DNA from: an uncultured Candidatus Saccharibacteria bacterium
GTDB taxonomy: Bacteria > Patescibacteriota > UBA1384 > JAMDBS01 > DAOVQR01
DNA length: 64,000 bases
Assembly (NCBI GenBank): GCA_964481135.1
Contig: CAYZSW010000002.1
Location: forward strand, 29,283-93,282
Direction: 5' to 3'
Part shown: positions 1 to 64,000 of the stretch, in pieces
How positions within the stretch are numbered: position 1 is the stretch's first letter
How the letters are laid out: the number at the start of each line of letters is the position of its first letter
Position numbers and translations under genes: made by a program
The notes under the pieces: generated by a model
Told to the model about the DNA's origin: nothing
Databases searched by the model: none
Seen by the model: only the letters and a program-made list of their open reading frames with translations

Positions 1-900
1 CACCATTTTACCATCGAATTTTTTGTTTAATGTTGTCTTAAAACTACTTTCATTCCCAAACTTGTCTTTTTCTTTAACAACGACCAAACCACTATCTAAA
101 AACATGCTTGTTATATCAATAGCGTCCTGAAGATAACCTCCAGGGTTGTTTCTTAAATCAAGTATTATTTTATTAATACCATTATCTTGAAATTTTTTCA
201 ATGCTTCTTTGGTTAAAGTAAGAGTATCGTCTCCAAATTGATTGATTTCTATATATCCTATTGAATCTTTTATTTCGTATTTAACACTTTTTACTATTAT
301 CGTATCTCTTTTAATTTCAAAATCTTTTGTATCTTCCCATCCACTTCTAAAAACAGTTAATTTGACTTTTGTACCCTTTTTGCCTCTTATTTTATCAATA
401 GCTTCATAAAAACCCATGTCTTTTGTTTCTTCGTTGTCAATTTTTAATATAATATCCTGCGCTTTTAAACCAGCTTTTTCTGCAGGTGATTCAGGAAGAG
501 GAGCTACTACGACTACAAGACCATCTTTAGATTCAATTTGTGCTCCTATTCCGTCAAAAGAGCCGTTCATATCATCTAAAAATCTTTTTGATTCGCTTGG
601 ATCCATAAATAAACTGTATGGATCATCTAAAGAATTTATCGCACCAGAAATTGCACCATACAACATTTTTTGATCATCAGTTTTCCCGTAATACTTCTCT
701 TTTACTACATCCCAGGCATTCCAAAACATCGAAAAATCAACATCCTCGGGCTTACCTAAATTCATATTCAAAATTTTTGGTTTATAACCTTCTTCAAAAA
801 CTAAGTTCCTGTGTCCTACTAAATAACCAATAAAATAAATTATTAGTATTGCAACAATAATTCCAGTAATTCTAAAAAATTTTTTATATTCTTTTTTCAT
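1..900 (-). CDS. C-terminal processing (tail-specific) peptidase, S41 family; N-terminal ~300 aa only (gene runs off window start)
   Basis: Own translation of the minus strand from ATG (complement of 898-900): MKKEYKKFFRITGIIVAILIIYF (signal anchor) ... PDZ-like GIGAQIESKDGLVVVVAPLPESPAEKAGLKAQDIILKIDNEE ... S41 motif ILDLRNNPGGYLQDAID. Absent from the ORF track because there is no stop in the window. Start overlaps the mnmA stop (ATGA). Confidence 0.8.
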   Translation of the reverse strand, partial: MKKEYKKFFRITGIIVAILIIYFIGYLVGHRNLVFEEGYKPKILNMNLGKPEDVDFSMFWNAWDVVKEKYYGKTDDQKMLYGAISGAINSLDDPYSLFMDPSESKRFLDDMNGSFDGIGAQIESKDGLVVVVAPLPESPAEKAGLKAQDIILKIDNEETKDMGFYEAIDKIRGKKGTKVKLTVFRSGWEDTKDFEIKRDTIIVKSVKYEIKDSIGYIEINQFGDDTLTLTKEALKKFQDNGINKIILDLRNNPGGYLQDAIDITSMFLDSGLVVVKEKDKFGNESSFKTTLNKKFDGKMV

Positions 901-2150
901 TTAATTATCGCCCCTCCAATCAATTGACTTTTATTGTAAAAAACAACCGATTGGCCAGAAGTAATTGCACGAACTGGCTTATTAAATTCAATTTTAATAT
1001 TTTTATATTGTTCTTTTGTTTTATCAAAATTTGATAATTCAATTATTTTACATTTTTCTTTTTTATGAGAATATCTAATTTTTGCATCAATAACTAATCC
1101 CGGTTTAGGTGGTTGAGAAATAATCCAGTTTAATTTTTCAGCTACTAGCGTTTTTGAGCATAAATCTTTTTCCTCACCAATAACTAGCTGATTTTTTCTT
1201 ACATTTAATTTTACCACAAAAACTTTTTTTATACTATCTTTATCAAATCTTAAATCTGAAATCTTAAATCTTAAATCTCCTCCCAGATTCTTTCTTTGAC
1301 CAATTGTATAATAACACAATCCTTTGTGTCTACCAATAATGTTTCCTGCCAAGTCAATAATATCGCCAGGCTGATTTAATTTTTTTACATAGCTAGATAA
1401 AAAATCTGAAATAGATTTACCAACAAAACAAATATCCTGTGATTCTTTTTTCTGATAGGTTGGTAAATGATTTTTTTTAGCAATTTTTCTTACTTCTTCC
1501 TTTGTATAATCTCCTAATGGAAAAAGAATCTTTGATAGTTGCTGCAAACTCAATTGCCATAAAAAATATGTTTGATCTTTGTTTTTGTCTTTTGCTTTAA
1601 ATAAATTCGCTATTTGCTTTTCGCTATTTGCTTTTTGGCTTTTAATATTTGAAATTTGAGTTTTGAGATTTGAGTTTTGAGTTTTTAGCTCGCACGCTAT
1701 GCGTGCATAGTGACCAGTAGCAATTTTATCGCATCCCATTTTTTTTGCTTTATCAATTAACCATCCAAACTTTATCTTTTTATTACATAATACACACGGA
1801 TTTGGAGTTCTCCCACTTTCATATTCAGAAATAAAATAATCTACAACTTCTTTTTTAAACTCTTTTTTCACATCAAAAACAAAAAAAGGAATATCAAGTT
1901 TATCACAAACCGCCCGAGCACTTTCCAATGCCTCTAGATTGCAACAAGTGTTTTCAGAAATGTGTTGATTTGTGTTCTGTTTTGTATGTTCTTGTGTAGA
2001 ACTCCAAAACTTCAAAAATACTCCTACTGGAGCATAACCCTGCTGTTTTAATAATAATGCTGCCACCGAAGAATCAACTCCCCCACTCAAGGCAACCAAA
2101 ACTTTCATTTTATTCTTTGAAATTTGACGAGAAGTTTTATTATTTAACAT
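897..2150 (-). CDS. mnmA: tRNA-specific 2-thiouridylase MnmA, with a ~35-aa low-complexity insertion
   Basis: PP-loop VLVALSGGVDSSVAA, conserved ATGHYARI, C-terminal MnmA domain. 417 aa versus ~365 typical; the extra KTQNSNLKTQISNIKSQKANSEKQIANLFKAKDKNKDQ is encoded by the tandem mini-repeat at 1609-1695. Confidence 0.9.
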   Translation of the reverse strand: MLNNKTSRQISKNKMKVLVALSGGVDSSVAALLLKQQGYAPVGVFLKFWSSTQEHTKQNTNQHISENTCCNLEALESARAVCDKLDIPFFVFDVKKEFKKEVVDYFISEYESGRTPNPCVLCNKKIKFGWLIDKAKKMGCDKIATGHYARIACELKTQNSNLKTQISNIKSQKANSEKQIANLFKAKDKNKDQTYFLWQLSLQQLSKILFPLGDYTKEEVRKIAKKNHLPTYQKKESQDICFVGKSISDFLSSYVKKLNQPGDIIDLAGNIIGRHKGLCYYTIGQRKNLGGDLRFKISDLRFDKDSIKKVFVVKLNVRKNQLVIGEEKDLCSKTLVAEKLNWIISQPPKPGLVIDAKIRYSHKKEKCKIIELSNFDKTKEQYKNIKIEFNKPVRAITSGQSVVFYNKSQLIGGAIIK

Positions 2151-2730
2151 ACTGATTAATAATTTCCATGACTTTTTTCTTGGTTTGTATTTTTGTTAAA
2201 TCGGTTGTATCAAGCAACTTAACATTTTTATATTTACTAAAACATTTTATTGTTCTTTCTCTAATAAAATCCCACTCTTTGTCTTTATAAGAAGTCATTT
2301 TTCCAGATCTCTTAAAAAGCCTATCAACTAATTGCTTAGATTTGCAATTCATAATAATAAATAAATCATTATTTGTAATTGGATTTTTTTTAGACAATTT
2401 TTTTGTCCAGTTTTTTATAATATCCCTCTTTTTCTTATTAATTTTTCCAACTTTATATAAAATATCTGCAAAAATAAATTCTTCTTCTAAATGTCTTTCA
2501 AAAATGGATATTTGGTTATTATTTTTATTAAGAGTATCTCTATCGGAATAATAAAGAGCAAAAAGCATAGAGCGAGTAAATCCGTCTTCTTTGACTTCAT
2601 CTGTTAAATTATCCCAAAAATCTTCTCTGACAATTTTTAATTTAGGATCTTTAATTGATTCAATAAATGTAGTTTTACCACTACAAACATCACCAATTAA
2701 ATAAATTCTTTTTATTTTTCCTTTTTGCAT
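2140..2730 (-). CDS. P-loop deoxynucleoside kinase-like protein
   Basis: Walker A IYLIGDVCSGKTTF, then FERHLEEEFIF (ERS-like) and a KRSGK lid-like segment; about 196 aa, as in the dNK/dGK family. Confidence 0.5.
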   Translation of the reverse strand: MQKGKIKRIYLIGDVCSGKTTFIESIKDPKLKIVREDFWDNLTDEVKEDGFTRSMLFALYYSDRDTLNKNNNQISIFERHLEEEFIFADILYKVGKINKKKRDIIKNWTKKLSKKNPITNNDLFIIMNCKSKQLVDRLFKRSGKMTSYKDKEWDFIRERTIKCFSKYKNVKLLDTTDLTKIQTKKKVMEIINQYVK

Positions 2731-3197
2731 TTTTTGATTTCCATTTTCGTAGCTTTACCACTTTTATCTAAATAATTTGAAACCGCAGCTTTTATACCCT
2801 GTTCTGCTAAAAGCGAACAATGATGTTTTAATGGTGGGAGTCCACCTAGAGTTTTTACCACATCTTTATTTGTTAAATTCATTGCATCTTTTATACTTTT
2901 TCCTTTTGCAAGTTCAGTAATGACACTTGAAGTTGCAATCGCTGCCGCACAACCCAATGTTTGAACTTTAATATCTTTAATATATTCTTCGAATTCAGCT
3001 TTTGGCTTTTGGCTTTTCGCTTTTTGCTTACCTACCTTAATGTAGACCTTCATTACATCTCCACATTTTGGATTTCCAACAGTACCAACTCCATCAGCAT
3101 TCTTAATCTTACCGATATTTTTTGGATTTTGAAAATGTTTTATTAATTTATCACTATATGTATCAAATTGATCAACCATATTGTTCCTTAGTAACAT
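2712..3197 (-). CDS. iscU: Fe-S cluster assembly scaffold IscU/NifU-like
   Basis: GNPKCGD, GCAAAIATSS, HCSLLAE motifs. An internal KQKAKSQKPKAEFEE segment is encoded by the repeat at 2999-3030. Confidence 0.85.
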   Translation of the reverse strand: MLLRNNMVDQFDTYSDKLIKHFQNPKNIGKIKNADGVGTVGNPKCGDVMKVYIKVGKQKAKSQKPKAEFEEYIKDIKVQTLGCAAAIATSSVITELAKGKSIKDAMNLTNKDVVKTLGGLPPLKHHCSLLAEQGIKAAVSNYLDKSGKATKMEIKKCKKEK

Positions 3198-3212
3198 GAA
3201 TTTAGTAACAAG

Positions 3213-3569
3213 TTATTTAATAGATTTAATAAAACCATTAAGTAATTTTGCCACTTCAATTCTTAGATTATTTATTATTTCGTGTTCCTTATTATTTATA
3301 TATTTTAATTGCTTAGATAAATCTAAATAATATTCAACTTCAGTTAAAGATCCCCTAGCATTATATAAAAATCTAATTTTGTCTTTAGTAGTTCTTCGAG
3401 CCCACCCTTCTACAATATTAGCTACAACTGATACTGATGCTCTTCTAATTTGAGAGACTAATCCAAATAATTCTAATTTTGGATATTTTTTAGTAATTTT
3501 ATAAATATTAATAACTAATTGATTAGCTTTTTGGTATACATTTAATTTTTTATACCCAATATTTTCCAT
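3213..3569 (-). CDS. four-helix-bundle protein (23S rRNA intervening-sequence protein family)
   Basis: 118 aa. LNVYQKANQLVINIYKITKKYPK...GLVSQIRRASVSVVANIVEGWAR...FLYNARGSLTEVEYYL matches the family signature. Confidence 0.7.
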   Translation of the reverse strand: MENIGYKKLNVYQKANQLVINIYKITKKYPKLELFGLVSQIRRASVSVVANIVEGWARRTTKDKIRFLYNARGSLTEVEYYLDLSKQLKYINNKEHEIINNLRIEVAKLLNGFIKSIK

Positions 3570-3605
3570 AATGTTACTAATTACTTGTTACTAGTTTACT
3601 TGTTA

Positions 3606-4790
3606 CTAACTAAATGGACTCATTTCTCTTAATCTTTTTACAATCTTTTTTAATGTTTTAATTGTATAATCAATATCTTTTTTTGTAGTCACCTCTCCAA
3701 TAGTAAACCTAATTGATCCATGTGCATCTTCGTGCTTTAAACCTAGTGAAAGCAACACATGAGATGGTTCTAAACTTCCAGAAGTACAAGCAGATCCCGA
3801 ACTTGCAGCAATTCCCGCCATATCAAGGTGAAGTAGTATTGCTTCTCCTTCAATATATTTAAAACTAATATTAATATTGTTAGGACTTCTTAATTTTGCA
3901 TCACCATTAAGTCGAGTATCAGGAATTTCTTTTAAAATCCTATCTATAAAATAATCCCGAAGCTTCGCTAGCTGATGGCTGATAGCTGACGGCTGATAGC
4001 TTAATAGTTCTATGGCTTTAGCCATCCCAACTATTCCCGAGGTATTATATGTCCCACCCCGTAAATTATGCTCTTGTGCTCCGCCAATATTTTGATGATG
4101 TAACTTTACACCTTTTTTAACAAATAACGCGCCAATTCCTTTTGGTCCACCAAATTTATGAGCAGACAAACTCATCATATCAACACCGAGTTTTTTCACA
4201 TCACCATCAAAATATTCAATTGCCTGCACTGCATCGGTATGAAAATACAGCTTTTTGCCTTTAGCTTTTAGCTTTTGGACTAATTTGCCAATTTCTTTAA
4301 TTGGTTGAACTGTGCCGATTTCATTATTAACATACATCATTGATATTAAAACTGTATTTTTTCTAATTGCATCACTGACACTTTTAACATTTATGACACC
4401 TTTAATGCTTGGCTTTAGATAAGTAACTTCTACCAAACCTTTTTTTTCTAAATCACGGCAAACATCAATTACTGCATGATGTTCAAAAGCACTGGTTATA
4501 ATATGTGGTTTAAAATTTTTGTATGTGTAGTAAATCTCCTCAATCAAACCTCTTATTGCTAAATTATCACTTTCTGTTCCTCCTGATGTAAAAATTATTT
4601 CTTCCGGCTTACAATTTAAAAATTTAGCAATAGATCTTCGTGATTCTTCAATTGCTTTTTTTGCATCTCTTCCAAACTTATGAATACTAGATGCATTTCC
4701 AAATTCTTGCGAAAAATAAGGCATCATTGCCTTTAAAACTTCTTTTTTTACTGGGCTTGTAGCCGCATAATCTAAATATATATTTTTCAT
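3606..4790 (-). CDS. iscS: cysteine desulfurase IscS/NifS (class V aminotransferase)
   Basis: IYLDYAATSP, NASSIHKFG, SAHKFGGPKG (PLP-Lys), C-terminal SSGSACTSG. I place the start at the ATG at 4788-4790 with SD AAGGA 5 nt upstream. The ORF-track start at 4847 is a TTG that would read through the intergenic repeat 4803-4830. In-frame repeat-derived insert at 3967-4010 (LLSYQPSAISHQLAKL). Confidence 0.9.
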   Translation of the reverse strand: MKNIYLDYAATSPVKKEVLKAMMPYFSQEFGNASSIHKFGRDAKKAIEESRRSIAKFLNCKPEEIIFTSGGTESDNLAIRGLIEEIYYTYKNFKPHIITSAFEHHAVIDVCRDLEKKGLVEVTYLKPSIKGVINVKSVSDAIRKNTVLISMMYVNNEIGTVQPIKEIGKLVQKLKAKGKKLYFHTDAVQAIEYFDGDVKKLGVDMMSLSAHKFGGPKGIGALFVKKGVKLHHQNIGGAQEHNLRGGTYNTSGIVGMAKAIELLSYQPSAISHQLAKLRDYFIDRILKEIPDTRLNGDAKLRSPNNINISFKYIEGEAILLHLDMAGIAASSGSACTSGSLEPSHVLLSLGLKHEDAHGSIRFTIGEVTTKKDIDYTIKTLKKIVKRLREMSPFS

Positions 4791-4843
4791 AAAATCCTTA
4801 ATTTCGAAATTCGAATATCGAAACTCGAAACAATTTTCTAAAT

Positions 4844-5107
4844 TCAAATTTTCAAATTTTTGTCATTAGAATTTGTTTCGGATTTCGGATTTCGTGCTTC
4901 TGATTTAAGTTCAGCCACAAGCTGTTTGACGCATCCCCTACACTCTCCTGTTAAGCATTCATATTCGTCTGGTGAAATAACAACTGCAACAGGTTTTGAA
5001 TAACGCATTACATGGTATGTCTGCCCTTTTTCTACATCTTTAATAATTTTCGAAACATCTGATTGCAACTTATTAACAGTTACTGTTTTTTGATTTGTCT
5101 TTTTCAT
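4844..5107 (-). CDS. Phd/YefM-family antitoxin-like small protein (orphan; C-terminal tail repeat-derived)
   Basis: VTVNKLQSDVSKIIKDVEKGQTYHVMRYSKPVAVVISPDEYECL resembles the Phd/YefM fold signature. The C-terminal SEARNPKSETN is encoded by the TTCGGATTTCGGATTTCG repeat. No adjacent toxin gene. Confidence 0.45.
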   Translation of the reverse strand: MKKTNQKTVTVNKLQSDVSKIIKDVEKGQTYHVMRYSKPVAVVISPDEYECLTGECRGCVKQLVAELKSEARNPKSETNSNDKNLKI

Positions 5108-5213
5108 ATATATCTTTCTGTTACATGTTACTAATTACTTATTACTATGTATAAGTAATATAACATCTTATATAATATTAGTCAATAAATATTTAATTAT
5201 TAGCACCTTAAGC

Positions 5214-6359
5214 TTAAAGTTTTAAGCTTCTTTTATAATTATCCAAATAAAGCCAAACTAATGCACCATAACGAATAAAAACTAAAGTTTGCAGATACAC
5301 TGGATTCGCTTTTAAGAAAAAAATAAATAAAACTATAAACAAATTTGGTATCTCAAGTAAATAAAAAGCTCTTTTATCTATTTTATTAAATGAAAGTGCC
5401 AAAAAAGGAAGTAAATATAAATTATACTGTGGTGAATAAATTCTATCCGTAAGCAAAAAAATTAAAATTACGGCTAAGCATAAATAAATCAAATCTGCTT
5501 TTTTAAGTTTTATGTATGTAAAAATATATAATCCCGCAAATAAAATCAAACTAAACCAACCTGCAAAACTACCCAAATATTTATAAAATATCCACCAATA
5601 AGTTCCTGCCGTTGGATCTTTTGACAAATTACTGCCAATTTGCCAAGTATAAGGAAAAATCCAATTATTAAAATTTTGAAGTATATATGGCAAATTCAAT
5701 AAAACTACTATTACAATAAAAAGAAGTCCTAATTTAACCCAATTCTTTCTTGGTGATTTTAAAATAAAAATTGGTAATAAAAATACTGGAAATACTTTCA
5801 TTACAGTTCCAAGTGCCAACGCAGAAATTGCCCAATAGTATTTTTGTCTATAAAATAAATAAACTGCTAAAACTATTAGAAACACAACAGGTAAATCATA
5901 ATTCAAAAACGAATAAAATATAAAACTTGGCGCCAAAATCCAAAAAAACCAGATACTCAAAACTCGATATTTGATATTCGATATTTGAATATAATTTTTC
6001 GAAGCTCGAGGCTCGAAGCTCGAAGCTCGATTAACAATCTTCCAAAGTAAATATGTAATCCCAACTGCGCATAAGGTTAAAATTATTGCATTAACTGTAA
6101 AATATTGGGTATAGCTTAAATACTTATCAAACCTAAAAACTTCATAAAAAAATCTAAGTCCTGCGGGATATTCAGGAGGATAAACCAATCCTTTTCCCAA
6201 ATAATTAATCCAAAAATTCCAAAGATCACCTGGATATGTAGTAAAATTATTATAAAACCACATATAAACCTGTTCCTGATATCGAATCAAATACCCAGGA
6301 ATAAGTGCAACCATAGTACCTAAAATTAATAAAAATAAATTTTTATTTTGTTTTGTCAT
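5214..6359 (-). CDS. polytopic membrane protein (possible GT-C-like glycosyltransferase / DUF-type), with a repeat-derived insert
   Basis: More than 10 predicted TM helices, W/F/Y-rich. Function not recognisable. The repeat at 5955-6030 is in frame. Confidence 0.5.
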   Translation of the reverse strand: MTKQNKNLFLLILGTMVALIPGYLIRYQEQVYMWFYNNFTTYPGDLWNFWINYLGKGLVYPPEYPAGLRFFYEVFRFDKYLSYTQYFTVNAIILTLCAVGITYLLWKIVNRASSFEPRASKNYIQISNIKYRVLSIWFFWILAPSFIFYSFLNYDLPVVFLIVLAVYLFYRQKYYWAISALALGTVMKVFPVFLLPIFILKSPRKNWVKLGLLFIVIVVLLNLPYILQNFNNWIFPYTWQIGSNLSKDPTAGTYWWIFYKYLGSFAGWFSLILFAGLYIFTYIKLKKADLIYLCLAVILIFLLTDRIYSPQYNLYLLPFLALSFNKIDKRAFYLLEIPNLFIVLFIFFLKANPVYLQTLVFIRYGALVWLYLDNYKRSLKL

Positions 6360-7285
6360 ATATTGAACAATTTTTTACAATTATCTGTAGTTATTTTTTC
6401 CACTTCCCCTACATCAACGCCTTTAATCTCTGCTATTTTTTGAGCAATAATTGGAATACACGCTGGTTCATTTCTTTTTCCACGATATGGGTCAGGAGCC
6501 AGAAACGGACAATCTGTTTCAAGTACAATATTTTTTAATGGAATTTTTTTAATAATATTTTGCAATTCATTCGAATTCTTAAAAGTTACAATTCCATTTA
6601 CCCCAATATAAAATCCCATTTTAATAAATTCTTTTGCTTGAGCTAAATTCCCAACAAAACAATGAGCAACACCTCGAAAATCAGATTTAAGATTTAAATT
6701 GTAAGATTTAAGTATTTGAAGCATTTCATCATATCCACCATATTGATCATCTTCACTTCCTCGGCAATGAAGTACTAATGGTAAATTATTCTCTATCGCA
6801 AGATCAATATGCTCTTTGAATACTCTCTTCTGAATCTCTTTCTCTGTCATCTCGAACTTGTCGAAAGATTTACGAGATCCTTCGACTCGCTTTGCTCGCT
6901 CAGGATGACAACGAGTCAAATGAAAATAATCAAGCCCCGTTTCTCCTACTCCTACAACCACATCTTTATTCTCGTCAATCAGCTTTTGATATTTATCTTT
7001 ATTAAACTCTTCTTTTTTTGTTGTAAATTTATATTCTTTTCCATCAAATTTTGCGCTTTCAGTTATATCTTGCATTAAATGTATGGGATGACATCCAACC
7101 ACCGCAAATAAATTAGCTTTTAGCTTTTGGCTATTAGCTATTTGAATCGTTTTTAATGAGGTCTTGTAATTACTCCCAACATTAACTATCTTTTTTACTC
7201 CAGCATTAAAAGAACGTTCTAAAACGTTCTTGATATCATTTTCGTATTCTTTAAAATTCAAATGTGCGTGAGAGTCAATATACAT
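6356..7285 (-). CDS. tatD: TatD-family metal-dependent DNase/hydrolase (elongated by insertions)
   Basis: MYIDSHAHLNF start, HCF/GEIGLD-like motifs, C-terminal ETDCPFLAP. 309 aa versus ~260 typical. The repeat at 7124-7150 is in frame. Confidence 0.85.
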   Translation of the reverse strand: MYIDSHAHLNFKEYENDIKNVLERSFNAGVKKIVNVGSNYKTSLKTIQIANSQKLKANLFAVVGCHPIHLMQDITESAKFDGKEYKFTTKKEEFNKDKYQKLIDENKDVVVGVGETGLDYFHLTRCHPERAKRVEGSRKSFDKFEMTEKEIQKRVFKEHIDLAIENNLPLVLHCRGSEDDQYGGYDEMLQILKSYNLNLKSDFRGVAHCFVGNLAQAKEFIKMGFYIGVNGIVTFKNSNELQNIIKKIPLKNIVLETDCPFLAPDPYRGKRNEPACIPIIAQKIAEIKGVDVGEVEKITTDNCKKLFNI

Positions 7286-7317
7286 AAGTTTATAGTTTTA
7301 AGATTAAAGTTATAAGT

Positions 7318-7676
7318 TATTTTTTATTATTAATTAAAGCTTTTTCTAATCCGTATAGCATTCTTGAACATTCTTTATATTCATTAACAAAATATTCTAA
7401 TTTTTCTTTTGTTAAATATTTTTTCTTATATACTATTCTAAGATGATGAATAGTTTCTCTAATTTATCCTTGTGAACGGCTAATACATTCAGTATAAATA
7501 TTTGTATGTTTATTGCCAAATCCTTCGGCTACATTTGCCGGTGCAGAATTGGACGATCTTCTTAATTGCGACCCCAATTCATATAATTCAAATTGAGGAA
7601 AGATTAATGTTAACTCATGAACTTCTAAAGTAATTTTAAATAACCTTTTATATACTTTTAAATCTTCTATTTACAT
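7318..7676 (-). pseudogene. four-helix-bundle (23S-IVS family) paralog interrupted by two in-frame TAA codons
   Basis: Own translation of the minus strand: M*IEDLKVYKRLFKITLEVHELTLIFPQFELYELGSQLRRSSNSAPANVAEGFGNKHTNIYTECISRSQG*IRETIHHLRIVYKKKYLTKEKLEYFVNEYKECSRMLYGLEKALINNKK*. Same family as 3213..3569. TAA is otherwise a real stop in this genome. Confidence 0.45.
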
Positions 7677-7709
7677 TTTTATCTTCTCCGAGTCTTTAAT
7701 CTTACAACT

Positions 7710-9161
7710 TTAATCTTTAATCTTAATAAATAAAGGACGGACTTTTCTTAGCTTTGTTTTTGAAAATTCTTTATCAATTATATCAGCTGTTTTTGGCATA
7801 ATTGGTTTTAAAAAAAATGCAATCTGTCGGATACAAACAACTAAATCCTTTAAAATTATTTCTAGCTTTTTTGGATCGGTCTTAGCAATTTCCCAAGGTT
7901 TTGTTTTTTCAACATAAGAATTAGCAGAATTAACAATCTGAAAAATATTTTTTATTGCCCTATCAAATTTATAATTTTCAATTTCTTTCCAAATAACACC
8001 TGGTTTAATTTGTAGACATTTTTCTAAAACTTCCTGCTTTTCTTGAACTTGAATATCATATTTTTCACATAAATGAGAAACTCTCGAAACTAAATTACCT
8101 AAACCATTAGCTAATTCATTATTGTATTTTTCTTCCAGATCTTTAATTGATACATTTCCATCTACTCCGAAAGGAAATGCAGAAAGTAAGTAGTGTCTTA
8201 CAGCATCAGCTCCGTATTTTTCAACTAATTTATTCGGATCAATAACATTACCCAAAGATTTACTCATTTTTTGACCATTAATTGTAAAATAGCCGTGAGC
8301 AAAAATAGTTTTCGGTAAAGGCAATCCAGCACTTAATAACATTGCTGGCCAAATAACTCCGTGGAACCAAAGAATATCTTTTGCCATCAGGTGAACATCC
8401 GCCGGAAACCACTGGGTATCTTTGGGAGGGGTTTTGCTGTAAATTTGTGGTCCAGAATAATAATTTAAAAGCGCATCAAACCAAACATAAATTGTCTGTT
8501 TTTTGTCCCAAGGAACAGGAATACCCCAAGTAACTTCTTGACGAGACAAACTAACATCATCAAGTCCTTTTTTGATTTTATTATAAACCTCATTATGACG
8601 TGATTTTGGTAAAATTTGATACTCACCCTTATCAAGTGCTTTTAATAATTTTGTTTGATATTTTGAAAGTTTAAAAAAATAATTTTCTTCTTTTTGTTTA
8701 ATTGGTTTTTTATTTGGATGAAGCTTACATCTACCATTTACTAAATCTGCTTTTATCAGATATTTTTCGCATCCTACGCAGTAATATCCTGAATAAGTAT
8801 CTTTGTAGATATCACCGTTTTCGTAAATCTTTCTTAAAATATTTTTAACAAATTTAATATGTTTTTTGTTAGTAGTACGAATAAAATAATCATAATCAAT
8901 ATTTAAGTTATTCCAAGCTAATTTAAATTTAGGTATCAACTCATCACAAAATTTTTCAGGGCTTTTATTGTTCATTCCAGCAGCTTCAGCAATTTTTGCT
9001 CCATGTTCATCTGTTCCTGTTAAAAAGAAAACTCGTTTTTCATCTAGTTTAATCTTATAATAACGAGCTATAACATCAGCCGCTATTGTAGTATAAGCAT
9101 GACCAATATGCGGTTTATCGTTTACATAGTAGATAGGTGTTGTTACATAAAATTTCTTCAC
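7710..9161 (-). CDS. metG: methionyl-tRNA synthetase (short form)
   Basis: HIGH motif PHIGHAYT, KMSKS, Zn-knuckle CVGCEKY...CKLH. Confidence 0.95.
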   Translation of the reverse strand: MKKFYVTTPIYYVNDKPHIGHAYTTIAADVIARYYKIKLDEKRVFFLTGTDEHGAKIAEAAGMNNKSPEKFCDELIPKFKLAWNNLNIDYDYFIRTTNKKHIKFVKNILRKIYENGDIYKDTYSGYYCVGCEKYLIKADLVNGRCKLHPNKKPIKQKEENYFFKLSKYQTKLLKALDKGEYQILPKSRHNEVYNKIKKGLDDVSLSRQEVTWGIPVPWDKKQTIYVWFDALLNYYSGPQIYSKTPPKDTQWFPADVHLMAKDILWFHGVIWPAMLLSAGLPLPKTIFAHGYFTINGQKMSKSLGNVIDPNKLVEKYGADAVRHYLLSAFPFGVDGNVSIKDLEEKYNNELANGLGNLVSRVSHLCEKYDIQVQEKQEVLEKCLQIKPGVIWKEIENYKFDRAIKNIFQIVNSANSYVEKTKPWEIAKTDPKKLEIILKDLVVCIRQIAFFLKPIMPKTADIIDKEFSKTKLRKVRPLFIKIKD

Positions 9162-9294
9162 TACTTCTCCTAGTTTTATATCGTATCTAAGAATTAATAA
9201 CTCATAATCATAACTTTTAACTTAAATCTATAATACATAATTTTAAGTTTTTAGTTACAATTATCAGTTTTGAACTTTGAAATATTAGTTATTT

Positions 9295-9576
9295 TTAATA
9301 TTCTATCTCAAAACTTTTGTACAAATCTGCTTCTTTTTCTAATTCTATCCAACTAACATCAACATTTTCAACTTTGGATAATTCTGATCCTCTTTGACAC
9401 CATTTAATAAATTTATCTATTTCTTTCTTTTTTCCTTGAATAATAATTTTTACACTACCATCGGGCATATTTTTAACCCAACCAGTTAATCCTAGCTTAC
9501 GGGCCACTTCTCTTGTATTATATCTATAATTTACTCCTTGAACAATACCTGTTATTATTATTTCGACTTGATACAT
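9295..9576 (-). CDS. acyP: acylphosphatase
   Basis: 93 aa; VQGVNYRYNTREVARKLGLTGWVKNMPDGSV signature. Confidence 0.85.
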   Translation of the reverse strand: MYQVEIIITGIVQGVNYRYNTREVARKLGLTGWVKNMPDGSVKIIIQGKKKEIDKFIKWCQRGSELSKVENVDVSWIELEKEADLYKSFEIEY

Positions 9577-10268
9577 ACTACAAATTCTCCACGAATCAAT
9601 GAAGATTTTTCTTTAGAATCTTCATTATTTTTATTTTTGAAATGTTGGATTACCTGTGAAATATTTCCTCTTATTACTTCTTCAAATTTTTTAGTTAATT
9701 CTCTTCCTACAACTGCATAACGATTACCCACAAAAAGTTGCATATCTTCAAGTGTACGCAAGATTCTATATGGCGATTCATAAAGCACAATAGCATCATA
9801 CAAATCCATATTTGAGATTTTCATTAAATTGCGCATAAGAGTTTGCCTGCCTTTTTTCTGGGGTAAGAATCCTAAAAACAAAAATCTATCCGACTTAATT
9901 CCAGAAACAGAAAGTAGTGTTGTTAAAGCTGATGACCCAGGAATAGGTATAACATTAATACTATTTTCAATCGCATTTTCAACCAATATTCCACCTGGAT
10001 CATTTATTCCTGGCGTACCAGCATCTGTTACAATTGCAATGTTTTTACCCGATTTTAGCATCTCAACAATCTCATTAATTTTTGTAATCTTTGAATGTTG
10101 ATGATAAGAGATTGTTGGAGTTTTGAGTTCATATTTGTTTAATAAAATTCTTGTATGTCTAGTATCTTCGCAAGCAATTAAATCAACATCGCGCAAAGTA
10201 TTTAAGGCGCGAATCGTAATATCTTCTAAATTTCCAATTGGTGTTGCCACCACAAACAAAGTTCCCAT
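9558..10268 (-). CDS. rsmI: 16S rRNA (cytidine1402-2'-O)-methyltransferase RsmI
   Basis: GTLFVVATPIGNLEDITIRALNTL...IACEDTRHTRILL. Confidence 0.9.
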   Translation of the reverse strand: MGTLFVVATPIGNLEDITIRALNTLRDVDLIACEDTRHTRILLNKYELKTPTISYHQHSKITKINEIVEMLKSGKNIAIVTDAGTPGINDPGGILVENAIENSINVIPIPGSSALTTLLSVSGIKSDRFLFLGFLPQKKGRQTLMRNLMKISNMDLYDAIVLYESPYRILRTLEDMQLFVGNRYAVVGRELTKKFEEVIRGNISQVIQHFKNKNNEDSKEKSSLIRGEFVVCIKSK

Positions 10269-10283
10269 TTTCTAAACCTTACT

Positions 10284-11132
10284 CTATTTATTAAAATTAG
10301 AATGCAATATATTAAATAATTTTATCCAGTCTTCTAAACTTAAATCTTCAGCTCTAAGAGATTTTTCAATACCAGCTCTATTTAATATATCAATAATTTG
10401 ATTTTTTGGTAAATTCAATCCATATCTCAGAGGATGATGAATTTGCCTTCTTTTTTGTGAAAATCCAATTTTAACTAACCTAAAAAATGCCTTAGTATCT
10501 ATATTCTTTGCTCCATGTTGCTTATTACTTGTTACTAATTTAATAATTGCACTATCAACTTTTGGTTCGGGCCAAAAACAATTACTTGGAACATAATCAA
10601 TAATTTCTGCTTTTGAATAAAACTCAACTAAAACTGTTAAAAATCCTCTTTCAGAACTTCCTGCTTTAGCGCAAATTCTTTCAGCAACCTCCTTTTGCAC
10701 CATTAAAATTAATTCTTGAGGTTTTTTTTCTGATGTTAAAAATTTTCTAATTAACGGAGAAGTAATTTGATATGGAATATTCGCCACCACTTTATAATCA
10801 TAATTAATATTCTCTAAATCATAAATTAAAATATCCTGACACACAATTTTTACATTTTTCTCTGACTTAAATTGCTTTCTTAATAGCTCAACTAGTTTTC
10901 TGTCTTTTTCTATAATTAAAACTAAGTTTGCTTTTTTAGCTAATTCATTAGTTAATACTCCTAGCCCAGGACCAACCTCTACTATATTATCTGTATCAGA
11001 AATTTTTGCGCTATTAATAATTTTGTTTAATATGTCTTGAGAGATTAAAAAATTTTGACCTAAACTTTTTTTAGCCCATAAATTATTTTCTTTCAAAATA
11101 TCTTTAATTGTGTCTTTGTTGGTTAGTACCAT
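10284..11132 (-). CDS. rsmA: 16S rRNA (adenine1518/1519-N6)-dimethyltransferase RsmA/KsgA
   Basis: KKSLGQNFLISQDILNKII, VVEVGPGLGVLT, NIPYQITSP. Confidence 0.9.
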   Translation of the reverse strand: MVLTNKDTIKDILKENNLWAKKSLGQNFLISQDILNKIINSAKISDTDNIVEVGPGLGVLTNELAKKANLVLIIEKDRKLVELLRKQFKSEKNVKIVCQDILIYDLENINYDYKVVANIPYQITSPLIRKFLTSEKKPQELILMVQKEVAERICAKAGSSERGFLTVLVEFYSKAEIIDYVPSNCFWPEPKVDSAIIKLVTSNKQHGAKNIDTKAFFRLVKIGFSQKRRQIHHPLRYGLNLPKNQIIDILNRAGIEKSLRAEDLSLEDWIKLFNILHSNFNK

Positions 11133-11199
11133 TAAGTATATTTTAACTTATATCTTGTTAAAATAACATAAAATTTTTATTTCTTCAAGGGTTATAGGG

Positions 11200-11228
11200 T
11201 TGACGAAAAAACAATTAAGTTTTATTAT
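11200..11228 (+). promoter_or_regulatory. candidate sigma70-type promoter of the V/A-ATPase operon
   Basis: TTGACG (11200-11205), 17-nt spacer, TATTAT (11223-11228), about 95 nt upstream of the first operon gene; sits in the divergent region between rsmA and the atp operon. Confidence 0.35.
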
Positions 11229-11320
11229 ATTACCTGAATTGATAATTAATATTATTAATTTTTACATACAAATCTATAAAAAATAGACATTAATTTAATT
11301 ATATAAAATAAAGAGGAAAT

Positions 11321-11623
11321 ATGAAAAATATAATTGATGATATCAAAAACCAAGAAATGAGCGCGCAAAAAATTATTGATGATGCACAAAAAAATGCAAA
11401 ACAAAACTTAGAAAAAGAAAAAATGCTTATTACATCACAGGAAGAAACCGAACTAAAAAATCATCAAAAAGTTTTAGATGAATTTATTCAAACAGCAGAG
11501 AAAGAAGCTCAAAAAGAAACTGAAGAAATAAATAAAAATAAAAAAAATCAGATTGATCGCTTGTCTAAGATAGATATTGAAAATGGAACACAAATAGTTT
11601 TAAATGAAATTTTTAATATATAA
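11321..11623 (+). CDS. atpH: V/A-type ATPase small stator subunit (H/G-like)
   Basis: 100-aa charged coiled-coil protein in first position of the operon (archaeal-type order H-I-K-E-C-F-A-B-D); SD AAGAGGAAAT upstream. Confidence 0.5.
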   Translation: MKNIIDDIKNQEMSAQKIIDDAQKNAKQNLEKEKMLITSQEETELKNHQKVLDEFIQTAEKEAQKETEEINKNKKNQIDRLSKIDIENGTQIVLNEIFNI

Positions 11624-11633
11624 ATAGGATTAT

Positions 11634-13622
11634 ATGGCCATCACACCAATGCAAAAAATTAATATTATTGGAATTAACTCTGAAAAAGAGTTAGTTTTAT
11701 CACATATTCAAAAAATGTCTTTGGTTGAGATAATCGAAATGAATCCCGATTTAATAAAACATATCTTACAAGAAGATACATACTTCCCAAAAAAAGAACA
11801 ACTGGAATTAAATATTGCTGAAGTTAAATTTTGTATAGATTTCCTAAATAAATATTATCAAGGCAAAAAACCAGGTCTTTTAGAAAGTTTTATTGGCAAT
11901 AAAATTAAAGTATCAAAAAAAGAATTTGAAAAGTTTGCCACATTAGATTACCCCAAAATTATTAACCAAATTAAATCTATAGATAATAATTTGTCAGAAA
12001 ATCAGAATAAATTAAATAAAATCCAATCAGCAATTAGTCAATTAGAAAATTTTGCTTCTCTTACTATACCAATTGGCGAACTTAAATCATTAAATAATTT
12101 TAATGTAGCTATTGGCTCTATGACCCAAAATAATTGGGATGGTTTCTATAAAAATATAAATGAACTATCAAAAGAAATTGCAATAGAGACATTTTCAAAA
12201 ATCGAAGATAAAGATAAAAAATTCTTTATTATTTACCCAAAGAATGAAGAAATTACAAAAAAAACTAATCAGTTATTGTCTCAAGCGAATTTTCAAACCG
12301 CGGATTTTATTCTAAATTATAACCAAACAATTAAAAAAGAAATTTTAGATCTGACTGATCAGAAAAACAAACTTATAACTTATATAAATCAACTGACTGG
12401 CGAAATTCAAAAATTTATGCAATATAGATTACCTTTAATGTGTTATTTTGATAAGTTAAACTGGAATAAGAATCTTAAAGAAACAACTAATTTAGCAATT
12501 GCAACAAAATATACATTTATTTTTTCCGCCTGGGCCAGAAAAGATGAAATTAATATAATTTCAGAAAACCTTAAAAAAATAAGTAGCAATATTGCAATAA
12601 TTCAAGTTGAACCAGAAAAAAATGAACAACCTCCAGTTGATCTTGAAAACAAAAAATTTGTTCAACCATTCGAAGCCGTAACAAATATCTACGGCATGCC
12701 AAAATATGCAGAACTTGATCCAACAGCATTTCTAGCACTTTTTTTTATAATATTCTTAGCACTGTGTTTAACTGATGCTGGATATGGATTAGTTTTAATT
12801 TTAATTACCTGGTGGATGCTTAAAAAAGTTGACCTTCCAGACAAAAGATTGGTTATCCTACTTCATTATGGTGGCTGGGCAACCTTAATTATTGGTGCCC
12901 TAGCAGGAGGATGGTTTGGCGTTGAAATTGATAAATTGACTTGGTCGCCTCTACAACAAGCCTTAAATTCAGTTAGAATAGTAAATCCTGTTGAAAATCC
13001 TTTGGCAATTATGGGCTTGTCTCTTGCTCTTGGAATTATTCAAATTTGGTTTGGAATTTTTATTAGTTTTTACTGGGGAATTAAACATAATCAAGTTAAA
13101 GAATCAATTTATGATAAAGTCCCATGGTTAATGCTCATTCCATCTTTAATATTTTTTGCTTTAGTAAAAACAAATGTATTCCCTACTTCATTAAGTACAA
13201 TATCAATAATATTTTTATTATTATCTGTAGCTTTAGTAGTTATTTCTAAAGGAAGAACACAAAAAAATCCACTTTTAGCAATTCCTGTTGGTGTTTTAGG
13301 ATTATACGATTTAATAGGATATTTTTCAGATACATTATCTTATTCTCGTCTCTTGGCATTAGGACTTGCAACTGGTATAATTGGCTTGGTAATTAATATG
13401 ATAGCAGATTTATTTAAAGGAATCCCTTATGTTGGATGGTTAATTTTCATTTTAGTCTTGGTTGGTGGACACACCTTTAACCTTGCTATCAATTTACTTG
13501 GGGCGTTCATTCATTCTGCCCGTTTACAATATGTGGAATTTTTTACAAAATTTATGGAAGGTGGAGGTAAAAAATTTACTCCTTTTTCCAAAAATAGTAT
13601 ATATACAAATATTAACGAATAA
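11634..13622 (+). CDS. atpI: V/A-type ATPase subunit I (a subunit)
   Basis: 662 aa; hydrophilic N-terminal half, then multiple TM helices including the conserved Arg-containing helix (SRLLALGLATG). Confidence 0.9.
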   Translation: MAITPMQKINIIGINSEKELVLSHIQKMSLVEIIEMNPDLIKHILQEDTYFPKKEQLELNIAEVKFCIDFLNKYYQGKKPGLLESFIGNKIKVSKKEFEKFATLDYPKIINQIKSIDNNLSENQNKLNKIQSAISQLENFASLTIPIGELKSLNNFNVAIGSMTQNNWDGFYKNINELSKEIAIETFSKIEDKDKKFFIIYPKNEEITKKTNQLLSQANFQTADFILNYNQTIKKEILDLTDQKNKLITYINQLTGEIQKFMQYRLPLMCYFDKLNWNKNLKETTNLAIATKYTFIFSAWARKDEINIISENLKKISSNIAIIQVEPEKNEQPPVDLENKKFVQPFEAVTNIYGMPKYAELDPTAFLALFFIIFLALCLTDAGYGLVLILITWWMLKKVDLPDKRLVILLHYGGWATLIIGALAGGWFGVEIDKLTWSPLQQALNSVRIVNPVENPLAIMGLSLALGIIQIWFGIFISFYWGIKHNQVKESIYDKVPWLMLIPSLIFFALVKTNVFPTSLSTISIIFLLLSVALVVISKGRTQKNPLLAIPVGVLGLYDLIGYFSDTLSYSRLLALGLATGIIGLVINMIADLFKGIPYVGWLIFILVLVGGHTFNLAINLLGAFIHSARLQYVEFFTKFMEGGGKKFTPFSKNSIYTNINE

Positions 13623-13734
13623 AATTTAATAGTTATAATAGCCACCGATTCTTAATCACTGATAACACTGATAAATATAATAATTCAAATCTGTGAAATC
13701 CGTGTAAAAAGATCTGTGGTAAGAAAGGAATTAA

Positions 13735-14205
13735 ATGACATTAGGATTAGTTTTAGCAATCATTGGGGCAGCATTATCTGTAGTTTTAGCAGGTATTGGT
13801 TCGATTATTGGAGTAGGTCTTGCCGGTCAAGCAGGTGCAGGTATTACTTCAGAAGAACCTGAAAAATTTGGTAAAGTACTTCTTTTAGAAGCACTTCCTG
13901 GTACACAAGGTATATATGGATTTTTAGGTACCTTTTGGGTCATGATGAAAACACAATTGCTTTCTGGTGGCGTACAAATTGATACAAATACTGGTTTAGT
14001 GATTTTACTTTCATGTTTACCTGTTGCTCTTGCTGGTTTATTTTCAGGAATTTATCAAGGCAAGGTTTCTGTTGCAGGCATGAACATTGTTTCTAAACAA
14101 CCAGGTGATTCTGGTAAAGCTATTATTTTAGCTGTTATGGTAGAAACTTATGCTGTTCTTGGGCTTTTAGCCACTATCTTATTAATTAACGGCATACAAG
14201 TATAA
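13735..14205 (+). CDS. atpK: V/A-type ATPase proteolipid subunit K (c)
   Basis: 156 aa; duplicated hairpin proteolipid with a conserved Glu (VMVETYAVLGL). Confidence 0.9.
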   Translation: MTLGLVLAIIGAALSVVLAGIGSIIGVGLAGQAGAGITSEEPEKFGKVLLLEALPGTQGIYGFLGTFWVMMKTQLLSGGVQIDTNTGLVILLSCLPVALAGLFSGIYQGKVSVAGMNIVSKQPGDSGKAIILAVMVETYAVLGLLATILLINGIQV

Positions 14206-14221
14206 TAGAAAATTTTAAAAT

Positions 14222-14295
14222 AACAAATAACACTCGTCTCGACTCGGATGTCGATCCGAGGCGGGAATGACAAATAAATTACAATATCAAAACTA
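14222..14295 (+). promoter_or_regulatory. conserved intra-operon hairpin element (copy 1, before atpE)
   Basis: ACAAATAACA...GTCTCGACTCGG...hairpin CTCGGAT-GTCG-ATCCGAG...GGCGGGA...AAATTACAATATCAAAA; a near-copy at 18205-18285 shares motifs and order. Confidence 0.45.
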
Positions 14296-14364
14296 CAATC
14301 ACTAAAAATATTTAGAATTTATAAATTAATATTTTGAATTTATTGAAAGTTTGGTGATTATAAA

Positions 14365-14979
14365 TTGATATTTACTCCCTCAAGGAGTCATATGAGCTTA
14401 GAAGACATCAAAAAGAAAATTCTTGCAGACGCAAAACAACAAGCTGAGCAAATTACTAAAGACAGTAAAAACGAAATTTCTAATTTAAGAAAATCGTCTG
14501 AAGAAAAAATTAATGAAATCAAAAAGAAAAATACTGTAAAAGCTAAATATGAAGCTAAAAACAAAGCTAGAAGTATTTTAATTAGTACAAGTATTGAAGC
14601 CAAAAATGAAATATTAAAACAAAAGAGAACAATAATTGAAAAAATACTCAATAGTAGTATTAAAAAACTTGAAAATCTCCCAGATAATGAATATAAAAAA
14701 ATTATCGGTTTGCAGATGCAAAAGCTACAATCGCTAAATCTACAAAATATTAAAATCATACCTGTTAAAAATAAAAAAGAATTAATTAGCAATATAGCAA
14801 ATGAATTATTAAATAAAAAAGCTCAAATAGGTGAAGAAACGGATAGAATTAAAGGTGGTTTTCTAGTTGAATCAGATCAAACTATTATTGATTTTTCTTT
14901 TGAAAATTTAGTTAATGAATTAAAACCTCAGCTTGAAAAAAAATTATCTGCTAATTTGTTTAAAGGATTAAATGAGTAA
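14365..14979 (+). CDS. atpE: V/A-type ATPase subunit E
   Basis: 204-aa Lys/Glu-rich helical protein with C-terminal GGFLVESDQTIIDFSFENL, typical of E subunits; correct operon position. Confidence 0.8.
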   Translation: MIFTPSRSHMSLEDIKKKILADAKQQAEQITKDSKNEISNLRKSSEEKINEIKKKNTVKAKYEAKNKARSILISTSIEAKNEILKQKRTIIEKILNSSIKKLENLPDNEYKKIIGLQMQKLQSLNLQNIKIIPVKNKKELISNIANELLNKKAQIGEETDRIKGGFLVESDQTIIDFSFENLVNELKPQLEKKLSANLFKGLNE

Positions 14980-15982
14980 CGAAAATTATGCATTCGCTGT
15001 TGCCAATATTCGTTCGCAGGAAAAAAAATTGATACAAAAAAATCAATTAGAAAGATTAATTGATGCTCCAAACGCTTCTGCTTTTTTCGAATCATTGAAT
15101 GAAACAGCATACGCAAAACATTTTACGGAAACAAAAAATCCAGAAGATTATAGCGTAATCTTAGCCAAAACAATGTTAGAAACAAAAAATCTTTTAACTA
15201 AAATCTGCCCATATAAAGAAAATCTAAATTGGCTTTGGCTTAAATATGATTTTTTAAACATAAAATTTGCCATTAAAAATTATTTAACAAAAAACCAATT
15301 AAAACTTGAAGATTTTAATAATTTAGGTGAAATTAAACCTGAAAAAATTATAAAATATTTTGAAAAAAATGAAAAAAAGTCTTTACCCGTAAATATCGAA
15401 AAAATTATTCAAAAATCAATAAAAAAGTTTGAAAAAGAGAAAAACCCTAGCCAAATAGATGAAATACTGGACCAAGAATACTTCGTATGTTTGAGTTCTG
15501 AAATCAATAAGACAAATTCAAGGCAAATTAAAAATCTAATTAAAGCAAAAATTGATTTAAATAATTTAAAACTATTAATTCGATACAAATATCTAAAAAA
15601 AACAATTAATGAATTTGAAAAAAATATTTGCAAAGGTGGTACCATATCCACAAAAGATCTGAAAAATGCATTTGACTCAAATTTCGAGGATATTCAAAAA
15701 AATGCAAAATTTATTGATTATGATTTAATTTTAAAAGCAGGAATAAAGTATCTAATAGAAGAAAAATCATATTTGATTTTCGAAAAATTATCTTACGAAT
15801 ATTTTTTAGAAAAGCTTAGATTTGCCAAATATGAAGCATTTGGCGTAGAACCATTAATTGCTTTTTGGCTAGCAAAAGACAATGAAACAAATATTATTCA
15901 AATTATCATGATAGGAAAATTAAACAATATTGAACCAAAAATTATTCATCAACAATTACATAAATTATATACGGAAAAATAA
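14972..15982 (+). CDS. atpC: V/A-type ATPase subunit C (d)
   Basis: 336 aa all-helical; operon position between E and F; overlaps atpE by 8 nt. Confidence 0.75.
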   Translation: MSNENYAFAVANIRSQEKKLIQKNQLERLIDAPNASAFFESLNETAYAKHFTETKNPEDYSVILAKTMLETKNLLTKICPYKENLNWLWLKYDFLNIKFAIKNYLTKNQLKLEDFNNLGEIKPEKIIKYFEKNEKKSLPVNIEKIIQKSIKKFEKEKNPSQIDEILDQEYFVCLSSEINKTNSRQIKNLIKAKIDLNNLKLLIRYKYLKKTINEFEKNICKGGTISTKDLKNAFDSNFEDIQKNAKFIDYDLILKAGIKYLIEEKSYLIFEKLSYEYFLEKLRFAKYEAFGVEPLIAFWLAKDNETNIIQIIMIGKLNNIEPKIIHQQLHKLYTEK

Positions 15983-16029
15983 TTTTAAATAAACTGGTAT
16001 TTCTAAAATAAGCTTTAATATAAATCATT

Positions 16030-16377
16030 ATGAACAATATAAATAATACAAAAGATAAAGAAATTATAATTATTGGAAAAGAAAATGTTGTATCATGTTT
16101 TCGTTTTTTAGGATTCAAAACATTATATATAAACGAAAAAAATGCCTTAGACAAATTTCTACAATTAAAACAAAACATTGAAAATTACGGAATCATTTAT
16201 ATAACTGAAGATTTTTATAATATATTAAAAGAAGAAATTGAAAAAATTTCACAAAAGGTTATGCCAGCAATTGTACTGATACCAAATAATTCTGGTAGTC
16301 AAAACATTGCCTACAACATGATGAAAAAAACTGTTGAACAGGCAGCTGGGTCAGACATCTTATCCAATAAAAATTAG
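16030..16377 (+). CDS. atpF: V/A-type ATPase subunit F
   Basis: 115 aa; IIIIGKENVVSCFRFLGF...IIYITEDF...PAIVLIPN pattern of F subunits. Confidence 0.75.
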   Translation: MNNINNTKDKEIIIIGKENVVSCFRFLGFKTLYINEKNALDKFLQLKQNIENYGIIYITEDFYNILKEEIEKISQKVMPAIVLIPNNSGSQNIAYNMMKKTVEQAAGSDILSNKN

Positions 16378-16424
16378 CCAAAAGCTAATAGCAAATCGCT
16401 AGTAGCTTCAACATAGGAGTTTAC

Positions 16425-18191
16425 ATGAATGGAAAAATTTCAAAAGTATCAGGACCGCTAGTAATAGCTAAAAATCTAGAAGGCGCTAGAATGTACGATG
16501 TAGCCAAAGTTTCTAAAGAAAAACTTATTGGCGAAATTATTCAAATAGATCAAGATCAAGTATCAATTCAAGTATATGAAGATACCGCTGGTCTTGGACC
16601 TAACGAAGAGGTAGAAACAACTAATATCCCTCTTTCTGTAACTTTAGGGCCAGGTCTAATTAGTTCAATTTATGACGGTATCCAACGCCCACTTGAATTA
16701 ATGCAAAAAAAAGCTGGAGCTTATATTACTCGAGGAATCGAAGTCCCAAAACTTGATTTAAATAAAAAATGGAAATTCAAACCGCTAGTTAAAACAGGTG
16801 ATAAAGTAGAAGGTGGCGATATAATTGGAGAAGTAGATGAAACATCTTTAATTAAACACAAAATCATGGTTCCACCTAGTATTAAAAATGGCACAATTAA
16901 AGATATTAAATCTGGTGAATACACTGTGCAAGATATAATTGCTGTAGTCCTGACAAAAGATAAAGAAGAATCAATAAAGATGATGCAAGAATGGCCAATT
17001 CGTAAAGCTAGACCATACAAAGATAAAATTGTTCCGAAAACGCCACTTGTAACTGGCCAAAGAATTATTGATACCTTTTTTCCAATCGCTAAAGGTGGAA
17101 CCGCTTGCGTACCTGGTCCTTTTGGATCCGGTAAAACTGTTGTTCAGCACCAACTTGCCAAATGGGCAGATGCCGATATTATTATCTTTATTGGCTGTGG
17201 TGAAAGAGGAAATGAAATGACAGATGTACTACAAGAATTCCCAGAACTTAAGGATCCAAAATCTGGCGAACCACTTATGAAAAGAACTGTTTTAATCGCT
17301 AACACATCAAATATGCCAGTAGCTGCTCGTGAGGCTTCAATTTATACTGGAGTTACTATTGGAGAATATTTTAGAGATATGGGTTACAAAGTTGCACTTA
17401 TGGCTGACTCAACTAGTCGTTGGGCAGAAGCACTCCGTGAAATGTCAGGTCGTCTAGAAGAAATGCCTGGCGAAGAAGGATATCCAGCTTATTTAGGATC
17501 AAGAACAGCAACTTTTTATGAAAGATCAGGACAAGTTAAGTGCGCCGGATCTCAAGAACGCCAAGGATCTTTAACATTAGTTGGAGCTGTTTCTCCTCCT
17601 GGTGGTGATCTTTCTGAACCAGTAACTCAAAATACTTTAAGATGCGTAAAGGTTTTTTGGGGTCTTGATGCATCACTTGCATATAAAAGACACTTCCCTG
17701 CCATTAATTGGCTTGATAGTTATTCTTTATATATTGATGATATTCAAGATTATATTAAAAAAGAAGTTTCTGAGAATTGGTTTAATCTAAGAACAGAAGC
17801 AATGGACTTACTCCAAAAAGAAGAAGCTTTGCAAGAAATCGTTCGTCTTGTAGGAGTTGAATCGCTTTCTGCTTCAGATCAGTTAACGCTAGAAACTGCA
17901 AAAAGTATTCGAGAAGATTATCTTATGCAAAACGCTTTTGATGATACAGATACCTATACTTCTCTACCAAAACAAGCTAAAATGCTAGAAGTAATTATTA
18001 AACTTCATCAAAAAAGAACAGAAATTATTAAAACCAATACCGAAATTGAACTAAAAAAATTATTTGGCCAAATAGAAAATTCACCGATGTATCAAATAAA
18101 TCAAGATATTGCTAAAATGAAATTTATCCCTGAAAAAGAAATAAATAAATATGACGAATTAATTGAAAAAATAGAAAAAACAGAAATATAA
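16425..18191 (+). CDS. atpA: V/A-type ATPase catalytic subunit A
   Basis: 588 aa; Walker A GPFGSGKTV, plus the non-homologous insert region typical of A subunits; no intein (length normal). Confidence 0.97.
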   Translation: MNGKISKVSGPLVIAKNLEGARMYDVAKVSKEKLIGEIIQIDQDQVSIQVYEDTAGLGPNEEVETTNIPLSVTLGPGLISSIYDGIQRPLELMQKKAGAYITRGIEVPKLDLNKKWKFKPLVKTGDKVEGGDIIGEVDETSLIKHKIMVPPSIKNGTIKDIKSGEYTVQDIIAVVLTKDKEESIKMMQEWPIRKARPYKDKIVPKTPLVTGQRIIDTFFPIAKGGTACVPGPFGSGKTVVQHQLAKWADADIIIFIGCGERGNEMTDVLQEFPELKDPKSGEPLMKRTVLIANTSNMPVAAREASIYTGVTIGEYFRDMGYKVALMADSTSRWAEALREMSGRLEEMPGEEGYPAYLGSRTATFYERSGQVKCAGSQERQGSLTLVGAVSPPGGDLSEPVTQNTLRCVKVFWGLDASLAYKRHFPAINWLDSYSLYIDDIQDYIKKEVSENWFNLRTEAMDLLQKEEALQEIVRLVGVESLSASDQLTLETAKSIREDYLMQNAFDDTDTYTSLPKQAKMLEVIIKLHQKRTEIIKTNTEIELKKLFGQIENSPMYQINQDIAKMKFIPEKEINKYDELIEKIEKTEI

Positions 18192-18204
18192 TATAAAAAT
18201 TACA

Positions 18205-18285
18205 AATAACAAATTACAAATTTCCAATATCAAACCTGTCTCGACTTGGTCGAGCCAAGGCGGATAAATTACAATGATCAAAATC
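18205..18285 (+). promoter_or_regulatory. conserved intra-operon hairpin element (copy 2, before atpB)
   Basis: ACAAATAACA...GTCTCGACTTGG-TCGAG-CCAAGGCGGATAAATTACAATGATCAAAA; hairpin CTCGAC-TTG-GTCGAG. Confidence 0.45.
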
Positions 18286-18376
18286 CAAATATATTAATAA
18301 TTTAAGAATTGAGATTTGAAAAATTATTTATAATTTGGTGCTTGAGATTTGCTATTTATTCCTGAAAGGAATCTAT

Positions 18377-19879
18377 ATGCAAAAAGAATACAAAACAATT
18401 AAATCAATAAGCGGACCTCTAGTTTTAGTGGATAAAACCATAGATATTAAATACGAAGAAATGGTTGAAATCGAATTACCAAGTGGCGAAAAAAGAAGAG
18501 GTAAGGTTTTAGAAATCAACGAAGACAAAGCTCTTGTACAAATGTTTGAGGGCTCATCGGAAATTCTTCCATCAGAAACTAAAGTAAAATTTTTAGGCAA
18601 AACTGCAAAAATTTCCGTTTCAGAAGAAATGCTAGGTAGAGTTTTTTCTGGAGCAGGAAAACCTATTGACGGTGGAGCTGAAATCATTGCTGACCAAGAG
18701 CTAGACATCAATGGTAACCCTTTAAATCCATATGCCAGAAATTATCCAAACGATTTTATTCAAACAGGAATTTCAACTATAGATGGATTAAATACTCTAG
18801 TTAGAGGACAAAAATTACCTATTTTTTCCGGCTCTGGTTTGCCTCACTCCCGTTTAGCTACCCAAATTGCTCGTCAAGCCAAAGTGATTGGCAAAGCCAA
18901 TCATCCTGAGCGATCCTCTGGCGGAGAGTCGAAGGATCTTAATAGAAAAGATGAAAAAGAGAAATTTGCTGTAGTATTTGCAGCTATGGGTATTACTTTT
19001 GAAGAAGCGAACTATTTTATTGAAGATTTTAAAAAAACCGGCGCTATTGAAAAATCAGTACTTTTCATTAATTTAGCAAATGATCCGGTTGTAGAGCGTA
19101 TTTCTACCCCTCGCTTGGCATTAACCTGCGCTGAATATTTAGCATATGAAAAAGGAATGCATGTGCTAGTAATATTGACTGATCTAACAAATTATTGCGA
19201 GGCTTTAAGAGAAATATCTGCAGCGCGTAAAGAGGTGCCTGGCCGTCGTGGCTATCCAGGATATTTATACACCGATCTCTCAACACTCTATGAAAGAGCT
19301 GGAAGAATCAAAGGAAAAGAAGGTTCTATTACTCAAATTCCGATTTTAACTATGCCTGAAGATGATAAAACTCATCCTATCCCAGATTTAACCGGTTACA
19401 TTACTGAAGGACAAATTATGCTTTCCCGCCAATTATACAATACCGGCGCAATGCCTCCTGTTGATGTTTTACCATCTTTATCTCGTCTAAAAGACAAGGG
19501 CATTGGTGAAGGCAAAACAAGAGAAGATCATTCTCAAGTATTGAATCAATTGTTTGCATCATACGCTAGAGGCAAAGAAGCAAAAGAGCTTGCTGTTATT
19601 CTTGGAGAAGCAGCACTTTCTGATGTTGATAAAAAATTCGTAGAATTTGCTAATCGATTTGAAAAAGAATTTGTATCGCAAGGCGAAAATGAAGATAGAA
19701 CTATTATTGAAACTCTTGATTTAGGATGGAAATTAATGAGCATTATTCCAGTTTCAGAACTTAAGCGTCTTAAACCAGATATGATCGCTAAGTATATGCC
19801 ACGGACAGAGTCCGAACGTAAAACTCAAAACGAAAAAGTTAAAACAGAAGAAAAAGAAAGAAAAAATAAATTAACCTAA
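18377..19879 (+). CDS. atpB: V/A-type ATPase subunit B
   Basis: Start placed at ATG 18377 with SD AAAGGAA. The ORF-track start at 18335 is a [17 protein letters not shown]...FSGSGLPH...[10 protein letters not shown]. Contains a GC-richer ~25-aa insert ([24 protein letters not shown]) and a Lys/Glu-rich C-terminal tail. Confidence 0.95.
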
Positions 19880-19890
19880 TTAATCTAATT

Positions 19891-19935
19891 TCCCCGCCTG
19901 CCAATCGCTTGAAGCGATAGCTAATGGCGGGCAGG
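19891..19935. repeat. GC-rich nested palindromic element (family member E1) just after the atpB stop
   Basis: CCCCGCCTGCC-A-ATCGC-TTGAA-GCGAT-AGCTAATGGCG-GGCAGG: outer CCTGCC/GGCAGG and inner ATCGC/GCGAT inverted repeats; shares the CCCGCCTGCC motif with 44745 and 59291. Confidence 0.6.
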
Positions 19936-20113
19936 TAATTAACCTAAATAAGTTCCAATATTCAATGACTAAATAAAAATATTTTTAAGAAATTAGGATT
20001 TAAGATTTATTTAGAATAATTAGGTTAATTAGAGCAATTAGAAATTTTAATAAAATTTATTATTAGATTAAAATTATCAATTTAAAAACAAATGGTATTA
20101 AAGGAAACATAGT

Positions 20114-20752
20114 ATGAAACTAAAGGTTAACCCAACCCGTATGGAACTACTGCGCTTAAAACGTCGTCTTAAAATTGCTCAAAAAGGCCACAAACTTTTA
20201 AAAGAAAAACGAGACGGTCTTATGAAAGAATTCATGGAAATAATCAAACTTGCTCAGAAAACAAGAGAGGAAATGGAACAAAAGCTTTCAATTTCATTTA
20301 AAGCATATGTTATTGCAGCTTCAAACACCAACAAGCAAGCACTTAAAACTGCCTCTATTCTTCCATCACAAAAAATTAACCTTAAATTCACTACAAAAAA
20401 TGTTATGAGCGTTCAAATTCCAAAGATCCAAATAGAAAGATCTGGCAATTGGCTTTCTTATGGATTTTACGATACATCTGGTGAACTCGATAGAGCTATT
20501 GAGAATCTACAAGATGTTGTTGAAGTTATGATAAAACTTGCAGAAATTGAAAAAGGATCACAGCTTATGGCGGCAGAAATAGAAAAAACCCGTCGTAGAG
20601 TTAATGCACTTGAACATGTTATGATTCCAAACCTAAAAGAAACCATCAAATATATCCAGATGAAACTTTCTGAACAAGAAAGATCTACGATAACTACAAC
20701 TATGATAGTTAAAGAAATAATCCAGCAACAAGAACAAAATATTTCTAATTGA
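20114..20752 (+). CDS. atpD: V/A-type ATPase subunit D
   Basis: 212 aa; MKLKVNPTRMELLRLKRRLKIAQKGHKLLKEKRDGL, typical D-subunit N-terminus; SD AAGGAAACAT upstream. Confidence 0.9.
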   Translation: MKLKVNPTRMELLRLKRRLKIAQKGHKLLKEKRDGLMKEFMEIIKLAQKTREEMEQKLSISFKAYVIAASNTNKQALKTASILPSQKINLKFTTKNVMSVQIPKIQIERSGNWLSYGFYDTSGELDRAIENLQDVVEVMIKLAEIEKGSQLMAAEIEKTRRRVNALEHVMIPNLKETIKYIQMKLSEQERSTITTTMIVKEIIQQQEQNISN

Positions 20753-20787
20753 CAATCTTTTTAGCTAATTATAAGATAAATACATAC

Positions 20788-20820
20788 ATTGATAAAAAAT
20801 TCACATTAGATAATGTGAAT
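20788..20820 (+). terminator. rho-independent terminator after atpD
   Basis: AATTCACATT-AGAT-AATGTGAATT hairpin followed by TTTAATTTTT. Confidence 0.6.
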
Positions 20821-20849
20821 TTTAATTTTTAGCTCTTTAACAAATTTTT

Positions 20850-22496
20850 ATGAAAGCGAAGGTGAAAATTATGGCAACCACCATATTCGAAGTTCTAGGT
20901 GGACTTATGCTATTTTTGTTTGGAATAAACTTTATGGAAAAAGGCCTAAAAAGTTTTTCACCCCATAAAACAAAGAAAATCCTTAAACTATTCACAAAAA
21001 ATAAAGTTTTTGGAATGTTCACAGGATTAAGTGTCACAGCAATCATCCAAAGTTCTTCCGCAACGACTGTAATGTTAGTTGGACTGGTTAGCGCCGGCAT
21101 GATAGCATTCGAGGCAACTTTGCCAGTGATACTAGGGGCTAATATCGGCACCACAATTACTGCGCAACTAATCGCATTTAAATTAACAAAATATTCCTTG
21201 ATGATTGTTAGTTTTGGTGGTTTATTTTTGATTTTTTTATCAAAAAATGAAAAACTAAAACAATTTGGACAAATTGTGTTTGGATTTGGTATGCTTTTTC
21301 ATGGCTTAAATATTATGGCAAGTTCAATGAAAGCATACGAAAATGCCGAATATGTTAGACAACTCTTTATAAGTTTTGGCCAATATCCAATTTACGCTGT
21401 TCTACTAGGAATAATCGCAACTGTAATGTTTCAGTCAAGCAGTGTTACAATTGGTATTACCATAACGCTTGCATCAACTGGATTTATCCCAATAGAAAGT
21501 GCTGTGCCAATAATTCTAGGTGAAAATATTGGAACCTGCATTACTGCAATACTAGCCAGTATTAATAAAAAGACACCAGCCAAAAGAGTAGCATACTCTC
21601 ATGCGCTCTTTAATACTATTGGCGTAATAATTGCTCTGTGTTTTCTGCAATATTTTGTTAGATTCGCAACTTGGAGCTCAACAAATATTGCCAGACAAAT
21701 TGCTAACACCCACACATTCTTTAATATTTGTATTACATTGCTATTTTTACCTTTTACTGATTATTTTGCATTATTAGTAAAAAAAATATTGCCGGAAAAA
21801 GATTTAGAAGATGATGCGTCAAAACCAAAATATCTAGATGATAATCTTCTAGAAACTCCCTCTCTGGCTATAACTGCCATAACATACGAAATTTCAAGAA
21901 TTCTTGAAATAACACAAACTATGATTGATATTGTATATAAATCGATTGAATCCAAAGACCCCGCAGATCTTGCAAAAATAGAAATAATCGAAGAAAACGC
22001 AGATAATCTACAAAAAACAGTAATTGAGTATTTAGTTAAACTAAATGCCAAAAAACTTGACGAAAACCAAGCAAATATTGCAACTGCTCTTTCTCGCCTG
22101 GTAAATGACGCCGAAAGATCAGCAGACAAAGGATTCAATCTGTCCAAACTCACTCAAAGACTTATTAATAATCAATTAACTTTAAGCGATCAAGCATGTG
22201 ATGAACTAAAAAACATTTACGAAAAAATATCACAAATGGTTGACACTACACAAAAGGCATTTAGAGATTCAGAATACGACCTTACTAAAAAAATATATTT
22301 ACTTGAAAATGAAATAAACTATCTCGTAAGAGAGTATAATGACGCTCATATGACACGACTTTGCTCAGGAATATGTCAACCTGAAGCTGGCTATATTTTC
22401 ACAGAAATCCTCGAACAATTTGAAAAAATTGGCGATGATATGAATAACTTCGCTGATGCCATAAAAGAAAAAATTGCACCACATAACAATCAATAG
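20850..22496 (+). CDS. Na+/phosphate cotransporter (NptA-like) with C-terminal PhoU-like domain
   Basis: Two repeated Na/Pi-cotransporter membrane domains (QSSSATTVMLVGL...; QSSSVTIGITITL...), followed by a soluble helical PhoU-like C-terminal half. Confidence 0.85.
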   Translation: MKAKVKIMATTIFEVLGGLMLFLFGINFMEKGLKSFSPHKTKKILKLFTKNKVFGMFTGLSVTAIIQSSSATTVMLVGLVSAGMIAFEATLPVILGANIGTTITAQLIAFKLTKYSLMIVSFGGLFLIFLSKNEKLKQFGQIVFGFGMLFHGLNIMASSMKAYENAEYVRQLFISFGQYPIYAVLLGIIATVMFQSSSVTIGITITLASTGFIPIESAVPIILGENIGTCITAILASINKKTPAKRVAYSHALFNTIGVIIALCFLQYFVRFATWSSTNIARQIANTHTFFNICITLLFLPFTDYFALLVKKILPEKDLEDDASKPKYLDDNLLETPSLAITAITYEISRILEITQTMIDIVYKSIESKDPADLAKIEIIEENADNLQKTVIEYLVKLNAKKLDENQANIATALSRLVNDAERSADKGFNLSKLTQRLINNQLTLSDQACDELKNIYEKISQMVDTTQKAFRDSEYDLTKKIYLLENEINYLVREYNDAHMTRLCSGICQPEAGYIFTEILEQFEKIGDDMNNFADAIKEKIAPHNNQ

Positions 22497-22519
22497 GTGC
22501 ACATAATCATAAAACTTAA

Positions 22520-22545
22520 AACCGACCCCCGTGGTCGGTTTTTTA
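22520..22545 (+). terminator. rho-independent terminator after the Na/Pi transporter
   Basis: AACCGACC-CCCGT-GGTCGGTT followed by TTTTTT. Confidence 0.7.
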
Positions 22546-22680
22546 CTTCTGCCCCCCCCCTGACACCTCTGACACTTTTGACACCTTTGATACTTTATTT
22601 TTAACACTTTATTTTTGACACCTCTGACACCTCTGATACTTTATTTTTGATACTTCTGACACTTTATTCCTACGGTTTTT
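22546..22680. repeat. degenerate tandem repeat array (units about 9-15 bp: CTGACACCT / TGACACTTTATTTTT / TGATACTTTATTTTT)
   Basis: Read directly: CCCCCCCCCTGACACCTCTGACACTTTTGACACCTTTGATACTTTATTTTTAACACTTTATTTTTGACACCTCTGACACCTCTGATACTTTATTTTTGATACTTCTGACACTTTATTCC, between convergent genes. Confidence 0.8.
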
Positions 22681-23605
22681 CCAAAGTAACATTAATAACA
22701 CCCGTACCAAGAGAAGCTAATTGACCGAATGCATCTGCCGATAAATCAATAATTGCACCTGATTTAATTCCTCTGTCTACAATTTTCACTCTAACACTTT
22801 TGCCATTGCTGGCTCTCACTATAACCTCAGAACCCATGGGCAAAGTATTATGTGCTGCAGTATTACCAGAAATTTGCCTATACCATGTGGCTCTACCAGT
22901 TCCAAGTATTGTAATTTTTGTTCCCTCTAAAATTACTCTATCTTCCACTTCTCTAATAATTTCTGTACTAACCAATTTTCTAGAAATCTCAATACCATTT
23001 TCTCTAGTAATATTATATATTAATTTTTTTTTACCTTTTCTGCCAGTTTGTGATATTTTTGTTACTCCCCTTTCAAGGTTTGGGTCCTTTTTTGTAACTG
23101 TTTTATAATCAATATCTTCGTATTCAAAATCACTACCAGATAAAACTCGTGTAATTTTTATTTCCATATCAAAACTTAAATTCTGATCCAAATTCACACT
23201 TATCTTGTCTTTATCCCCTACCTCAATTCCCACTTCCTCAAATAATTCAGAAACTTTAGCTTTCCAAGTTCGATAAACCTGTTCTTTTCTAGCATCAATA
23301 ACTTTTACAGGTGTTGCTCTAGTAATGGTTAAAATAGAACCCAATCCAAATTTCGGATCTGGAAACACCTCTACCCTATCCTCTGTAAAAACTTCTACAT
23401 CTAAACTTTCTATCATCTCATTTAAACTAAAAAGTCCGCTCGGTGTAAAGTAAGTTTCTTCTAAATAATCTATTTCACCTATTGTTACAACTTTTTTATT
23501 AGCATTGTCAGATATTGATAAGTTTTGATTTTGGCCAGTAACCCTTTTAGAACATATCACAAAACTGACAACTAAAATTGAAATTATAATTATAATTTTC
23601 TTCAT
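22670..23605 (-). CDS. secreted cell-wall protein with G5 domain and RlpA-like double-psi beta-barrel (YabE/3D-domain-like)
   Basis: Signal peptide MKKIIIIISILVVSFVICS; G5-like VTKISQTGRKGKKKLIYNITRENGIEISRKLVSTEIIREVEDRVILEGTK; C-terminal ATWYRQISGNTAAHNTLPMGSEVIVRASNGKSVRVKIVDRG...IDLSADAFGQL (DPBB). Confidence 0.7.
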   Translation of the reverse strand: MKKIIIIISILVVSFVICSKRVTGQNQNLSISDNANKKVVTIGEIDYLEETYFTPSGLFSLNEMIESLDVEVFTEDRVEVFPDPKFGLGSILTITRATPVKVIDARKEQVYRTWKAKVSELFEEVGIEVGDKDKISVNLDQNLSFDMEIKITRVLSGSDFEYEDIDYKTVTKKDPNLERGVTKISQTGRKGKKKLIYNITRENGIEISRKLVSTEIIREVEDRVILEGTKITILGTGRATWYRQISGNTAAHNTLPMGSEVIVRASNGKSVRVKIVDRGIKSGAIIDLSADAFGQLASLGTGVINVTLEKP

Positions 23606-23929
23606 CTTTTTTGATTATATTAAAGCCACAAAGTGTGTCAATTGTTGATAAGTTCTTGTTTAGTCAAAACAAAAATGCTTGCCCAGTAGTGAACCATAGG
23701 TTCTACTACTGGGGTGAATAACTCTGCCTAACCATAAATAATAATCATACTCGCTCCGTACATGAAAGTTCTGTAATAACGCTATGTAATAAATTACAGA
23801 AATGATTTGCGCTGAGGTTAATAAATTTATTTTTATTACACACTACTAAACTATCAACTAATCGATCAAATTATTGACATACAACGTAATTTTAATATAT
23901 AATAATTAATAATTAAAAAAGTTCCTTAA

Positions 23930-23957
23930 AAAGCCGGTGGCTTTTTTAAGATTATCC
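23930..23957. terminator. orphan bidirectional intrinsic-terminator-like hairpin in a 530-bp ORF-free divergent region
   Basis: AAAAGCC-GGT-GGCTTTT flanked by A-run and T-run. A TTGACA-(17-19 nt)-TATAAT promoter-like pair lies at 23876-23908 on the + strand, so a ~45-50-nt sRNA is conceivable. Confidence 0.35.
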
Positions 23958-24134
23958 TAGATGAAAGGAGGGTAGTTTTTCCCAAAAACCAAAGGACTCA
24001 AGCACAAGCAACAAAGGAACATGTGCGCGAGTCCTTTTTAAATTACCAAACTCTTGATTTAATCTAATTCATTTGCTACACTAACTACTTGCTTTATTAT
24101 ATAGCAAATTAACATATTAAAAGGAGGTGAAACA

Positions 24135-24308
24135 ATGATTTTAAGATATAACAAGCACTTAGAAGAAATTCGAGTGTTTTTGTCGAATCTTTCAGAAAAA
24201 CAAAAAAAAGAAAAGAAAGATTTGGCAAAAAAAGAAAAGCATGATCGGTCGGATTATTCAGATCATATCGACCGCATGACAGGTCCTAGATCTGTCGAAA
24301 GATTTTAA
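24135..24308 (+). CDS. small Lys/Glu-rich protein (57 aa), hypothetical; missed by the ORF track (<60 aa)
   Basis: Perfect SD AAGGAGGTGA 5 nt upstream of ATG; MILRYNKHLEEIRVFLSNLSEKQKKEKKDLAKKEKHDRSDYSDHIDRMTGPRSVERF; followed 15 nt later by a strong terminator. Candidate promoter TTGCTA-17-ATTATA at about 24084-24112. Confidence 0.55.
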   Translation: MILRYNKHLEEIRVFLSNLSEKQKKEKKDLAKKEKHDRSDYSDHIDRMTGPRSVERF

Positions 24309-24322
24309 ACTAAACATCACAA

Positions 24323-24357
24323 ACCGCGTGAGTACGATTCACGCGGTCTTTTTTTTA
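24323..24357 (+). terminator. rho-independent terminator of the small ORF
   Basis: ACCGCGTGA-GTACGAT-TCACGCGGT perfect 9-bp stem followed by CTTTTTTTTT. Confidence 0.8.
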
Positions 24358-24499
24358 CCCAAAATCAGTATTTTTAAAAAAGAAAAATTAGATTCTTCGA
24401 CTACGCTCAGAATGACACTAAAATATAACATCATTATATCTAAATCTTTAGATTTGAGTTATAGTTATTAGTTTTAAGTTTTAAGATTTTAGTTTTAAA

Positions 24500-27400
24500 C
24501 TATTTACTTGTCTGAGTTTTCTTTAAATATTCCATCACTTCTTGATATTTTTCATCCGTTATCTTTTGATATTCCTTAAGTATCTCAAGCACATCAGTTA
24601 ATTTTAAAAGTGATGTAAGCTTATATCCTTTTTTCGCCAAATTCTTACCCCCTCCCTGTTCTCTATCTAATACTACAACTACATCTTTAACCTTCATCCC
24701 AGCTTTTTTCATTGGCTCAATATTCTCAAACTTACTTCCACCATCTGTAATCATATCATCAATAATAATACATCTATCGCCTTTTTTATAAACTCCTTCT
24801 ATTTTTCTACCCGTACCATAAGATTTAGTTTCTCGTCTGGCATAAATCATTGGTTTATTTAAAATCCTTGACATATGAACTGTAATTGGAAGTGCTGTAT
24901 ATGGAACACCTGCCATAATATCAAACTTAATATTTTTTACTAGATTTGTCATTTCTTTGGCAATTTGTTCCATTAAATCTGGGTAAGAAACTAGCGGTCT
25001 TAAATCAATGTAAATTGGTGATTTAAGTCCTGACTTTAAAGTAAAATTACCAAATTTAATTGCTTCTTTGCTAAATAAATCTAGTACTAATTTTGCGGTT
25101 TTATGTTTATTAATTTCATCACGCAATTGTTTGGTTTTTATTCTAGAAGCTTGGGCAAAATCTTTGCCACTTGATGCATAAATAATACCACGAGCAGAAT
25201 TTATTATCATTCCAAAACCTTCGGAATTCATTCCATTTTGTACCACTTCTGCCACAGATCCACCCTGCTTACCAACTCCTGGAACTAAGAATTCCATATC
25301 TGGTGCTGCTTGACGAATTTCAGCTAACTCCTCTGGATATGTTGCGCCTGCTACCATTAAAAGATTGCCATTAGTATTCCACTGGTCTCTTACTTTTTCG
25401 AGCATGTGCATATAAACCGGTTTACCATTTACATCTTTTATATCTTGAATATCACGCGCACCAGGATTTGATGAACGAACCACCACTATAACACCTTTAT
25501 CCTTATACTTAGCAAACGGTTCAATACAATCATGCCCCATATAACCATTTACAGTTGAAGCATCAAAACCGAATGTTTCAAAAATCGCCTTAGCATATGC
25601 CTCATTAGTATTGCCAATATCACCCCTTTTAGCATCAACAATAATTGGTACACCTTTTTTGTGAGCATATTCCACTGTTTTTTTCAGAGCATCTAAAGTT
25701 TCATCTGCCTCATAAAAAGCAAAATTTGGTTTATAGGCACATACTAAATCAGCTGTGGCATCAATAACAGCTTTATTAAATTGATACACTCCTTGTGAAT
25801 TTTTAGCTAACCCTTCTGGTAATTTACTAATTGATGTGTCGAGCCCCACACAAACCATTGAATTATTCTCTCTTTGTTTTTTCCTAAGCATTTCTAAAAA
25901 TGTCATATTTTTCCTTTCTTCCCCCCTGCCCGCCATCGCAAGCCTAACTTGCTCGCTTACACACCTACGAGGTGAAAGAAGTTCCACTCCTCGTAGGTGG
26001 TTTACGATTATATTTGTATTTAATTCTAATGTTCCTCTTAATTTATTAATATCATCAATATTATTATTGTGTAAATATTCTTCTATTCCTTTAACAATTT
26101 CTTGCGTAATCTTTGGGTTCAAATAATTAGCAGTTCCAACAGATACTGCAGTTGCTCCAGCCACAATAAACTCTAAAGCATCTTGCGCATTTGATATTCC
26201 ACCCATGGCAATAATTGGTATTTTTACTGCTTGATAAACCTGATGAACCATTCTTAATGCCACCGGTTTTACAGCTGGACCCGATAATCCCCCGGTATTA
26301 TTGGTTAAAATCGGTTTTCTCTGATCCAGATTAATTGCCATTCCCATTAAAGTATTAATAAGTGATACAACATCAGCACCACCATCTTCTGCTGCCTTTG
26401 CACAGGCCTTAATATCTGTCACATTAGGAGAAAGTTTCACAATAATTGGTTTATTTGTTACTTGCCGAATTTTTTGAGTCACGAGTTTAATCTCGTATGG
26501 ATCAGTTCCAATTGCCATACCAGTATGCACATTTGGACAGGAAAAATTCAATTCCAAATAATCAATTTTTTTTTCTTTATCTAGTATCTTTGCAAGTTGA
26601 ATATATTCTTTTGAATCTTTACCGGCAATCGATATAATAAGCGGTAAAAAAACCTTATTCACACCTACGAGGTGTGAACTTCTTTCACCTCGTAGATGAA
26701 TAAGTTTTGGCAATTCATTTTTAATAAAATCTTTTACCCCAGAATTTTTGAGCCCTACAGCATTTAGCATTCCACCTTCAACTTTTATCATTGTCGGCGG
26801 CTTATGTCCCTCTCGAGGTTCAAGCGTAATAGTTTTGCAAGTTAAGGCGCCAAGTTTTTTTTCATTAAGATTTTTCGAACTTGGCCAATCTACTCCATAA
26901 GTACCCGATGCAGTGGTTACCGGATTTTGCCAAGTTATCCCCGCAATCTCAACTGATAAATTTGGTTTATTTTTCATTATAAATTTAACTTCCTTGCCTT
27001 TTACCTTATCAAAAATTCTACCTCTGTCAAATACAACATTTCCATTTACGATTGTCATGATTGGCCAACCCTTTAATTTTTTGTCAACGAATGGACTCCA
27101 CCCGCATTTTGTATAAAGTTTTTGATTATTTACTTTTTTAATTAAATTCAAATCAATTATTGTTAAATCAGCATCATTTCCAATTTTTACTTCACCCTTA
27201 TTTTTAATCCCAAATATTTTCACAGAATTTTTACAAATTAAATCAATAATTTTATTTAATGATATTTTCTTTTTGTTATAAGCATCTAATAAAAGTGGCA
27301 ACATTGTTTCTACGCCAGGAACTCCAAAAGGACTGTCATCTTTTGTTTTTTCTTCCCTGGTATGAGGCGCGTGATCTGTTCCAATTGTATCAACTATCCC

Positions 27401-28183
27401 CTCATCAATCGCCTGCCAAAGCGCTTTTTGATCCTCTTTTGTTTTAAGTGACGGTTTCATCTTCACAAAATTATTTTCATCTTTTTGAGTTAAAAATAAA
27501 TGGTGCGGTGTTACTTCTACAAATAATTTGCCTGCTTTACGCAACCTTTGTGCAATAGAATTATTTCTAATGTAATCTATCTCGTTTTTTGATGAAATAT
27601 GACATAAATATAAGCAAGTTCCTGTTATTTTAGTTAAGTTGATTGCTTTTTTCACCATCTCACCTTCTGCATGCACAGCTACCATTCTAGAATTTTTCCA
27701 AATTTCTAGTAAAGTATAATCATCTTCAATCATCATTTTTCCGGTTGAAAGATTCATGAAAACTTTAGTTGCAGCAACATTTTTAACTGTTTGAATTGCA
27801 TCAATATTATCCATGCTCGAACCAAAATAAAATCCATAGTTTACCAAACTTTTTTCCGATGATATTTTTCGCTTATTTTTTAGGTCATCTAATAATAACA
27901 TTGGTGGATTATTATTGGGCATATCAAGCACTGTTGTAATTCCTCCTGTAACTGCAGCTTTTGAACCGCTTTGCCAATCCTCTTTATAACTATCCAAAAA
28001 ATCGCGAAAATGAACATGCGAGTCAATAATTCCTGGTAAAATAACCTTGCCATTTAAATTAATAGTTCTATTTGCATAAGATAATTTTTTATTTATATCA
28101 AAAATTTTTCCATCTTTAATTTGGATGTTTATTTTTTTTAGCCCCTCCATCCAAACATAACCTCCCACTAGATTGGTTTTCAT
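24500..28183 (-). CDS. four-domain pyrimidine-biosynthesis fusion protein: dihydroorotase (PyrC) - dihydroorotate dehydrogenase (PyrD) - OMP decarboxylase (PyrF) - orotate phosphoribosyltransferase (PyrE)
   Basis: 1227 aa. aa ~40-400: DHOase (GIIDSHVHFRD...TDHAPH). aa ~410-720: DHODH (VEIAGITWQNPVTTASGTYG, NFSCPNV, GGISNAQDALEFIVAGATAVSVGTA). aa ~770-990: OMPdecase (MVCVGLDTS, KPNFAFYEA, VDAKRGDIGNT). aa ~1000-1227: OPRTase (FKSGLKSPIYIDLR, IIDDMITDGGS). Start ATG overlaps the pyrI stop (ATGA). Two palindromic-element insertions in frame (25915-26000; 26654-26704). Confidence 0.9.
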   Translation of the reverse strand: MKTNLVGGYVWMEGLKKINIQIKDGKIFDINKKLSYANRTINLNGKVILPGIIDSHVHFRDFLDSYKEDWQSGSKAAVTGGITTVLDMPNNNPPMLLLDDLKNKRKISSEKSLVNYGFYFGSSMDNIDAIQTVKNVAATKVFMNLSTGKMMIEDDYTLLEIWKNSRMVAVHAEGEMVKKAINLTKITGTCLYLCHISSKNEIDYIRNNSIAQRLRKAGKLFVEVTPHHLFLTQKDENNFVKMKPSLKTKEDQKALWQAIDEGIVDTIGTDHAPHTREEKTKDDSPFGVPGVETMLPLLLDAYNKKKISLNKIIDLICKNSVKIFGIKNKGEVKIGNDADLTIIDLNLIKKVNNQKLYTKCGWSPFVDKKLKGWPIMTIVNGNVVFDRGRIFDKVKGKEVKFIMKNKPNLSVEIAGITWQNPVTTASGTYGVDWPSSKNLNEKKLGALTCKTITLEPREGHKPPTMIKVEGGMLNAVGLKNSGVKDFIKNELPKLIHLRGERSSHLVGVNKVFLPLIISIAGKDSKEYIQLAKILDKEKKIDYLELNFSCPNVHTGMAIGTDPYEIKLVTQKIRQVTNKPIIVKLSPNVTDIKACAKAAEDGGADVVSLINTLMGMAINLDQRKPILTNNTGGLSGPAVKPVALRMVHQVYQAVKIPIIAMGGISNAQDALEFIVAGATAVSVGTANYLNPKITQEIVKGIEEYLHNNNIDDINKLRGTLELNTNIIVNHLRGVELLSPRRCVSEQVRLAMAGRGEERKNMTFLEMLRKKQRENNSMVCVGLDTSISKLPEGLAKNSQGVYQFNKAVIDATADLVCAYKPNFAFYEADETLDALKKTVEYAHKKGVPIIVDAKRGDIGNTNEAYAKAIFETFGFDASTVNGYMGHDCIEPFAKYKDKGVIVVVRSSNPGARDIQDIKDVNGKPVYMHMLEKVRDQWNTNGNLLMVAGATYPEELAEIRQAAPDMEFLVPGVGKQGGSVAEVVQNGMNSEGFGMIINSARGIIYASSGKDFAQASRIKTKQLRDEINKHKTAKLVLDLFSKEAIKFGNFTLKSGLKSPIYIDLRPLVSYPDLMEQIAKEMTNLVKNIKFDIMAGVPYTALPITVHMSRILNKPMIYARRETKSYGTGRKIEGVYKKGDRCIIIDDMITDGGSKFENIEPMKKAGMKVKDVVVVLDREQGGGKNLAKKGYKLTSLLKLTDVLEILKEYQKITDEKYQEVMEYLKKTQTSK
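25915..26000. repeat. GC-rich palindromic element E2, in frame inside the fusion CDS (PyrD-PyrF linker)
   Basis: CCCCCCTGCCCGCCATCGCAAGC-CTAA-CTTGC...CACCTACGAGG-(16 nt)-CCTCGTAGGTG (11-bp perfect IR). Encodes HLRGVELLSPRRCVSEQVRLAMAGRGEE. The left module is repeated at 44715; the IR module at 26654. Confidence 0.7.
26654..26704. repeat. 51-bp palindromic element E3, in frame inside the PyrD domain
   Basis: CTTATTCA-CACCTACGAGGTG-TGAACTTCTTT-CACCTCGTAG-A-TGAATAAG; arms about 20 bp; 51 bp = 17 codons (…HLRGERSSHLVGVNK…). Confidence 0.7.
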
Positions 28184-28647
28184 AAATAATTAATATCCTT
28201 TTCAACAAATTCTCTTTCACAAAAATGACATTTTATTGTTAAAGGTTTTTTTTCAATAACATAAAACTTTGATACGAGCGTATGTGGTTCTAAATAAGAT
28301 ATACATTTTGGATTAGGACATTTAATAATTCCTAAAAGTTCGTTTTGAAGCTTTAAATTATATTTTTTAATTACTTTAGAATTCTTAACAATATTTATTG
28401 TTGAATCAGGAACAAGAAGTGCTATTCTATTTAATTCATTCTGAGTAAATATCTTCTTATCAACTTTAATAATATCTTTTCTCCCTAATTTTTTTGAACT
28501 AAAATTAACACCTAGCATTATTTTTTCACCATTAGGTAAATTAAGTAAATCCAAAATTTTTAATGACTTCCCGGCAGGAATATGATCTATTACAGTACCA
28601 CTTTCAATTGGAGAAACTGCAAGTAAATTTTTTGATGTTTTTTTCAT
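28180..28647 (-). CDS. pyrI: aspartate carbamoyltransferase regulatory subunit PyrI
   Basis: Zn domain CPNPKCISY...CHFCEREF. I prefer the ATG at 28645-28647 (MKKTSKN), which overlaps the pyrB stop as ATGA; the ORF track's longer start is at 28671. Confidence 0.85.
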   Translation of the reverse strand: MKKTSKNLLAVSPIESGTVIDHIPAGKSLKILDLLNLPNGEKIMLGVNFSSKKLGRKDIIKVDKKIFTQNELNRIALLVPDSTINIVKNSKVIKKYNLKLQNELLGIIKCPNPKCISYLEPHTLVSKFYVIEKKPLTIKCHFCEREFVEKDINYL

Positions 28648-29585
28648 TTTACTACCCCCATCGTAAGGCATAAAAGCGCCTTTCTTACTGGTATTCCATT
28701 GGCTGCTTGTCGAAAATAAACAGCATGTTTTGTTTTATCAACATCAGTACTGATTTCATTAACTCGAGGCAAAGGATGCATAATTTTTAAATTTTGATTT
28801 GCATTTTCTAAAAGTTTTTTATCCAATACAAATATTCCCTTATATTTTTCATATTCAGCTTCATCGGGAAATCTTTCTTTCTGAATACGAGTCATATAAA
28901 GCACATTTAACTTAGGAATAAATTTACTCAACTGCTCTGTCTGGTAAAATTTAAGATTTTTCTGTTTTACTAATTTTTTGTATGTTTGAGGAATAGATAA
29001 GGCATCTGGTGCAATAAAATAAAAGGTTGTTTTAAAATGCGACATAGCTCTTACTAACGAATGTGTAGTTCTGCCATATTTTAAATCACCAGCCAATCCA
29101 ATATGTAAATTTTCAAGCGTTCCTAGTTCTTTTTTGATGGTATACAAATCAAGCATTGTTTGAGTTGGATGTTCGTTAGATCCATCTCCTGAATTTAAAA
29201 AAGGTTTATCTGTAGATTCTGCAGCCAACCTTGCTGAACCCTCTATAAAATGCCTCATCACAATAACATCCGCATAGGATTCTACCATTTTTATAGTATC
29301 AAACACACTTTCCCCTTTGGATGCAGAACTTGATTTTGCAGATGAAAATCCATTTACAAGCCCGCCTAATTGTTTCATGGCTGAATGGAAAGACAACCTA
29401 GTTCTAGTAGATGATTCATAAAACATTGATGCCATAATTTTATTTTTTAAATATTGTTTATGTTTTTTTCCATCAAATTTTTTAGCAGTGTCTAAAACAT
29501 GTAATATTTCCTGCTTAGAAAAATCATTAATCGATACAATATCTTTTTTCGTCCATCGAAATGATTTTTTTGATCTAGTTTTCAT
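28644..29585 (-). CDS. pyrB: aspartate carbamoyltransferase catalytic subunit PyrB
   Basis: STRTRLSF carbamoyl-P motif, HPLPR, 313 aa; directly coupled to pyrI. Confidence 0.9.
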   Translation of the reverse strand: MKTRSKKSFRWTKKDIVSINDFSKQEILHVLDTAKKFDGKKHKQYLKNKIMASMFYESSTRTRLSFHSAMKQLGGLVNGFSSAKSSSASKGESVFDTIKMVESYADVIVMRHFIEGSARLAAESTDKPFLNSGDGSNEHPTQTMLDLYTIKKELGTLENLHIGLAGDLKYGRTTHSLVRAMSHFKTTFYFIAPDALSIPQTYKKLVKQKNLKFYQTEQLSKFIPKLNVLYMTRIQKERFPDEAEYEKYKGIFVLDKKLLENANQNLKIMHPLPRVNEISTDVDKTKHAVYFRQAANGIPVRKALLCLTMGVVK

Positions 29586-29609
29586 TTTTTCTCCTAGATA
29601 ATATTTATT

Positions 29610-30566
29610 TTATTTATTAATTTTAAGTAACCAAAGCATAATTGCTTTTTGTATGTGCAACCGATTTTCTGCCTGATCAAATACTATTGAATTTTTGCCA
29701 TCAATAACATCTTCTGTTTGTTCCATGCCTCGCATAGCAGGTAAGCAATTCATAAAAATGACATTATCTTTAGCATAAGATAAAACTTTTTCTGTAACTT
29801 GATATGGCTTTAATTTTTTTATTCTTGTATTAGCTTTCTTAGGATCAACATGATAACTCATCCAGGAATCAGTATAAATAACATCGGCACCAGTAGCTGA
29901 TTTCTGCACATCATGAGATACTTCAATTTTTACATTTGTTTTTTTTGCAATATTTCTAGCAATATCTACAATTTCAGTTTTTGGCATAAATTCTTTATCT
30001 TTTGGGCAAACTGCCACCATGTCTATCCCCATAAGTGCACAACCATGCATAAGAGAATAAGTAACATTATTTTCACAATCACCAAAATAAACTAATTTTA
30101 GTTTTTTAAAACTTTTCTTTTTCTCAAGTATTGTTAGTAAATCTCCTAAAATCTGACACGGATGATTTTCGTCTGATAGTGCATCTATTACTGGAATACT
30201 AGCATTCTGAGCTAGTTTTTTAATATCAGAAAATTTAAACATTCTAGCCATTATAATATCAACATATCTAGATACAGTTTTGGCTGTATCCTCTATCGTT
30301 TCCTTTTTTCCAAGAGGTGAAGTTGAAACATCATAATATATCGCATGACCACCTAATTGTGTCATACCAACTTCAAAACTGACCCTAGTCCTAAGTGATG
30401 GTTTTTCAAAAATCATTAAAAGTGTTTTATCTTTTAAAGCATGCTTAAATTTTTTCGGATTTTGTTTAATCTTTTTTGCTAAATTAATAACAAACAGAGC
30501 GTCTTTTGAACTTAGATTAGCCAAAGAAAGCAAATGTTTATTTTCATGTTTCATTTTTTCCTCCAT
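29610..30566 (-). CDS. ornithine carbamoyltransferase-like (anabolic or catabolic OTCase)
   Basis: SLRTRVSFE, HPCQILGDLL (HPxQ), DVIYTDSWMS, FMNCLPA (HCLP-like). Probable true start M5 (MKHEN) with SD GGAGGA. Terminator-like hairpin AAAAAAAAGGAACTA-ATAGTTCCTTTTTTT at about 30575-30600 separates it from uvrD. Confidence 0.75.
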   Translation of the reverse strand: MEEKMKHENKHLLSLANLSSKDALFVINLAKKIKQNPKKFKHALKDKTLLMIFEKPSLRTRVSFEVGMTQLGGHAIYYDVSTSPLGKKETIEDTAKTVSRYVDIIMARMFKFSDIKKLAQNASIPVIDALSDENHPCQILGDLLTILEKKKSFKKLKLVYFGDCENNVTYSLMHGCALMGIDMVAVCPKDKEFMPKTEIVDIARNIAKKTNVKIEVSHDVQKSATGADVIYTDSWMSYHVDPKKANTRIKKLKPYQVTEKVLSYAKDNVIFMNCLPAMRGMEQTEDVIDGKNSIVFDQAENRLHIQKAIMLWLLKINK

Positions 30567-30707
30567 AAAAAAAAGGAACTAATAGTTCCTTTTTTTAAAA
30601 TAATATATAATATTTTTTTTAATATGTTTTTGCACTTTTTTGCTCCATTTTTTACATTTAAATTAAATATATACTATAAATAATATTTGTCAAATTGTGT
30701 AAAAAGT

Positions 30708-32723
30708 TTATAGTTGTTCTTTGAATTCTTCAGGTATTTCATCTATAAATCTGGACCTAATATTACTTTGGATATTTCCATAAATTAATCGAGATTGTGC
30801 ATAAGTTAAGTATAATCTTTCTTTGGCTCGAGTTATACCCACATAGGCTAATCGCCTTTCCTCTTCAAGTTCTGAAGAATCTAAAATACTTCTAGAATGA
30901 GGAAACAACCCCTCTTCCATTCCTGCAATAAAAACTACAGGAAATTCTAAACCTTTTGCATTATGAAGTGTCATTAGGGTTAAAACATCTTGGTTTTTAT
31001 TATAATTATCAATATCAGAAACTAATGCAATCTCCTCTAAAAAACTTTCTAAATTAGTATACTTTGACGCTACTGATTTTAATTCTTCAATATTTTCCAA
31101 TCTCATTTCGGCTTGCTCGGTTTTTTCATCTAAAAGCATCTTTCTATATCCGGCTTCGTCAATAACATGTTCAATCAAGTCTGCGGGTGTCATTTCTGGA
31201 ACTCTTTTCCTAAACTTTTCCATCATTTCAAAAAAATTTTGAATTTTTGAATTTTGATTTTTGAATTTATTTAGGATTTCGGATTTAGAATTTAGGATTT
31301 TTCCCAGAGTTTTAGCGCCAATCCCTCTTGTAGGAACATTAATGATTCTCTCCAGTGATACTTCATCATCAGGATTCGCAATCAAACGCAAATATGCTAA
31401 AACATCTTTAATTTCCTTGCGTTGATAAAATTGCACTGCTCCAACTATTTTATAAGGAATTGATCTTTTTAATAAAATTTCTTCAACAACTCTAGATTGA
31501 GCATTAGTTCTATATAATATAACAAAATTATTTAAGCTTTTTTGCTCAGATATTAAAGCTTCCACTTCGTCTACCACAAAATTAATTTCATCTTCATGAT
31601 CACTTGCTTCATAAATTGTAATAGGTGCTCCATCTTTTTTTTCTGTCCATAATTTTTTTTCTGTTCTACTTCGATTATATTTTATTAAATCATTCGCAGC
31701 AGATAAAATATTACCCGTTGATCGATAGTTTTGTTCGAGCTTAATAATTTTTGCATTAGAATAATCTTTCTCAAAATTTAAAATATTACGAAAATTTGCT
31801 CCCCTAAATCCGTAAATTGCCTGATAATCATCGCCTACTACACAAACATTTTTGTGTTTTTTTGCTAATGCTTTTATTAATTCATATTGAACAGTATTTG
31901 TGTCTTGATACTCATCAATTAAAATATAACGAAATATTTTCTGATACTTATTTAAAACTTCTGGAAACTTGTCAAAAAGTTCTAGAGTTAAAACCAACAG
32001 ATCATCAAAATCAAGCGCATTGGCGCGCTTTAAACGCTTTTGATACTCCGTGTAAACTTTATCGACCTTTTCTAAAAAAGGATTATCAACATAATTATGA
32101 TATTCTTTTGCACGAATTAATTCATTTTTAGCACCAGAAATAAAATTTTTAATTGCCTTCGGATTATTCTCTTTTATATCAATACTCAAATCTTTACATA
32201 TTTTTTTAATTAAACTCAAACTATCACTCTGATCATAAATTACAAAACTTCTTTCAAATCCTATTTGGTGAATTTCTCGACGCAAAATTTTTACACAAAT
32301 ACTATGAAAAGTACCCATCCACGGCAAACGTTTAGCGTTTGCCAACTCTGAAGCACGAATATCTAAATCCGAAACAATTTTCGAATTTTTTAGATTTTGA
32401 TCATTGAAATTTTGAATTTGTTTGGAACTTGTTATTTGTGATTTGTTATTTGAAATGAGTAGTCGGGCCACTCGACTACTCATTTCTGTTGCTGCTTTAT
32501 TTGTAAATGTTACTGCTAAAATATTATATGGACTTATATTTTTTTCTAAAACTAAATATGCTAATCTATGTGTTAAAGCTTTGGTCTTACCGCTTCCTGC
32601 TCCAGCTAATATCAAAACTGGCCCTTCTGTGGCCAGCACCGCTTCCTGTTGTTTTTTGTTTAAATCCTCTAAAATATCCATGTTTTTAGTATAACAAAAA
32701 AATGCGTAAATTACCGTATCCAT
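30708..32723 (-). CDS. uvrD: UvrD/PcrA-family DNA helicase, with low-complexity insertions
   Basis: Walker A AGAGSGKT, motif Ia TFTNKAATEM, later helicase motifs. Likely true start M15 (MDILEDLNKKQQEAV, ATG at 32679-32681). Inserts encoded by repeats 32379-32452 and 31237-31303. Confidence 0.9.
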   Translation of the reverse strand: MDTVIYAFFCYTKNMDILEDLNKKQQEAVLATEGPVLILAGAGSGKTKALTHRLAYLVLEKNISPYNILAVTFTNKAATEMSSRVARLLISNNKSQITSSKQIQNFNDQNLKNSKIVSDLDIRASELANAKRLPWMGTFHSICVKILRREIHQIGFERSFVIYDQSDSLSLIKKICKDLSIDIKENNPKAIKNFISGAKNELIRAKEYHNYVDNPFLEKVDKVYTEYQKRLKRANALDFDDLLVLTLELFDKFPEVLNKYQKIFRYILIDEYQDTNTVQYELIKALAKKHKNVCVVGDDYQAIYGFRGANFRNILNFEKDYSNAKIIKLEQNYRSTGNILSAANDLIKYNRSRTEKKLWTEKKDGAPITIYEASDHEDEINFVVDEVEALISEQKSLNNFVILYRTNAQSRVVEEILLKRSIPYKIVGAVQFYQRKEIKDVLAYLRLIANPDDEVSLERIINVPTRGIGAKTLGKILNSKSEILNKFKNQNSKIQNFFEMMEKFRKRVPEMTPADLIEHVIDEAGYRKMLLDEKTEQAEMRLENIEELKSVASKYTNLESFLEEIALVSDIDNYNKNQDVLTLMTLHNAKGLEFPVVFIAGMEEGLFPHSRSILDSSELEEERRLAYVGITRAKERLYLTYAQSRLIYGNIQSNIRSRFIDEIPEEFKEQL

Positions 32724-32839
32724 ACTGCATATCTCGCTACATCTCGCTCAGTAACTATTAAAATCTCATTACTACAAAAATTTTATCCATACCATAAACT
32801 CTTGAATTTTATTTATAAACACAAAATGACAAAGACATA

Positions 32840-32868
32840 CCATATTCCACTCCGTAAGTGGAATATGG
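32840..32868. repeat. exact repeated hairpin (copy 1)
   Basis: TACCATATTCCAC-TCCGTAA-GTGGAATATGGTT; the identical 33-mer also occurs at 60256-60288. Confidence 0.8.
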
Positions 32869-32939
32869 TTTATGTTTTTAGTTTTTAGTATATCAGCTAT
32901 TAGTTAACTAGTTAATAATTTATTTGTAGTAATTAGTAT

Positions 32940-33330
32940 GTTATTCATGATTTGTAAAGATTCGTAGCTATATTAAAAGACCCAGGAGTTATCTGCTTGT
33001 AGCCCTCCATTTTTTAATAAAGTGGCTGCAGTTTCTCTTGGGTCTAAGGCGATATATCGGCCTTATTGTATCTCCTTCCGGAGATATTATTCCCAAGAAA
33101 GAGTTACTTATGTGGCCTATATTACGCTGGTTGATCCTACAATCTATTTTAAGTTTCGTTTTGTTTTTGTTTAATGTGTTAGTAGGATCAGCTTGTCCCG
33201 AATTGTGAGTACATAATTAATTCGAGACATACTGACTCTACCAATAATCCCTCCTTTTTAATGTTCCCTCCTGCTTTTTCGTTGATTATAATATAATACC
33301 AATTACCAATAGACATGTCAAGCCCTTAAT
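32940..33330. ncRNA. candidate structured non-coding RNA / structured DNA region (unclassified)
   Basis: ORF-free ~390 bp with clearly higher GC than its surroundings and many local hairpins (GACCCAGGAG...TCTTGGGTC; AAGGC-GATATATCG-GCCTT; TATCTCC-TTCC-GGAGATA; GATCCTAC...GTAGGATC). I could not match RNase P, tmRNA or SRP signatures by eye. Confidence 0.3.
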
Positions 33331-33360
33331 AAAAATAAACAAATTAACAGGTTAAAATGT

Positions 33361-33441
33361 TAGATTTTAGATTTATGATTTTAGATTTAAGTTCTTACCT
33401 GTGGATAAATCAAAAATCATCCTGTGGATAACTATTTAATA
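33361..33441. promoter_or_regulatory. AT-rich 8-mer tandem repeats followed by two perfect DnaA boxes (oriC-like module)
   Basis: TTAGATTTTAGATTTATGATTTTAGATTTAAG, then TGTGGATAA at 33410-33418 and 33433-33441 (reverse complement of TTATCCACA), same orientation, 23 bp apart; immediately downstream of dnaB. Confidence 0.4.
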
Positions 33442-33534
33442 AAAGCTGAACGACGCGGATTACTACGCAGAAAAAAAGCGGAAATTTATCAGCGTAGATC
33501 TGCGTTACTATCTGCGTATATCTGCTTCTATCTT

Positions 33535-34917
33535 TTACAGTTCAATATTATCTACTTGTTTTCTTTCAATAGTTCTAAATTTAGTTTGCTCTGGATGAAA
33601 ATATAATTCTACAGATCCAATAGGACCATTCCTATGTTTTTTAACTAAAATATCTGCGATGTTTTTTCTTTCTGTGTCAGGATCATAATAATCTTCACGA
33701 TATATAAACATAACTACATCTGCATCCTGTTCAATTGATCCTGATTCTCTTAAATCTGCCAACACTGGCCGTTTATCTGGTCTATGCTCTACCGCTCTAG
33801 AAAGTTGAGACAGCGCAATCACTGGAACATTTAATTCCCTAGCAAGCCCTTTAAGACCTCTAGATATTTCAGAAATTTCTTGGACTCTATTTGTATCATT
33901 AGATGTTCTTCTACCCTGCATAAGCTGCAAATAATCGATCATAAGCAAACCCAAATTGTGCTCAGCTTGCAATCTTCTTGCTTTTGTTCGAATCTCCATA
34001 ACATTTAACATCGGCGAATCGTCAATGTAAAGTGGCGCCTCTGAAAGAATTCCCATGGCATGGCCGATCTTTGGAAAATCTAGTTCAGACAAATTGCCAG
34101 TTCTTAATTTCCAAGCATCTATGCCCGCCTGAGAACAAAGCAATCTATCAACTAATTGCTCTTTAGATTGTTCTAAAGAAAAAATACCAACACTTTTTTT
34201 TATATTTGTAGCAACAAACTGAGCAATATTTAAAGCCAATGAAGTTTTTCCCATCGATGGTCGAGCTGCTAAAATTATTAAATCTGATTCTTGCAGACCA
34301 GCTAAAATATTATCTAAATCGCGATACCCAGTTGCAATTCCTCTTAACTGACCCTTTTGTTTATGCAATTCATCAATTCTATCGAATGCTTCAGTTAAAA
34401 TTGATTTTACAGGAGTAAAGTATTGTCGAAAAAATTTTTGCGAAACTGAAAACAATTCTTTTTCCGATTGATCCAGAACATCGTCAATTTTTCTGTTTTC
34501 GTCGTAACCCATTTGAGTAATATTTATCGCTGCTTGTAATAAACGACGCAAAACTGATTTGTTTTTAATAATTTCAGCATAATGTTCAGCATGAGCAGCT
34601 GTTGGCACAGAATTTACTAAGGTTGTTAAATATGTTGCTCCGCCAACAGCATCAATTATTTTTGCTTTTTCTAATTTATCAGATAAAGTCACAATATCTA
34701 TTGGCCGACGCTCTTCAAATAATTCTACCATAGCTTGAAAAATGTTTTTATGTCTTTCCTCATAAAAATCGTCTGGGTGTAGCGCATCACCAATTTGAAT
34801 TATTGCATCTTTAGATAGTAAAACCGAACCCAAAACAGACTGTTCTGCTTCAATGCTTTGAGGCGGTATTCGTAATTCAGAATTTTTATTTGATTGTCCA
34901 ATTTTTGTTCTTTTCAT
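33535..34917 (-). CDS. dnaB: replicative DNA helicase DnaB
   Basis: 460 aa; Walker A GARPSMGKTS, LSQLSR, RecA-like C-terminal domain; no intein. Confidence 0.95.
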   Translation of the reverse strand: MKRTKIGQSNKNSELRIPPQSIEAEQSVLGSVLLSKDAIIQIGDALHPDDFYEERHKNIFQAMVELFEERRPIDIVTLSDKLEKAKIIDAVGGATYLTTLVNSVPTAAHAEHYAEIIKNKSVLRRLLQAAINITQMGYDENRKIDDVLDQSEKELFSVSQKFFRQYFTPVKSILTEAFDRIDELHKQKGQLRGIATGYRDLDNILAGLQESDLIILAARPSMGKTSLALNIAQFVATNIKKSVGIFSLEQSKEQLVDRLLCSQAGIDAWKLRTGNLSELDFPKIGHAMGILSEAPLYIDDSPMLNVMEIRTKARRLQAEHNLGLLMIDYLQLMQGRRTSNDTNRVQEISEISRGLKGLARELNVPVIALSQLSRAVEHRPDKRPVLADLRESGSIEQDADVVMFIYREDYYDPDTERKNIADILVKKHRNGPIGSVELYFHPEQTKFRTIERKQVDNIEL

Positions 34918-35222
34918 ATTGATAATATAAATAAAATTAATTTTTATATCAATTTTAAGGTTTAAAAAACTAAATTGAGGAAAACAAGTGGATAAAAAAT
35001 ATGTTTCTCCTACTATTTTTTTTAAATATGTTAATTATATTATTATATGGTTAGAGTTAAAAAGCTAGTTTGGTTAAAGAGTTAAATTATTGTGTTTAAC
35101 TGATAAACTTAACCCGATTTTCTATACTAACTTCATAGCCATTCCCATACAATAACTTATGTTATTAGCAGATCTTGTTTTTCATCTAAACCCAAATAAA
35201 TAAAATCAGCGTTTACAATACA

Positions 35223-36794
35223 TTATATATCAAACACATCCATCGCTTGTGAAACTAAATCATTTTTACTATTTTTTTTAGAAGAGTCAATTTGAGCTGC
35301 ATCAACAATTTGAGCATCATCAATCAGACAATTTATTTTGCATTTTTTACCAAAAACTTGCTCTATTTTTTCAACTAATGTTGAATAATTTTTATTTTCA
35401 GTGATTTTTTCTGCGTAAAATTTAAATTTAACGCTTATTTTAAATTCATTATTGCTTATTCCTGAAAAATTTGAATCTTTCAACAATAAAGACAATGAAC
35501 GGTTAGCTTCTCCAACTTTATCAATAAACTCATTCCATTTTTCCTGAGGATTGTAAACATCAATATCTTCGCTTTTAATTGTTTCTACTTGTTTTTTGGA
35601 TTCTTGAACAGAATTTTCTTTAATTAATTCCTTCTTAACCTCTAATTTATTCTTAATAATACCTGGGCTGATTTTCTTCTCTAATTCTAAATTATTATTT
35701 AACTTTAATGATTCTTGTTTCTTTTCACAAACCTCATATACAGCAAGCTCAAGTGGAAGCTCTGGTGAATCAATAATTTTTATTTCTTTTGAAATACCAA
35801 TAAAAATTGCCAAAATATCTAAAATTTCAGAAATCTTTATTTTTTCAGCAATATTCTTCATTCTTTTTAATTCTTTTTCAGCAACAATTAAATTTATCTT
35901 GGCCTTTGAAGAAAAAATCAATAAATTTCTTAAATAGTGAATTATTTGGTTATTAAATTCTACTAAATCAAATCCTTTAATGTGTATACTACTAATTAAT
36001 TCTAAAGCAAGTGTTATTTTTTTATCTGTTAGATATTCAATGAAATCTCCAACTTTTTCGGCGCCCACTAAACCAATAGTTTTTTCTACAATATTCAAAG
36101 TTATATTTTTTTCTCCAACGGAATTAACCTGGTCTAAAATTGAAAGTGCATCACGAAAAGAACCGTCTGATTTTTGTGCAATAAGATTTATAGCAGCATT
36201 TTCGATTTTTATTTTTTCGATTTTGACAATTTGACTTATCCTTTTTACCAAATCATTAATAAGAGCACGATTAAATTGAAATTCTTGAACTCGAGATAAA
36301 ATTGTGTCTGGCACCTTATCTGGTTCAGTTGTTGCCATAATAAATATTGCGTGTTTTGGTGGCTCCTCCAATGTTTTCAAAAGAGCATTAAAGCTTTCTT
36401 TTGTAAGCATATGAACTTCATCAATAATAAATATTTTGTATTTAGAACCAGAAGGTGCATACCGAATCTTGTCTCTTAAATCTCTAATTTCATCAATACC
36501 TCTATTACTTGCAGCATCAATCTCTAGTACATCTAGCGAATGTCCGCTTGAAATTTCCTTACAACTAGAACATTGGTTACAAGGTTCAGATTGCAGTGAT
36601 TTTCGATTAGTACAATTTAATGCTTTAGATAAAAGTCGGGCAGAAGAAGTTTTACCAGTTCCTTTTGGACCCACAAAAAGATAGCCATGGCTAGTAGCAC
36701 CTGTTTTAATGGCATTTTCTAATATTTTTTTAGTTGTATCTTGACCAACTAAATCTTTAAATTTTTGTGGTCGGTATTTTAAATACAAACTCAT
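35223..36794 (-). CDS. dnaX: DNA polymerase III subunit gamma/tau
   Basis: GPKGTGKTSSARLLSKALNC, Zn module CNQCSSCKEI, DEVHMLT box. Confidence 0.9.
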   Translation of the reverse strand: MSLYLKYRPQKFKDLVGQDTTKKILENAIKTGATSHGYLFVGPKGTGKTSSARLLSKALNCTNRKSLQSEPCNQCSSCKEISSGHSLDVLEIDAASNRGIDEIRDLRDKIRYAPSGSKYKIFIIDEVHMLTKESFNALLKTLEEPPKHAIFIMATTEPDKVPDTILSRVQEFQFNRALINDLVKRISQIVKIEKIKIENAAINLIAQKSDGSFRDALSILDQVNSVGEKNITLNIVEKTIGLVGAEKVGDFIEYLTDKKITLALELISSIHIKGFDLVEFNNQIIHYLRNLLIFSSKAKINLIVAEKELKRMKNIAEKIKISEILDILAIFIGISKEIKIIDSPELPLELAVYEVCEKKQESLKLNNNLELEKKISPGIIKNKLEVKKELIKENSVQESKKQVETIKSEDIDVYNPQEKWNEFIDKVGEANRSLSLLLKDSNFSGISNNEFKISVKFKFYAEKITENKNYSTLVEKIEQVFGKKCKINCLIDDAQIVDAAQIDSSKKNSKNDLVSQAMDVFDI

Positions 36795-36828
36795 AGTAAA
36801 TTTATTGTAACAAAAATCACCATTATAA

Positions 36829-36906
36829 CAACCTTTTACTAACCCCCGGGGTTAGCAAAAGGCTTGAACCTGCAAATTTCTAGCAAACCCCGGAAGTTAG
36901 TAATTT
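36829..36906. repeat. ~78-bp composite palindromic repeat (copy A) flanking the lipoprotein gene
   Basis: AACCTTTTACTAACCCCCGGGGTTAGCAAAAGGCTTGAACCTGCAAATTTCTAGCAAACCCCGGAAGTTAGTAATTT; about 88% identical to 37603-37684; internal hairpins CTAACCCC/GGGGTTAG. Confidence 0.75.
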
Positions 36907-36956
36907 TTAAAAATTTAATTAAAAAAAACGGGATTAATATATCCCGTAATTGTTGC

Positions 36957-37493
36957 TTAAGAAAATTTATATAAAATGGTACAAGAAACTGCAATAATTA
37001 AAATTAATAATATTGATGCCCAAGGAGATCGCTGATTTTTATAACTAATATCAACAAACCCATTGGTTATTAAAATTTTATTTTTTTCTTGTATTATTCC
37101 ATTCTTATAGTTTGTAATCTCACCTGGTGTGATTAATATTAAAGAATGGGGTGGCAATATAGGATCTTTGGAATAAAATCTTACATCTCCGTTTTTTGTT
37201 ACAATTTGATGCAAGCCAGTGTATGGTGGCAATTTACTAAATTGAAAATTCGCAACCAAATAACCATCATACTCTTTAATTTCTGTTACCTTAAAGCCAA
37301 GATCTGTTAATTGGCTTTCCACTTCTTGTCGAGAAATTTTTTGTTCAACTCCCATGCACACAATACTACCCTTACCACTTCCGTCTGGATTTAGTGTTAG
37401 GGTAATTTGTGCAGAACATCCATTAAAAATTACTGCGACAACAAACACTACCATAACACTTAACAATTTCCTAAAATATTTCAATACACTCAC
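36957..37493 (-). CDS. lipoprotein with C-terminal TM helix, hypothetical
   Basis: Signal peptide with lipobox VIFNGC-S; C-terminal hydrophobic ASILLILIIAVSCTILY; bracketed by the 78-bp repeat pair. Confidence 0.6.
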   Translation of the reverse strand: MSVLKYFRKLLSVMVVFVVAVIFNGCSAQITLTLNPDGSGKGSIVCMGVEQKISRQEVESQLTDLGFKVTEIKEYDGYLVANFQFSKLPPYTGLHQIVTKNGDVRFYSKDPILPPHSLILITPGEITNYKNGIIQEKNKILITNGFVDISYKNQRSPWASILLILIIAVSCTILYKFS

Positions 37494-37602
37494 CCTCCTT
37501 ATTTTTAAAATACTAATTATGAATTACAAAATTAGATTGATATTAACATTTTTCAATCACTATATCAAGAGTAATTATTGAGAAAATAATAATTACTTAA
37601 AA

Positions 37603-37684
37603 CTAACAACCTTTTGCAAACCTACGAGGTTAGTAAAAGGCTCGAACCTGCAAATTTCTTGCAAACCCCGGAGGTTAGTAATTT
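37603..37684. repeat. ~78-bp composite palindromic repeat (copy B)
   Basis: AACCTTTTGCAAACCTACGAGGTTAGTAAAAGGCTCGAACCTGCAAATTTCTTGCAAACCCCGGAGGTTAGTAATTT; contains an internal ~23-bp direct repeat GCAAACC-NNNN-AGGTTAGTAA, each with AACC...GGTT hairpins. Confidence 0.75.
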
Positions 37685-37846
37685 GGTGTGATTTTAAACC
37701 ACAAATAATTGACAAATTGCAAAATTATTGATAAGATTTTGTGTTTTAGTGAATCGTATTTTGCATCAGCGTCAATAAAAAAGTATGAGCAAGTGTGATA
37801 TACTAAAATAGATTCAACGGTTATTTAAAAAAAGGAGGAAAGAAAA

Positions 37847-38770
37847 ATGAAAAAATTTTCATTTTTAACACTGATTATTGTCTCGACAATAATCCTCCTA
37901 GTAGGATCTGCCTATGTGGCAGTCCAAGAGAACATCCCAACTTTTTCAACTACAACTAAAACCATAACCGCAGCTGAGATTACCCCGGAATACACGGTCG
38001 ACAATATAAACTTGAGTTCAGGCGTTGTTAAATCAACTGGGCTTAAAATATTTTACCCAACTGCAATAAATGACCCAATTTACTTTGAAGAAAAAAGTCA
38101 ACAAGATCTATTTGAGTGTGCAAAAGGAATATTGCACTCAAATAGATTTGGTCATGTTAAACCAGAAATAATAATCGACATGATCGAATTAAAAGAAGGT
38201 CAAACTATTGCTGACATTGGCGCTGCCTACGGATATGACACCTTTCCCTTTTCTCAAGTAGTTGGAAAAACAGGAAAGGTTTACTCCACAGATATTAATC
38301 CGTATGTTCTGTGGTATCAAATGCAATTGCGAACAAAAATGGCAGAAAAATACGGAGAAAAGGGTTACTATTATGATAACATTTCAATTATTCTTAATAG
38401 AACCTACGATTTAACACTGCCAAATGAAATATTAGATATTGCATTCATAAAGGATGTGCATCTACTGTTTTACGATCCAGAAAAAAAAGAAAATGGACTA
38501 GCTTCAGAAATAAATCCTGACGAAGAAGAGCAGTCCAGGATCGAAAATGCAATATATGAAGAAAATAAAAACTTCGTGTTATCGGTTAAAAAAGCAATGA
38601 AGCCTAATGCGACATTAGTTGTCATAGAAGGAAAACATGGTGGAGAAATCGCCGTAACAAAGGAAACCTTCAAAAAACTAATGAAAAAATTTGGTTTCGA
38701 AATAGTCAAAGATTACGACGAAGTAATTAGTGACTACAACTTCTACATATTGAAAAAATGCGAGGTGTGA
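37847..38770 (+). CDS. signal-anchored class-I SAM-methyltransferase-fold protein (motif I degenerate)
   Basis: N-terminal TM; IADIGAAYGYDTF (degenerate GxGxG), GKVYSTDIN (acidic post-I), DIAFIKDVH (motif IV); paralog of 41523..42494. Confidence 0.6.
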   Translation: MKKFSFLTLIIVSTIILLVGSAYVAVQENIPTFSTTTKTITAAEITPEYTVDNINLSSGVVKSTGLKIFYPTAINDPIYFEEKSQQDLFECAKGILHSNRFGHVKPEIIIDMIELKEGQTIADIGAAYGYDTFPFSQVVGKTGKVYSTDINPYVLWYQMQLRTKMAEKYGEKGYYYDNISIILNRTYDLTLPNEILDIAFIKDVHLLFYDPEKKENGLASEINPDEEEQSRIENAIYEENKNFVLSVKKAMKPNATLVVIEGKHGGEIAVTKETFKKLMKKFGFEIVKDYDEVISDYNFYILKKCEV

Positions 38771-38774
38771 ACCA

Positions 38775-39473
38775 ATGAACAACACCAAAAAAAATATTGT
38801 TTATTACATAATAACAATTATTGCTTTTCTAACAATAATTATTTCCTTCCGAATAGCGATAATTGTGAAACCTTCATCGGAAATAAAACCAGTCATACCA
38901 AAAATGAAGATTCAAGGTCTTGAATCAGATAATAGGCGAAGCAGAAGCAATAAAAAATTTTTTGAGTATATAGAAGAAGACAAATGGGATAATGCATTAG
39001 AAATGATAAAAAATAAAACCGTAGAGCCTAATGCAAAAAATCCCAATCAGTGCTATTGGACAATAGCACACTACACCGCAGACAATATAGAACGACTAGA
39101 ACAACTAATTGCCCTAGGTGTAGATGTCAACATAAAGGATGAGGTAGGTCGGACAATCCTGCACATCCAAAGCTACAGGGCTAGAACCCGTTGTATCGTC
39201 TGGAGCTTGGATAACGGAATAGACCCCAACTCCAATGACAATATAGGGCAAACTCCTTTGCACTACGCATCAAAAATGGATGCTCAGACAAAATTAGATG
39301 GGTATCCTATAGTTGAAGCGGACCACGAGCTGGCGATCCATATTCTGCTAGCTAGGGGTGCAGATCCAAAAAAAACGGATGCAAACGGCAACACTCCGTT
39401 AGATCTTGCAAAAATAAAAAATCGTCAAGATGTTTTGCCGATTTTGAATAAAGTAACTAAATCTCTCAATTGA
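38775..39473 (+). CDS. membrane-anchored ankyrin-repeat protein
   Basis: N-terminal TM; ankyrin repeats (GRTILHIQSY, GQTPLHYASKMDAQ, GADPKKTDANGNTPLDLA). Confidence 0.8.
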   Translation: MNNTKKNIVYYIITIIAFLTIIISFRIAIIVKPSSEIKPVIPKMKIQGLESDNRRSRSNKKFFEYIEEDKWDNALEMIKNKTVEPNAKNPNQCYWTIAHYTADNIERLEQLIALGVDVNIKDEVGRTILHIQSYRARTRCIVWSLDNGIDPNSNDNIGQTPLHYASKMDAQTKLDGYPIVEADHELAIHILLARGADPKKTDANGNTPLDLAKIKNRQDVLPILNKVTKSLN

Positions 39474-39483
39474 GAGATTTTTT

Positions 39484-41205
39484 TTATGGCAATCTTATTA
39501 TCATCCAATTAAATTGCATATTTTCACCATTATTATTTGAACGAATTCTAAAACCTGGTGGGATTCCAGCATTTACAGAATCAACCCAATAAATTCCCTG
39601 TGGTTGCGAGGCAGGAGTAATATATACCAAATCATTTACCGCCAAACGAGCATTACCATCTAAAGTAATATCTATATATGCCTCTACACCATCTATAGTC
39701 CATGCTCCTGTTGATTGGCCAGTCCAAGTACCACCGCCAACTACACCACCCCTAGTTTTAATACCAAATATTTGACCAATGCTAGAATTACCAATAAATT
39801 TAGCTACATAATTTTCATCATTAGTAAAAGCATTGTTTTCTACAGTTATACCAGTAGTGTTTTCTACATTTACACCTGCCTGGTTGATAGTAAATATTGT
39901 GTCATTATTAGAAGCCTCTACATTCAACATGGTCACTCTATTAAATCTTAAATCTAATACACTTGTCGCATCTATGCTATTACCTAATCGTAAAGTACCT
40001 GCTGTAACATTGCTCGGATAAATATTATCAACGATTAAATTAGCATTTTGCACCGTAATAGAGTCGGTTGCTCCAACTTCAGTAAACAATATCCTAGCAT
40101 CAGTAGCTCCTAACCCCACCCACTGTCCATCTGCAACTGTAATATTGTTGTTAAACGACCATCCTCCAGTAATTGTTTCGTTGGCAGAAAGGTCAAGTAA
40201 GTTTTGATTTTGTATGCCAGCGATAGTATTTGTTACTGCATTAAAACTAATATCACCAGTTCCTGTAATATTATTCCCTCCCATGTTAATAGCACCACTC
40301 ATGGTGCCGCCAGAAAGATTTAGTTTTGAATTTAATTGAGTTTGTAAATTTGATGTTGTACCTACTAAATATTGAAAATTTGTTGATGTAACGCCAGCTA
40401 AAGCACCACCTGAGAGAATATTAAGATCATTGGTGTTTCCAGTATAACCACCAAGTACATTAATCTCCCCTGCTGTTGCCAAAACAGTAACTGAATTAAG
40501 CTCAAATGCGCCAGTAATATTCATTGTTCCGGAAGTTGTAATATCTCCAGAAGTATTGATGGAAATATTTGATGCTAGGTCAGATCCTTGTATTTGATTT
40601 GCCAAATTAAGTGATGAATAAGTTATTGAATTTGCTGGAAGTGAAACTGATCCGCCAGTAATATTTAAACCATTTGATGCTTCTAATGTACCTGCAGATT
40701 TTATTCCAGCTGCAATATCAATTTCTCCTAAAGAATTAAGTTTTAGTATATTATTAGATCCTGTGCCAGGCGTTGCTCCTTGTAGAGCTTGAGAATTAGA
40801 TGCATTTAAAGACCACGGGGCAGAGCCTAGTTGTTTTCTAGGAGTCATCTCAGAGTCAGACCCAATTCTTACTCCTAAATAATAGTCAGAACCTGAAAAA
40901 TCAGTGTTAAGTGGAGTAATAGACCCTAGCTGTGCATCTACATAACCGCGGGTAGCATAAAGAGTATGAGTTTCTGACCAAAAAGAAGATCCGCCTGAAG
41001 ACTGGGTGTAAAGAGAAAAAGACACGGTGTAATAACCATTTGAAACAATATTACCTGATTTATTCATTAGTCGTGCTTGGTAATGTAAAGTATTAGACAT
41101 TGCCAAAGATTGAGAATAGTTAAAAAATACACATATAGATGCAATAAAAACTACTACTATAATAGTCCACCAATTCTGATTATTGTGAAATCTTTTTAGC
41201 AACAA
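39484..41205 (-). CDS. signal-anchored Gly/Ser/Thr/Asn-rich tail-fibre-like surface protein (variant 1)
   Basis: 573 aa; N-terminal anchor, beta-rich repeat region with LSGGTMSGAINMGGNNITGTGDISF; N-terminal 297 aa identical to 42611..44188, middle divergent, shared C-terminal end FNWMIIRLP. Confidence 0.75.
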   Translation of the reverse strand: MLLKRFHNNQNWWTIIVVVFIASICVFFNYSQSLAMSNTLHYQARLMNKSGNIVSNGYYTVSFSLYTQSSGGSSFWSETHTLYATRGYVDAQLGSITPLNTDFSGSDYYLGVRIGSDSEMTPRKQLGSAPWSLNASNSQALQGATPGTGSNNILKLNSLGEIDIAAGIKSAGTLEASNGLNITGGSVSLPANSITYSSLNLANQIQGSDLASNISINTSGDITTSGTMNITGAFELNSVTVLATAGEINVLGGYTGNTNDLNILSGGALAGVTSTNFQYLVGTTSNLQTQLNSKLNLSGGTMSGAINMGGNNITGTGDISFNAVTNTIAGIQNQNLLDLSANETITGGWSFNNNITVADGQWVGLGATDARILFTEVGATDSITVQNANLIVDNIYPSNVTAGTLRLGNSIDATSVLDLRFNRVTMLNVEASNNDTIFTINQAGVNVENTTGITVENNAFTNDENYVAKFIGNSSIGQIFGIKTRGGVVGGGTWTGQSTGAWTIDGVEAYIDITLDGNARLAVNDLVYITPASQPQGIYWVDSVNAGIPPGFRIRSNNNGENMQFNWMIIRLP

Positions 41206-41290
41206 CCCTCCTTAAAGAGTAGTTTTTAATACGAATATTTAAACTAAGTATACCAAAGATGGCGTAAAATTAGAATGTGGATAATTTAAT
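40330..41290. repeat. ~960-bp duplicated block (copy 1) = 5' part of the fibre gene plus ~85 bp upstream
   Basis: Apparently identical by inspection to 43318-44273, including the upstream CCAAAGATGGC...GAATGTGGATAATTTAAT (perfect DnaA-box 9-mer TGTGGATAA). Confidence 0.8.
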
Positions 41291-41522
41291 AAAATTCAGT
41301 ATAATTAAGTCATAAATGGTTACAAAGGATAAAATACTTATACAAATTTCGAAAAACTACAATTAAATGCAATTTATTCAAATACTAATTAAATTTAATT
41401 ATTGACATAGTATAAAAAAATAGGTTAATATAATAAACTTAGATAATTATTTTATGTGTTAAAAATTATCTAAGTAATTTTAATGGCTTTATTAAAAATT
41501 TGATTTAAAAGGAATGATATGA

Positions 41523-42494
41523 ATGAAAAAGTATTTTTTTGTAATTTTGACAACATTAATAATCGGCTATTTACTCGGAGGATTAACAATAACTCCAAAA
41601 ATCAATAAAATAATCGAGGTAGTAGAAGTTAAAGATACTCATACCGTAACCCTAACTCATAGTCCTAACCCTGTACCAACAATTATAGATATTGGTACGA
41701 TTCAGGTACCAGATGAAGACGAAATCGAAGCATTGCTAACTACTTCTCCCGAACCAGCCAAAAGGATTTATACAATTACAAAAAACGATGTCTTATTTTA
41801 TGAAGAACAACTAACTGTTCTGAAAAATAACGACATCTCCAATTCCATGAAACTGTTCAAGGAAGCTTATTCTTCAGCGACAATGGAAAAAATGAAAAAA
41901 ATCGATATACTTGTTGAAAACAAGTACATCGGAAAAAATAGTACTATTCTAGATTTTGGATGTGGAAACGGTAGATACACATTCAAATTTAGCGAAATAG
42001 TAGGACCGGATGGAAAGGTTTATGCCGTTGACCAAAGCATAAATGCATTAACGGCAATACTGTGTCTGGCACAAAGTGCCAAGCAAAACACTGACAACAT
42101 CATAATAAAAATAAACAACAACTATCAGTCTGCGGTCGCAGACGAGATCATAGATCTTATTTTTATTAGCGATGTTCATATTTTTCACTACGACAATCTT
42201 TCGAAAATTAATTCGGAAGGTAATAATTTTCACTATGGGTCACAAAAAGATCAAGATAAATTGTTAAAACAAATTGATGAAGAATGGACAACCTTGATCG
42301 ATTCTTTGTACAATTCGACAAAAAAAAACGGTTACTTAGTTGTAACCGAATATATGAGATGCTCTGGAAGCAAACTACGAATGAGCGAAAAAACAGTCAT
42401 TCGGCTATTTGAAAAACATAAATTTAAACTCGAAAAGAGCTTTACAGACTCCTTTAAAGAGGAGCCGATCCATTACTTAGTCTTTAAAAAATAA
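41523..42494 (+). CDS. signal-anchored class-I SAM-dependent methyltransferase-fold protein
   Basis: N-terminal TM; motif I ILDFGCGNGRYT, GKVYAVDQS, DLIFISDVH; paralog of 37847..38770. Confidence 0.65.
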   Translation: MKKYFFVILTTLIIGYLLGGLTITPKINKIIEVVEVKDTHTVTLTHSPNPVPTIIDIGTIQVPDEDEIEALLTTSPEPAKRIYTITKNDVLFYEEQLTVLKNNDISNSMKLFKEAYSSATMEKMKKIDILVENKYIGKNSTILDFGCGNGRYTFKFSEIVGPDGKVYAVDQSINALTAILCLAQSAKQNTDNIIIKINNNYQSAVADEIIDLIFISDVHIFHYDNLSKINSEGNNFHYGSQKDQDKLLKQIDEEWTTLIDSLYNSTKKNGYLVVTEYMRCSGSKLRMSEKTVIRLFEKHKFKLEKSFTDSFKEEPIHYLVFKK

Positions 42495-42610
42495 TTCAAT
42501 CAAATACCTACATTTATATAAATGTAGGTATTTTTTATTTAATAATCCTATACTTAGCCCAATTCTTAATTATGACTAATAAAAGTACAATTTATTTTCA
42601 ATAAAATATA

Positions 42611-44188
42611 TTATTGTCTAATTATAATCCAGTTAAAATCCATCGTTTCCTGAAATACACCTCCAGAATCTCTTGAAGATACTGTAAATGAATCAGCTCC
42701 AGCAGTTATCCAATAATCTCCATTTCCTACTTTCTCAGTTACTGGTGTAATTATAACCAAATCATTGCTATTTAGAAATGCTGTACTCACTGTAATAGTG
42801 CTAGGATTTGCATTACTCCACGCTCCAGTTTCTCTGCCAGACCAGTACGAATCTCCTTTAATGTAAGAATTTTCTGTTTGTAAAAGTGCATTTCTAAATA
42901 ATAATTGATCCATTGTATCATCAACAAAAACTATATCTGCTCCACCAATACCCCCCACCCCGATTGTTCGACTACTAGACATGGCAATATTACCAGATAC
43001 ATTTAATTGATCTACATTAAAATATTGCGCATTGTCAATACTAATACTACCTGCACCCGTTGCGCTAAAAGATATTCTTGGGCTTGCTGCCCCCAACCCC
43101 ACCCACTGTCCATCTGCAACTGTAATATTGTTATTAAACAACCATCCTCCAGTAATTGTTTCATTGGCAGAAAGATCAAGTAAGTTTTGATTTTGGATAC
43201 CTGCAACAGTATTTGTAACTGCATCAAAGGTAATATTGCCGGTTGCAGTTAAATTGTTTCCTCCCATAGCAATAGCTCCGCTCATAGTGCCACCAGCAAG
43301 ATTTAGTTTAGAGTTTAATTGAGTTTGAAGATTTGATGTTGTACCTACTAAATATTGAAAATTTGTTGATGTAACGCCAGCTAAAGCACCACCTGAGAGA
43401 ATATTAAGATCATTGGTGTTTCCAGTATAACCACCAAGTACATTAATCTCCCCTGCTGTTGCCAAAACAGTAACTGAATTAAGCTCAAATGCGCCAGTAA
43501 TATTCATTGTTCCGGAAGTTGTAATATCTCCAGAAGTATTGATGGAAATATTTGATGCTAGGTCAGATCCTTGTATTTGATTTGCCAAATTAAGTGATGA
43601 ATAAGTTATTGAATTTGCTGGAAGTGAAACTGATCCGCCAGTAATATTTAAACCATTTGATGCTTCTAATGTACCTGCAGATTTTATTCCAGCTGCAATA
43701 TCAATTTCTCCTAAAGAATTAAGTTTTAGTATATTATTAGATCCTGTGCCAGGCGTTGCTCCTTGTAGAGCTTGAGAATTAGATGCATTTAAAGACCACG
43801 GGGCAGAGCCTAGTTGTTTTCTAGGAGTCATCTCAGAGTCAGACCCAATTCTTACTCCTAAATAATAGTCAGAACCTGAAAAATCAGTGTTAAGTGGAGT
43901 AATAGACCCTAGCTGTGCATCTACATAACCGCGGGTAGCATAAAGAGTATGAGTTTCTGACCAAAAAGAAGATCCGCCTGAAGACTGGGTGTAAAGAGAA
44001 AAAGACACGGTGTAATAACCATTTGAAACAATATTACCTGATTTATTCATTAGTCGTGCTTGGTAATGTAAAGTATTAGACATTGCCAAAGATTGAGAAT
44101 AGTTAAAAAATACACATATAGATGCAATAAAAACTACTACTATAATAGTCCACCAATTCTGATTATTGTGAAATCTTTTTAGCAACAA
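42611..44188 (-). CDS. tail-fibre-like surface protein (variant 2)
   Basis: 525 aa; same N-terminal 297 aa as 39484..41205, different middle, C-terminal FNWIIIRQ. Confidence 0.75.
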   Translation of the reverse strand: MLLKRFHNNQNWWTIIVVVFIASICVFFNYSQSLAMSNTLHYQARLMNKSGNIVSNGYYTVSFSLYTQSSGGSSFWSETHTLYATRGYVDAQLGSITPLNTDFSGSDYYLGVRIGSDSEMTPRKQLGSAPWSLNASNSQALQGATPGTGSNNILKLNSLGEIDIAAGIKSAGTLEASNGLNITGGSVSLPANSITYSSLNLANQIQGSDLASNISINTSGDITTSGTMNITGAFELNSVTVLATAGEINVLGGYTGNTNDLNILSGGALAGVTSTNFQYLVGTTSNLQTQLNSKLNLAGGTMSGAIAMGGNNLTATGNITFDAVTNTVAGIQNQNLLDLSANETITGGWLFNNNITVADGQWVGLGAASPRISFSATGAGSISIDNAQYFNVDQLNVSGNIAMSSSRTIGVGGIGGADIVFVDDTMDQLLFRNALLQTENSYIKGDSYWSGRETGAWSNANPSTITVSTAFLNSNDLVIITPVTEKVGNGDYWITAGADSFTVSSRDSGGVFQETMDFNWIIIRQ

Positions 44189-44273
44189 CCCTCCTTAAAG
44201 AGTAGTTTTTAATACGAATATTTAAACTAAGTATACCAAAGATGGCATGAAATTAGAATGTGGATAATTTAAT
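43318..44273. repeat. ~960-bp duplicated block (copy 2)
   Basis: See copy 1; divergence begins 3' of codon ~297 and 5' of the shared upstream AATTTAAT. Confidence 0.8.
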
Positions 44274-44451
44274 TGCTAATTGCACTAACAGGGCATTGAT
44301 CTATTGAATCTTTAATGCACCCGTCATTTTTTTCTAAATCTGCGTTTTTTTTAACCTGTGATTTGTTATTTTCATCTAATTCAAACACATCAGGACAAAC
44401 ACTCACGCATGTCCCACAACCAATACAAACATCTTTATTTACTTGAACCAT
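44269..44451 (-). CDS. small 4Fe-4S ferredoxin
   Basis: 60 aa; CIGCGTCVSVCP...C...C pattern. Confidence 0.7.
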   Translation of the reverse strand: MVQVNKDVCIGCGTCVSVCPDVFELDENNKSQVKKNADLEKNDGCIKDSIDQCPVSAISN

Positions 44452-44520
44452 ATAACTCCTTTATTTTAATATTATTTATATTTACTATTATATCTAATTT
44501 TGATAATATGACAATGTTTT

Positions 44521-44595
44521 GGCCTTGTCGTCTAGTGGTTAGGACACATGCTTCTCAAGCATGCAACACGGGTTCGATTCCCGTCAAGGCTGCCA
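44521..44595 (+). tRNA. tRNA-Glu (anticodon CTC), CCA encoded
   Basis: Folded by hand: acceptor GGCCUUG/CAAGGCU, D-stem GUCU/GGAC, anticodon stem CAUGC/GCAUG with loop UUCUCAA, T-arm ACGGG-UUCGAUU-CCCGU, disc G, CCA. Confidence 0.85.
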
Positions 44596-44619
44596 AATAA
44601 ATTTTTGAAAACTAAACTA

Positions 44620-44647
44620 AAAACTGCCTATTAGGCAGTTTTTAGTT
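44620..44647 (+). terminator. terminator after tRNA-Glu
   Basis: AAACTGCCT-ATT-AGGCAGTTT followed by TT. Confidence 0.6.
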
Positions 44648-44714
44648 TAATCCTAGTTCAACATTATTTTAAAGTTGAATCAAGGATTTCAATTGAAATT
44701 GGGCGTTTCATTTT

Positions 44715-44812
44715 ACCCTCCCTTGCCCGCCATCGCAAGCTTGAGCTTTACCCGCCTGCCACGACTTGTGTCTGGCATGTCGGGCATGGCTCAGGCGTTG
44801 CAGGCGTGGCTT
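44715..44812. repeat. GC-rich palindromic element E6
   Basis: CTTGCCCGCCATCGCAAGCTTGAGC (as in E2) + CCCGCCTGCC (as in E1) + CGCCTGC...GCAGGCG inverted repeat; GC-rich island in AT-rich DNA. Confidence 0.65.
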
Positions 44813-44876
44813 CTTTATATTTAATTTTTAACTCATTAATGTTAACTGTTAATTGTTAATTGTTATTTGTTAATTA

Positions 44877-46406
44877 TTACTTATGTATAAACACCGGTGT
44901 ACCAACAGGAGCAAAATTGTAAACTGTTGCAGCAGCTCCCACTCCGAGACGAATACAACCATGCGACACAGGAGTTCCTAAGTGAGATTCACCCTCTTTA
45001 GCACCACCTGGCCACTCTGGCAACTCATGTATTCCATACCCTCCACCAATTCCCATCCAATAAGGCATATATAGTCCATATCTAGCTGACCAAGCCCTAG
45101 CATTTTTGTCAGAGACATACCTTGTTCCGACTGGTGTTGGCATACTCCATTTTCCAGTAGATACTCTGAAACTACCGTGCGGAGTTTCTCCATCAAATAA
45201 ATACATAGTTTGTGTACTTAAATTCACTTCAATATACTTACCTTCTGCAAGACCAGGGGTTCCTCCGGATAAACCTAGTTCTTTTGGCTCTACCTCAATT
45301 TCTCCTGCTTTTTCAACACTTACAATTAACTTAATTTCATTACTAATACTTTGACCATCTAATCTACTTGTTAAAATATTTTTTGTACTTGTTAATGTTT
45401 TATCTTCATCGAGTTTTCTACCATCTTGACCATTTGCAATAACTGCTTTAGTTCTTTTGTTGATTTTTTTATCAATCATTTTTTTATTGATTTTTTTTGC
45501 TAAATCTTCCTGAATAAAATTTTTAATAGCATCATCTGCAATTTCTATTGATATTGCTAAACCGACCTCAGGCTTTAAAACTAACCAACTGGCAATTTCT
45601 TCTGGACTGGCATTATATGTTTTATGCTTATCAGTATCAATAAAAACTATTTCATCTGAAATTATTTGTTCAATCTGAGGCAAAACTGTTTCGACCTGTT
45701 TTTGATTTATTTCAGGGTTAATTGATAACCAAAATATAATTATAATATTATTTTCTTTTGTACTTAAATCTTTTGCTATCTCTAATTTTAATCTTTCTAT
45801 ATCAGCCTTTTGACCAAACTCTTCCTTTTCAATAGAAATATTTCCATCTTTAACTAAAACTGTTGCGTTTTTTGGTTCTTTGTGTTGGTCTGGTGCAATC
45901 TCTTTAATTTTTTCTTCTATTTTGCCCTCAACAACATTTAAAATATAATTAAAATCTTTTCCGTAATAAAGCGACTGCATTTGCTCAATACTATTATTTA
46001 TATAATTAGAATCTCTACCGTAGCTAAATGCTTGTTTAATAGTTTTATCCAAATCAACACTCACTCCTAAATCAGCAATTTTAACCTGGCGAGATTCTCC
46101 ATTGTTTTTGATTGTAACCTGCGCCTGACCAATATTTACCAGCTTATTTTCTAATTTTAATTTTGCCTCCTGTTGAGTTTTTCCACCAACCTCATAACCA
46201 GCAATTTTTACTCCAGGAAAAAACTGATTTTCATAAGCTTTAGCATAAATTAAAGAAAGACCTACTAAAAGTCCAATAAAAATAATTAAACTAAAAATTA
46301 TTGTAACAAAAATTTTTGAACCAGATCTTTTTTTACTTAAATCACCAGAATTTTTTATATCTTGCGAAATGTTTTTATTTTGTTTTTGTTTTTTATTACC
46401 ACTCAT
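44877..46406 (-). CDS. L,D-transpeptidase (YkuD/ErfK family) with N-terminal TM and extended ectodomain
   Basis: C-terminal catalytic HGSFRVSTG...SHGCIRLG motif (His/Cys); N-terminal anchor IFVTIIFSLIIFIGLLVGL. Confidence 0.85.
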   Translation of the reverse strand: MSGNKKQKQNKNISQDIKNSGDLSKKRSGSKIFVTIIFSLIIFIGLLVGLSLIYAKAYENQFFPGVKIAGYEVGGKTQQEAKLKLENKLVNIGQAQVTIKNNGESRQVKIADLGVSVDLDKTIKQAFSYGRDSNYINNSIEQMQSLYYGKDFNYILNVVEGKIEEKIKEIAPDQHKEPKNATVLVKDGNISIEKEEFGQKADIERLKLEIAKDLSTKENNIIIIFWLSINPEINQKQVETVLPQIEQIISDEIVFIDTDKHKTYNASPEEIASWLVLKPEVGLAISIEIADDAIKNFIQEDLAKKINKKMIDKKINKRTKAVIANGQDGRKLDEDKTLTSTKNILTSRLDGQSISNEIKLIVSVEKAGEIEVEPKELGLSGGTPGLAEGKYIEVNLSTQTMYLFDGETPHGSFRVSTGKWSMPTPVGTRYVSDKNARAWSARYGLYMPYWMGIGGGYGIHELPEWPGGAKEGESHLGTPVSHGCIRLGVGAAATVYNFAPVGTPVFIHK

Positions 46407-46526
46407 TTTTCCCTCTTTATATTTGTTTTTGTTTTTAGATTAATATTTTTTATAAAAATCAATTATTAAATCATTATAGCAAAAAATTTCACCCAAGTCA
46501 AGCAAGGAGTATTTAAACAAAATATT

Positions 46527-46553
46527 AAAAAAAAGGGCGAGATGCCCTTTTGC
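46527..46553. terminator. bidirectional intrinsic terminator
   Basis: AAAAAAAAGGGC-GAGAT-GCCCTTTTGCTT. Confidence 0.6.
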
Positions 46554-46568
46554 TTAATAAACTATATT

Positions 46569-47180
46569 TCAAAAATATGGGTATTTTAATACTTTAAAAG
46601 CTATTCCTCGATCATTTAAATTAAAAGAATCTATTTCCGGAAACAGTTCTTCATAATCAGCAATTCTGTATTTTGTTTCTCCTAGATAGAAAGCAAGCAA
46701 CAGAATTTTTTGTTTTAGTTCTTCCATGTTTCTAGCACATGAAATATATTTGTGGTTTGTGATTGAAAAGAAACCATAATCAAACAGCATATCATTACAC
46801 AATTGAATGTAAAATTGTTCTTTCTTCGTAGGAATTGCATTGGTAGAAATTCCATTAACTGATTTTTTATTGGGTAGTAGCATGCCTCGGCCAACGCTTA
46901 TTGACTGAGTATCGGTTTCCGCGCGCAAAAACATACAAAAAGAACATTCTTTTCTAGAACTTATGTATTCTTTAAAAAACTTTTCGCAATTTCTTCGAAA
47001 AATACATTCTGCGGAAAATCTAATTTTACCTTCATAAAAATACTTATGCAACATTTTTCGAAAAATTATTTCAAAGTTATAGAGCTGGAAATGTGAAAGA
47101 ATATAAACCAGCGGAGCAGGAGAAAACAACGAGTTGAATTCAATATTAGCAAAACCAAGTTTACGAAGATTATAATTCAT
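46569..47180 (-). CDS. hypothetical Cys-containing protein (203 aa), family not recognised
   Basis: Clean ORF with flanking terminator; no recognisable motif. Confidence 0.5.
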   Translation of the reverse strand: MNYNLRKLGFANIEFNSLFSPAPLVYILSHFQLYNFEIIFRKMLHKYFYEGKIRFSAECIFRRNCEKFFKEYISSRKECSFCMFLRAETDTQSISVGRGMLLPNKKSVNGISTNAIPTKKEQFYIQLCNDMLFDYGFFSITNHKYISCARNMEELKQKILLLAFYLGETKYRIADYEELFPEIDSFNLNDRGIAFKVLKYPYF

Positions 47181-47343
47181 ACTTCCTCCTTATTAATGTT
47201 CAATTAAATTTACAAATAACAAAAAATGCCATTGGGGCATTCTAAGACACAAAAGAATTAATTTTTTGCATCAATATTATTTGCATAATAAGATTATACT
47301 AAAAAAAAAATTAAAATAAAAGTGGAAAACTTTTTTATAACAA

Positions 47344-47372
47344 TTGATAAGGAGAGATCTATATGATATAAT
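47344..47372 (+). promoter_or_regulatory. sigma70-type promoter of tRNA-Ile
   Basis: TTGATA (47344-47349), 17-nt spacer, TATAAT (47367-47372), about 28 nt upstream of the tRNA 5' end. Confidence 0.5.
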
Positions 47373-47400
47373 TTTTTTAGATTAATCAATAAAATACTTT

Positions 47401-47476
47401 GCGTGTGTAGCTCAGTGGTTAGAGCGCCACCCTTATAAGGTGGAGGTCGAGGGTTCAATTCCCTCCACACGTACCA
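47401..47476 (+). tRNA. tRNA-Ile with anticodon TAT (reads AUA), CCA encoded
   Basis: Hand fold: acceptor GCGUGUG/CACACGU (G1-U72), U8 A9, D-stem GCUC/GAGC, anticodon stem CCACC/GGUGG with loop CUUAUAA (U34 A35 U36), T-arm GAGGG-UUCAAUU-CCCUC, disc A, CCA. Followed by the terminator hairpin at 47483-47508. Confidence 0.75.
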
Positions 47477-47482
47477 AATTAA

Positions 47483-47508
47483 AATAAGCTAGATTTAGCT
47501 TATTTTTT
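47483..47508 (+). terminator. terminator after tRNA-Ile
   Basis: AATAAGCT-AGATTT-AGCTTATT followed by TTTT. Confidence 0.7.
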
Positions 47509-47703
47509 ATTACTAATTCACTACCCACCTACTTACCTACTGGCCTACTCTCCTACTTAACTACTCCCTATTCACCTTGACTTAACAGGTTTTTTTTGGT
47601 ACAATAATTTAATTTACTAATAATTTCTTAAAATAAAAATAAAAATGCACAATCAAAAATCCTCGGTGGGACAAAGTCCATCGGGACAAAAATTTAAATT
47701 AAT

Positions 47704-48303
47704 ATGTATAAGAATGAAATAAAAACAAGTGTTAGTATTATAGACAAAAAAGCAAAAAACTATATTATTTTTGCCACTATTTTATCTGTAATAATTTATT
47801 TTACGCTCGTATTTTTAATAATTCCATGCCGGGCTTTTGCAACAAATATTTCAGAAAGTAAATTAGTCGAACTTGTTAATCAAGAAAGAAAAACTCGAGG
47901 TCTTTCAGAACTATCACAAGATCCACAACTTTACTACGCTGCCAAATTAAAAGCACAAGACATGATAAACAAAAACTACTTTAATCATTATTCTCCTAAC
48001 GGAAAATCACCTTGGGATTTTATTCGCAATTCTGGATACGAATATCAAAAAGCCGGGGAAAATCTTGCTATGGATTTTGCTACCTCAAGCGGCATTCATA
48101 ATGCATGGATGGCCAGTGAAACACATAAAAATAATATCTTGAAACCAGATTACGAACATATTGCAATTGCAGTATTGAAAGGCAATTTCAATAATAAAAA
48201 TACAACCATGGTTGTTCAAATGTTTGGTAATCCTATGCCAGAAAATCAATATCCCGCACAATCTTTGATATTTGGCATTAGAAATTTTATTTTAGGATTT
48301 TAA
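47704..48303 (+). CDS. CAP/SCP (PR-1-like, YkwD-type) domain protein with N-terminal TM
   Basis: LVELVNQERKTRGLSELSQDPQLYYAAKLKAQDM...HYSPNG...GENLA...HNAWMASETHKNNIL...HIAIAV. Confidence 0.85.
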   Translation: MYKNEIKTSVSIIDKKAKNYIIFATILSVIIYFTLVFLIIPCRAFATNISESKLVELVNQERKTRGLSELSQDPQLYYAAKLKAQDMINKNYFNHYSPNGKSPWDFIRNSGYEYQKAGENLAMDFATSSGIHNAWMASETHKNNILKPDYEHIAIAVLKGNFNNKNTTMVVQMFGNPMPENQYPAQSLIFGIRNFILGF

Positions 48304-48336
48304 TTAAATAACTCTATCAAAAACAAACACTTACCA

Positions 48337-48364
48337 AAATCCCACCCCGCGGGTGGGATTTTGG
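48337..48364 (+). terminator. terminator after the CAP-domain gene
   Basis: AAATCCCACCC-CGC-GGGTGGGATTT. Confidence 0.7.
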
Positions 48365-49001
48365 TGTTAAGTAATATCTACATATTAGTAGGTAAATCAA
48401 TATTGGATTACTAATCCTTAATTCTAAAACTATAATAATTACTGTGTTTTTACACAAGCTTAATTAAAAAATTAATATTTATTAGATAACCATATAAATA
48501 TATTATTTACGAACGCGTTTTGAATAAGTTATCCACAGATTCGAACGAAAAATGTATGTTGACAAAAAAACCATATGTTATAAGTTGAAATTGTCTGTAT
48601 GGCAACAACACAAGATTAAACAGTTCTTAGTTCAAAATGAGCTAGGATAACTCAAACAATAATCTTAAGTTATATAGACCAGATAAAAAAATAAAAAATC
48701 CCACTAGATTCATATTGAAGAATCTGTAAGGTAAATTACTTAAAAATGGGATATCGAAAAAACTACTATTTGGATAATAGGAGGGTTTGTTATTGTATCC
48801 AAATAATACAACCAAACCTGTTATATATATTAAGAATTTTAAATAACTAATAAGCTATAAATTAAGTGATAATAAGTTAAACTCTATCTAAAACAAAAAT
48901 AAAATCTTAAACAAAAACATAGTAAAATAAATTATTTCTTAATAATATTTTACTATATTTTTTCAACTCAAATTAAATATTAAATAACTAAAAGGAAAAT
49001 T

Positions 49002-51956
49002 ATGATTTTTCTTAAATCAAAGAAATTCTCTAATTGGGTTATTTCTTTTCTAGTTGGACTACTTGTACTGCAAACCTCAATGATCACTGCCTTTCTAAAT
49101 CCAACAAAAGCAAAGGCGGCCTCAGCAAATATTACTCAAATCAATTTTACGACTCCAGAAAGAACTGTAAATCAAAATACTGCTTCTGAAGTATTAACAA
49201 CTCAAACACAAGACGCAGACGGCAATTTAACCAAAGTATCTTCAACAAAAATATTAATGCTTGAATCCAGTTCTGCCACAGGTGAATTTTCATCAAATGC
49301 AAATACTTGGTCTACTACAACAGAACTTCAAATGAATTCAGAAACTGCTAATAAAAATTTTTACTATAAAGACTCAAATCCAGGCACACATACATTAACT
49401 GTCACAGTAAAAGATAAAACAACCGGTGAATTAGAATCTTGGACACCCGCAACACAAACTATTACAATTATTACTCCAGAACCTTCTCCCTCCCCAACAC
49501 CATCTGAATCACCAGAACCATCGCCTTCACCAACACCGTCTGAATCCCCAGAACCAGATACACAAGGACCAGTGCTTAAAAATGTTGGATTTACTGCAAA
49601 TGGATCAGTAATGCCTGGTTCATTAGAAGGTGGATTTATTTTAAATGCAGACGGCAACCATTCAACAACCTACAACATCCAATTCACTGATACAACGACA
49701 ACTAGCAAACAATTAAAAGACGAACACTTCCCGTTAACACTCGTGAATAAATCTGTTGATACTCAAACACTTCTTGATTATTACGATGCAAATTATTCTG
49801 ACCCATGGAAAACTTATTTAAAAGATGCTGCACAAGGCAATGAACCCTTTGCATATATTTACGAAGGTTCAGTTAAGCTCGCAGACGGCGCTGTTTATTC
49901 ATTAACAGGAACAAATTCGGATATGCGCATACCTGGCGACTATCCAGAAGGATATTATGTAGTTTCCGGTGATATTGCCGACTCCGATGGCAACACCACA
50001 ACAGTTACCTTTAAGCTAATTGTAGATTCGTCAAAGCCAACAGTTGATATAGACCTCGACCAAAATCAATACAATGAAAATAACTTTCCTCAGCCAATAA
50101 CTGGCGATGCACAAGATGTAAGCGGAATAACCAAAGTTCAAGTAAAAATTAAAGATACTACAGCAAGTCCAGCAGTTTTTTGGAACGGATCTGCTTGGGT
50201 TACAGAATCAAACACATGGAATGATGCAACATTAGGAAATTCTTGGTCTTATCAATTTGACCCGGTTAATCTTACTTATGGTAGAAAATACGAAGTAAAA
50301 GCTCGCGCATACGACTCTTTAAATAAAGTTTCTGATGTTAAAACCAAATCATTTAATTTCGTAGATGACATTGCTCCTGTTATTACTCTTCTTGATGACA
50401 ATCCTCAAACTATTGAAGTTGGTAGTGAATATGTAGAATTAGGTGCAACTGCAGAAGATAATTACGATGGCGATATAACAGCAAACATTGATATTGACGC
50501 AAGTAATGTCGATGTTACTACACTTGGCACTTATCAAGTTGTTTACACAGTTACTGACTCAAGTGGTAATACTACAACTGAAACAAGAACTGTAAATGTC
50601 GAAGATAATGAATTACCTACTGGAACTATTACGATTAACAATGGTGCTAAAGTAACTAACAATCAAAAAGTAACTTTAGATTTTACATATAATGATGCAC
50701 ACCAAATGAGATATGGAACTCACGAATTTTCTATTGAAGATACAACAACATGGCAAGATGTAATAAACACCGCTGACTTTGACCTACCCGCAACAGGCGT
50801 TAATACAGTTTATGTTCAATACAAAGATATAGTAGGCAATGTTTCCCCAAATTATTCAGCATCAATTTACTACAATGAACTTGCTGAGAATATTAAGCTT
50901 GAAGATGTTGACAGTTCAACCACTTCTTTGACTTATGAAAATATCGAGATTAGCAATCCAAATGGAATTGCAAAAGAAGCACAAAACACAACTATTACTT
51001 TTGCACAATACACTGGGAATCCGGAAGGCAATTTCAGTGGAATTTCTGCTTTTGGAAAATTCTTTGATATCTCTGTTTTAGACAAAGACGCAATTAATTG
51101 GCCTATTATTATTAGAGTATGGTTTACTCAAGAAGATTTAGACAAAATTAATGCTACTATAGATCAAATCAAAGGATTATATTTTTGGAATGGAACTAGT
51201 TGGGAATTATATCCAAATACCTACAGAGTTGATAAGGTTCATGGTGAATACATCGGCTATGTAGAAGCACTGGTAGATCACTTTACACCAATGAGTTTAG
51301 CGGCCGACATTACAGCACCAGAAAAACCTACTAATTTTAAAGCCGAGTCACTAGATTCAAAAATTAAACTAACTTGGGATAAAGTAAATGACGCAATTTA
51401 TTATCGCGTAAGATACCGACCAGTTACCTCAAACGATACAAGCGAAGAATATTTATATTTAGATGCTCATAGCACAGAAATCGAAATTACAAATCTAGAA
51501 AATGGAAAAATGTATGAATTTGGCGTTCAAGCTGTAGATGATGTTGAAAACACAAGTGACTATGTAGTTGTAAATGCAACTCCAACAAAAGAAGAAGTAA
51601 AAGTTGCAACTGGCGTAATTGCACCAACAAAAAGAGCACGAACATATTTAGGTTGGGGTGTAGCAACTGCTCAAACTTCTGAAACACAGGATACTGATAA
51701 AGAAAAAGAAGATGAGAAAAAAGATGAAACGGAAATCGAAACAATTTCTCCAGACGGAAAAGTTGAAGGCGCAGATGATGAAACAGATACTCAGGAAAGT
51801 TCTCGGGCAGTAGTTACTATTGCAATCTTAATTATCGCGGCAGGAGCAGGCCTTGGCGGATATTACGGCTATCAATGGTGGCTTGAAAAGGAAACTCCAG
51901 AGGCTACCGTAACTACAAAGAAACCAGGCAAAAAAGACAAAGGCGGTCGTTGGTAA
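49002..51956 (+). CDS. large cell-surface protein (984 aa): signal peptide, Pro-rich tandem linker, Ig-like (DUF5011/HYR-type) and FN3 domains, C-terminal TM anchor
   Basis: Signal anchor FSNWVISFLVGLLVLQTSMITA; tandem repeat PEPSPSPTPSESPEPSPSPTPSESPEP (DNA 49481-49560); DIAPVITLLDDNPQTIEVGSEYVELGATAEDNYDGDITANIDIDASNVDVTTLGTYQVVYTVTDSSGNTTTETRTVNV; FN3-like PEKPTNFKAESLDSKIKLTWDKV...YYRVRYRP; C-terminal AVVTIAILIIAAGAGLGGYYGYQWW plus basic tail. Preceded by a 700-bp AT-rich leader. Confidence 0.85.
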   Translation: MIFLKSKKFSNWVISFLVGLLVLQTSMITAFLNPTKAKAASANITQINFTTPERTVNQNTASEVLTTQTQDADGNLTKVSSTKILMLESSSATGEFSSNANTWSTTTELQMNSETANKNFYYKDSNPGTHTLTVTVKDKTTGELESWTPATQTITIITPEPSPSPTPSESPEPSPSPTPSESPEPDTQGPVLKNVGFTANGSVMPGSLEGGFILNADGNHSTTYNIQFTDTTTTSKQLKDEHFPLTLVNKSVDTQTLLDYYDANYSDPWKTYLKDAAQGNEPFAYIYEGSVKLADGAVYSLTGTNSDMRIPGDYPEGYYVVSGDIADSDGNTTTVTFKLIVDSSKPTVDIDLDQNQYNENNFPQPITGDAQDVSGITKVQVKIKDTTASPAVFWNGSAWVTESNTWNDATLGNSWSYQFDPVNLTYGRKYEVKARAYDSLNKVSDVKTKSFNFVDDIAPVITLLDDNPQTIEVGSEYVELGATAEDNYDGDITANIDIDASNVDVTTLGTYQVVYTVTDSSGNTTTETRTVNVEDNELPTGTITINNGAKVTNNQKVTLDFTYNDAHQMRYGTHEFSIEDTTTWQDVINTADFDLPATGVNTVYVQYKDIVGNVSPNYSASIYYNELAENIKLEDVDSSTTSLTYENIEISNPNGIAKEAQNTTITFAQYTGNPEGNFSGISAFGKFFDISVLDKDAINWPIIIRVWFTQEDLDKINATIDQIKGLYFWNGTSWELYPNTYRVDKVHGEYIGYVEALVDHFTPMSLAADITAPEKPTNFKAESLDSKIKLTWDKVNDAIYYRVRYRPVTSNDTSEEYLYLDAHSTEIEITNLENGKMYEFGVQAVDDVENTSDYVVVNATPTKEEVKVATGVIAPTKRARTYLGWGVATAQTSETQDTDKEKEDEKKDETEIETISPDGKVEGADDETDTQESSRAVVTIAILIIAAGAGLGGYYGYQWWLEKETPEATVTTKKPGKKDKGGRW

Positions 51957-52020
51957 AATTAGTTAACGCTAGATATCGATAGATATACTAATTATCAAGA
52001 ACTAGTAAGTACAAACCACA

Positions 52021-52054
52021 AAAAATCTCCCAACTTGGGAGATTTTTTGTTTTT
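52021..52054 (+). terminator. terminator after the surface protein gene
   Basis: AAAAAATCTCCCA-ACTT-GGGAGATTTTTTGTTTTT. Confidence 0.75.
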
Positions 52055-52154
52055 AGCATTCTTTGCGCTAATATGAATTTCCCTGTAACCCTTGTAACAA
52101 AACCGCGGTTCTTCCCCCGACCTTTCTCTGCAAACAGGTATAAACTGGCAAAGA

Positions 52155-52601
52155 GTGATAAGTATTTATTTGAGTTATGTTATAATATATTTGATGAATA
52201 AACTAAAACAAGTGGCAAAAACTATTGGTTCAAAAATAGTTACAATTTTAATTGTAATTCTTATTTTTTTCATTATATACAATATATATAAGTCAATTAA
52301 ACAAAATTATGAGGTTAATCAGAAAATTAATTTTTTAGAAAAAGAAATTGAAGATGTCAAAAAACAAAACTATCATCTACAAAACTTAATTTTGTATTAT
52401 AACACCGATAGCTTCAAGGAACTTGAGCTTCGCAGAAAACTTGCTTTAAAAAAACAAGGCGAAACTATGGTTTTAGTACCTGAAAATAAAGGTCAAAAAA
52501 CCGATGAAGAAAAAACGCAATCCATTGAATCAAACGAAGAAAATAACCAATCCCTAACACCAAATTATGTTTTATGGTGGAGATATATTATTGGTAATTA
52601 A
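52155..52601 (+). CDS. FtsB/DivIC-like septum formation initiator
   Basis: One TM helix, coiled coil, then ELELRRKLALKKQGETMVLVPE (FtsB-type C-terminal motif) and an acidic tail. The track start is a GTG with AAAGAG upstream; an alternative ATG is at 52194. Confidence 0.6.
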   Translation: MISIYLSYVIIYLMNKLKQVAKTIGSKIVTILIVILIFFIIYNIYKSIKQNYEVNQKINFLEKEIEDVKKQNYHLQNLILYYNTDSFKELELRRKLALKKQGETMVLVPENKGQKTDEEKTQSIESNEENNQSLTPNYVLWWRYIIGN

Positions 52602-52613
52602 TTGGGAATAAGC

Positions 52614-52730
52614 TATGTTTAGGGTTAGGATATTAGTTTGGTTTAAAGATTAAGTTATTGGTATTTTAATATTAACCTAACCTAATTATCTATACTGGTT
52701 GCTTTGCTCCTACCCTTGAACCTTCTAAAA
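52614..52730. repeat. ~115-bp dispersed repeat (copy 1)
   Basis: TGTTTAGGGTTAGGATATTAGTTTGGTTTAAAGATTAAGTTATTGGTATTTTAATATTAACCTAACC...TATACTGG...CTACCCTTGAACCT; a homologous copy is at 61855-61975; GGTTAGG...CCTAACC inverted ends. Confidence 0.7.
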
Positions 52731-52892
52731 TCAATTAGCTAAATTAGAATAATGAAGATGTGTTATTTATTTTAAAACCTTGCCAATCACTTCTCTTTTT
52801 GCTATAGTAATTAAGATAGAAAATCATGTTTTATATACTTTCCTAAATTTAATATTTAGGATATATTTGTTAATTGTTAATTGTCATTATAT

Positions 52893-52966
52893 CGCGGGGT
52901 AGAGTAGTAGCAACTCGGAGGTCTCATAAGCCTCAGGCCTGGGTGCAATTCCCAGCCCCGCTACCA
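52893..52966 (+). tRNA. initiator-type tRNA-Met (CAT), CCA encoded
   Basis: Hand fold: C1·U72 mismatch at top of acceptor stem (CGCGGGG/CCCCGCU), U8 A9, D-stem GAGU/ACUC with A11:U24, anticodon stem GAGGU/GCCUC with loop CUCAUAA, 4-nt variable, T-arm CUGGG-UGCAAUU-CCCAG (unusual G55), disc A, CCA. Immediately abuts the next tRNA. Confidence 0.65.
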
Positions 52967-53042
52967 GGCTGAGTAGCTCAGTGGTTAGAGCAACGGCATC
53001 ATAAGCCGGAGGTCGAAGGTTCAAATCCCTCCTCAGCCACCA
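52967..53042 (+). tRNA. elongator-type tRNA-Met (CAT) (could alternatively be a lysidine-type Ile2), CCA encoded
   Basis: Acceptor GGCUGAG/CUCAGCC perfect (G1-C72), D-stem GCUC/GAGC, anticodon loop AUCAUAA, T-arm GAAGG-UUCAAAU-CCCUC (one A·C mismatch), disc A, CCA. Confidence 0.65.
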
Positions 53043-53273
53043 TTCGTTGCGTGTTCGAGCAAAGCTCTCCACGCGCCTCATGACAAGCCACTTCCAATAA
53101 TGCATAAATTTTATTTTTAGTAATAGCAACGAATGTCCTGAAGTAAAATTGAGATCTTTGATCAAAAATTTTACGAAGAGCAATATCAGTTAACTAATAT
53201 TAATATTTTTATTTGTATTTTCGTAACAATTTACTCGCCTTGTCGCCAACACAGGTAAATTAGTAGGACAAAA

Positions 53274-55064
53274 ATGAATAAATCAAATTTAACAACCAAT
53301 ATTATTTATATAATTATTTTAGTTTTTTTAGGTATATCCGTTTATACTTATTTTAATTTTGATTCAAATCAACAAGAAGAAGGTACGATTTCTCAAATCG
53401 CCTACGAGGTTAAACAAAACAACATTTCTAAAATTGAAGTAGATGGCAACAAAGTAGTTGCAAAATATAAAAATAATGATAATGAAATTAAAGCATATAA
53501 AGAAAATTCGGTTGGATTACATGATTATGGCATTATTCCAGAAAAAGTAGAAATCGATGTTAAGGATGATTCTCGTAATGCAATCTGGGGAACTATTCTT
53601 TCAATATTACTTCCTTTTGTTTTAATTGCTGGTCTATTATATTTTATGCTAAAACAAGCTCAAGGTGGCAATATGAAAGCCATGTCTTTTGGAAAAACCT
53701 CTGCTCGACTTTTTACAGGAAAAAAGAAAATAACCTTTAATGATGTTGCTGGTCTTAAAGAATCTAAAGAAGAATTAGAAGAAGTAGTTGATTTTTTAAA
53801 AAATCCAAAAAAATATAAAAAACTAGGAGCTGATATTCCAAAAGGGACCTTGCTTGTCGGGCCTCCTGGGTGCGGTAAAACACTTTTAGCAAAAGCAGTT
53901 GCTGGTGAAGCAGGAGTACCATTTTATTCTCTTTCAGCATCAGAATTTGTAGAAATGTTTGTAGGTGTAGGTGCATCTCGAGTAAGAGATTTATTTAAAA
54001 AAGCAAAAAGAAATGCTCCAGCACTTATTTTTGTTGACGAGCTTGATGCAGTAGGCAGACAAAGAGGAACCGGACTAGGTGGATCACACGACGAAAGGGA
54101 ACAAACTTTAAACCAAATCTTAGTAGAAATGGATGGTTTTGAAACAGAAGAAAATGTTATTGTGATCGCTGCTACCAACAGACCAGATGTACTAGATCCT
54201 GCACTTTTAAGACCAGGAAGATTTGACAGACAAGTTGTTGTTAATCTGCCAGATAAGAAAGAACGAGAAGAAATATTAAACATACACGGCAAAAATAAAC
54301 CTCTCGATAAAGATATTAATTTTGAAAAAATTGCAGCATCAACCGCAGGACTTTCTGGTGCTGATTTAAGAAATATTGTTAATGAAGCTGCAATACTAGC
54401 TGCTAAAAAAGACAGCAACAAAGTAACTCAATTAGATTTACAACATTCTATTGAAAAAGTTCTTCTCGGACCAGAAAAAAAATCCAGAGTATTAAACGAA
54501 AAAGAAAAACAAATCACTGCTTTCCACGAAGCAGGACATGCAATAGTAGGCCATGTTTTGCCAGGTTGTGAAGATGTACATAAAATATCTATTGTATCTC
54601 GTGGAAGAGCACTCGGATATACATGGAGTTTACCAAAAGAAGATATTCATCTTTATTCTAAATCAAAATTCCAAGATCAAATTGCTCAGCTTCTTGCTGG
54701 TCGCGCTGCAGAAAAAATTATTTTTAAGGAAACTACAACAGGCGCTGAAAATGATATGAAAGAAGCATCAAAATTAGCAAGAAATATGGTCACAGTTTAC
54801 GGTATGAGTGACAAAATTGGTCCCCAAACTTTAGGACAAAGAGAAGAATTAGTATTTTTAGGTCGCGAACTCGGAGAACACAAAAACTATTCTGAAAAAG
54901 TTGCTTCTATTATTGATGATGAAATAACAAAAATCATTCGCGATGCAGAAAAAAAAGCAGAAGAAATTTTAGCAAATAAAAAAATAACTTTAGATAAAGT
55001 TGCTCACAAATTATTAAAAGATGAAACTATAGATGAAAAAACATTTAGCAAAATGCTAAATTAA
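53274..55064 (+). CDS. ftsH: ATP-dependent zinc metalloprotease FtsH
   Basis: TM anchor, Walker [12 protein letters not shown] region, HEAGHA zinc motif. Confidence 0.95.
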
Positions 55065-55121
55065 TCTTTAGTAATTTTTCTAAGCTCTAAAACTTAGATT
55101 GCTTACCCGCTAAGGCCTAAG

Positions 55122-55172
55122 CTGGGAAACTAGGATTCGAACCAAGATTGACAGATTTAGAGTCCGCTGTCC
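55122..55172 (-). other. tRNA-Gln-derived 3' fragment (anticodon arm with CUA + T-arm + acceptor 3' strand; no matching 5' half)
   Basis: Minus strand: ...GACAGCGGACUCUAAAUCUGUCAAUCUUGGUUCGAAUCCUAGUUUCCCAG; aligns base for base with the 3' 50 nt of the adjacent tRNA-Gln (…ACGGACUCUGAAUCCGUCAAUCUUGGUUCGAAUCCAAGUCCCGGAG) but with anticodon CUA (amber); upstream is an unrelated hairpin (CCUGCC-GAUGA-GGCAGG) instead of a D-arm. Confidence 0.5.
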
Positions 55173-55238
55173 CTGCCTCATCGGCAGGTCGCCGACGAGA
55201 CGACTACTATCTCAAATATGAATTCATTGATCACACAG

Positions 55239-55309
55239 CTCCGGGACTTGGATTCGAACCAAGATTGACGGATTCAGAGTCCGTTGTCCTACCATTAGAC
55301 GATCCCGGA
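55239..55309 (-). tRNA. tRNA-Gln (anticodon CTG); CCA not encoded
   Basis: Minus strand: acceptor UCCGGGA/UCCCGGA (U1-A72), 3-bp D-stem GUC/GAC with loop UAAUGGUAG, anticodon stem ACGGA/UCCGU with loop CUCUGAA, T-arm CUUGG-UUCGAAU-CCAAG, disc G. Confidence 0.8.
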
Positions 55310-55461
55310 GCTGTGTGATCAATTCTATTTATCATTTTCAATATAATTTTTTATTTTTTAAGCTTCGTAAAATGTATACATATAATGCCGTTTAATCATG
55401 TCCTCATCTCCTCGGTGAGTTGCCGAAGAGGCAACTACCATTGGACGGTCTGGCAACAATT

Positions 55462-55491
55462 AAAATCACCCATAATTATAGGTGATTTTTG
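55462..55491. terminator. bidirectional intrinsic terminator between ftsH/tRNA locus and the antiporter gene
   Basis: AAATCACC-CATAATTATA-GGTGATTT with a T-run on both strands. Confidence 0.65.
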
Positions 55492-55524
55492 ATTTATTGT
55501 AAACAAACATGATTAAATTTAATA

Positions 55525-57237
55525 CTAAATTTCCTTTACACTTTTTAATGAATTATAAATCTTTTTCTGATGGCTTAGTAAGTTGTTTAAATGCTTATCT
55601 TTCTCTTCATCAAACTTTCTTTGATCAAAACCATACTTTGCAATAAGTCCAGAGGTATATCTACTGCCAAGAAAATGTGGCGTAATAACATAATCAGCTT
55701 TTTGATCGTAGTATTTAACTGCTTCTTCAGAATTGTGAGCAATCACGATTAAGATTATTTTTTTATTAATTTTCTTAATTTTTGAAATAAGGGCTGTATT
55801 AACTTCGTAATCTGGGATTGTTGAAATGACCATTTTTGTTTGGTTTAAATGAAGATTTTCTAGGACTTCTTGATCCTCTGCATCTGCATATAAACTATTA
55901 AAACCTTCTAGTTCCAAATTTTTAATTACTTCAGGATTATAATCAATTACTAAATACTTAATTTTATTTTTTACTGCTGTGTGTAAAAAATCTATTCCTA
56001 ACCTGTTACAACCAAAAATAACTAAATCGTGTTTATTGTCTTTTTTCGAAATTTCACTCCTAACATGTTTTTTTTCAAAAATTTTAATAATTGGTTCACA
56101 TAATAAATATAGTTTTTCTGAATAAATCATAGCATAAGTTGAAAAAGTAATGGTAATAATTGCAACTAAAGTAACAAGAGGTAAAATCGAACTATCAATA
56201 TGCCCTACTCTTATACCAAGAATAATTAAAATTAATGAAAATTCCGAGATTTGTGCTACAGTTAATCCTGCCAAAAATGCGTTTTTGGCAGTATATTTTA
56301 ACTGTGTCATTAAAATTATTACAATTAATGGATTGCCAATTAGCACAAACAAAGAAAAATAAATTGCTGGCATAATTACTTGAGAGATACCATTTACTGC
56401 CAATTGCGAACCAAGCAAAATAAAAAATAAAATAATAAAGAAATCTCTTAAACTTTTCATCTTACTACTAACTTCAAGCTGATATTTGGAGCTCGCCAAG
56501 GCAACACCACCAATTAATGCACCTATTTCAATAGAAAAACCAATTTTGTAAAATAGTGTTGAAATAGCCAAGCCCCAAGCAATTGTAAATAAGAAAAGAA
56601 GTTCTTGCGACTTAGCAAAATAATCTAGCAATCTGCTTAAAACATAAATACTAAATAACATAATTAGTGCGGTCAAAATTATTCCATAGAAAATTGTAGT
56701 AATAATATTTGCGCCAACATTAATATGACTTTGGGCACTAGAAGAAATAATCATAAGCATTATAACTGCCACAACATCCTGCACAAGCAAAAAACCAATT
56801 GCAATTTTTCCATATAACTTATTAATTGCTTTTTTATCAGATAAAATTTTTAAAATAATAATCGTACTTGAAAAAGTTAAAGCAATACTAATATAAACTG
56901 CACTAATAATATCAAAACCCATATATCTACAAATTAAAAAACCAATTAGTGAAGTAAAAATAATTTGCCCTAGGCCAGTTACAAGCGATACCTTACCAAC
57001 CTCTTTAAATATTTTTGGCGTCAAACTAAGACCTATAATAAATAACAAAAATGTAATACCTACCTGGGAAAGCATTTCTACTGTTTGTTTAACCTCAAAA
57101 TTATTTTTTAAAATTGTACCCACCAATAAACCGGCAATAATATATCCGATTATAAGTGGCTGTTTAATTTTATAAATAATCCCGGCAATTACCGCTGCAA
57201 TTATTATAATAATACTAAAATCTATGTATTGATTCAT
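55525..57237 (-). CDS. monovalent cation:proton antiporter (CPA2/KefB-like) with C-terminal TrkA-N (RCK) domain
   Basis: 12-13 TM helices, then Rossmann DLVIFGCNRLGIDFLHTAVKNKIKYLVIDYNPE. Confidence 0.85.
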   Translation of the reverse strand: MNQYIDFSIIIIIAAVIAGIIYKIKQPLIIGYIIAGLLVGTILKNNFEVKQTVEMLSQVGITFLLFIIGLSLTPKIFKEVGKVSLVTGLGQIIFTSLIGFLICRYMGFDIISAVYISIALTFSSTIIILKILSDKKAINKLYGKIAIGFLLVQDVVAVIMLMIISSSAQSHINVGANIITTIFYGIILTALIMLFSIYVLSRLLDYFAKSQELLFLFTIAWGLAISTLFYKIGFSIEIGALIGGVALASSKYQLEVSSKMKSLRDFFIILFFILLGSQLAVNGISQVIMPAIYFSLFVLIGNPLIVIILMTQLKYTAKNAFLAGLTVAQISEFSLILIILGIRVGHIDSSILPLVTLVAIITITFSTYAMIYSEKLYLLCEPIIKIFEKKHVRSEISKKDNKHDLVIFGCNRLGIDFLHTAVKNKIKYLVIDYNPEVIKNLELEGFNSLYADAEDQEVLENLHLNQTKMVISTIPDYEVNTALISKIKKINKKIILIVIAHNSEEAVKYYDQKADYVITPHFLGSRYTSGLIAKYGFDQRKFDEEKDKHLNNLLSHQKKIYNSLKSVKEI

Positions 57238-57269
57238 ATTTTCCCTCTTAAAGTTAAAAAAGTAAGTAA

Positions 57270-57881
57270 TTATTTTGGTTTAGCATAAATAACCAGCCGT
57301 TTTTCATCAGAACCTATTGGCCAACAAGTAAACAAAGTTAAACGATCTTCCTCTGTCTTCTGAATTATTGATACATCGTCTGAGCCAACAATCTGGCTGG
57401 CATAAACTAAATAGACAAATTCTTCTTTTTCTTTATTATTATAAAACACGATCTCATCATTTTCTTCTAATTCTCCCAGCTTGGCAAATACTTGGTTGTA
57501 ATCACCAGGAGCTCCAATTTCTGCGCTTGAATGACCAAAAATCACCATGTTACCTTTTTCACCTGGTTTAGAAGTTTGCTTTAAATGTGCTACACCTTTT
57601 TCTAAAGCTAGAAAATAATCTCTTTCTTTTTCACCAGAAACATCAAAAACTATTGGCACATCAACATTAATTTTACTAATTTTTAAATTTAAATCACTTA
57701 GAAACCCTACCTCATCCGTCTCACCCAAAACTCTTTCTTGCCTTTTAGATAAATTCAAAATAGGCTCATAAGATAAATAGTTTTTCGAAACTTCCAAAAA
57801 ATTGATTGCTAAAAAAATACCTGATATAATAAATATAATAATAAAAAAATATTTGGCTGGATAATATTTAGTTTTTTTCAT
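57270..57881 (-). CDS. sortase-family transpeptidase
   Basis: N-terminal TM anchor; GNMVIFGHS (catalytic His region), TLFTCWP (TLxTC Cys motif). Confidence 0.75.
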   Translation of the reverse strand: MKKTKYYPAKYFFIIIFIISGIFLAINFLEVSKNYLSYEPILNLSKRQERVLGETDEVGFLSDLNLKISKINVDVPIVFDVSGEKERDYFLALEKGVAHLKQTSKPGEKGNMVIFGHSSAEIGAPGDYNQVFAKLGELEENDEIVFYNNKEKEEFVYLVYASQIVGSDDVSIIQKTEEDRLTLFTCWPIGSDEKRLVIYAKPK

Positions 57882-57947
57882 ATTATTATCTTAACAAAAA
57901 TCAATATTAAACACCATATATAATTTTAACATCAAATCTGGAGGGGT

Positions 57948-59150
57948 ATGAAAAAATATCTTAATATAAAACATTCAATTGTTATTTTTAGTGTTTTAAT
58001 TTTGTCATTATTTATATTTTTTAGTATAACTTTTGCCACTTCAACTTGGACACAGGTTAATGATAGTGGCTTTGGCGATGCAACCAATGTCGGCACTTAC
58101 CCAATTGCAACTTTTAATAATTATATTTACGCTGGAACTTATAATGGAGCTGGAGGACAAGTCTGGAGAAGTTCAAATGGAACCACCTGGACTCAAACTA
58201 ATGAAAGTGGATTTGGCGACGCAAATAATCTTGCTACTTACTCTGGAATTGAGTTTAATGGTTATTTATATATTGGCACAATAAACGGAACTACAGGAGC
58301 CGAAGTCTGGAAATCAGCCAATGGAGCCAATTGGACACAGGCAAATACAGATGGATTTGGAAGTTCATCTAACGAAGCTATTCTTGCTGCAGAAGCTTTT
58401 AATAATTATCTTTATGTGGCTACATATAACACTGTAACAGGCACGCAGGTTTGGAGAACATCTGATGGAGAAAGCTGGGATCAAGCACAAGACGCCAGTG
58501 GTTTTGGATCTATTAATAATATTTATTGTAACTCATTGTATCAATTTGGAAATTACCTATATGCCTTTACCCAAAATTTTGTAAATGGTACTCAAGTGTG
58601 GCGAACATCTAACGGTCTAAATTGGACACAAGTCAATGAAAATGGGTTTGGTGATGCAGATAATTTTGAATCTTTATCACGAGCCACATTTAATAATGAA
58701 ATGTATGTAGGCACTGGCAATATTAATGGTGGACAACTATACAAAACCACTAACGGAACTACTTGGACACAAATAACTGGAATAGATGTGTTGAAAGTTA
58801 ATAATCAAGTTATCATGCCTATTCAAACTACCAGTAACCATATCTACATTGGTACTGCCAATACAAATGATGGAGGGGAAATATGGATATCCACTAATGG
58901 ATCTAGCTGGACTCAAGATAATAATTCTGGATTTGGAGATACAGATAACATAGCTGCGCTTCCTTACGCAATATTAGGAAACTATATTTATGCAGGAACA
59001 TATAATGGCACCACTGGTGGACAAATTTGGAGAAGTCAAATTCCATCAACCCCTACTCCCACTCCAACCTCAGATACAGAAGATTCAGATTCTTCGAGCG
59101 ATTCAACATCTCTAACAACTCTGCCTCGTACCGGCGCACATGCTAAATAG
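57948..59150 (+). CDS. secreted BNR/Asp-box-like repeat beta-propeller protein ending in an LPRTG motif
   Basis: Signal peptide; 7-8 repeats of about 50 aa (Y.Y.GTYNG..G.QVWRSSNGTTWTQ.NESGFGD.NN: S-x-N/D-G-x-x-W-T/D-Q); C-terminal PSTPTPTPTSDTEDSDSSSDSTSLTTLPRTGAHAK, stop TAG, then a strong terminator at 59201-59232. Confidence 0.75.
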   Translation: MKKYLNIKHSIVIFSVLILSLFIFFSITFATSTWTQVNDSGFGDATNVGTYPIATFNNYIYAGTYNGAGGQVWRSSNGTTWTQTNESGFGDANNLATYSGIEFNGYLYIGTINGTTGAEVWKSANGANWTQANTDGFGSSSNEAILAAEAFNNYLYVATYNTVTGTQVWRTSDGESWDQAQDASGFGSINNIYCNSLYQFGNYLYAFTQNFVNGTQVWRTSNGLNWTQVNENGFGDADNFESLSRATFNNEMYVGTGNINGGQLYKTTNGTTWTQITGIDVLKVNNQVIMPIQTTSNHIYIGTANTNDGGEIWISTNGSSWTQDNNSGFGDTDNIAALPYAILGNYIYAGTYNGTTGGQIWRSQIPSTPTPTPTSDTEDSDSSSDSTSLTTLPRTGAHAK

Positions 59151-59200
59151 AAAACTAGAAACTAGACAACTTGAAATTTGTAATAAATAATTAATATACC

Positions 59201-59232
59201 AAAAAAGAATGCTTTTAAAAGCATTCTTTTTT
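59201..59232 (+). terminator. terminator after the BNR gene
   Basis: AAAAAAGAATGCTTTT-AAA-AGCATTCTTTTTT. Confidence 0.75.
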
Positions 59233-59290
59233 ACAGCAATGGATTATCCACCTACGCTCTTTATATTTCACATCGAATTATTCATTCGTG

Positions 59291-59340
59291 TTCCCCGCCT
59301 GTCATGCCTGTAGCAAGGCTCTGACGGGCAGGCATTCAGG
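59291..59340. repeat. GC-rich palindromic element E7
   Basis: CCCCGCCTG-TCATGCCTG-TAGCAAGGCTC-TGACGGGCAGGCATTCAGG; shares CCCGCCTG with E1/E6; upstream lies GATTATCCACCTACGCTC (DnaA-box-like plus the CACCTACG core of E2/E3). Confidence 0.6.
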
Positions 59341-59366
59341 ATGCTTCGGACGGATTTCGCTTCGCT

Positions 59367-59600
59367 TCATTTTTCCAATTTTCCCAATTCTTCTTTGGCA
59401 ACTTTTAACTCTTCTTCTAAATCATTAACATACTCTTTAAGCATCTTTTTCTCATCTGCATCTGTTACTCTCTGAACTTGTTGCCATCCATATCCTCTTC
59501 CAAGTCCTCTACCGCGTCTTAGTCCACCATTACATGGACCCATTCCGCGTCCTGTCATTGGACCATAACCCATTGGACCTGTTCCATCAAATCTTGGCAT
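59367..59600 (-). CDS. DUF5320-family small protein
   Basis: MPRFDGTGPMGYGPMTGRGMGPCNGG... Gly/Arg-rich N-terminus plus a C-terminal coiled coil, as in DUF5320. Confidence 0.65.
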   Translation of the reverse strand: MPRFDGTGPMGYGPMTGRGMGPCNGGLRRGRGLGRGYGWQQVQRVTDADEKKMLKEYVNDLEEELKVAKEELGKLEK

Positions 59601-59630
59601 AATCTATCCTTTCTATATTAAATTAAATCT

Positions 59631-60005
59631 TTATATATTCTGAGGATACCGACCAAATCCTCTTTTAATACCTAATCTTCTTTTTAATTTTGGTGTAAAA
59701 TTTGCATTTTGACCAGAAATAATTTCAATTGCTTTTCCATTAACAAGTGCATCGGTAATTTTTTTTCTTGCTGATTTTAAAATTCTTACTACGGTAGGAC
59801 GCGATATTTTCATTTTTTTAGCTACTTCTTCTTGCTCTAAATTTTCAACATCTTTTAACCTAATTGCCTCCAGTTCATCTGCCTCTAGTTGAATGCTTTC
59901 TAACATTCTAACAGGGACTCCGACTGGTTTAAAAATTGTTGTATTCGGCCAAAATCTTACAAATCTTTTTCTAAATGGACGAGTCATATAACTCCTTTCA
60001 GTCAC
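59631..60005 (-). CDS. DUF134/UPF0251-family predicted DNA-binding protein (sigma-70 region-4-like HTH)
   Basis: FKPVGVPVRMLESIQLEADELEAIRLKDVENLEQEEVAKKMKISRPTVVRILKSARKKITDALVNGKAIEI. Confidence 0.7.
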   Translation of the reverse strand: MTERSYMTRPFRKRFVRFWPNTTIFKPVGVPVRMLESIQLEADELEAIRLKDVENLEQEEVAKKMKISRPTVVRILKSARKKITDALVNGKAIEIISGQNANFTPKLKRRLGIKRGFGRYPQNI

Positions 60006-60257
60006 AAAATTATAATTTCTAATATCTAATTTCTAAATAATATCAAAATTCTAATTATCAAATGTTAAAAACTATTTACTCTAACTCTATTGTGATAATT
60101 CAAATTTTTTATTTTTTGAATATTTGGATTTGTTTAGGATTTAGAATTTCGGTATTAGGATTTATTTATTTATAAACATAAGTTCATAAATAATATTAGC
60201 ATATGTTCATAACTTTGTCAAGTCCTAATACTCAAACTATATAAAAAACATCTCCTA

Positions 60258-60286
60258 CCATATTCCACTCCGTAAGTGGAATATGG
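60258..60286. repeat. exact repeated hairpin (copy 2)
   Basis: Identical 33-mer TACCATATTCCACTCCGTAAGTGGAATATGGTT as at 32838-32870; on the minus strand it follows the gad gene stop with a T-run about 12 nt later. Confidence 0.8.
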
Positions 60287-60390
60287 TTGGCTTATGTCAA
60301 AAAATACCTTGTTAGGGTGATTTTTGTATTTATTTATTAAACAATTAGATCAAATTATTTATCTTTTTGAACTAGCATTTAAAAAATATA

Positions 60391-61788
60391 TTAACAAACT
60401 CTGCCGCGAGTGGTAAATTTTTCGATTTTTCTTTTTGTCTTTGTATCTCCTAATTTCATTCCGGCATTTACAAAATCTTTAAGTAAAATATCAGCCATGC
60501 CACGAGAAAAGTTCTCTCTTACTACCATGCGCATAATTACAATTTTTTCGGCATTTGGAGGCAATGAATAGACAGGAATAATCCAACCTCTTTGGCGTAA
60601 TTTTTCAGACAAATCATACAAATCAAAATTATGTTTTTCTTTTAATTTCACAGCTACAACAGGTAAAAGTTGTGTTGGATTTAATGTGTCAAAAAATCCA
60701 CTATCAATTAATCTTTTAGATAAATATTCTGCATTCGCAATAACATTATTTGCAATACGAGAATATCCTTCTCTACCCAGTCGAATCAAATTATAATATT
60801 GAGCAATAACCATAGAAGACCCTCTAGAAAAGTTTAAAGTATAAGTCGGCATTTCTTCGCCTAAATAATTAACACTAAAAACAATATCTTTTGGCACGTC
60901 TTCTTCATCTCTAAAAATAAGCCATCCAATTCCTGGATATACCAAACCATATTTATGTCCAGAAACATTAATTGATTTAACTTGCTCAAGTCGAAAATCC
61001 CATAACATATCTGGATAGACAAATGGTGCAATAAACCCACCACTTGCTGCATCTACATGAATTGGGATATCCCAACCCTTTTGCTGTTTAATTTTTAAGA
61101 GATGATTATTAATACCTTCTATATCATCATACTGACCTGTAAAAGTTGTACCCAAAATTGCACCAACACAGATGGTATTTTCATCGATACGCCTAGCGAC
61201 TTCTTTTGGACCAATGATGTATCTTCCAACTTCCATTGGAATTATTCTTGGTTCAACATCAAAATATTTAGCAAACTTATCCCAACAAACATGTACATCT
61301 GCACCAAAAACAATATTTGGCTTATCAAATTTTTTCTTTTGTTTTTTTCTTCTATTAATCCATCTCCACTTATGAGCTAAAAGTCCAAGCATTATTGCCT
61401 CTGATGAACCAATAGTAGCAGTACCAACTGATTTTTTATCTTTCGGGGAATTAAAAAGTCGAGCAATCATATTAACACATCTTTGATGAATTACTTCTGT
61501 TTGCGGATATTGATCGTGATCGATAAAATTTTTGTTTATATTTTCTGCAATAAGCTTATTTGCCTCTGGTTCCATCCATGTTGTGCAAAAACTAGCCAAA
61601 TTAAGTGATTGATTACCATCCATATTAAGCTCATCATGCACTAGCTGATAAGCTGCATTTGCAGGTATTGAACGCTGTGGCATTTCAAATTTTGGAGTTG
61701 GCTGGGAAAAATACCGACTCGAATATGTGCTAATGTGTCCATGATTAGATGGATCTAAATCATCTAAATTTTGTTTGCTAGCTAACAT
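60391..61788 (-). CDS. glutamate decarboxylase (PLP-dependent group II decarboxylase)
   Basis: 465 aa; INVSGHKYGLVYPGIGWLIFR (PLP-Lys region), overall GAD-like architecture. Confidence 0.8.
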   Translation of the reverse strand: MLASKQNLDDLDPSNHGHISTYSSRYFSQPTPKFEMPQRSIPANAAYQLVHDELNMDGNQSLNLASFCTTWMEPEANKLIAENINKNFIDHDQYPQTEVIHQRCVNMIARLFNSPKDKKSVGTATIGSSEAIMLGLLAHKWRWINRRKKQKKKFDKPNIVFGADVHVCWDKFAKYFDVEPRIIPMEVGRYIIGPKEVARRIDENTICVGAILGTTFTGQYDDIEGINNHLLKIKQQKGWDIPIHVDAASGGFIAPFVYPDMLWDFRLEQVKSINVSGHKYGLVYPGIGWLIFRDEEDVPKDIVFSVNYLGEEMPTYTLNFSRGSSMVIAQYYNLIRLGREGYSRIANNVIANAEYLSKRLIDSGFFDTLNPTQLLPVVAVKLKEKHNFDLYDLSEKLRQRGWIIPVYSLPPNAEKIVIMRMVVRENFSRGMADILLKDFVNAGMKLGDTKTKRKIEKFTTRGRVC

Positions 61789-61854
61789 AATAACCCCTTT
61801 GTGATTAATTTCTAATTATTCTAATTAACCTAATTGCTCTAAACATTAATTGAA

Positions 61855-61975
61855 AATGGGTTATGGTTAGGATGTCAGCTTTGTTTAGAAGTTAAGTTAT
61901 TGATATTTTACTATTAACTTACTAATTTTATATACTGACTTCTTTACCTTTACCCTCGAACCTATTTTTTTAATC
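61855..61975. repeat. ~115-bp dispersed repeat (copy 2)
   Basis: ATGGGTTATGGTTAGGATGTCAGCTTTGTTTAGAAGTTAAGTTATTGATATTTTACTATTAAC...TATACTGACTTCTTTACCTTTACCCTCGAACCT. Confidence 0.7.
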
Positions 61976-62126
61976 TTATAAATTCGTGTTCGTGTAACTG
62001 GATGTCTTTTTCAATCCTGATAAAATTTACCAAGGAAATCATAACAAGTATTTCAATCACTACTGCAAACACTAAAGCCAAAGTAATTAAAAATCCTATT
62101 GTCATTTTTTTGTGATGTTGATGCAT
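61962..62126 (-). CDS. small membrane protein (54 aa), hypothetical
   Basis: I place the start at the ATG at 62124-62126 with SD AGGAGA 6 nt upstream (MHQHHKKMTIGFLITLALVFAVVIEILVMISLVNFIRIEKDIQLHEHEFIRLKK); the track's longer start overlaps the permease. Confidence 0.45.
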   Translation of the reverse strand: MHQHHKKMTIGFLITLALVFAVVIEILVMISLVNFIRIEKDIQLHEHEFIRLKK

Positions 62127-62139
62127 ATTGTCTCCTAAA

Positions 62140-63543
62140 TTATTTTTTAGGTAACCAACTTGGTTTTCTAAAATGGTAAACAACAAGTGGCATAGCACAC
62201 ATTATTAAGATTCCGAAAACCAAGAATAAATGATAAAAGGTTAAACCTTGTGCACTTTCTATTGGTTGTGGTGGAATAAACCCAATAGCAATAGCGAAAA
62301 TTGCAGTCAAAATTCCAACTCCAGCAGTAATCCACATACCAATTTTTCCTCCTGGCACATTAAATGACCGATGAACATAATCACGAGTATATTTTAATTT
62401 AATTGCAGAAAAATACATAAAAAGGTAAACAATCAAATATAGTTGAACCGCAAGAGCAGATAAGATCCAAAACGAACTAGATACAGATGGCATAAATAAA
62501 AATACCATTGATATCACGCTTACAATTATTCCTTGAAAAATTAAAATATGAGTTTGAACATCATTTTTATTTGTGTGTTGAAAAAATTTTGGCAGACTTC
62601 CATCGTCAGCAGTTCTTAAAAGTGATTTTGAAGGACCAGCAATCCAAGTAGATACTTGGGCTATCATCCCCGGAGCTGCCAATAATGCTAATATTGGAAC
62701 AATCCATTTTAATCCTAGCTCGCCATATACTTTCATAAATGTTTGCATAATACCAGCTGTTAAAGATATTTCATTTGCCGGTAAGATAATGGCAATCGAA
62801 AGAGCACCGAGTAAAAAAATAGAAATAATAATGATTGCTGAAATAAAAATTGCTTTTGGATAATCTTTTTGTGGATTTTCTACCTCCTGCGCATGAGTAG
62901 CAGAAACCTCAATTCCTGCAAAAAATAAAATTATTCCTGAAAAAAAGACAATATTTTGAGTATTAAATTCTGGAATAAAAGATTGTAAATTAAATGAAAT
63001 TTCTGAAGGATTACCAGCTAAAATCCATACCGCAGCAGTTATTAAAATGACAATAAAAGGAACAATTACACCAGAAATAGTTCCAATATTGGTAAGTGCC
63101 GAAGAAGCTTTCAGTCCTTTAAAATTCCAAAAAGTTGCCCCCCAATAAACAACAATGATCACAAGCATTGTATAGTAGGGATTATTTGCAAGTTCAGCAC
63201 TTCCAAATAAATATGCTAATGTTGCAGCTGTTGCAGCAAGTGCTGTAGGATAAAAAACTAAGTTTTGAGACCATTGAAGCCAGGTAGCTACAAAGCCCCA
63301 TTTTGGCCCAAATGCCTCTTTAACCCAAACATAAATTCCACCTTTTTTTGGCCAGCCGGTAGCTAATTCCGCAGAAATTAACGAAGTTGGCAACAAAAAA
63401 AGCAATGCCGCAAGTAATAAGAAAAATACAATCGATGTGCCATATTCAGCCATAAGTGGCAAACCACGCAGAGAACAAATAAGCGCCACATTAATCATTA
63501 CCAAACCAAAAACAGACAATATACCTTTTTTCTTGTTTGACAT
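62140..63543 (-). CDS. APC-family amino-acid permease, GadC-like glutamate:GABA antiporter candidate
   Basis: 467 aa, 12 TM; N-terminal MSNKKKGILSVFGLVMINVALICSLRGLP typical of GadC/APC transporters; directly upstream of the GAD gene. Confidence 0.8.
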   Translation of the reverse strand: MSNKKKGILSVFGLVMINVALICSLRGLPLMAEYGTSIVFFLLLAALLFLLPTSLISAELATGWPKKGGIYVWVKEAFGPKWGFVATWLQWSQNLVFYPTALAATAATLAYLFGSAELANNPYYTMLVIIVVYWGATFWNFKGLKASSALTNIGTISGVIVPFIVILITAAVWILAGNPSEISFNLQSFIPEFNTQNIVFFSGIILFFAGIEVSATHAQEVENPQKDYPKAIFISAIIIISIFLLGALSIAIILPANEISLTAGIMQTFMKVYGELGLKWIVPILALLAAPGMIAQVSTWIAGPSKSLLRTADDGSLPKFFQHTNKNDVQTHILIFQGIIVSVISMVFLFMPSVSSSFWILSALAVQLYLIVYLFMYFSAIKLKYTRDYVHRSFNVPGGKIGMWITAGVGILTAIFAIAIGFIPPQPIESAQGLTFYHLFLVFGILIMCAMPLVVYHFRKPSWLPKK

Positions 63544-63629
63544 ACCCCTCCATTTTTTTAAAATTAAAATTTAAATTAATTATATCACACCTAAATTTTT
63601 TATAATATAAAACTATTAAAAATTGAATA

Positions 63630-63998
63630 TTATAGGTTTTTTAAACCTCTGTGCTTAGTTGTATCTTTATAATAAATTTTTTTATATGATTCTTCATTAT
63701 TATAATCTAAAAAATGTTCTTGGTGTTCCTGAAAAAAATCTACACTTTTATAATTATGTTTAATACTACACCAATAATTTTCTGTATCTCCTGCAATTTT
63801 TGTTAAATACGCAATAAGTCCGTTAGCATACCCACAATAAACACAGCCCATTTTTTGCATTAAACTTAAATAAGATAATTTATGTCGATCAATAATAATA
63901 TATTTTGATCTTCTAACAATTGGGATTCCATAAAGCGGAAAACATATTCTATGATATATTTCAGCGCATATATCACAAATAACCAGTGGTATAAACAT
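63630..63998 (-). CDS. hypothetical Cys-rich protein (may extend beyond window end)
   Basis: C..C......C...C pattern (ICDICAEIYHRIC...GCVYCGY); not recognised. Confidence 0.4.
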   Translation of the reverse strand: MFIPLVICDICAEIYHRICFPLYGIPIVRRSKYIIIDRHKLSYLSLMQKMGCVYCGYANGLIAYLTKIAGDTENYWCSIKHNYKSVDFFQEHQEHFLDYNNEESYKKIYYKDTTKHRGLKNL

Positions 63999-64000
63999 AC

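What the first reader, a model, noticed from the sequence alone, without database searches (positions are those of the whole stretch)
25915..26704. RPE-like palindromic elements inserted in frame inside the pyrimidine fusion gene, members of a dispersed GC-rich element family
Two GC-rich palindromic elements lie inside the 1227-aa pyr fusion CDS without breaking the frame. One is a 51-bp element at 26654-26704 (17 codons) with ~20-bp arms around CACCTACGAGGTG. The other is an ~85-bp element at 25915-26000 with an 11-bp perfect IR CACCTACGAGG/CCTCGTAGGTG plus a CTGCCCGCCATCGCAAGC module. Related modules recur intergenically: CCCGCCTGCC at 19891, 44745 and 59291; CTGCCCGCCATCGCAAGC at 44715; CCTACGAGG inside the 78-bp repeats at 36829 and 37603. 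This is the behaviour described for Rickettsia palindromic elements, which are selfish elements tolerated as peptide inserts. Here they occur in an unrelated AT-rich lineage, and as GC islands they are easy to see against the background.
Basis: partly seen in the sequence, partly recalled or inferred. Interest (0 to 1): 0.8.

Follow-up and report, generated by a model that had tools for sequence, protein, structure and literature searches.

The report
Tiny hairpin repeats inside bacterial genes
Two copies of a 37-base DNA hairpin repeat sit inside a pyrimidine-synthesis gene and are read through as extra protein loops, and nearly the same hairpin occurs almost letter-perfect inside many unrelated housekeeping genes of related ultra-small (CPR/Patescibacteria) bacteria, a gene-dwelling repeat family I could not find described.

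Summary
Two related hairpins (26662-26698 and 25962-25999, opposite orientations) lie in frame in a 1227-aa PyrC-PyrD-PyrF-PyrE fusion. Two of three relatives at 72-78% identity, including the closest, lack both inserts. They are diverged copies of a 37-nt hairpin, CACCTCCGAGGTG-AAAGAAGTTCA-CACCTCGGAGGTG. I found about 66 more copies in Patescibacteria contigs (Beckwithbacteria/Microgenomates), almost all inside long ORFs (RecJ, LeuRS, Obg, UppS, TsaD, MgsA and others), in four reading frames and both orientations. Stems covary (5 of 13 pairs compensated) and the loop is invariant. Orthologous copies differ at 0-1 of 37 bases although flanking synonymous sites are saturated. Single-arm remnants exist, 24 nt (8 codons) shorter. 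No target-site duplication is visible. RAYT-like Y1 transposase genes lie near several copies, and one type is flanked by palindromes with the same stem. Best reading: a miniature REP-doublet (REPIN/BIME-like) hairpin that behaves like Rickettsia palindromic elements (RPEs) but belongs to neither family. In this 64-kb window the 37-nt family occurs only in this gene. How it moves, and why it is so conserved, remain unresolved.

The parts
24500..28183 (-). Host gene: 1227-aa PyrC-PyrD-PyrF-PyrE fusion (dihydroorotase, dihydroorotate dehydrogenase, OMP decarboxylase, orotate phosphoribosyltransferase)
   Evidence: ORF. Pfam: Amidohydro_1 at 47-384, DHO_dh at 409-704, OMPdecase at 776-1006, Pribosyltran at 1073-1180. 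The identical protein is encoded in three separate assemblies.
26662..26698 (-). Element B core: 37-nt hairpin. The sense strand reads CATCTACGAGGTG-AAAGAAGTTCA-CACCTCGTAGGTG and is translated as HLRGERSSHLVG
   Evidence: Covariance-model score 61.5 bits, but this copy is one of the model's own training sequences. It differs from the family consensus at 3 of 37 bases.
26654..26704 (-). Extended 51-nt palindrome around element B (CTTATTCA...TGAATAAG). The net insertion relative to empty relatives is 42 nt (14 codons, aa ~495-508). On the sense strand it is followed by GTTTTTTT
   Evidence: Fold -25.1 kcal/mol, z -6.47. Codon alignment. A 12-residue gap opposite it in solved PyrD 1EP1/5UE9. In the AF2 model, coil with pLDDT below 50 at fragment residues 99-107. 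Terminator-like match.
25962..25999 (+). Element A core: 38-nt hairpin CACCTACGAGGTG-AAAGAAGTTCCA-CTCCTCGTAGGTG, antisense to the gene. Translated as NHLRGVELLSPRRC
   Evidence: Covariance-model score 58.4 bits, but this copy is one of the model's own training sequences. Fold -22.7 kcal/mol, z -4.96. No hairpin at this site in P0002, P0003 or P0004.
25921..25955 (.). Second GC-rich module next to element A (CCCCCCTGCCCGCCATCGCAAGCCTAACTTGCTCG), belonging to a different hairpin family
   Evidence: A related module occupies the same linker site in relative L004, in reverse complement: CCTGCCCGCCAGCGCTAGGCGAAGCCGTTGCGGGCGT.
25928..26008 (-). The whole 27-codon lineage-specific insertion in the PyrD-PyrF linker (aa ~726-752): element A plus the second module
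   Evidence: Alignment A1. Codon alignment. It lies within the AF2 segment 322-356 with pLDDT below 50.
44715..44813 (+). Intergenic 90-nt GC-rich hairpin after tRNA-Glu. Shares TTGCCCGCCATCGCAAGC and CCCGCCTGCC with the second module. Not a copy of the 37-nt hairpin
   Evidence: Fold -52.7 kcal/mol, z -6.1. No Rfam match.
19889..19935 (+). Intergenic hairpin CCCCGCCTGCC...GGCGGGCAGG of the second-module family
   Evidence: Fold -22.9 kcal/mol, z -3.21.
59291..59335 (+). Intergenic hairpin CCCCGCCTGTC...GACGGGCAGG of the second-module family
   Evidence: Fold -27.1 kcal/mol, z -2.93.

Best explanation
The two inserts are diverged copies of a miniature hairpin repeat of Patescibacteria. Its consensus is a 13-bp stem and an 11-nt loop, CACCTCCGAGGTG-AAAGAAGTTCA-CACCTCGGAGGTG.

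Each arm is itself a short palindrome. The unit is therefore a doublet of REP-like palindromes in inverted orientation joined by a conserved linker, the architecture of a REPIN or BIME in miniature.

Unlike REPs, it lives inside coding sequence. It lacks stop codons in four or five of the six frames, depending on the loop variant. Copies that keep the reading frame are translated as 12-14 extra, mostly hydrophilic residues in loops or interdomain linkers.

In this window:
- Copy B sits in a helix-to-strand loop of the PyrD TIM barrel.
- Copy A sits in the PyrD-PyrF linker beside an older, unrelated GC-rich module.
- A and B share a compensated stem change found in no other copy. One therefore derives from the other, or both come from one lineage-specific source. 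A is most likely a short-range copy made after this lineage split from its relatives.

Shown: family membership, in-frame intragenic habit, presence/absence, stem covariation, solo-arm remnants.

Inferred: propagation as a single-stranded DNA hairpin by a RAYT-like Y1 (HUH) transposase without target duplication; loss by slippage between the two nearly identical arms (24 nt, 8 codons); maintenance of perfect stems by intra-hairpin templated correction.
For: Presence and absence in the pyr gene:
- P0002 and P0004 lack both inserts.
- P0003 has a chimeric copy at site B and only the GC-rich module at site A.

Family:
- A GTDB scan gave about 12 true copies in Beckwithbacteria, Saccharibacteria and mislabelled MAGs.
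- A metagenome scan gave 50 loci.
- The covariance model found about 66 strong copies, including several loci with 2-4.
- Further subfamilies with other stems or loops exist.

Intragenic habit:
- 18 host groups, almost all in ORFs of 133-1129 aa.
- Frames seen: HLRGERSSHLGG, TSEVKEV[H/P]TSEV, TSEVGTSFTSEV, HLRGVNFFHLGG.
- Hosts by Pfam: RecJ, LeuRS, UppS, NiFe hydrogenase, radical SAM, MgsA, TsaD, a Sua5-TsaE linker, Obg.

Structure:
- 96.6% of cells paired and 5 of 13 pairs compensated.
- Covariation score 0.316 against 0.158 in shuffles (0 of 500 reached it). Loop invariant.
- Both window copies share the C-G to A-T swap.

Solo arm: at the Obg site, L086 carries CATCTCCGAGGTG alone, 24 nt shorter than the filled L076 and L088. 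L087 is empty.

Position in the protein:
- Solved PyrD has a 12-residue gap at site B.
- AF2 gives pLDDT below 50 over both inserts.

RAYT link:
- Y1_Tnp genes lie 0.8-5.5 kb from the hairpin in 5 of 18 groups.
- Their only NCBIfam hit is REP-associated tyrosine transposase, at 53-57 bits.
- Those in L054, L069 and L077 are flanked by AACACCTCTAAGGTGTT or CACACCTCTAAGGTGTG. That is the same CACCT/AGGTG stem as the arm CACACCTCGGAGGTGTG.
- No target-site duplication is visible.

Not an assembly artefact: the protein is identical in three assemblies.
Against: - Copy number is low. There are 2 copies in 64 kb here, and the model finds no other. The exact pattern hit only 1-2 loci per GTDB MAG.
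- No Y1 gene lies in the window.
- Most nearby RAYT-like genes are flanked by quite different palindromes, whereas the hairpin is the same everywhere. I have no control for how common these genes are.
- The RAYT-like proteins score below NCBIfam's cut-off of 80 bits.
- A 37-nt insert cannot preserve the frame by itself. Net changes against empty sites were 42, 45 and 21 nt, so insertion is not a clean cut-and-paste.
- Orthologous copies differ at 0-1 of 37 bases while flanking third codon positions are 29-50% identical in all but one stretch (72%). A decaying selfish insert would not show this.
- The closest relatives are empty while more distant ones are filled, in both the pyr gene and Obg.
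Confidence: 0.78

Rival explanations
1. The hairpin is kept by the host, or by a hairpin-binding partner protein, as a working cis-element in DNA or mRNA. It could be a protein-binding site, a translation pause or attenuator built from SD/anti-SD sequence, or an mRNA processing or stability signal. On this view the peptide is a by-product. This can be true in addition to a mobile origin.
For: - Copies differ at 0-1 of 37 bases across orthologues whose flanks are 53-69% identical, with one stretch at 84%, and whose third positions are 29-50% identical, with one stretch at 72%.
- The loop AAAGAAGT is invariant while stems covary.
- 15 of 18 host groups carry the loop AAAGAAGTTCA on the sense strand.
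- The arms equal the anti-Shine-Dalgarno CACCTCC and the Shine-Dalgarno GGAGGTG (direct reading plus general knowledge of the 16S 3' end).
- On the sense strand, element B's 3' arm hairpin is followed by a T-run.
- REPIN-RAYT systems are argued to be vertically inherited and beneficial (bioRxiv 10.1101/2021.07.10.451892).
Against: - Close relatives do without it: P0002 and P0004 in the pyr gene, and P0076 and P0077 in Obg.
- Decayed, chimeric and solo-arm copies exist.
- The host genes share no pathway.
- The window copies have drifted at 3-5 positions.
- The orientation bias could come from peptide tolerance or from strand-biased insertion.
- The number of terminator-like hits is no higher than in shuffles.
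Confidence: 0.3
2. The identity of copies in different genomes reflects recent, repeated insertion into the same preferred sites, or spread of filled alleles by recombination between related populations. On this view the copies are young and under no constraint.
For: - Filled and empty states do not follow relatedness. P0001 and P0002 are the closest pair (77.7%), yet only P0001 and P0003 are filled.
- In Obg, the 92% and 84% relatives are empty while the 72% and 68% relatives are filled.
- One site carries the loop in either orientation in different samples (L038 and L081 against L083 and L085).
- Several genes hold 2-3 copies within 1 kb.
Against: - No conserved target sequence or duplication flanks the copies.
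- Flanks 53-69% identical are too diverged for homologous exchange of just the insert.
- Hitting exactly the same codon in RecJ, LeuRS, UppS and Obg in separate lineages would need a targeting rule that I cannot see.
Confidence: 0.25
3. The segments are native protein sequence, an assembly artefact or a chance palindrome.
For: Nothing beyond the fact that the ORF stays open.
Against: - The nucleotide sequence recurs in three frames and both orientations in unrelated proteins.
- Two relatives lack it.
- It is identical in three independent assemblies.
- The motif count is far above shuffles, and fold z-scores are -5 to -6.5.
Confidence: 0.02

Closest known systems
Rickettsia palindromic elements (RPEs)
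   Same: Both are palindromic repeats that insert into unrelated protein-coding genes without breaking the frame and are carried as extra peptide. The inserts land where the fold tolerates them (PMC10969869).
   Different: - RPEs are about 150 bp, in ten families, with 44 copies in R. conorii, and each encodes a conserved peptide. This unit is 37 nt and adds 12-14 residues, read in four frames.
- This element occurs in Patescibacteria.
- Its copies are far better conserved than their host genes.
- I made no direct sequence comparison with RPE consensus sequences.
REP / REPIN-RAYT systems and BIMEs (gammaproteobacteria)
   Same: - Short imperfect palindromes are paired in inverted orientation to form a hairpin.
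- Singlets occur as remnants.
- Y1 transposase genes flanked by palindromes are nearby.
- No target duplication is seen.
- Long vertical persistence is proposed for REPINs (PMC3337134; bioRxiv 10.1101/2021.07.10.451892).
- A conserved linker between REPs is a BIME trait (my own knowledge).
   Different: - REPs are by definition extragenic and number in the hundreds. These copies are mostly intragenic and few per genome.
- The doublet is 37 nt, against about 89 nt.
- The REPIN spacer is variable, whereas here the loop is invariant.
- The cognate RAYT is not established.
Classical bacterial MITEs that make in-frame fusions (ERIC, BOX, Anabaena MITEs)
   Same: They are short, non-autonomous repeats with inverted ends that sometimes sit in ORFs in frame (PMC10969869).
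   Different: MITEs are typically 100-400 bp, have target-site duplications and derive from a parent IS. No duplication or parent IS was seen here.
GC clusters and 'byp' elements of yeast mitochondria; palindromic coding repeats of Methanocaldococcus jannaschii (from my own knowledge, not checked here)
   Same: These are GC-rich palindromic mini-elements in AT-rich genomes that enter coding sequence.
   Different: The organisms are different. Byp elements are skipped by the ribosome, whereas here an open frame runs through every copy. I made no sequence comparison.

Membership tests
Rickettsia palindromic elements | Palindromic repeat inserted in frame in unrelated protein genes | tested here: met
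Rickettsia palindromic elements | Length about 100-150 bp, encoding a conserved peptide module | tested here: not met
   The unit is 37-38 nt and is read in four frames. RPE size is taken from PMC10969869.
Rickettsia palindromic elements | Sequence homology to the RPE families, and occurrence in Rickettsiales | not tested
   I had no RPE consensus to compare. The host is Patescibacteria, by the names of its nearest relatives.
REP / REPIN | Short imperfect palindrome (REP) as the basic unit | tested here: met
   Each arm, CACCTC-C/G-GAGGTG, is itself a palindrome. It extends to CACACCTCGGAGGTGTG in several copies.
REP / REPIN | Two REPs in inverted orientation forming a hairpin | tested here: met
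   Fold -24.4 kcal/mol, z -6.59. Covariation.
REP / REPIN | Extragenic location | tested here: not met
   About 16 of 18 host groups are in ORFs of 133 aa or more.
REP / REPIN | High copy number per genome (tens to hundreds) | tested here: inconclusive
   There are 2 copies in 64 kb, 1-2 loci per GTDB MAG by exact pattern, and up to 4 in 9.3 kb of L036. No whole genome was available.
REP / REPIN | Cognate RAYT gene flanked by the same REPs | tested here: inconclusive
   RAYT-like genes lie near copies. Only the L054/L069/L077 type has flanking palindromes with the same stem. None is in the window.
REP / REPIN | Singlets as decayed remnants of doublets | tested here: met
   Solo arm at the Obg site. 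Half copies in L039 and L058.
MITE | Target-site duplication flanking terminal inverted repeats | tested here: not met
   No direct repeat appears at the flanks of more than 20 distinct sites.
Intrinsic terminator | GC-rich hairpin followed by a U-tract at the end of a transcription unit | tested here: inconclusive
   Element B's 3' arm hairpin is followed by GTTTTTTT on the sense strand, but it lies inside the ORF, and the count of such hits equals that in shuffles. Other copies have no T-run.
Any Rfam RNA family | Match to a curated covariance model | tested here: not met
   Only tRNAs reach threshold. Nothing overlaps any of the hairpins, even at E up to 1.

The most novel reading that the evidence does not exclude
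Patescibacteria carry a vertically inherited hairpin system constrained at the nucleotide level, an intragenic counterpart of REPIN-RAYT. With almost no intergenic space available, it has moved into the loops and linkers of housekeeping proteins. It is kept letter-perfect because a partner protein or the translation/transcription machinery reads it. On this view the 37-nt hairpin is a working cis-element embedded in coding sequence, not decaying junk.
Probability: 0.3. Interest if true: 0.85.

Novelty: new variant of a known kind. Interest (0 to 1): 0.75.

Why it matters
The best-described case of palindromic repeats entering proteins in frame on a large scale is Rickettsia. Here the same habit appears in an unrelated radiation of ultra-small bacteria, with a much smaller unit built like a REP doublet. 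That links two repeat classes usually treated separately: extragenic REP/REPINs and intragenic RPEs.

The near-perfect conservation of the copies across saturated divergence makes one open question testable. Are such hairpins parasites, or partners that the cell or a domesticated transposase maintains?

There are practical consequences too. These 12-14-residue inserts (HLRGERSSHLGG, TSEVKEVHTSEV and variants) will distort alignments and structure predictions of CPR proteins. They also offer markers for tracking lineages.

Tried and rejected
- **Protein-database census of the encoded peptide.** A profile of HLRGERSSHLGG scores perfect matches at E = 5-22 for that database size. I dropped it.
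- **Viral contigs.** No hit, so there is no sign of a phage origin.
- **Rfam, at gathering threshold and at E up to 1.** No family matches any hairpin.
- **Covariance model over the window.** No copy beyond A and B. The partial matches at 37619 (inside the 81-nt repeat) and 53399 (native FtsH N-terminus, IAYEVK) are a different family and a chance match.
- **Target-site duplication or a conserved target.** None found. Position -1 is never G and position +1 never C, which only marks where the stem ends.
- **A Y1 transposase in the window.** tblastn was negative. Pfam on 10 further window ORFs found no transposase.
- **Literature.** No paper holds the element sequence or its peptides, and none describes REPs or MITEs of this kind in CPR.
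- **GC-rich islands in other window ORFs.** The island in MnmA (1688) lies next to an ordinary low-complexity stretch. Those at 3966 and 5999 read as simple tandem repeats. None is a hairpin copy.
- **Whether the PyrD-PyrF fusion was created by element A.** Rejected. Relatives without the hairpin are fused too.
Full report
**1. What is in the window**

The minus-strand ORF 24500..28183 encodes a 1227-aa fusion of dihydroorotase, dihydroorotate dehydrogenase (PyrD, Pfam 409-704), OMP decarboxylase (PyrF, 776-1006) and orotate phosphoribosyltransferase. The window has 31% G+C.

Two hairpins lie in this ORF without breaking the frame.
- Element B has 13-nt arms at 26662-26674 and 26686-26698 and an 11-nt loop. 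The palindrome extends to 26654-26704.
- Element A has arms at 25962-25974 and 25987-25999.
- The two are about 90% identical copies in opposite orientation (pair I1).

Their sense-strand folds are -25.1 and -22.7 kcal/mol, with z-scores of -6.5 and -5.0 against shuffles. The arm motif occurs 6 times against 0.22 expected. The same protein is encoded in three independent assemblies, so this is not an assembly artefact.

**2. The inserts are lineage-specific**

The protein database holds three relatives at 72-78% identity. In the alignment, P0002 and P0004 lack both inserts.

P0003 has an insert at site B that begins with the same peptide, HLRGERSSH. At site A it has a shorter, different insert.

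The codon alignment gives these net sizes:
- Site B is 42 nt longer than the empty sites in the window, and 45 nt longer in P0003's contig L004.
- Site A carries 27 extra codons in the window.

L004's site B has the same left arm and loop, followed by a different hairpin.

The PyrD-PyrF fusion also exists in the relatives without the hairpin, so the element did not create it.

Against solved PyrD of Lactococcus DHODB (1EP1, 5UE9), site B is a 12-residue gap between the 'LPWLN' helix and the 'PIIANVAG' strand. Helix-to-strand loops of TIM barrels lie on the face away from the active site (general knowledge).

An AlphaFold2 model (mean pLDDT 77.8, pTM 0.80) places both inserts in low-confidence regions:
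- Insert B is in a coil with pLDDT below 50, at fragment residues 99-107.
- Insert A is within the linker segment 322-356, also below 50.

**3. The family**

A scan of one genome per species (GTDB) with CTNCGAGGTGAAAGAAGTT returned 29 loci. About 12 of them carry a complete hairpin, CACCTCCGAGGTG-AAAGAAGTTC(A/C)-CACCTCGGAGGTG. These come from Beckwithbacteria MAGs, from MAGs labelled 'Pseudomonadales' with 43-46% G+C, and in variant form from a Saccharibacteria MAG. The remainder are chance hits lacking a second arm.

A metagenome scan gave 50 more loci, nearly all with the same 37-mer. Viral contigs gave none. A covariance model built from ten distinct copies finds about 66 strong copies in the fetched loci, and some loci hold 2-4.

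The nearest named relatives of an Obg host protein are Beckwithbacteria, Microgenomates and 'Patescibacteria group'. Those of the window's MetRS are Woesebacteria, Blackburnbacteria and 'Patescibacteria group'. The window therefore comes from the same radiation.

**4. The copies live inside genes**

The copies fall into 18 host-protein groups, and in nearly all of them the copy lies in an open frame of 133-1129 aa.

Pfam identifies these hosts:
- RecJ
- LeuRS
- UppS
- a cytidylyltransferase
- a NiFe-hydrogenase large subunit
- a B12-binding radical SAM enzyme
- MgsA
- TsaD
- the linker of a Sua5-TsaE fusion
- Obg
- a large protein with a Peptidase_S74 domain

Four frames are used:
- forward frame 0: HLRGERSSHLGG
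- forward frame 1: TSEVKEV[H/P]TSEV
- reverse frame 1: TSEVGTSFTSEV, open only in the C-loop variant, which avoids TGA
- reverse frame 0: HLRGVNFFHLGG

Forward frame 2 contains TGA.

Fifteen of the 18 groups have the loop AAAGAAGTTCA on the sense strand. Several genes hold two or three copies within 1 kb (L016, L047, L051, L073), as the window's pyr gene does.

**5. Structure is conserved**

Subfamilies keep the loop and change the stem in a compensated way.
- Type II, in L019 and L036, is CACTCCCGGAGTG...CACTCCGGGAGTG. Four positions per arm are changed.
- The window type has C-G replaced by A-T at stem position 6, in both copies A and B and in no other copy.

Counted on ten sequences, 96.6% of cells pair, 5 of 13 pairs show changes on both sides, and the covariation score is 0.316 against 0.158 in shuffles (0 of 500 reach it). 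Loop positions AAAGAAGT never vary. This set is small and includes the window copies. The tool warns that related sequences can beat the shuffles without any structure. The slid-partner control is also clearly lower (at most 56% paired).

Because A and B alone share the swap, one derives from the other or both from one lineage-specific source. No relative has a hairpin at site A. A is therefore most simply a local copy made in this lineage (inference).

**6. Unexpected conservation**

At orthologous filled sites I compared the 60 flanking codons on each side.
- Nucleotide identity of the flanks is 53-69%.
- Third-position identity of the flanks is 29-50%.
- One flank of one pair is the exception, at 84% nucleotide and 72% third-position identity.
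- The element differs at 0-1 of its 37 bases.

The same codon position is occupied in RecJ proteins 57% identical, in LeuRS about 60-66% identical, in UppS 71% identical and in Obg 73% identical. A decaying selfish insert should not behave this way.

Occupancy also does not follow relatedness.
- P0001 and P0002 are the closest pair (77.7%), yet P0001 and P0003 are the filled ones.
- At the Obg site the 92% and 84% relatives are empty, with an unrelated loop QPSKG. The 72% and 68% relatives are filled.

I cannot decide among three explanations: nucleotide-level constraint, repeated re-insertion or conversion, and allele exchange.

**7. Gain, loss and flipping**

At the Obg site a cluster of relatives at about 70% identity has only (T/I)SEV. 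At the DNA level this is a single arm, CATCTCCGAGGTG, exactly 24 nt (8 codons) shorter than the filled state.

The two arms are also near-identical direct repeats, because each arm is itself a palindrome. Slippage between them would give exactly this in-frame deletion (inference).

Other states are also seen:
- Half copies exist in L039 and L058.
- One site carries the loop in either orientation in different samples: L038 and L081 against L083 and L085.
- No target-site duplication is visible at more than 20 sites.

A 37-nt unit cannot keep the frame on its own. The net differences from empty sites are 42, 45 and 21 nt. Insertion is therefore accompanied by local gain or loss of sequence, or only rare frame-preserving events survive.

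**8. A candidate mobilising enzyme**

The Obg locus L088 has a Y1_Tnp gene directly upstream. Homologues lie 0.8-5.5 kb from the hairpin in 5 of 18 host groups.

Their only NCBIfam hit is 'REP-associated tyrosine transposase', at E about 1e-14 to 1e-15 and 53-57 bits. This is below the curated cut-off of 80 bits.

Each gene is bracketed by its own palindromes, as RAYT genes are (PMC3337134).
- In L069 these are CACACCTCTAAGGTGTG, and in L054 and L077 AACACCTCTAAGGTGTT.
- Both have the same CACCT/AGGTG stem as the hairpin arm CACACCTCGGAGGTGTG and the window's CACACCTACGAGGTGTG.
- In the other loci the flanking palindromes are unrelated to the hairpin.

There is no Y1 gene in the 64-kb window. 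I also have no control for how common these genes are in such genomes. The link is a lead, not a result.

The sense-strand orientation bias would fit strand-biased single-strand transposition (my own knowledge of IS200/IS605). It would equally fit selection on the encoded peptide.

**9. The other 'modules'**

The segment next to element A (25921-25955) shares CCTGCCCGCCATCGCAAGC with a 90-nt hairpin after tRNA-Glu (44715-44813; -52.7 kcal/mol, z -6.1). It shares CCTGCCCGCC with the reverse complement of the hairpins at 19889-19935 and 59291-59335.

A related module sits at the same linker site in L004, and another in a Saccharibacteria contig. This is a second GC-rich hairpin family, older at site A than the 37-nt hairpin. 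It is not a copy of the 37-nt hairpin.

The 81-nt direct repeats at 36826 and 37604 are a third family, and only the second contains CCTACGAGG. None of these matches Rfam.

**10. Comparison with known systems and verdict**

In behaviour this is what RPEs do: in-frame palindromic inserts in unrelated genes (PMC10969869). In size and host it is not an RPE.

In architecture it is a REP doublet (REPIN/BIME-like), with solo remnants and RAYT-like neighbours. It fails two REP criteria, however: it is not extragenic, and copy number looks low.

I found no description of the sequence, its peptides or anything comparable in CPR. I rate it a new variant of a known kind.

Confidence by claim:
- High: it is a dispersed, in-frame hairpin repeat family, and the two window inserts are members.
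- Moderate to low: its mobilisation by a Y1 transposase.
- Open: why the copies are so conserved.

Noticed in passing
window 24500-28183 (-): The host gene is a four-domain PyrC-PyrD-PyrF-PyrE fusion. Relatives P0003 and P0004 start at PyrD. In-frame ATG codons remain at the old pyrD and pyrF starts, and pyrF's is preceded by a Shine-Dalgarno-like GAAAGGA.
   Followed up: partly
window 36826-36906 and 37604-37684: Two 81-nt direct repeats (89% identical) bracket ORF 36957-37493 (-), 178 aa, with no Pfam hit. Their first hairpin differs by compensated changes (AACCCCCGGGGTT against AACCTACGAGGTT).
   Followed up: partly
window 44715-44813 (+): A 90-nt GC-rich hairpin lies just after tRNA-Glu and a terminator-like stem. 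Fold is -52.7 kcal/mol, z -6.1, with no Rfam match. It may be an undescribed small RNA or a composite repeat.
   Followed up: partly
window 14231-14272 and 18233-18265: Two related GC-rich hairpins (GTCTCGACTyGG...CCrAGGCGG) sit in spacers of the V-type ATPase operon, each between similar AT-rich flanks.
   Followed up: no
window 55120-55213 (-): A partial duplicate (85%) of the 3' two-thirds of the neighbouring tRNA-Gln(CTG) gene. The anticodon position reads CTA, and the 5' part is replaced by a GC-rich hairpin (CCTGCCGATGAGGCAGG). Neither tRNA tool calls it.
   Followed up: partly
window 26657-26679 (-) and downstream: On the sense strand the 3' arm of element B forms a 10-bp hairpin followed by AAGGTTTTTT. 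This is terminator-like and lies inside the ORF. The count of such hits in the region is no higher than in shuffles.
   Followed up: partly
family consensus (e.g. L076:1935-1971): The arms contain CACCTCC, which matches the anti-Shine-Dalgarno end of 16S rRNA, and GGAGGTG, a perfect Shine-Dalgarno sequence. Subfamilies keep GGAG- or GAGG-like cores. The significance is unknown.
   Followed up: no
L088:2270-2923, L086, L076, L011, L019, L054, L069, L077: RAYT-like Y1 transposase genes of about 210-230 aa are each bracketed by a lineage-specific palindrome. Examples are GGAAGGGTCGGATCCTTCC, TTAACAAAGGACAGTCCTTTGTTAA and CACACCTCTAAGGTGTG. These look like REP-RAYT systems in Patescibacteria.
   Followed up: partly
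L038/L081 versus L083/L085: The flanks are the same, but the 11-nt loop of the hairpin is inverted between samples. Either the loop flipped between the arms or there were two insertions in opposite orientation.
   Followed up: partly
L024:1653-1765 (also L064, L079): Three arms are spaced 33 nt apart, followed by a full hairpin. They are translated as LTSEV...LTSEV...LTSEVKEVPTSEV, a tandem build-up of arms inside one large protein.
   Followed up: no
L084:2184-2885 (-): The hairpin sits in the linker between the Sua5/YrdC and TsaE domains of a fusion protein. This mirrors element A in the PyrD-PyrF linker.
   Followed up: partly

Follow-up and report, generated by a model that had tools for sequence, protein, structure and literature searches.

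Covalent joining of consecutive pyrimidine-pathway enzymes is known from animal CAD (CPSase-ATCase-DHOase) and UMPS (OPRT-OMPDC), with DHODH kept apart in animals as a mitochondrial enzyme of class 2. The PyrF-PyrE pair forms a well-established bifunctional module (PMC2705460): kinetoplastids, oomycetes, diatoms and some cyanobacteria have it as 'reverse UMPS' (3QW4; NF004034 / PRK05500), and NCBIfam includes a model of it; F-E proteins of 430-500 aa were abundant among the 1.84 billion cluster representatives that we scanned with HMMER. Other fusions of pyr genes, known from database records only, occur in DPANN and CPR organisms, including PyrC-PyrD (P0009, Woesearchaeota), PyrC-PyrE-PyrF (P0006 / KHO50923.1, archaeon GW2011_AR16), PyrC-PyrD-PyrE (P0007), PyrK-PyrC (P0010), PyrC-PyrB-PyrD (P0013) and proteins that hold both PyrB and PyrC (P0015-P0019). 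Their homologous domains show 30-72% identity to those described here and their bearers are likewise small-genome organisms of groundwater type, but none of them joins all of PyrC, PyrD, PyrF and PyrE.

Within the window, the whole stretch of 64,000 nucleotides analysed here, these four enzymes are encoded in one frame of one ORF (Table 1). Annotation with Pfam and NCBIfam bore out the original prediction of a single ORF with the domain order PyrC-PyrD-PyrF-PyrE. The chain thereby joins steps 3, 4, 6 and 5 of the pathway across the boundary between CAD and UMPS, with DHODH included. It belongs to neither of these families: unlike CAD, it carries no CPSase or ATCase domain, ATCase being a separate PyrB/PyrI pair, and unlike UMPS it holds DHOase and DHODH besides OMPDC and OPRT. 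Its PyrC shares the carboxylated-Lys type with CAD, and the alignment to the DHOase domain of human CAD is unbroken (E about 1e-50). The PyrF-PyrE order is that of the reverse UMPS, but here the F-E module makes up only the C-terminal 40%, with PyrC and PyrD added at its N-terminus.

Table 1. Features of the OTC-pyrB-pyrI-pyrCDFE region, with coordinates counted from the first nucleotide of the window.
Feature	Position	Strand	Remarks
Promoter-like site TTGACA-16-TATATT, upstream of OTC gene	30666..30693	-	11/12 consensus matches
A7-stem-loop-T8 hairpin AAAAAAAGGAACTATTAGTTCCTTTTTTTT	30567..30596	-	2 nt before ATGGAGG bearing the OTC Shine-Dalgarno
Ornithine carbamoyltransferase (OTC), putatively of catabolic type	29610..30554	-	TIGR00658, 377.3 bits vs 280.85
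pyrB, ATCase catalytic chain	28644..29585	-	TIGR00670, 369.8 bits vs 236.95
pyrI, ATCase regulatory chain	28180..28647	-	TIGR00240, 159.8 bits vs 148.55; start overlaps pyrB stop
pyrC-pyrD-pyrF-pyrE fusion gene	24500..28183	-	1227 aa; start overlaps pyrI stop (ATGA)
PyrC (dihydroorotase) domain	26984..28183	-	aa 1-400
C-D junction FIMKNKPN	26960..26983	-	vestigial PyrD initiator Met403; AAGGAAG Shine-Dalgarno-like relic 11 nt upstream
PyrD domain, class-1B-like	26027..26974	-	aa 404-719; catalytic Cys549 in NFSCPNV
Palindromic element copy 1 HLRGERSSHLVG	26663..26698	-	in frame in PyrD; -21 kcal/mol, z -5.7
PyrD-PyrF linker	25907..26026	-	aa 720-759; exceeds the linker of relative P0002 by 27 aa; pLDDT < 50
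Palindromic element copy 2 HLRGVELLSPRRC	25961..25999	-	D-F linker, in frame, opposite orientation; -22.7 kcal/mol, z -4.0
PyrF (OMP decarboxylase, type 2) domain	25148..25906	-	aa 760-1012
PyrE (orotate phosphoribosyltransferase) domain	24515..25102	-	aa 1028-1223; PRPP loop IIIDDMITDGGS
Terminator-like GC hairpin, bidirectional	24321..24349	-	about 150 nt past fusion stop codon

The catalytic motifs are intact in all four domains. The dihydroorotase (Amidohydro_1) domain, aa 13-400, scored 309.9 bits against TIGR00857 (cutoff 279.05) and holds the metal ligands His56 and His58 (HVH 56-58), the bridging Lys140, His171 and His195, and the catalytic Asp270; all of these residues align with those of the M. 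jannaschii-like 7uof and of P. gingivalis 2gwn. The DHO_dh domain, aa 407-719, scored 382.7 bits against NF005574 (cutoff 269). The OMPdecase domain passed the type 2 model (TIGR02127 pyrF_sub2, 238.7 vs cutoff 110.6), and its DxKxxD catalytic motif reads DAKRGD 850-855 (D850, K852, D855). The C-terminal Pribosyltran / OPRT domain aligns with human OPRT 2wns (7e-48) and with 3qw4, though it scored 167.8 against the OPRT equivalog NF010382, under the curated cutoff of 208. Over aa 760-1220 the F-E half can be aligned along its full length with the Leishmania UMPS (OMPDC-OPRT) 3qw4_B (E=1e-102), colinear through the inter-domain linker and with DAKRGD and the PRPP loop conserved (PMC2705460). 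Residues 760-1217 cover positions 1-475 of the 478 in the profile of the bifunctional F-E equivalog NF004034, indicating a colinear F-E architecture, at 336.5 bits, under its curated cutoff of 656.

The original prediction of a class-1 PyrD holds and can be sharpened to class-1B-like, since the domain is nearer to 1ep1_A, the PyrD subunit of L. lactis DHODH B (E=4e-72), than to DHODH A (1jqx, 3e-27), and Cys549 lies in the SCPNV motif of the class 1B PyrD subunit. Class 1B DHODH normally needs the partner PyrK (FAD, 2Fe-2S). In the window and its flanks, about 84 kb in all, neither a PF10418 nor a PF00175 protein was detected and the best tblastn match to pyrK had E = 0.01, so within that range the holoenzyme with PyrK encoded together with PyrD is not found. 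A pyrK elsewhere in the genome most likely provides the acceptor for the electrons from PyrD.

The operon runs in the order OTC, pyrB, pyrI and pyrCDFE, all on the minus strand. The ATGA overlaps predicted for pyrB-pyrI (28647-28644) and pyrI-fusion (28183-28180) are both present, and the OTC-like gene is located directly upstream as proposed, separated from pyrB by 24 nt containing AGGAG. The likely start of OTC is 30554, preceded by GGAGG, rather than 30566, while that of pyrI is the second ATG of its longest ORF, with a GGGGG Shine-Dalgarno 8 nt upstream. Both ATCase chains score above the cutoffs of their equivalog models, and PyrI retains the four-Cys Zn site (CPNPKC...CHFC). A relative, L071, shares this operon logic of pyrB-pyrI-fusion. 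The earlier count of six steps of UMP synthesis from three coupled cistrons is reduced to five, ATCase plus four, the first step (carbamoyl-phosphate synthesis) not being encoded there. The operon would turn carbamoyl phosphate and aspartate into UMP, with the last four enzymes fixed at 1:1:1:1. As to its expression, the AT-rich region has 42 promoter-like sites where chance would yield 37.7, which lends the candidate OTC promoter little weight. The hairpin in front of OTC may act either as a leader attenuator or as a uvrD terminator; Rfam gave no family match in the window, including PyrR or other leader elements.

The four-domain fusion is real and very rare. The identical 1227-aa protein was found on 6 contigs from several assemblies, with places on ERZ27252295, ERZ27252304 and SRR10872647 and with NCBI and JGI among the sources, and in a 75%-identical relative (P0002/L012) the C-D junction is likewise in frame. 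The route by which the fusion could have been refuted, as an artificial product of frameshift or sequencing error, is thus closed. A decaying pseudogene or an artefact of assembly would agree with the two selfish palindromic elements inside the gene and with the P0002 contig, which reads non-homologous sequence in place of the first ~140 residues of PyrC, including the HxH motif, which points to a possibly defective DHOase or a possibly chimeric contig. We regard this explanation as extremely improbable, given recovery of the same product from three or more separate assemblies and samples besides the NCBI and JGI records, the absence of any stop codon over 3.7 kb at 31% GC, conservation of every catalytic motif, and the in-frame position of both elements within loops or linkers.

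The distribution of the chain was examined in 5.8 billion clusters at 90% identity by word-indexed search and in 1.84 billion representatives of clusters by HMMER, the latter with aa 14-1213 as the query; about 15 billion proteins stand behind both. No second four-domain protein was detected among the 74 matches with E <= 1e-20 in the former or among the top 150 matches in the latter, and in both searches the C-D-F-E chain is confined to one lineage. Against genome contigs, the fusion protein matched a 74%-identical 4.5-kb fragment (CSMAG_1580) and Dehalococcoidia pyrC genes. In the literature searched, no description was found of a C-D-F-E fusion or of DPANN/CPR pyr fusions, and the statement that the known fusions CAD, UMPS and PyrD-PyrK never combine these four enzymes proved correct.

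The fusion is not isolated: the F-E module is known, D-F-E occurs as a separate protein in close relatives, and other pyr fusions exist in DPANN and CPR. The chain probably grew stepwise from operon neighbours, starting with an existing PyrF-PyrE bifunctional module. PyrD would then have joined it to give PyrD-PyrF-PyrE, still a separate gene in two relatives (P0003/L013 and P0004/L070), in which pyrC and pyrDFE are kept apart by an in-frame stop located 9 (L013) and 3 (L070) codons upstream of the PyrD start Met. Finally, PyrC would have been added by loss of the stop codon between pyrC and pyrDFE, the former intergenic spacer and the PyrD initiator Met becoming the present C-D linker. A genuine four-enzyme chain of stepwise origin within an OTC-pyrB-pyrI-pyrCDFE operon, with function assigned by homology, is in our view very probably the best explanation as a whole.

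The ORF could be real and the cell nevertheless make mainly separate polypeptides, through internal initiation at Met403, the old pyrD start, or through cleavage in the disordered 40-aa D-F linker; the fusion would then mean little beyond co-expression. Met403 and its upstream AAGGAAG, which could also give a separate D-F-E product, persist in the window, as does a similar AAAGGAAGT in L012; disorder is predicted for the D-F linker and for the two loops that the elements encode, and close relatives function with pyrC apart from pyrDFE. Against this stand the C-D junction, open and in frame in two lineages differing by 25% in protein sequence, the ATGA coupling at the PyrC start and not at Met403, and the lack of any hint of a protease site. 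We therefore consider mainly separate products distinctly unlikely, and a single chain remains the preferred reading. Since OMPDC, OPRT and class-1 DHODH are each dimers, that chain would most likely form a homodimer or a larger assembly. AlphaFold2 on an alignment of 23 sequences gave a pTM of 0.50, with a confident PyrC (pLDDT about 90 or higher across the domain), only moderate confidence for PyrF and PyrE, and no trustworthy inter-domain arrangement. The proposal that the fusion channels intermediates thus finds no support, the C-D-F-E order differing from the pathway order and the predicted model giving no confident inter-domain geometry.

As a separate observation, a 39-bp palindromic element is present twice in frame in the fusion gene and also in many housekeeping genes in groundwater metagenomes. 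Copy 1 adds 12 aa to PyrD as compared with L. lactis PyrDB, in a loop predicted to be disordered. In total, 49 loci in 34 distinct contexts were recorded, the 39-bp consensus lying inside ORFs of LeuRS, RecJ, MgsA, TsaD and others. The element presumably resembles the Rickettsia palindromic elements (RPEs), selfish DNA situated in frame in protein-coding genes. In the manner of an RPE-like repeat it is multi-copy, palindromic, a multiple of 3 in length and located inside unrelated ORFs without stop codons; both types are short repeats of housekeeping genes, found in both orientations and tolerated in loops. Compared with the Rickettsia elements, the repeat is far shorter at 39 bp (13 codons), unrelated in sequence and borne by CPR-type groundwater bacteria. 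Nothing relevant on a CPR palindromic element was found in the literature searched. The element may represent a new instance of selfish DNA within essential genes. Its role as creator of the D-F fusion was rejected, because D and F are fused without it in P0002 and P0004.

Carbamoyl phosphate is formed from arginine or citrulline via OTC, without CPSase, in Thermococcus kodakarensis (ArcE-ArcB), in the classical ADI pathway and by Giardia cOTC. T. kodakarensis lacks CPS, and its pyrimidine prototrophy depends on ArcB, the OTC (PMC13260591). The window resembles these cases: its OTC belongs to the Giardia cOTC subfamily, carAB does not occur close by, and de novo pyrimidine synthesis there requires carbamoyl phosphate. 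It differs in that its OTC lies in the pyrBI operon, which would couple it directly to ATCase, and in that ArcA, ArcE and ArcC were not detected in the surrounding ~84 kb. The site motifs of OTC (S-x-RTR, HPxQ, D-x3-S, CLP) are present as SLRTR, HPCQ, DSWMSYH and NCLP, placing the protein in the Giardia/DPANN 'SLRTR...DSWMSYH...NCLP' subfamily, whose motifs are conserved in almost all of the 120 homologues closest to this OTC. Among PDB entries, Giardia cOTC 3grf_A matches it best (E=1e-86) and carries the same motifs; 3GRF is the Giardia catabolic OTC with those diagnostic motifs (PMC9506655). Assignment as a putrescine or acetylornithine transcarbamylase was rejected (TIGR04384, 300.9 vs 500; NF003384, 173.8 vs 288).

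By Pfam context and tblastn, neither carA, carB nor arcC was detected across the window and some 10 kb of flank at either end, ~84 kb out of a genome of probably ~1 Mb, in agreement with the noted absence of carAB from the window, and the same ~84 kb around OTC also gave no arcA, arcE, argG or argH. The extensions along the 112-kb ENA contig hold housekeeping genes only. In a Patescibacteria homologue (P0290), arcC is located directly upstream of OTC (TIGR00746, 393.5 vs 358.25). Tentatively, carbamoyl phosphate could well be supplied by the co-transcribed catabolic-type OTC via citrulline phosphorolysis instead of carbamoyl-phosphate synthetase. For this part of the original prediction the cOTC motifs, the arcC of P0290, the position of carAB in a related operon (P0007: pyrB-pyrI-pyrCDE-pyrF, then carA-carB) and the precedent of T. 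kodakarensis are circumstantial support, while the lack of arcA, arcE and arcC in ~84 kb stands against it.

The OTC equilibrium favours citrulline synthesis, a further point against supply by OTC. It is possible, if somewhat doubtful, that OTC is an ordinary consumer of carbamoyl phosphate like ATCase, making citrulline or arginine, and grouped with pyrBI since both use carbamoyl phosphate from carAB elsewhere or from a reversed carbamate kinase. The OTC equivalog that the protein passes is a general one, covering anabolic and catabolic enzymes alike, P. furiosus OTC likewise matches strongly (1a1s, 4e-77), the carAB of the P0007 operon indicates that the pathway family can run on CPSase, and ~84 kb is what was seen of a genome probably near 1 Mb. 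On the other side, argG, argH, carA, carB and arcC are absent from that ~84 kb, the subfamily motifs fit the Giardia catabolic enzyme, arcC adjoins the Patescibacteria homologue, and arginine biosynthesis is usually missing from CPR bacteria. An anabolic or merely co-regulated role of OTC is possible. The supply of carbamoyl phosphate by OTC, our tentative reading, would in an extended form make the operon a self-contained 'citrulline + aspartate to UMP' module of a CPR bacterium without CPSase, with OTC feeding ATCase, a PyrK-independent 1B-type DHODH using an electron acceptor other than PyrK, and exchange between DPANN and CPR. This extension is unlikely; if true, a symbiont that otherwise scavenges nucleotides would gain through the module de novo pyrimidines from a single imported amino acid.

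DnaB, DnaX, LigA, GatCA, sortase and FtsH are encoded around the fusion, and the closest named FtsH matches are from Patescibacteria; on these grounds, the bearer is a tiny-genome Patescibacteria (CPR) bacterium. Among the fusions found here or known to us, this is the sole single chain joining the four steps from dihydroorotase to UMP, and it bridges the CAD/UMPS divide with the redox step included. Its relatives give a natural series, F-E to D-F-E to C-D-F-E, for the rise of multi-enzyme proteins by stop-codon loss, a series also suited to asking whether fusion brings a kinetic benefit. The 1B-type PyrD without a nearby PyrK raises the question of its electron acceptor, and the operon link between OTC and pyrBI offers a testable hypothesis for carbamoyl-phosphate supply without CPSase. 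De novo UMP synthesis would thus be kept by some CPR bacteria, which are usually regarded as nucleotide scavengers.

HMM annotation with Pfam and NCBIfam assigned dihydroorotase (DHOase), dihydroorotate dehydrogenase (DHODH), OMP decarboxylase (OMPDC) and orotate phosphoribosyltransferase (OPRT) domains to a single ORF, in the order of the original prediction. The catalytic signatures are intact in the DHOase (H56/H58, K140, H171, H195, D270), DHODH (Cys549 within NFSCPNV), OMPDC (D850-x-K852-x-x-D855) and OPRT (PRPP loop IIIDDMITDGGS) domains. Both predicted ATGA overlaps, between pyrB and pyrI and between pyrI and the fusion gene, were read in the sequence, pyrI starting at the second ATG of its longest ORF with GGGGG 8 nt upstream. 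The ornithine carbamoyltransferase (OTC) gene expected directly upstream passed the OTC equivalog model (377 bits against 280.85), and its 24-nt gap to pyrB includes AGGAG. Since nothing lies between the four cistrons, they should constitute one transcription unit. As annotated, the fusion gene specifies a single polypeptide whose four active sites look competent, its translation evidently coupled to that of the ATCase genes. Together with pyrB and pyrI it accounts for steps 2 to 6 of UMP synthesis, five in all rather than the six originally counted. An A7-stem-loop-T8 hairpin, located between a promoter-like site and the OTC Shine-Dalgarno, may act as a leader attenuator of the pyr type or may just terminate uvrD; this hairpin gave neither a PyrR nor an Rfam match.

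Locations of the pyrimidine genes, protein domains and neighbouring features (window coordinates; aa, residues of the fusion protein)
Feature	Location	Remarks
PyrC-PyrD-PyrF-PyrE fusion gene	24500..28183 (-)	1227 aa
Dihydroorotase	aa 13-400	TIGR00857, 309.9 bits (cutoff 279)
Dihydroorotate dehydrogenase	aa 407-719	NF005574, 382.7 (cutoff 269)
OMP decarboxylase, type 2	aa 760-1012	TIGR02127, 238.7 (cutoff 110.6)
Orotate phosphoribosyltransferase	aa 1028-1223	NF010382, 167.8 (below cutoff 208)
Palindromic element, copy 1	26663-26698	encodes HLRGERSSHLVG; adds 12 aa to PyrD compared with L. lactis PyrDB
Palindromic element, copy 2	25961-25999	encodes HLRGVELLSPRRC; inside D-F linker
pyrI/fusion overlap	28183-28180	ATGA
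pyrB/pyrI overlap	28647-28644	ATGA
OTC gene	29610..30554 (-)	
Terminator-like hairpin	24321-24349	downstream of fusion gene
Terminator-like hairpin	30567-30596 (-)	A7-stem-loop-T8
Promoter-like site	30666-30693	
Deoxynucleoside kinase gene	2140-2730 (-)	
V/A-type ATPase operon	11321-20752 (+)	
Na/Pi cotransporter-PhoU fusion	20850-22496	
tRNA-Ile	47401-47476 (+)	anticodon UAU
Glutamate decarboxylase and GadC-like antiporter	60391-61788 (-), 62140-63543 (-)	

An artificial fusion created in assembly or by a sequencing error such as a frameshift is very unlikely. The identical 1227-aa product was called on six contigs, with the same neighbours in all three places displayed (ERZ27252295, ERZ27252304 and SRR10872647), and NCBI and JGI records also contain it. 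The PyrC-PyrD junction (KGKEVNFIMRTRPNLS) is likewise in frame and uninterrupted in a second lineage, represented by P0002 (ERZ23498683; 75% protein identity), from which the overlapping part of MAG CSMAG_1580 showed no differences in the alignment. The intact catalytic signatures and the GC content of the operon (0.318, equal to 0.312 for the window) also argue against an artefact. At the contig end of P0002 (L012 1-340), non-homologous sequence stands in place of the first ~140 PyrC residues, among them the HxH metal ligands, so that either the scaffold is chimeric or the DHOase domain is truncated.

All four domains were detected only in the window protein itself and P0002 in a word-indexed search of 5.8 billion clusters. 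No further four-domain protein was found among the best 150 HMMER matches in 1.84 billion 50%-identity representatives, a library in which the cluster of the window protein stands as the three-domain P0003. Within the searches run, the architecture is confined to these two proteins, as expected from the claim that known pyrimidine fusions do not combine these four enzymes, but the parts are familiar. PyrF-PyrE pair proteins of 430-500 aa were numerous in the HMMER representative scan (NCBIfam model NF004034), and aa 760-1220 of the fusion aligned with Leishmania UMP synthase 3QW4 from one end to the other, the linker being part of the alignment (E=1e-102). The OMPDC-OPRT order is known from kinetoplastids, oomycetes, diatoms and some cyanobacteria (PMC2705460); the C-terminal half of the fusion belongs to this architecture, scoring 336.5 against the curated OMPDC-OPRT equivalog, below its cutoff of 656. 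In the close relatives P0003 (locus L013) and P0004 (L070), each 72% identical, PyrD-F-E has a gene of its own, which starts with the Met of PyrD. Upstream of this Met there is an in-frame stop, at a distance of 9 codons in P0003 and 3 codons in P0004, and the sequence before the stops resembles the C-terminal end of a stand-alone pyrC. The old start Met of PyrD is kept in both the window fusion and P0002 (Met403, FIM-KNKPNLS), and a Shine-Dalgarno-like AAGGAAG lies upstream of Met403. Because such vestigial start signals remain, we infer the polarity to be fusion, not fission. The simplest history would lead from F-E through D-F-E to C-D-F-E via stop-codon loss, the former intergenic spacer becoming the C-D linker. 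The gene directly 3' of pyrDFE in L013 (2509-3921) encodes a 470-aa product whose sole recognized domain, at the C-terminus, is a PEP-utilizer (phosphohistidine swivel) domain, and that in L070 (2418-3494) a product that is cut off and unannotated.

Other pyr fusions near this lineage include C-D (Woesearchaeota), C-D-E, C-E-F (archaeon GW2011_AR16), K-C, C-B-D, C-D with the PyrK Fe-S domain, and proteins uniting PyrB and PyrC domains; our literature searches found no published description of these fusions. Like CAD and UMPS, the window fusion links consecutive pyrimidine enzymes, but it belongs to neither, being without a CPSase or ATCase domain and including DHODH.

The fusion gene contains two GC-rich hairpins, both in frame and oppositely oriented. 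Copy 1 has a diverged counterpart in P0003 and none in P0002 or P0004. Metagenomes scanned with the shared 20-mer yielded 49 loci (L018-L066) that represent 34 distinct contexts, mostly from groundwater datasets. The consensus, CACCTCCGAGGTG-AAAGAAGTTCM-CACCTCGGAGGTG, is palindromic and 39 bp (13 codons) long (-24.4 kcal/mol, z -6.6), and the window copies carry a compensatory stem change, CTACGAGG/CCTCGTAG instead of CTCCGAGG/CCTCGGAG. ORFs of at least about 200 aa enclose the element in 31 of the 34 contexts and read through it in more than one orientation and in several frames (TSEVKEVHTSEV, HLRGERSSHLGG, TSEVGTSFTSEV, HLRGVNFFHLGG). The host ORFs are mostly housekeeping genes; among the hosts are LeuRS (two different genes), RecJ, MgsA, TsaD, a radical-SAM protein and a glycosyltransferase. 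It resembles the Rickettsia palindromic elements and looks like a selfish repeat of this type in CPR bacteria; a literature search found no published description of the 39-bp element. As a cause of the D-F fusion it was rejected, because D and F are fused without it in relatives.

A single chain would impose equimolar output of the last four enzymes. Since OMPDC, OPRT and class-1 DHODH are all dimers, the fusion probably assembles as a homodimer or higher. The AlphaFold2 model was very confident for PyrC, good for the PyrD core and moderate for PyrF and PyrE, the 40-aa D-F linker was disordered, and inter-domain packing was unreliable (pTM 0.50), so that channelling by the fusion is speculation. 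The domain order C-D-F-E differs from the reaction order C-D-E-F. The assignment of the DHODH to class 1 was borne out and can be sharpened, the PyrD domain being by similarity clearly of the 1B type (E=4e-72 for L. lactis PyrDB against 3e-27 for DHODH A). Electrons of 1B-type enzymes normally pass to NAD+ via PyrK. PyrK is present in relatives, even fused to PyrC (P0010, P0008); pyrK was not found in the window or in about 20 kb of flanking sequence, and is most likely located elsewhere in the genome, the alternative being another electron acceptor. Besides making UMP de novo, the organism also has nucleoside salvage, as a gene for deoxynucleoside kinase (dNK) shows.

Carbamoyl phosphate for ATCase was originally proposed to arise from citrulline phosphorolysis by OTC, not from CPSase. 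In agreement with the reported absence of carAB from the window, carA, carB and arcC were not found in about 84 kb (window plus flanks). Nearly all of the 120 closest OTC homologues carry the variant motifs SLRTR, DSWMSYH and NCLP (usually STRTR, DxWxSMG and HCLP), and so does the best solved-structure match to the window OTC, Giardia lamblia OTC 3GRF (E=1e-86), the catabolic enzyme of the arginine dihydrolase pathway (named cOTC in PMC9506655). The subfamily with these motifs is a large DPANN/CPR group (window OTC and P0245-P0364), and the resemblance hints at a common origin with the Giardia enzyme. A homologous OTC gene directly follows carbamate kinase in Patescibacteria GCA_043798935.1 (TIGR00746, 393.5 against 358.25). 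The related operon of L071, pyrB-pyrI-pyrCDE-pyrF-carA-carB, ends with carAB, whereas the window operon is without carAB and has OTC first. In Thermococcus kodakarensis, which is without CPSase, deletion of arcB (OTC) or arcE led to a severe growth defect without pyrimidines, and deletion of arcC had little effect (PMC13260591). On balance the citrulline route is a tentative source of carbamoyl phosphate, at slightly less than even odds, and the ordinary role, in which OTC and ATCase both merely consume this compound, is somewhat less likely again. Against the citrulline route, neither arginine deiminase nor arginine synthetase was found in the about 84 kb of sequence examined, a minor part of the genome, and the OTC equilibrium is on the side of citrulline synthesis. 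The citrulline route would therefore need pull from ATCase and irreversible downstream steps. In locus L067, an OTC homologue 68% identical to that of the window (P0249, 4653-5585) is located inside a sugar/nonulosonic-acid biosynthesis cluster with NeuB, epimerases, a DegT aminotransferase and a Carbam_trans protein, which suggests a different use of the carbamoyltransferase in that organism.

The window (about 31% GC) encodes DnaB, DnaX, UvrD, GatCA, sortase, FtsH, L,D-transpeptidase and a V/A-type ATPase, with an NAD-dependent ligase gene just outside. Among named homologues, those nearest to FtsH (62-71% identity) belong to Patescibacteria, Berkelbacteria and Nealsonbacteria, and with this gene content the host is identified, from sequence, as a CPR bacterium. 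The ATPase operon is complete (subunits I, K/c, E?, C, F, A, B, D) and adjoins a Na/Pi cotransporter-PhoU fusion. A tRNA-Ile with anticodon UAU is unusual in bacteria, where AUA is normally read by the lysidine-modified CAU tRNA. Glutamate decarboxylase (TIGR01788, 657 bits) adjoins a GadC-like glutamate/GABA antiporter (below cutoff), a pair predicted to be an acid-resistance or proton-motive decarboxylation system. Since the closest named homologues of OTC and the PyrC part are mostly from DPANN archaea (Woesearchaeota, Micrarchaeota, Diapherotrites, Nanoarchaeota), CPR and DPANN, both ultra-small, may have exchanged the module. Within the reach of our searches, the four-domain combination has no published description and occurs in a single CPR lineage; it is of interest for both enzyme evolution and CPR metabolism, but the mechanism producing the fusion is commonplace.

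Follow-up and report, generated by a model that had tools for sequence, protein, structure and literature searches.

Several promoters outside oriC, including those of sda, dnaA, and nrdAB, are regulated by DnaA, and the non-coding RNA CcnA of Caulobacter is encoded at the origin. For E. coli, one report describes paired boxes outside oriC at which DnaA serves as a transcription factor (PMC11317965), and for B. subtilis, another describes stable DnaA binding at intergenic sites (PMC2533591). CcnA has been characterized as a cell-cycle-timed ncRNA (preprint 10.1101/756452). Other RNAs, namely the large orphan structured RNAs OLE, the raiA motif, HEARO, and GOLLD/ROOL, which comparative genomics revealed in bacteria, are lineage-restricted, contain several covarying helices and invariant internal loops, are transcribed from their own promoter to their own terminator, and have functions that are not obvious from sequence.

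The ultra-small Patescibacteria (CPR) make up a large share of bacterial diversity and have tiny genomes and, to our knowledge, almost no regulatory RNAs have been described for them. According to a preprint on the transcriptome of TM7x, no small RNAs have been validated in these bacteria (10.1101/2022.03.25.485537). Here, we describe a locus of an uncultured member of this group with a predicted structured RNA, which is 200-450 nt long among its homologues. The RNA shares the above features with OLE, the raiA motif, HEARO, and GOLLD/ROOL, its promoter and terminator being predicted. However, it matches none of their Rfam models, it stems from a different phylum (Patescibacteria), and it is distinguished by a fixed synteny with dnaB and by a pair of DnaA boxes at a set position upstream of the promoter. 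With CcnA, it has no relation in sequence or structure, and the likeness is one of concept, i.e., the proposed wiring of ncRNA transcription to a master regulator of replication or the cell cycle. In contrast to CcnA, which is CtrA-dependent and located at the origin, the RNA described here is accompanied by DnaA boxes and is encoded away from the origin.

A predicted RNA gene between dnaB and uvrD

The window, i.e., the whole 64,000-nt stretch of DNA that was analyzed, contains a non-coding gap of 810 bp (32724-33534), which is flanked by a UvrD/PcrA-like ORF and by dnaB, both on the minus strand. Between 22.7 and 37.5 kb, a single strand encodes every gene, so that transcription runs in the same direction across the site. 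A sequence-only reading had described the gap as free of ORFs, with a G+C-richer core packed with stem-loops, and had regarded it as an ncRNA and/or oriC candidate. The description was confirmed: inside the gap only mechanical ORFs of 35-60 aa were found, none of which was conserved; the G+C content was 0.33-0.41 over about 32950-33250, compared with 0.23-0.27 in the flanks; and the segment 32930-33340 had folding z scores of -5.2 (minus strand) and -4.1 (plus strand) relative to shuffled sequences. The ncRNA half of the proposal was both supported and sharpened by a predicted promoter and terminator, a strand assignment, 16 distinct homologues, and covariation. Judged from these features, the structured part of the gap is a separate RNA gene on the minus strand with its own predicted promoter and terminator. 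The locus comprises the following elements:

30708-32723, minus strand: UvrD/PcrA-like helicase gene (context); the commonest, not constant, neighbor on the far side of the RNA module
32839-32869, no strand assigned: separate perfect hairpin of 13-14 bp between the RNA and uvrD
32975-33286, minus strand: structured RNA of about 312 nt; fold z -7.45, ends predicted
32975-33045, minus strand: hairpin H-B and U-run; outer stem GACCCAAG/CCUGGGUC, base helix CUGC/GCAG, AU-rich apex
33049-33127, minus strand: hairpin H-A; covarying base helices, apical helix CUUUCUU (33101-33095) / GGAAGG (33079-33074)
33133-33189, minus strand: helix GAUCCUAC (33189-33182) / GUAGGAUC (33140-33133), with the A-rich linker AAACAAAAACAAAA (33172-33159) inside
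33179-33244, minus strand: long 5' hairpin P2 with the conserved apical loop GUACUC (33212-33207)
33245-33286, minus strand: 5' leader; conserved A-rich element (AAAAAG...ACAUUAAAAA), purine run AGGAGGG in two copies
33293-33321, minus strand: predicted sigma-70-type promoter (TTGACA, 17 bp, TGgTATTAT; 11 of 12 matches, extended -10)
33487-33533, no strand assigned: tandem repeat TATCTGCGTA x4.5 directly 3' of the dnaB stop
33535-34917, minus strand: dnaB, replicative helicase (Pfam DnaB_C 3.9e-110, DnaB 8.7e-37; context)

The sequence TTGAC[AT] with a 17-bp spacing to the -10 hexamer was present at the same place in every homologue. The consensus promoter and a hairpin followed by a U-run, both predicted from sequence, were conserved at 17 of 17 loci. 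The outer stem of H-B is directly followed by UUUU, and the U-run recurs in every homologue, as is typical of an intrinsic terminator. A simple terminator scanner missed H-B because the stem and the loop exceed the limits of the scanner. A bulge of the sequence ACAA at the 3'-side of H-B was also conserved. The separate hairpin at 32839-32869 is a terminator, of the back-up or bidirectional kind, or else a hairpin in the uvrD leader, and it showed no conservation among the homologues. The TATCTGCGTA repeat probably belongs to the 3' end or the terminator region of dnaB; it was not kept in the homologues, which have G+C-rich hairpins at this place instead.

The modeled architecture would consist of four separate hairpins, including a self-contained 3' terminator hairpin, while the fine structure is provisional given the alternative pairings. 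In the MFE fold, outer P2 is a competitor of the helix GAUCCUAC/GUAGGAUC, in place of which relatives carry CUCCUUGC/GCAAGGAG; an alternative to outer P2 is a CCUAC/GUAGG helix. Within H-A, a hairpin with a GGAA tetraloop is the alternative to the CUUUCUU/GGAAGG helix. The tetraloop hairpin is disfavored, as L001 and L081, which are unable to form the local hairpin, retain CUUUCUU/GGAAGG. The two remain formal competitors.

Conservation and covariation of the RNA

Homologues were collected by three independent routes, i.e., inspection of DnaB-relative neighborhoods, a DNA-pattern scan of metagenomes, and a scan of genome contigs. The comparison set contained 17 related Patescibacteria loci with 16 distinct sequences, and the RNAs were 200-450 nt long. 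In 17 of 17 loci the RNA abutted the 3' end of dnaB. The metagenome pattern scan was blind to dnaB; nonetheless, every true match was found beside dnaB. In viral contigs, the pattern scan yielded two stretches, one of which was a duplicate of the metagenome chance match L158. The RNA module was inverted at two loci, L001 and L177. The gene downstream of the RNA varied and was uvrD, a glycosyltransferase gene (L081), or a gene for a G5/DPBB protein (L085, L086, and L175); uvrD followed the RNA on the same strand in the window and in L087, L094, L173, L174, L176, and L178. The RNA was not found at 11 more distant CPR dnaB loci, which were scanned with filters off, so the family is either confined to a sub-clade or located elsewhere in those genomes.

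Covariance models recovered sequences that had not been used to build them. Model R1, which was built without the window sequence, matched the window with 41.7 bits (E 1.5e-8) and on the minus strand only; scores for other sequences outside the model were 59.3 (L081), 56.3 (L085), and 43.6 bits (L001). With model R2, sequences outside the model scored 159.5 (L174), 157.3 (L178), 90.3 (L175), 79.6 (L177), and 41.9 bits (L176). In the window, R2 yielded 104.5 bits on the minus strand versus 18.9 bits on the plus strand.

For the 3' domain, MAFFT mis-registered the window and L081, and therefore a CM-based realignment was used. In the resulting alignment A8 (16 sequences), 92.3% of the cells were paired and 33 of 41 pairs showed compensatory changes, counts that are biased towards the structure of the model because the alignment was fitted to it. 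None of 500 shuffled controls reached the observed covariation, and controls with a slid structure had at most 55% paired cells and at most 21 pairs. A second analysis of this kind had a similar outcome. For the 5' hairpin P2, the structure-blind MAFFT alignment A7 was used, in which 93.8% of the cells were paired and 7 of 14 pairs were compensatory. Pairing amounted to 87-97% in helices 1-3 of H-A and to 88-97% in helices 4-6 of H-B, with compensatory changes in 17 of the 19 pairs of the latter. Alignment A6 contains 9 sequences, and the central six pairs of H-A were the same in each of them, two being invariant G-U pairs; in the 16 sequences of A8, four of the pairs never varied. The two G-U pairs also bear on the strand: A8 keeps one of them in 15 of 15 cases and the other in 13 of 14. 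The RNA thus has a secondary structure with compensatory changes, as is characteristic of structured ncRNAs.

Comparison with known RNA families

No Rfam 15 model matched the region at the gathering level. At E<=10 and with permissive filters, only chance fragments of miRNA and sRNA models were obtained for the window, L087, and L085, and ARAGORN did not detect a tmRNA. The earlier inspection by eye had recognized no consensus of RNase P, tmRNA, 6S, or SRP RNA, in agreement with these scans. Resemblances to SRP or T-box RNAs that were suggested by eye (a GGAA loop and GGGUACCACG) were supported neither by models nor by motif details. Literature searches did not retrieve a description of the RNA. 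On the basis of these sequence comparisons, the RNA gene represents a family that matches no Rfam 15 model and was previously uncatalogued.

DnaA boxes and the upstream region

The sequence-only reading had pointed out two perfect DnaA boxes 23 bp apart, and both were verified (TGTGGATAA on the plus strand, 33400-33408 and 33423-33431). Its count of five perfect boxes in the window was also correct, compared with an expectation of 0.61, and none of 100 shuffled sequences reached five. The AT-rich tandem repeats exist as well, as 7-mers (TTAGATT x4.1, 33360-33388) and not as the 8-mers that had been proposed. A third, near-perfect box with one mismatch is indeed present upstream of dnaB at 34987-34995, but it is not conserved, and it carries no weight because boxes with one mismatch occur at chance frequency (24 versus 21.7 expected). 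The elements upstream of the promoter are, with distances from the predicted RNA start:

33344-33352, minus strand: ACCTGTTAA motif at about -65
33360-33389, no strand assigned: AT-rich tandem 7-mers (AGATTTW x4), separating the boxes from the promoter
33400-33408, minus strand: proximal perfect DnaA box at about -122
33423-33431, minus strand: distal perfect DnaA box, reading TTATCCACA in the sense of the RNA, at about -145; -134 to -148 in homologues

All five perfect boxes of the window are intergenic, and those outside the pair are located at promoters of ordinary genes. The proximal box was found at -120 to -124 in 9 lineages, a constant position as expected for a DnaA-regulated promoter. 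The 200-bp windows upstream of the RNA contained 25 of 30 perfect boxes (83%) while representing 1.5% of the 221 kb of locus sequence, and at the L174 locus (21 kb) the pair upstream of the RNA comprised the sole perfect boxes. The boxes of the window are oriented opposite to those of all other loci. The compact homologues L085, L086, and L175 have a single box at -71 and a spacer of about 30 bp, and the spacer of L176 contains no box, while a perfect box is present 29 bp upstream of dnaB. Therefore, DnaA control would not be obligatory for the RNA.

AT-rich tracts were found at the same place in the homologues and were often 7-mer-periodic; in L085, L086, L175, and L176 they were missing or had shrunk to about 30 bp. 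The tract is likely to be a bent or UP-like spacer, and as a DUE it is at most putative. A CCTGTTAT-like motif was present at -63 to -68 at 12 of 16 distinct loci and is a candidate site for some factor. As read from the alignments, the box pair, the AT-rich tract, and the CCTGTTAT motif constitute an upstream region of the predicted RNA promoter with fixed geometry (about -145, -122, and -66). When the module is inverted, this region moves together with the RNA.

The arrangement resembles known DnaA-regulated promoters in that a consensus box pair precedes a sigma-70 promoter in a neighborhood of replication and repair genes. It differs in that the regulated product would be a structured RNA and not a protein, and in that the boxes, at which binding is predicted from their sequence, are located far upstream (-122 and -145). 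The spacing within the pair is 14-29 bp from start to start, whereas gaps of 2-3 bp have been reported for E. coli (PMC11317965).

Alternative explanations

Three alternatives concern the nature of the conserved segment. It is barely credible that it encodes a small protein, in a frame that runs through H-A (FLGxHVSxEG...TARRPK). ORFs of 28-49 codons exist in this frame in several members, and in L173 and L094 a GUG is preceded by AAGGAG. However, the start is lost in L167 and L174 (GAG), the window has just a UUG without a Shine-Dalgarno motif, a 2-nt indel disrupts the frame of L087, those of L085 and L086 are shifted, and the ORF of L087 crosses the terminator without a stop. L173 and L094 differ by 3 synonymous and 12 non-synonymous codons; the dominance of non-synonymous changes speaks against a conserved reading frame, and the substitution pattern is that of compensatory pairing. 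Very unlikely, too, is a cis-acting leader (riboswitch or attenuator) of uvrD/pcrA, with H-B as a regulated terminator and with repeated CUUUCUUGGG / UCUUGGGUC segments competing for the CCCAAGA strand. Such a leader would agree with the uvrD gene on the same strand in the window and the six loci named above, with the complementarity of both the 5' copy and the 3' copy to the middle strand in many members, and with a 12-bp alternative pairing in L018, but it would have nothing to regulate in L001 and L177, where the inverted module runs towards the dnaB end, and it would not fit the unrelated downstream genes of L081, L085, L086, and L175. Moreover, the RNA and uvrD are 250 bp apart in the window, an interval that includes a further promoter-like site and hairpin, and the outer stem of H-B covaries with its 3' partner and not with the 5' copy. 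A terminator/antiterminator switch built on the CUUUCUUGGG / UCUUGGGYC duplication was rejected because L001, L005, and L176 do not show the resemblance of the 5' and 3' copies and because inverted forms of the module exist. We consider it less improbable, yet still quite unlikely, that the RNA is a highly divergent member of a housekeeping class that was missed by Rfam, most plausibly of the 6S/Ms1 type and less so SRP or RNase P RNA. It is mostly their shape that defines 6S RNAs, which are easily overlooked. The RNA is highly structured, single-copy, and non-coding like 6S RNA and mycobacterial Ms1, it is encoded beside replication genes, its size of 200-450 nt would be suitable, its strong predicted promoter is of the stable-RNA type with an elaborate upstream region and makes abundance probable, and scans of the 64-kb window revealed none of the four housekeeping RNAs. 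Against this, the 6S, SRP, RNase P, and tmRNA models matched nothing at E<=10 in the window, L087, and L085. The fold is not a rod closed by the 5' and 3' ends with a central bubble, as in 6S RNA, and the 3' end is an independent terminator hairpin. By inspection, it lacks a conserved P4-type core of RNase P, a tRNA-like end, and the marks of SRP helix 8, namely a GNAR loop together with symmetric and asymmetric loops.

Two further alternatives concern the boxes. In the oriC proposal, they would nucleate DnaA, the 7-mers would unwind, and strong transcription of the RNA would aid opening. Two perfect boxes beside a repeated AT-rich tract are indeed reminiscent of the basal unwinding system of bacterial origins (DnaA boxes, DnaA-trios, and an AT-rich DUE), and the pair is kept in most homologues at a fixed distance to the tract and the promoter. 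In addition, gene orientation diverges just upstream of dnaX in L174, L176, L178, and L179, about 3.5-4 kb from the box pair in L174 and L176, and the divergent gap by dnaX is devoid of perfect boxes at all four loci. However, GC skew, which the sequence-only reading had itself named as a test, decided against an origin. In a regression over 47 ORFs, the strand-independent GC3 skew was -0.251 +/- 0.023 to the left and -0.257 +/- 0.029 to the right of 33.4 kb, and the equal sign and size indicate that the whole window belongs to one replichore. The 'side' term of the whole-gene skew was 0.015 +/- 0.01, the cumulative skew falls monotonically through the site within the window, and the genes on both sides are co-directional for 15 kb. 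The GC3 skew of L174-L176 was too noisy, with L176 showing, if anything, a coding-strand effect only. No dnaA was found among the 34 window ORFs that were scanned, including every ORF of dnaA-like length, and dnaA is absent within 30 kb in the window and within 10 kb in L174-L176. The boxes number only two, those of the window face the AT-rich tract the opposite way to those of all other loci, direct reading of the sequence next to the boxes revealed no run of DnaA-trios (CTA/TTA triplets), and the RNA is retained in L085, L086, L175, and L176, which have at most one box and hardly any spacer, so that the tract is dispensable in compact homologues. The oriC explanation is thus most improbable, and we conclude that the locus is not the chromosomal origin. 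A less remote, though doubtful, alternative is that the boxes are unrelated to expression of the RNA and serve DnaA titration or reactivation (datA/DARS-like) or the regulation of dnaB or uvrD, sharing the gap with a small-RNA gene to which they have no relation. The boxes lie in front of uvrD at the inverted loci L001 and L177, the box of L176 is close to dnaB, the RNA persists without the pair at four loci, and the remaining perfect boxes of the window are found at promoters of ordinary genes. However, the distance that is constant is that to the RNA promoter and not to dnaB or uvrD, the boxes follow the RNA when the module is inverted, and the concentration of perfect boxes upstream of the RNA is difficult to reconcile with an unrelated role.

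Proposed function and significance

The most probable explanation, to which we assign a probability of roughly 0.65, is that the gap is a self-contained gene for a new, trans-acting structured ncRNA that is probably regulated by DnaA and is distinct from the origin. DnaA, acting as a transcription factor, would tune the synthesis of the RNA, and the RNA level could report, or feed back on, the status of replication initiation. The RNA would act in trans, most likely as a protein-bound particle, and recognition may occur through the invariant apex of H-A and the ACAA bulge; it would be neither a cis leader nor peptide-coding.

A more specific version, which we regard as speculative and rather unlikely, is that the RNA is a replication-coupled riboregulator specific to this Patescibacteria clade, with its synthesis set by DnaA at the -122/-145 boxes. 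The RNP would then exert feedback on initiation, on the loading of the helicase, or on the replication/repair program, and the RNA would take the place of proteins that regulate the initiation cycle. Such proteins may be absent from these minimal genomes.

The size of 200-450 nt, the strong covariation, the predicted promoter, and the linkage to dnaB across many lineages make this a concrete new class of ncRNA, which can be modeled, searched for, and tested. The predicted promoter of the RNA has the best-conserved DnaA boxes of its neighborhood, and thus it can be tested directly whether an RNA regulator is linked to replication initiation. As this case shows, the prediction of origins in these genomes can be misled by an AT-rich tract with perfect DnaA boxes beside it. 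If the riboregulator explanation were true, the RNA would represent a new class of cell-cycle ncRNA.

The gap between dnaB and uvrD

The gap at 32724-33534 lies in a chromosome segment (about 30% G+C) of a Patescibacteria (CPR) bacterium, and the best relatives of its DnaB were all proteins from Patescibacteria MAGs. The genes around the gap and the elements predicted within it are as follows.

Genes and predicted RNA elements, in order of type
30708-32723, minus: UvrD/PcrA-like gene, left neighbour of the gap
33535-34917, minus: dnaB, right neighbour of the gap
35223-36794, minus: dnaX, further upstream of dnaB
33321..33293, minus: predicted near-consensus sigma-70 promoter (TTGACA, 17 bp, TGgTATTAT; 11/12 matches)
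5' part of the RNA, minus: A-rich leader (predicted fold)
33244-33179, minus: P2, long 5' hairpin with a GUACUC loop (predicted fold)
minus: A-rich linker AAACAAAAACAAAA (predicted fold)
33127-33049, minus: H-A, hairpin with apex CUUUCUU paired with GGAAGG (predicted fold)
33045-32978, minus: H-B, long terminal hairpin, then a U-run (predicted fold)

The sequence-only reading of this gap was confirmed with minor corrections. It had been described as ORF-free, and the ORFs present were indeed only mechanical (35-60 aa). The core was G+C-richer, as claimed (0.33-0.41 at about 32950-33250 versus 0.23-0.27 in the flanks), and rich in stem-loops, with a fold far more stable than that of shuffled sequence (z -5.2 for the minus strand, -4.1 for the plus strand). 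Four tandem AT-rich repeats were found at 33360-33388, but the units are 7-mers, not the 8-mers proposed. Both perfect boxes for the replication initiator DnaA were present (33400-33408 and 33423-33431), and the window contains five perfect boxes versus 0.61 expected. The third box proposed upstream of dnaB (34987) exists with one mismatch; however, one-mismatch boxes occurred at chance frequency.

Further elements were noted at the margins of the gap. The tandem repeats TATCTGCGTA (x4.5, 33487-33533, directly after the dnaB stop) and ATCTCGCT (x2, 32735-32757, close to the uvrD start) were not conserved in the homologues. A perfect 13-14-bp hairpin at 32839-32869, terminator-like on both strands, is preceded by a promoter-like TTAACT, 17 bp, TGnTATACT on the minus strand (32887-32915); it may serve as a back-up terminator or belong to the uvrD leader.

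A conserved structured RNA gene

The suspected structured non-coding RNA was borne out as a minus-strand gene with a predicted promoter, a fold, a U-run, homologues and compensatory changes. The predicted RNA has 312 nt, from a predicted start at about 33286 to the U-run at 32978-32975, and a fold z of -7.45. A reading frame through H-A in several members was considered as a gene and rejected: its starts are not conserved, non-synonymous differences dominate, and it is broken in three homologues (L085, L086 and L087).

Homologues were sought along three routes. On contigs encoding close DnaB relatives, one was recognisable directly after dnaB in every case with enough downstream sequence. Of the 86 stretches returned by a metagenome scan with a pattern from the RNA core, which used no dnaB information, only L093, L094, L108, L167 and L173 were true matches, and all of these lay immediately downstream of dnaB. 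A covariance model built from four relatives (R1) scored 41.7 bits on the window (E 1.5e-8, minus strand) and also found L081, L085/L086 and three contig loci from genomes (L001, L005 and L018), while a second model (R2) added L174-L179. In total, the family comprises 17 loci with 16 distinct sequences and RNA lengths of about 200-450 nt. With filters off, no copy was found at 11 other CPR dnaB loci, and the family therefore appears to be confined to a sub-clade.

The far-side gene differs among loci, being uvrD, a glycosyltransferase or a G5/DPBB protein gene. Two loci, L001 and L177, carry the entire module of boxes, promoter and RNA in reverse orientation in the space between dnaB and uvrD, with the RNA directed towards the dnaB end. 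This inversion rules out both a cis-regulatory leader and a dnaB 3' UTR, and it identifies an autonomous gene. Together, these results show an autonomous, conserved and highly structured RNA gene with a stable-RNA-like promoter architecture.

Covariation supports the fold

In the covariance-model alignment of 16 distinct sequences, 92.3% of the cells of the 3' domain (H-A plus H-B) were standard pairs, and 33 of 41 pairs had changed on both sides, a result reached by 0 of 500 shuffles. Shifting the partners by 1-3 columns left no more than 55% of cells paired and no more than 21 pairs with both-side changes. The 9-sequence count left this picture unchanged. These alignments are model-fitted, which somewhat inflates pairing. 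Three observations are independent of fitting: the closely related L085 and L086 are separated by a double change, G-C to A-U, in the outer stem of H-B; the base helix of that hairpin varies by member (CGCA/UGCG, ACACA/UGUGU, ACUUA/UAAGU, ACGA/UCGU, CUGC/GCAG); and P2 reached 93.8% pairing, with 7 of 14 pairs compensatory, on a structure-blind MAFFT alignment. Furthermore, MFE folding of each member independently yields the two-hairpin 3' half.

Two G-U pairs in the H-A apex were invariant among 9 sequences; among 16, one was invariant and the other was found in 13/14. These pairs and the asymmetry of model scores between strands (104.5 versus 18.9 bits) fix the RNA on the minus strand. Within H-A, a GGAA-tetraloop hairpin and the CUUUCUU/GGAAGG helix are competing alternatives; the helix is preferred, being the only one of the two that L001 and L081 can form. 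In the window RNA, a GAUCCUAC/GUAGGAUC helix competes with the outer part of P2.

DnaA boxes: replication origin or promoter element

The boxes and AT-rich repeats had also suggested an oriC, a reading that failed on five counts. The GC3 skew does not switch at 33.4 kb: the strand-independent value (47 ORFs) was -0.251 +/- 0.023 to the left and -0.257 +/- 0.029 to the right, and the 'side' term of the whole-gene skew was only 0.015 +/- 0.01. Because the skew is equal on both sides, the whole window belongs to one replichore in which the minus strand is the leading strand, and the origin lies past the right end of the window. Genes from 22.7 to 37.5 kb share one direction across the site, and a scan of 34 window ORFs, taking in every ORF of dnaA-like length, found no dnaA. 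The sense of the boxes towards the AT-rich tract is opposite in the window and in the homologues, and the boxes in the gap carry no DnaA-trio array.

The boxes instead keep their place relative to the RNA. Measured from the predicted start, nine lineages have the proximal box at -120 to -124 and four others have it at -95 to -111; the distal box is at -134 to -148 and a CCTGTTAT-like motif at -63 to -68, and the -35 to -10 spacing is always 17 bp. A single box, at -71, is retained in the three compact members, whereas the RNA-upstream region of L176 lacks boxes altogether. Across all loci (221 kb), 25 of 30 perfect boxes fall within 200 bp upstream of an RNA start. In the 21-kb locus L174 these are the sole perfect boxes, and in inverted modules they move along with the RNA. 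The most economical reading is that the boxes belong to the RNA promoter as a predicted upstream DnaA site. This is consistent with a transcription-factor role of DnaA at pairs of boxes away from oriC (PMC11317965; PMC2533591).

Perfect boxes were also observed elsewhere in the window. An upstream region of about 100 bp exists in two copies (41190-41290 and 44170-44270), each preceding one of two paralogous ORFs (573 and 525 aa, no Pfam match); their boxes (41276 and 44259), at the -35 region of a TGgTATACT promoter, thus represent one duplicated event. At 48529-49001, a perfect box precedes a TTGACA hexamer by 22 bp, and about 400 untranslated nt and then a 984-aa surface-protein ORF follow; the ACCTGTTAT motif of the RNA promoter upstream region recurs at 48816. 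In the relatives L174, L176, L178 and L179, a long run of type IV pilus genes on the minus strand and the dnaX-dnaB-RNA-uvrD run on the plus strand diverge from a gap (L174, 7760-7966; L176, 7242-7355; upstream of dnaX in L178 and L179) that contains no perfect box; the GC3 skew of L174 and L176 was too noisy to show whether this gap marks anything.

Other features of the window

A long hairpin of about 87 nt (44724-44810; G+C 50-62%; fold z -5.6 plus, -5.2 minus) lies in a 688-bp gap by tRNA-Glu and a YkuD-like gene; it had no Rfam match at E<=5 and may represent a further small structured RNA or else a palindromic element. A single 1227-aa ORF (24500-28183, minus) fuses dihydroorotase, dihydroorotate dehydrogenase, OMP decarboxylase and phosphoribosyltransferase domains, i.e. 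four steps of pyrimidine synthesis in one protein. The tRNA-Ile gene at 47401-47476 has a TAT anticodon, which is uncommon in bacteria, where AUA is usually decoded by a modified CAT tRNA. Genes for V/A-type ATPase subunits I, A and B occupy 11634-19879 in this Patescibacteria genome.

Novelty and likely role

Rfam 15 gave no match for the RNA region at gathering level, and only chance fragments at E<=10 for the window and two homologues. ARAGORN found no tmRNA. The models of 6S, SRP, RNase P, tmRNA, T-box and large orphan RNAs did not match, and their defining cores are absent from the RNA architecture. In its behaviour the RNA resembles orphan structured RNA classes known from comparative genomics; unlike these, it has a distinctive DnaA-box-bearing promoter. 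Literature searches of partial coverage turned up no earlier description, and, to our knowledge, virtually no non-coding RNAs have been described in Patescibacteria. We file it as a new family of bacterial structured non-coding RNA.

The pyrimidine strand CUUUC(Y)UU of the H-A apex is constant in sequence, whereas its purine partner varies (GGAAGG, AAGGAGGG, GGUAGGG). Because the sequence is kept while the partner changes, this strand is perhaps read sequence-specifically by some factor. The RNA might, tentatively, act in trans in a protein-bound form, with the invariant apex of H-A and the ACAA bulge conserved in H-B as its recognition elements. With moderate confidence, we propose that its transcription is modulated by DnaA.
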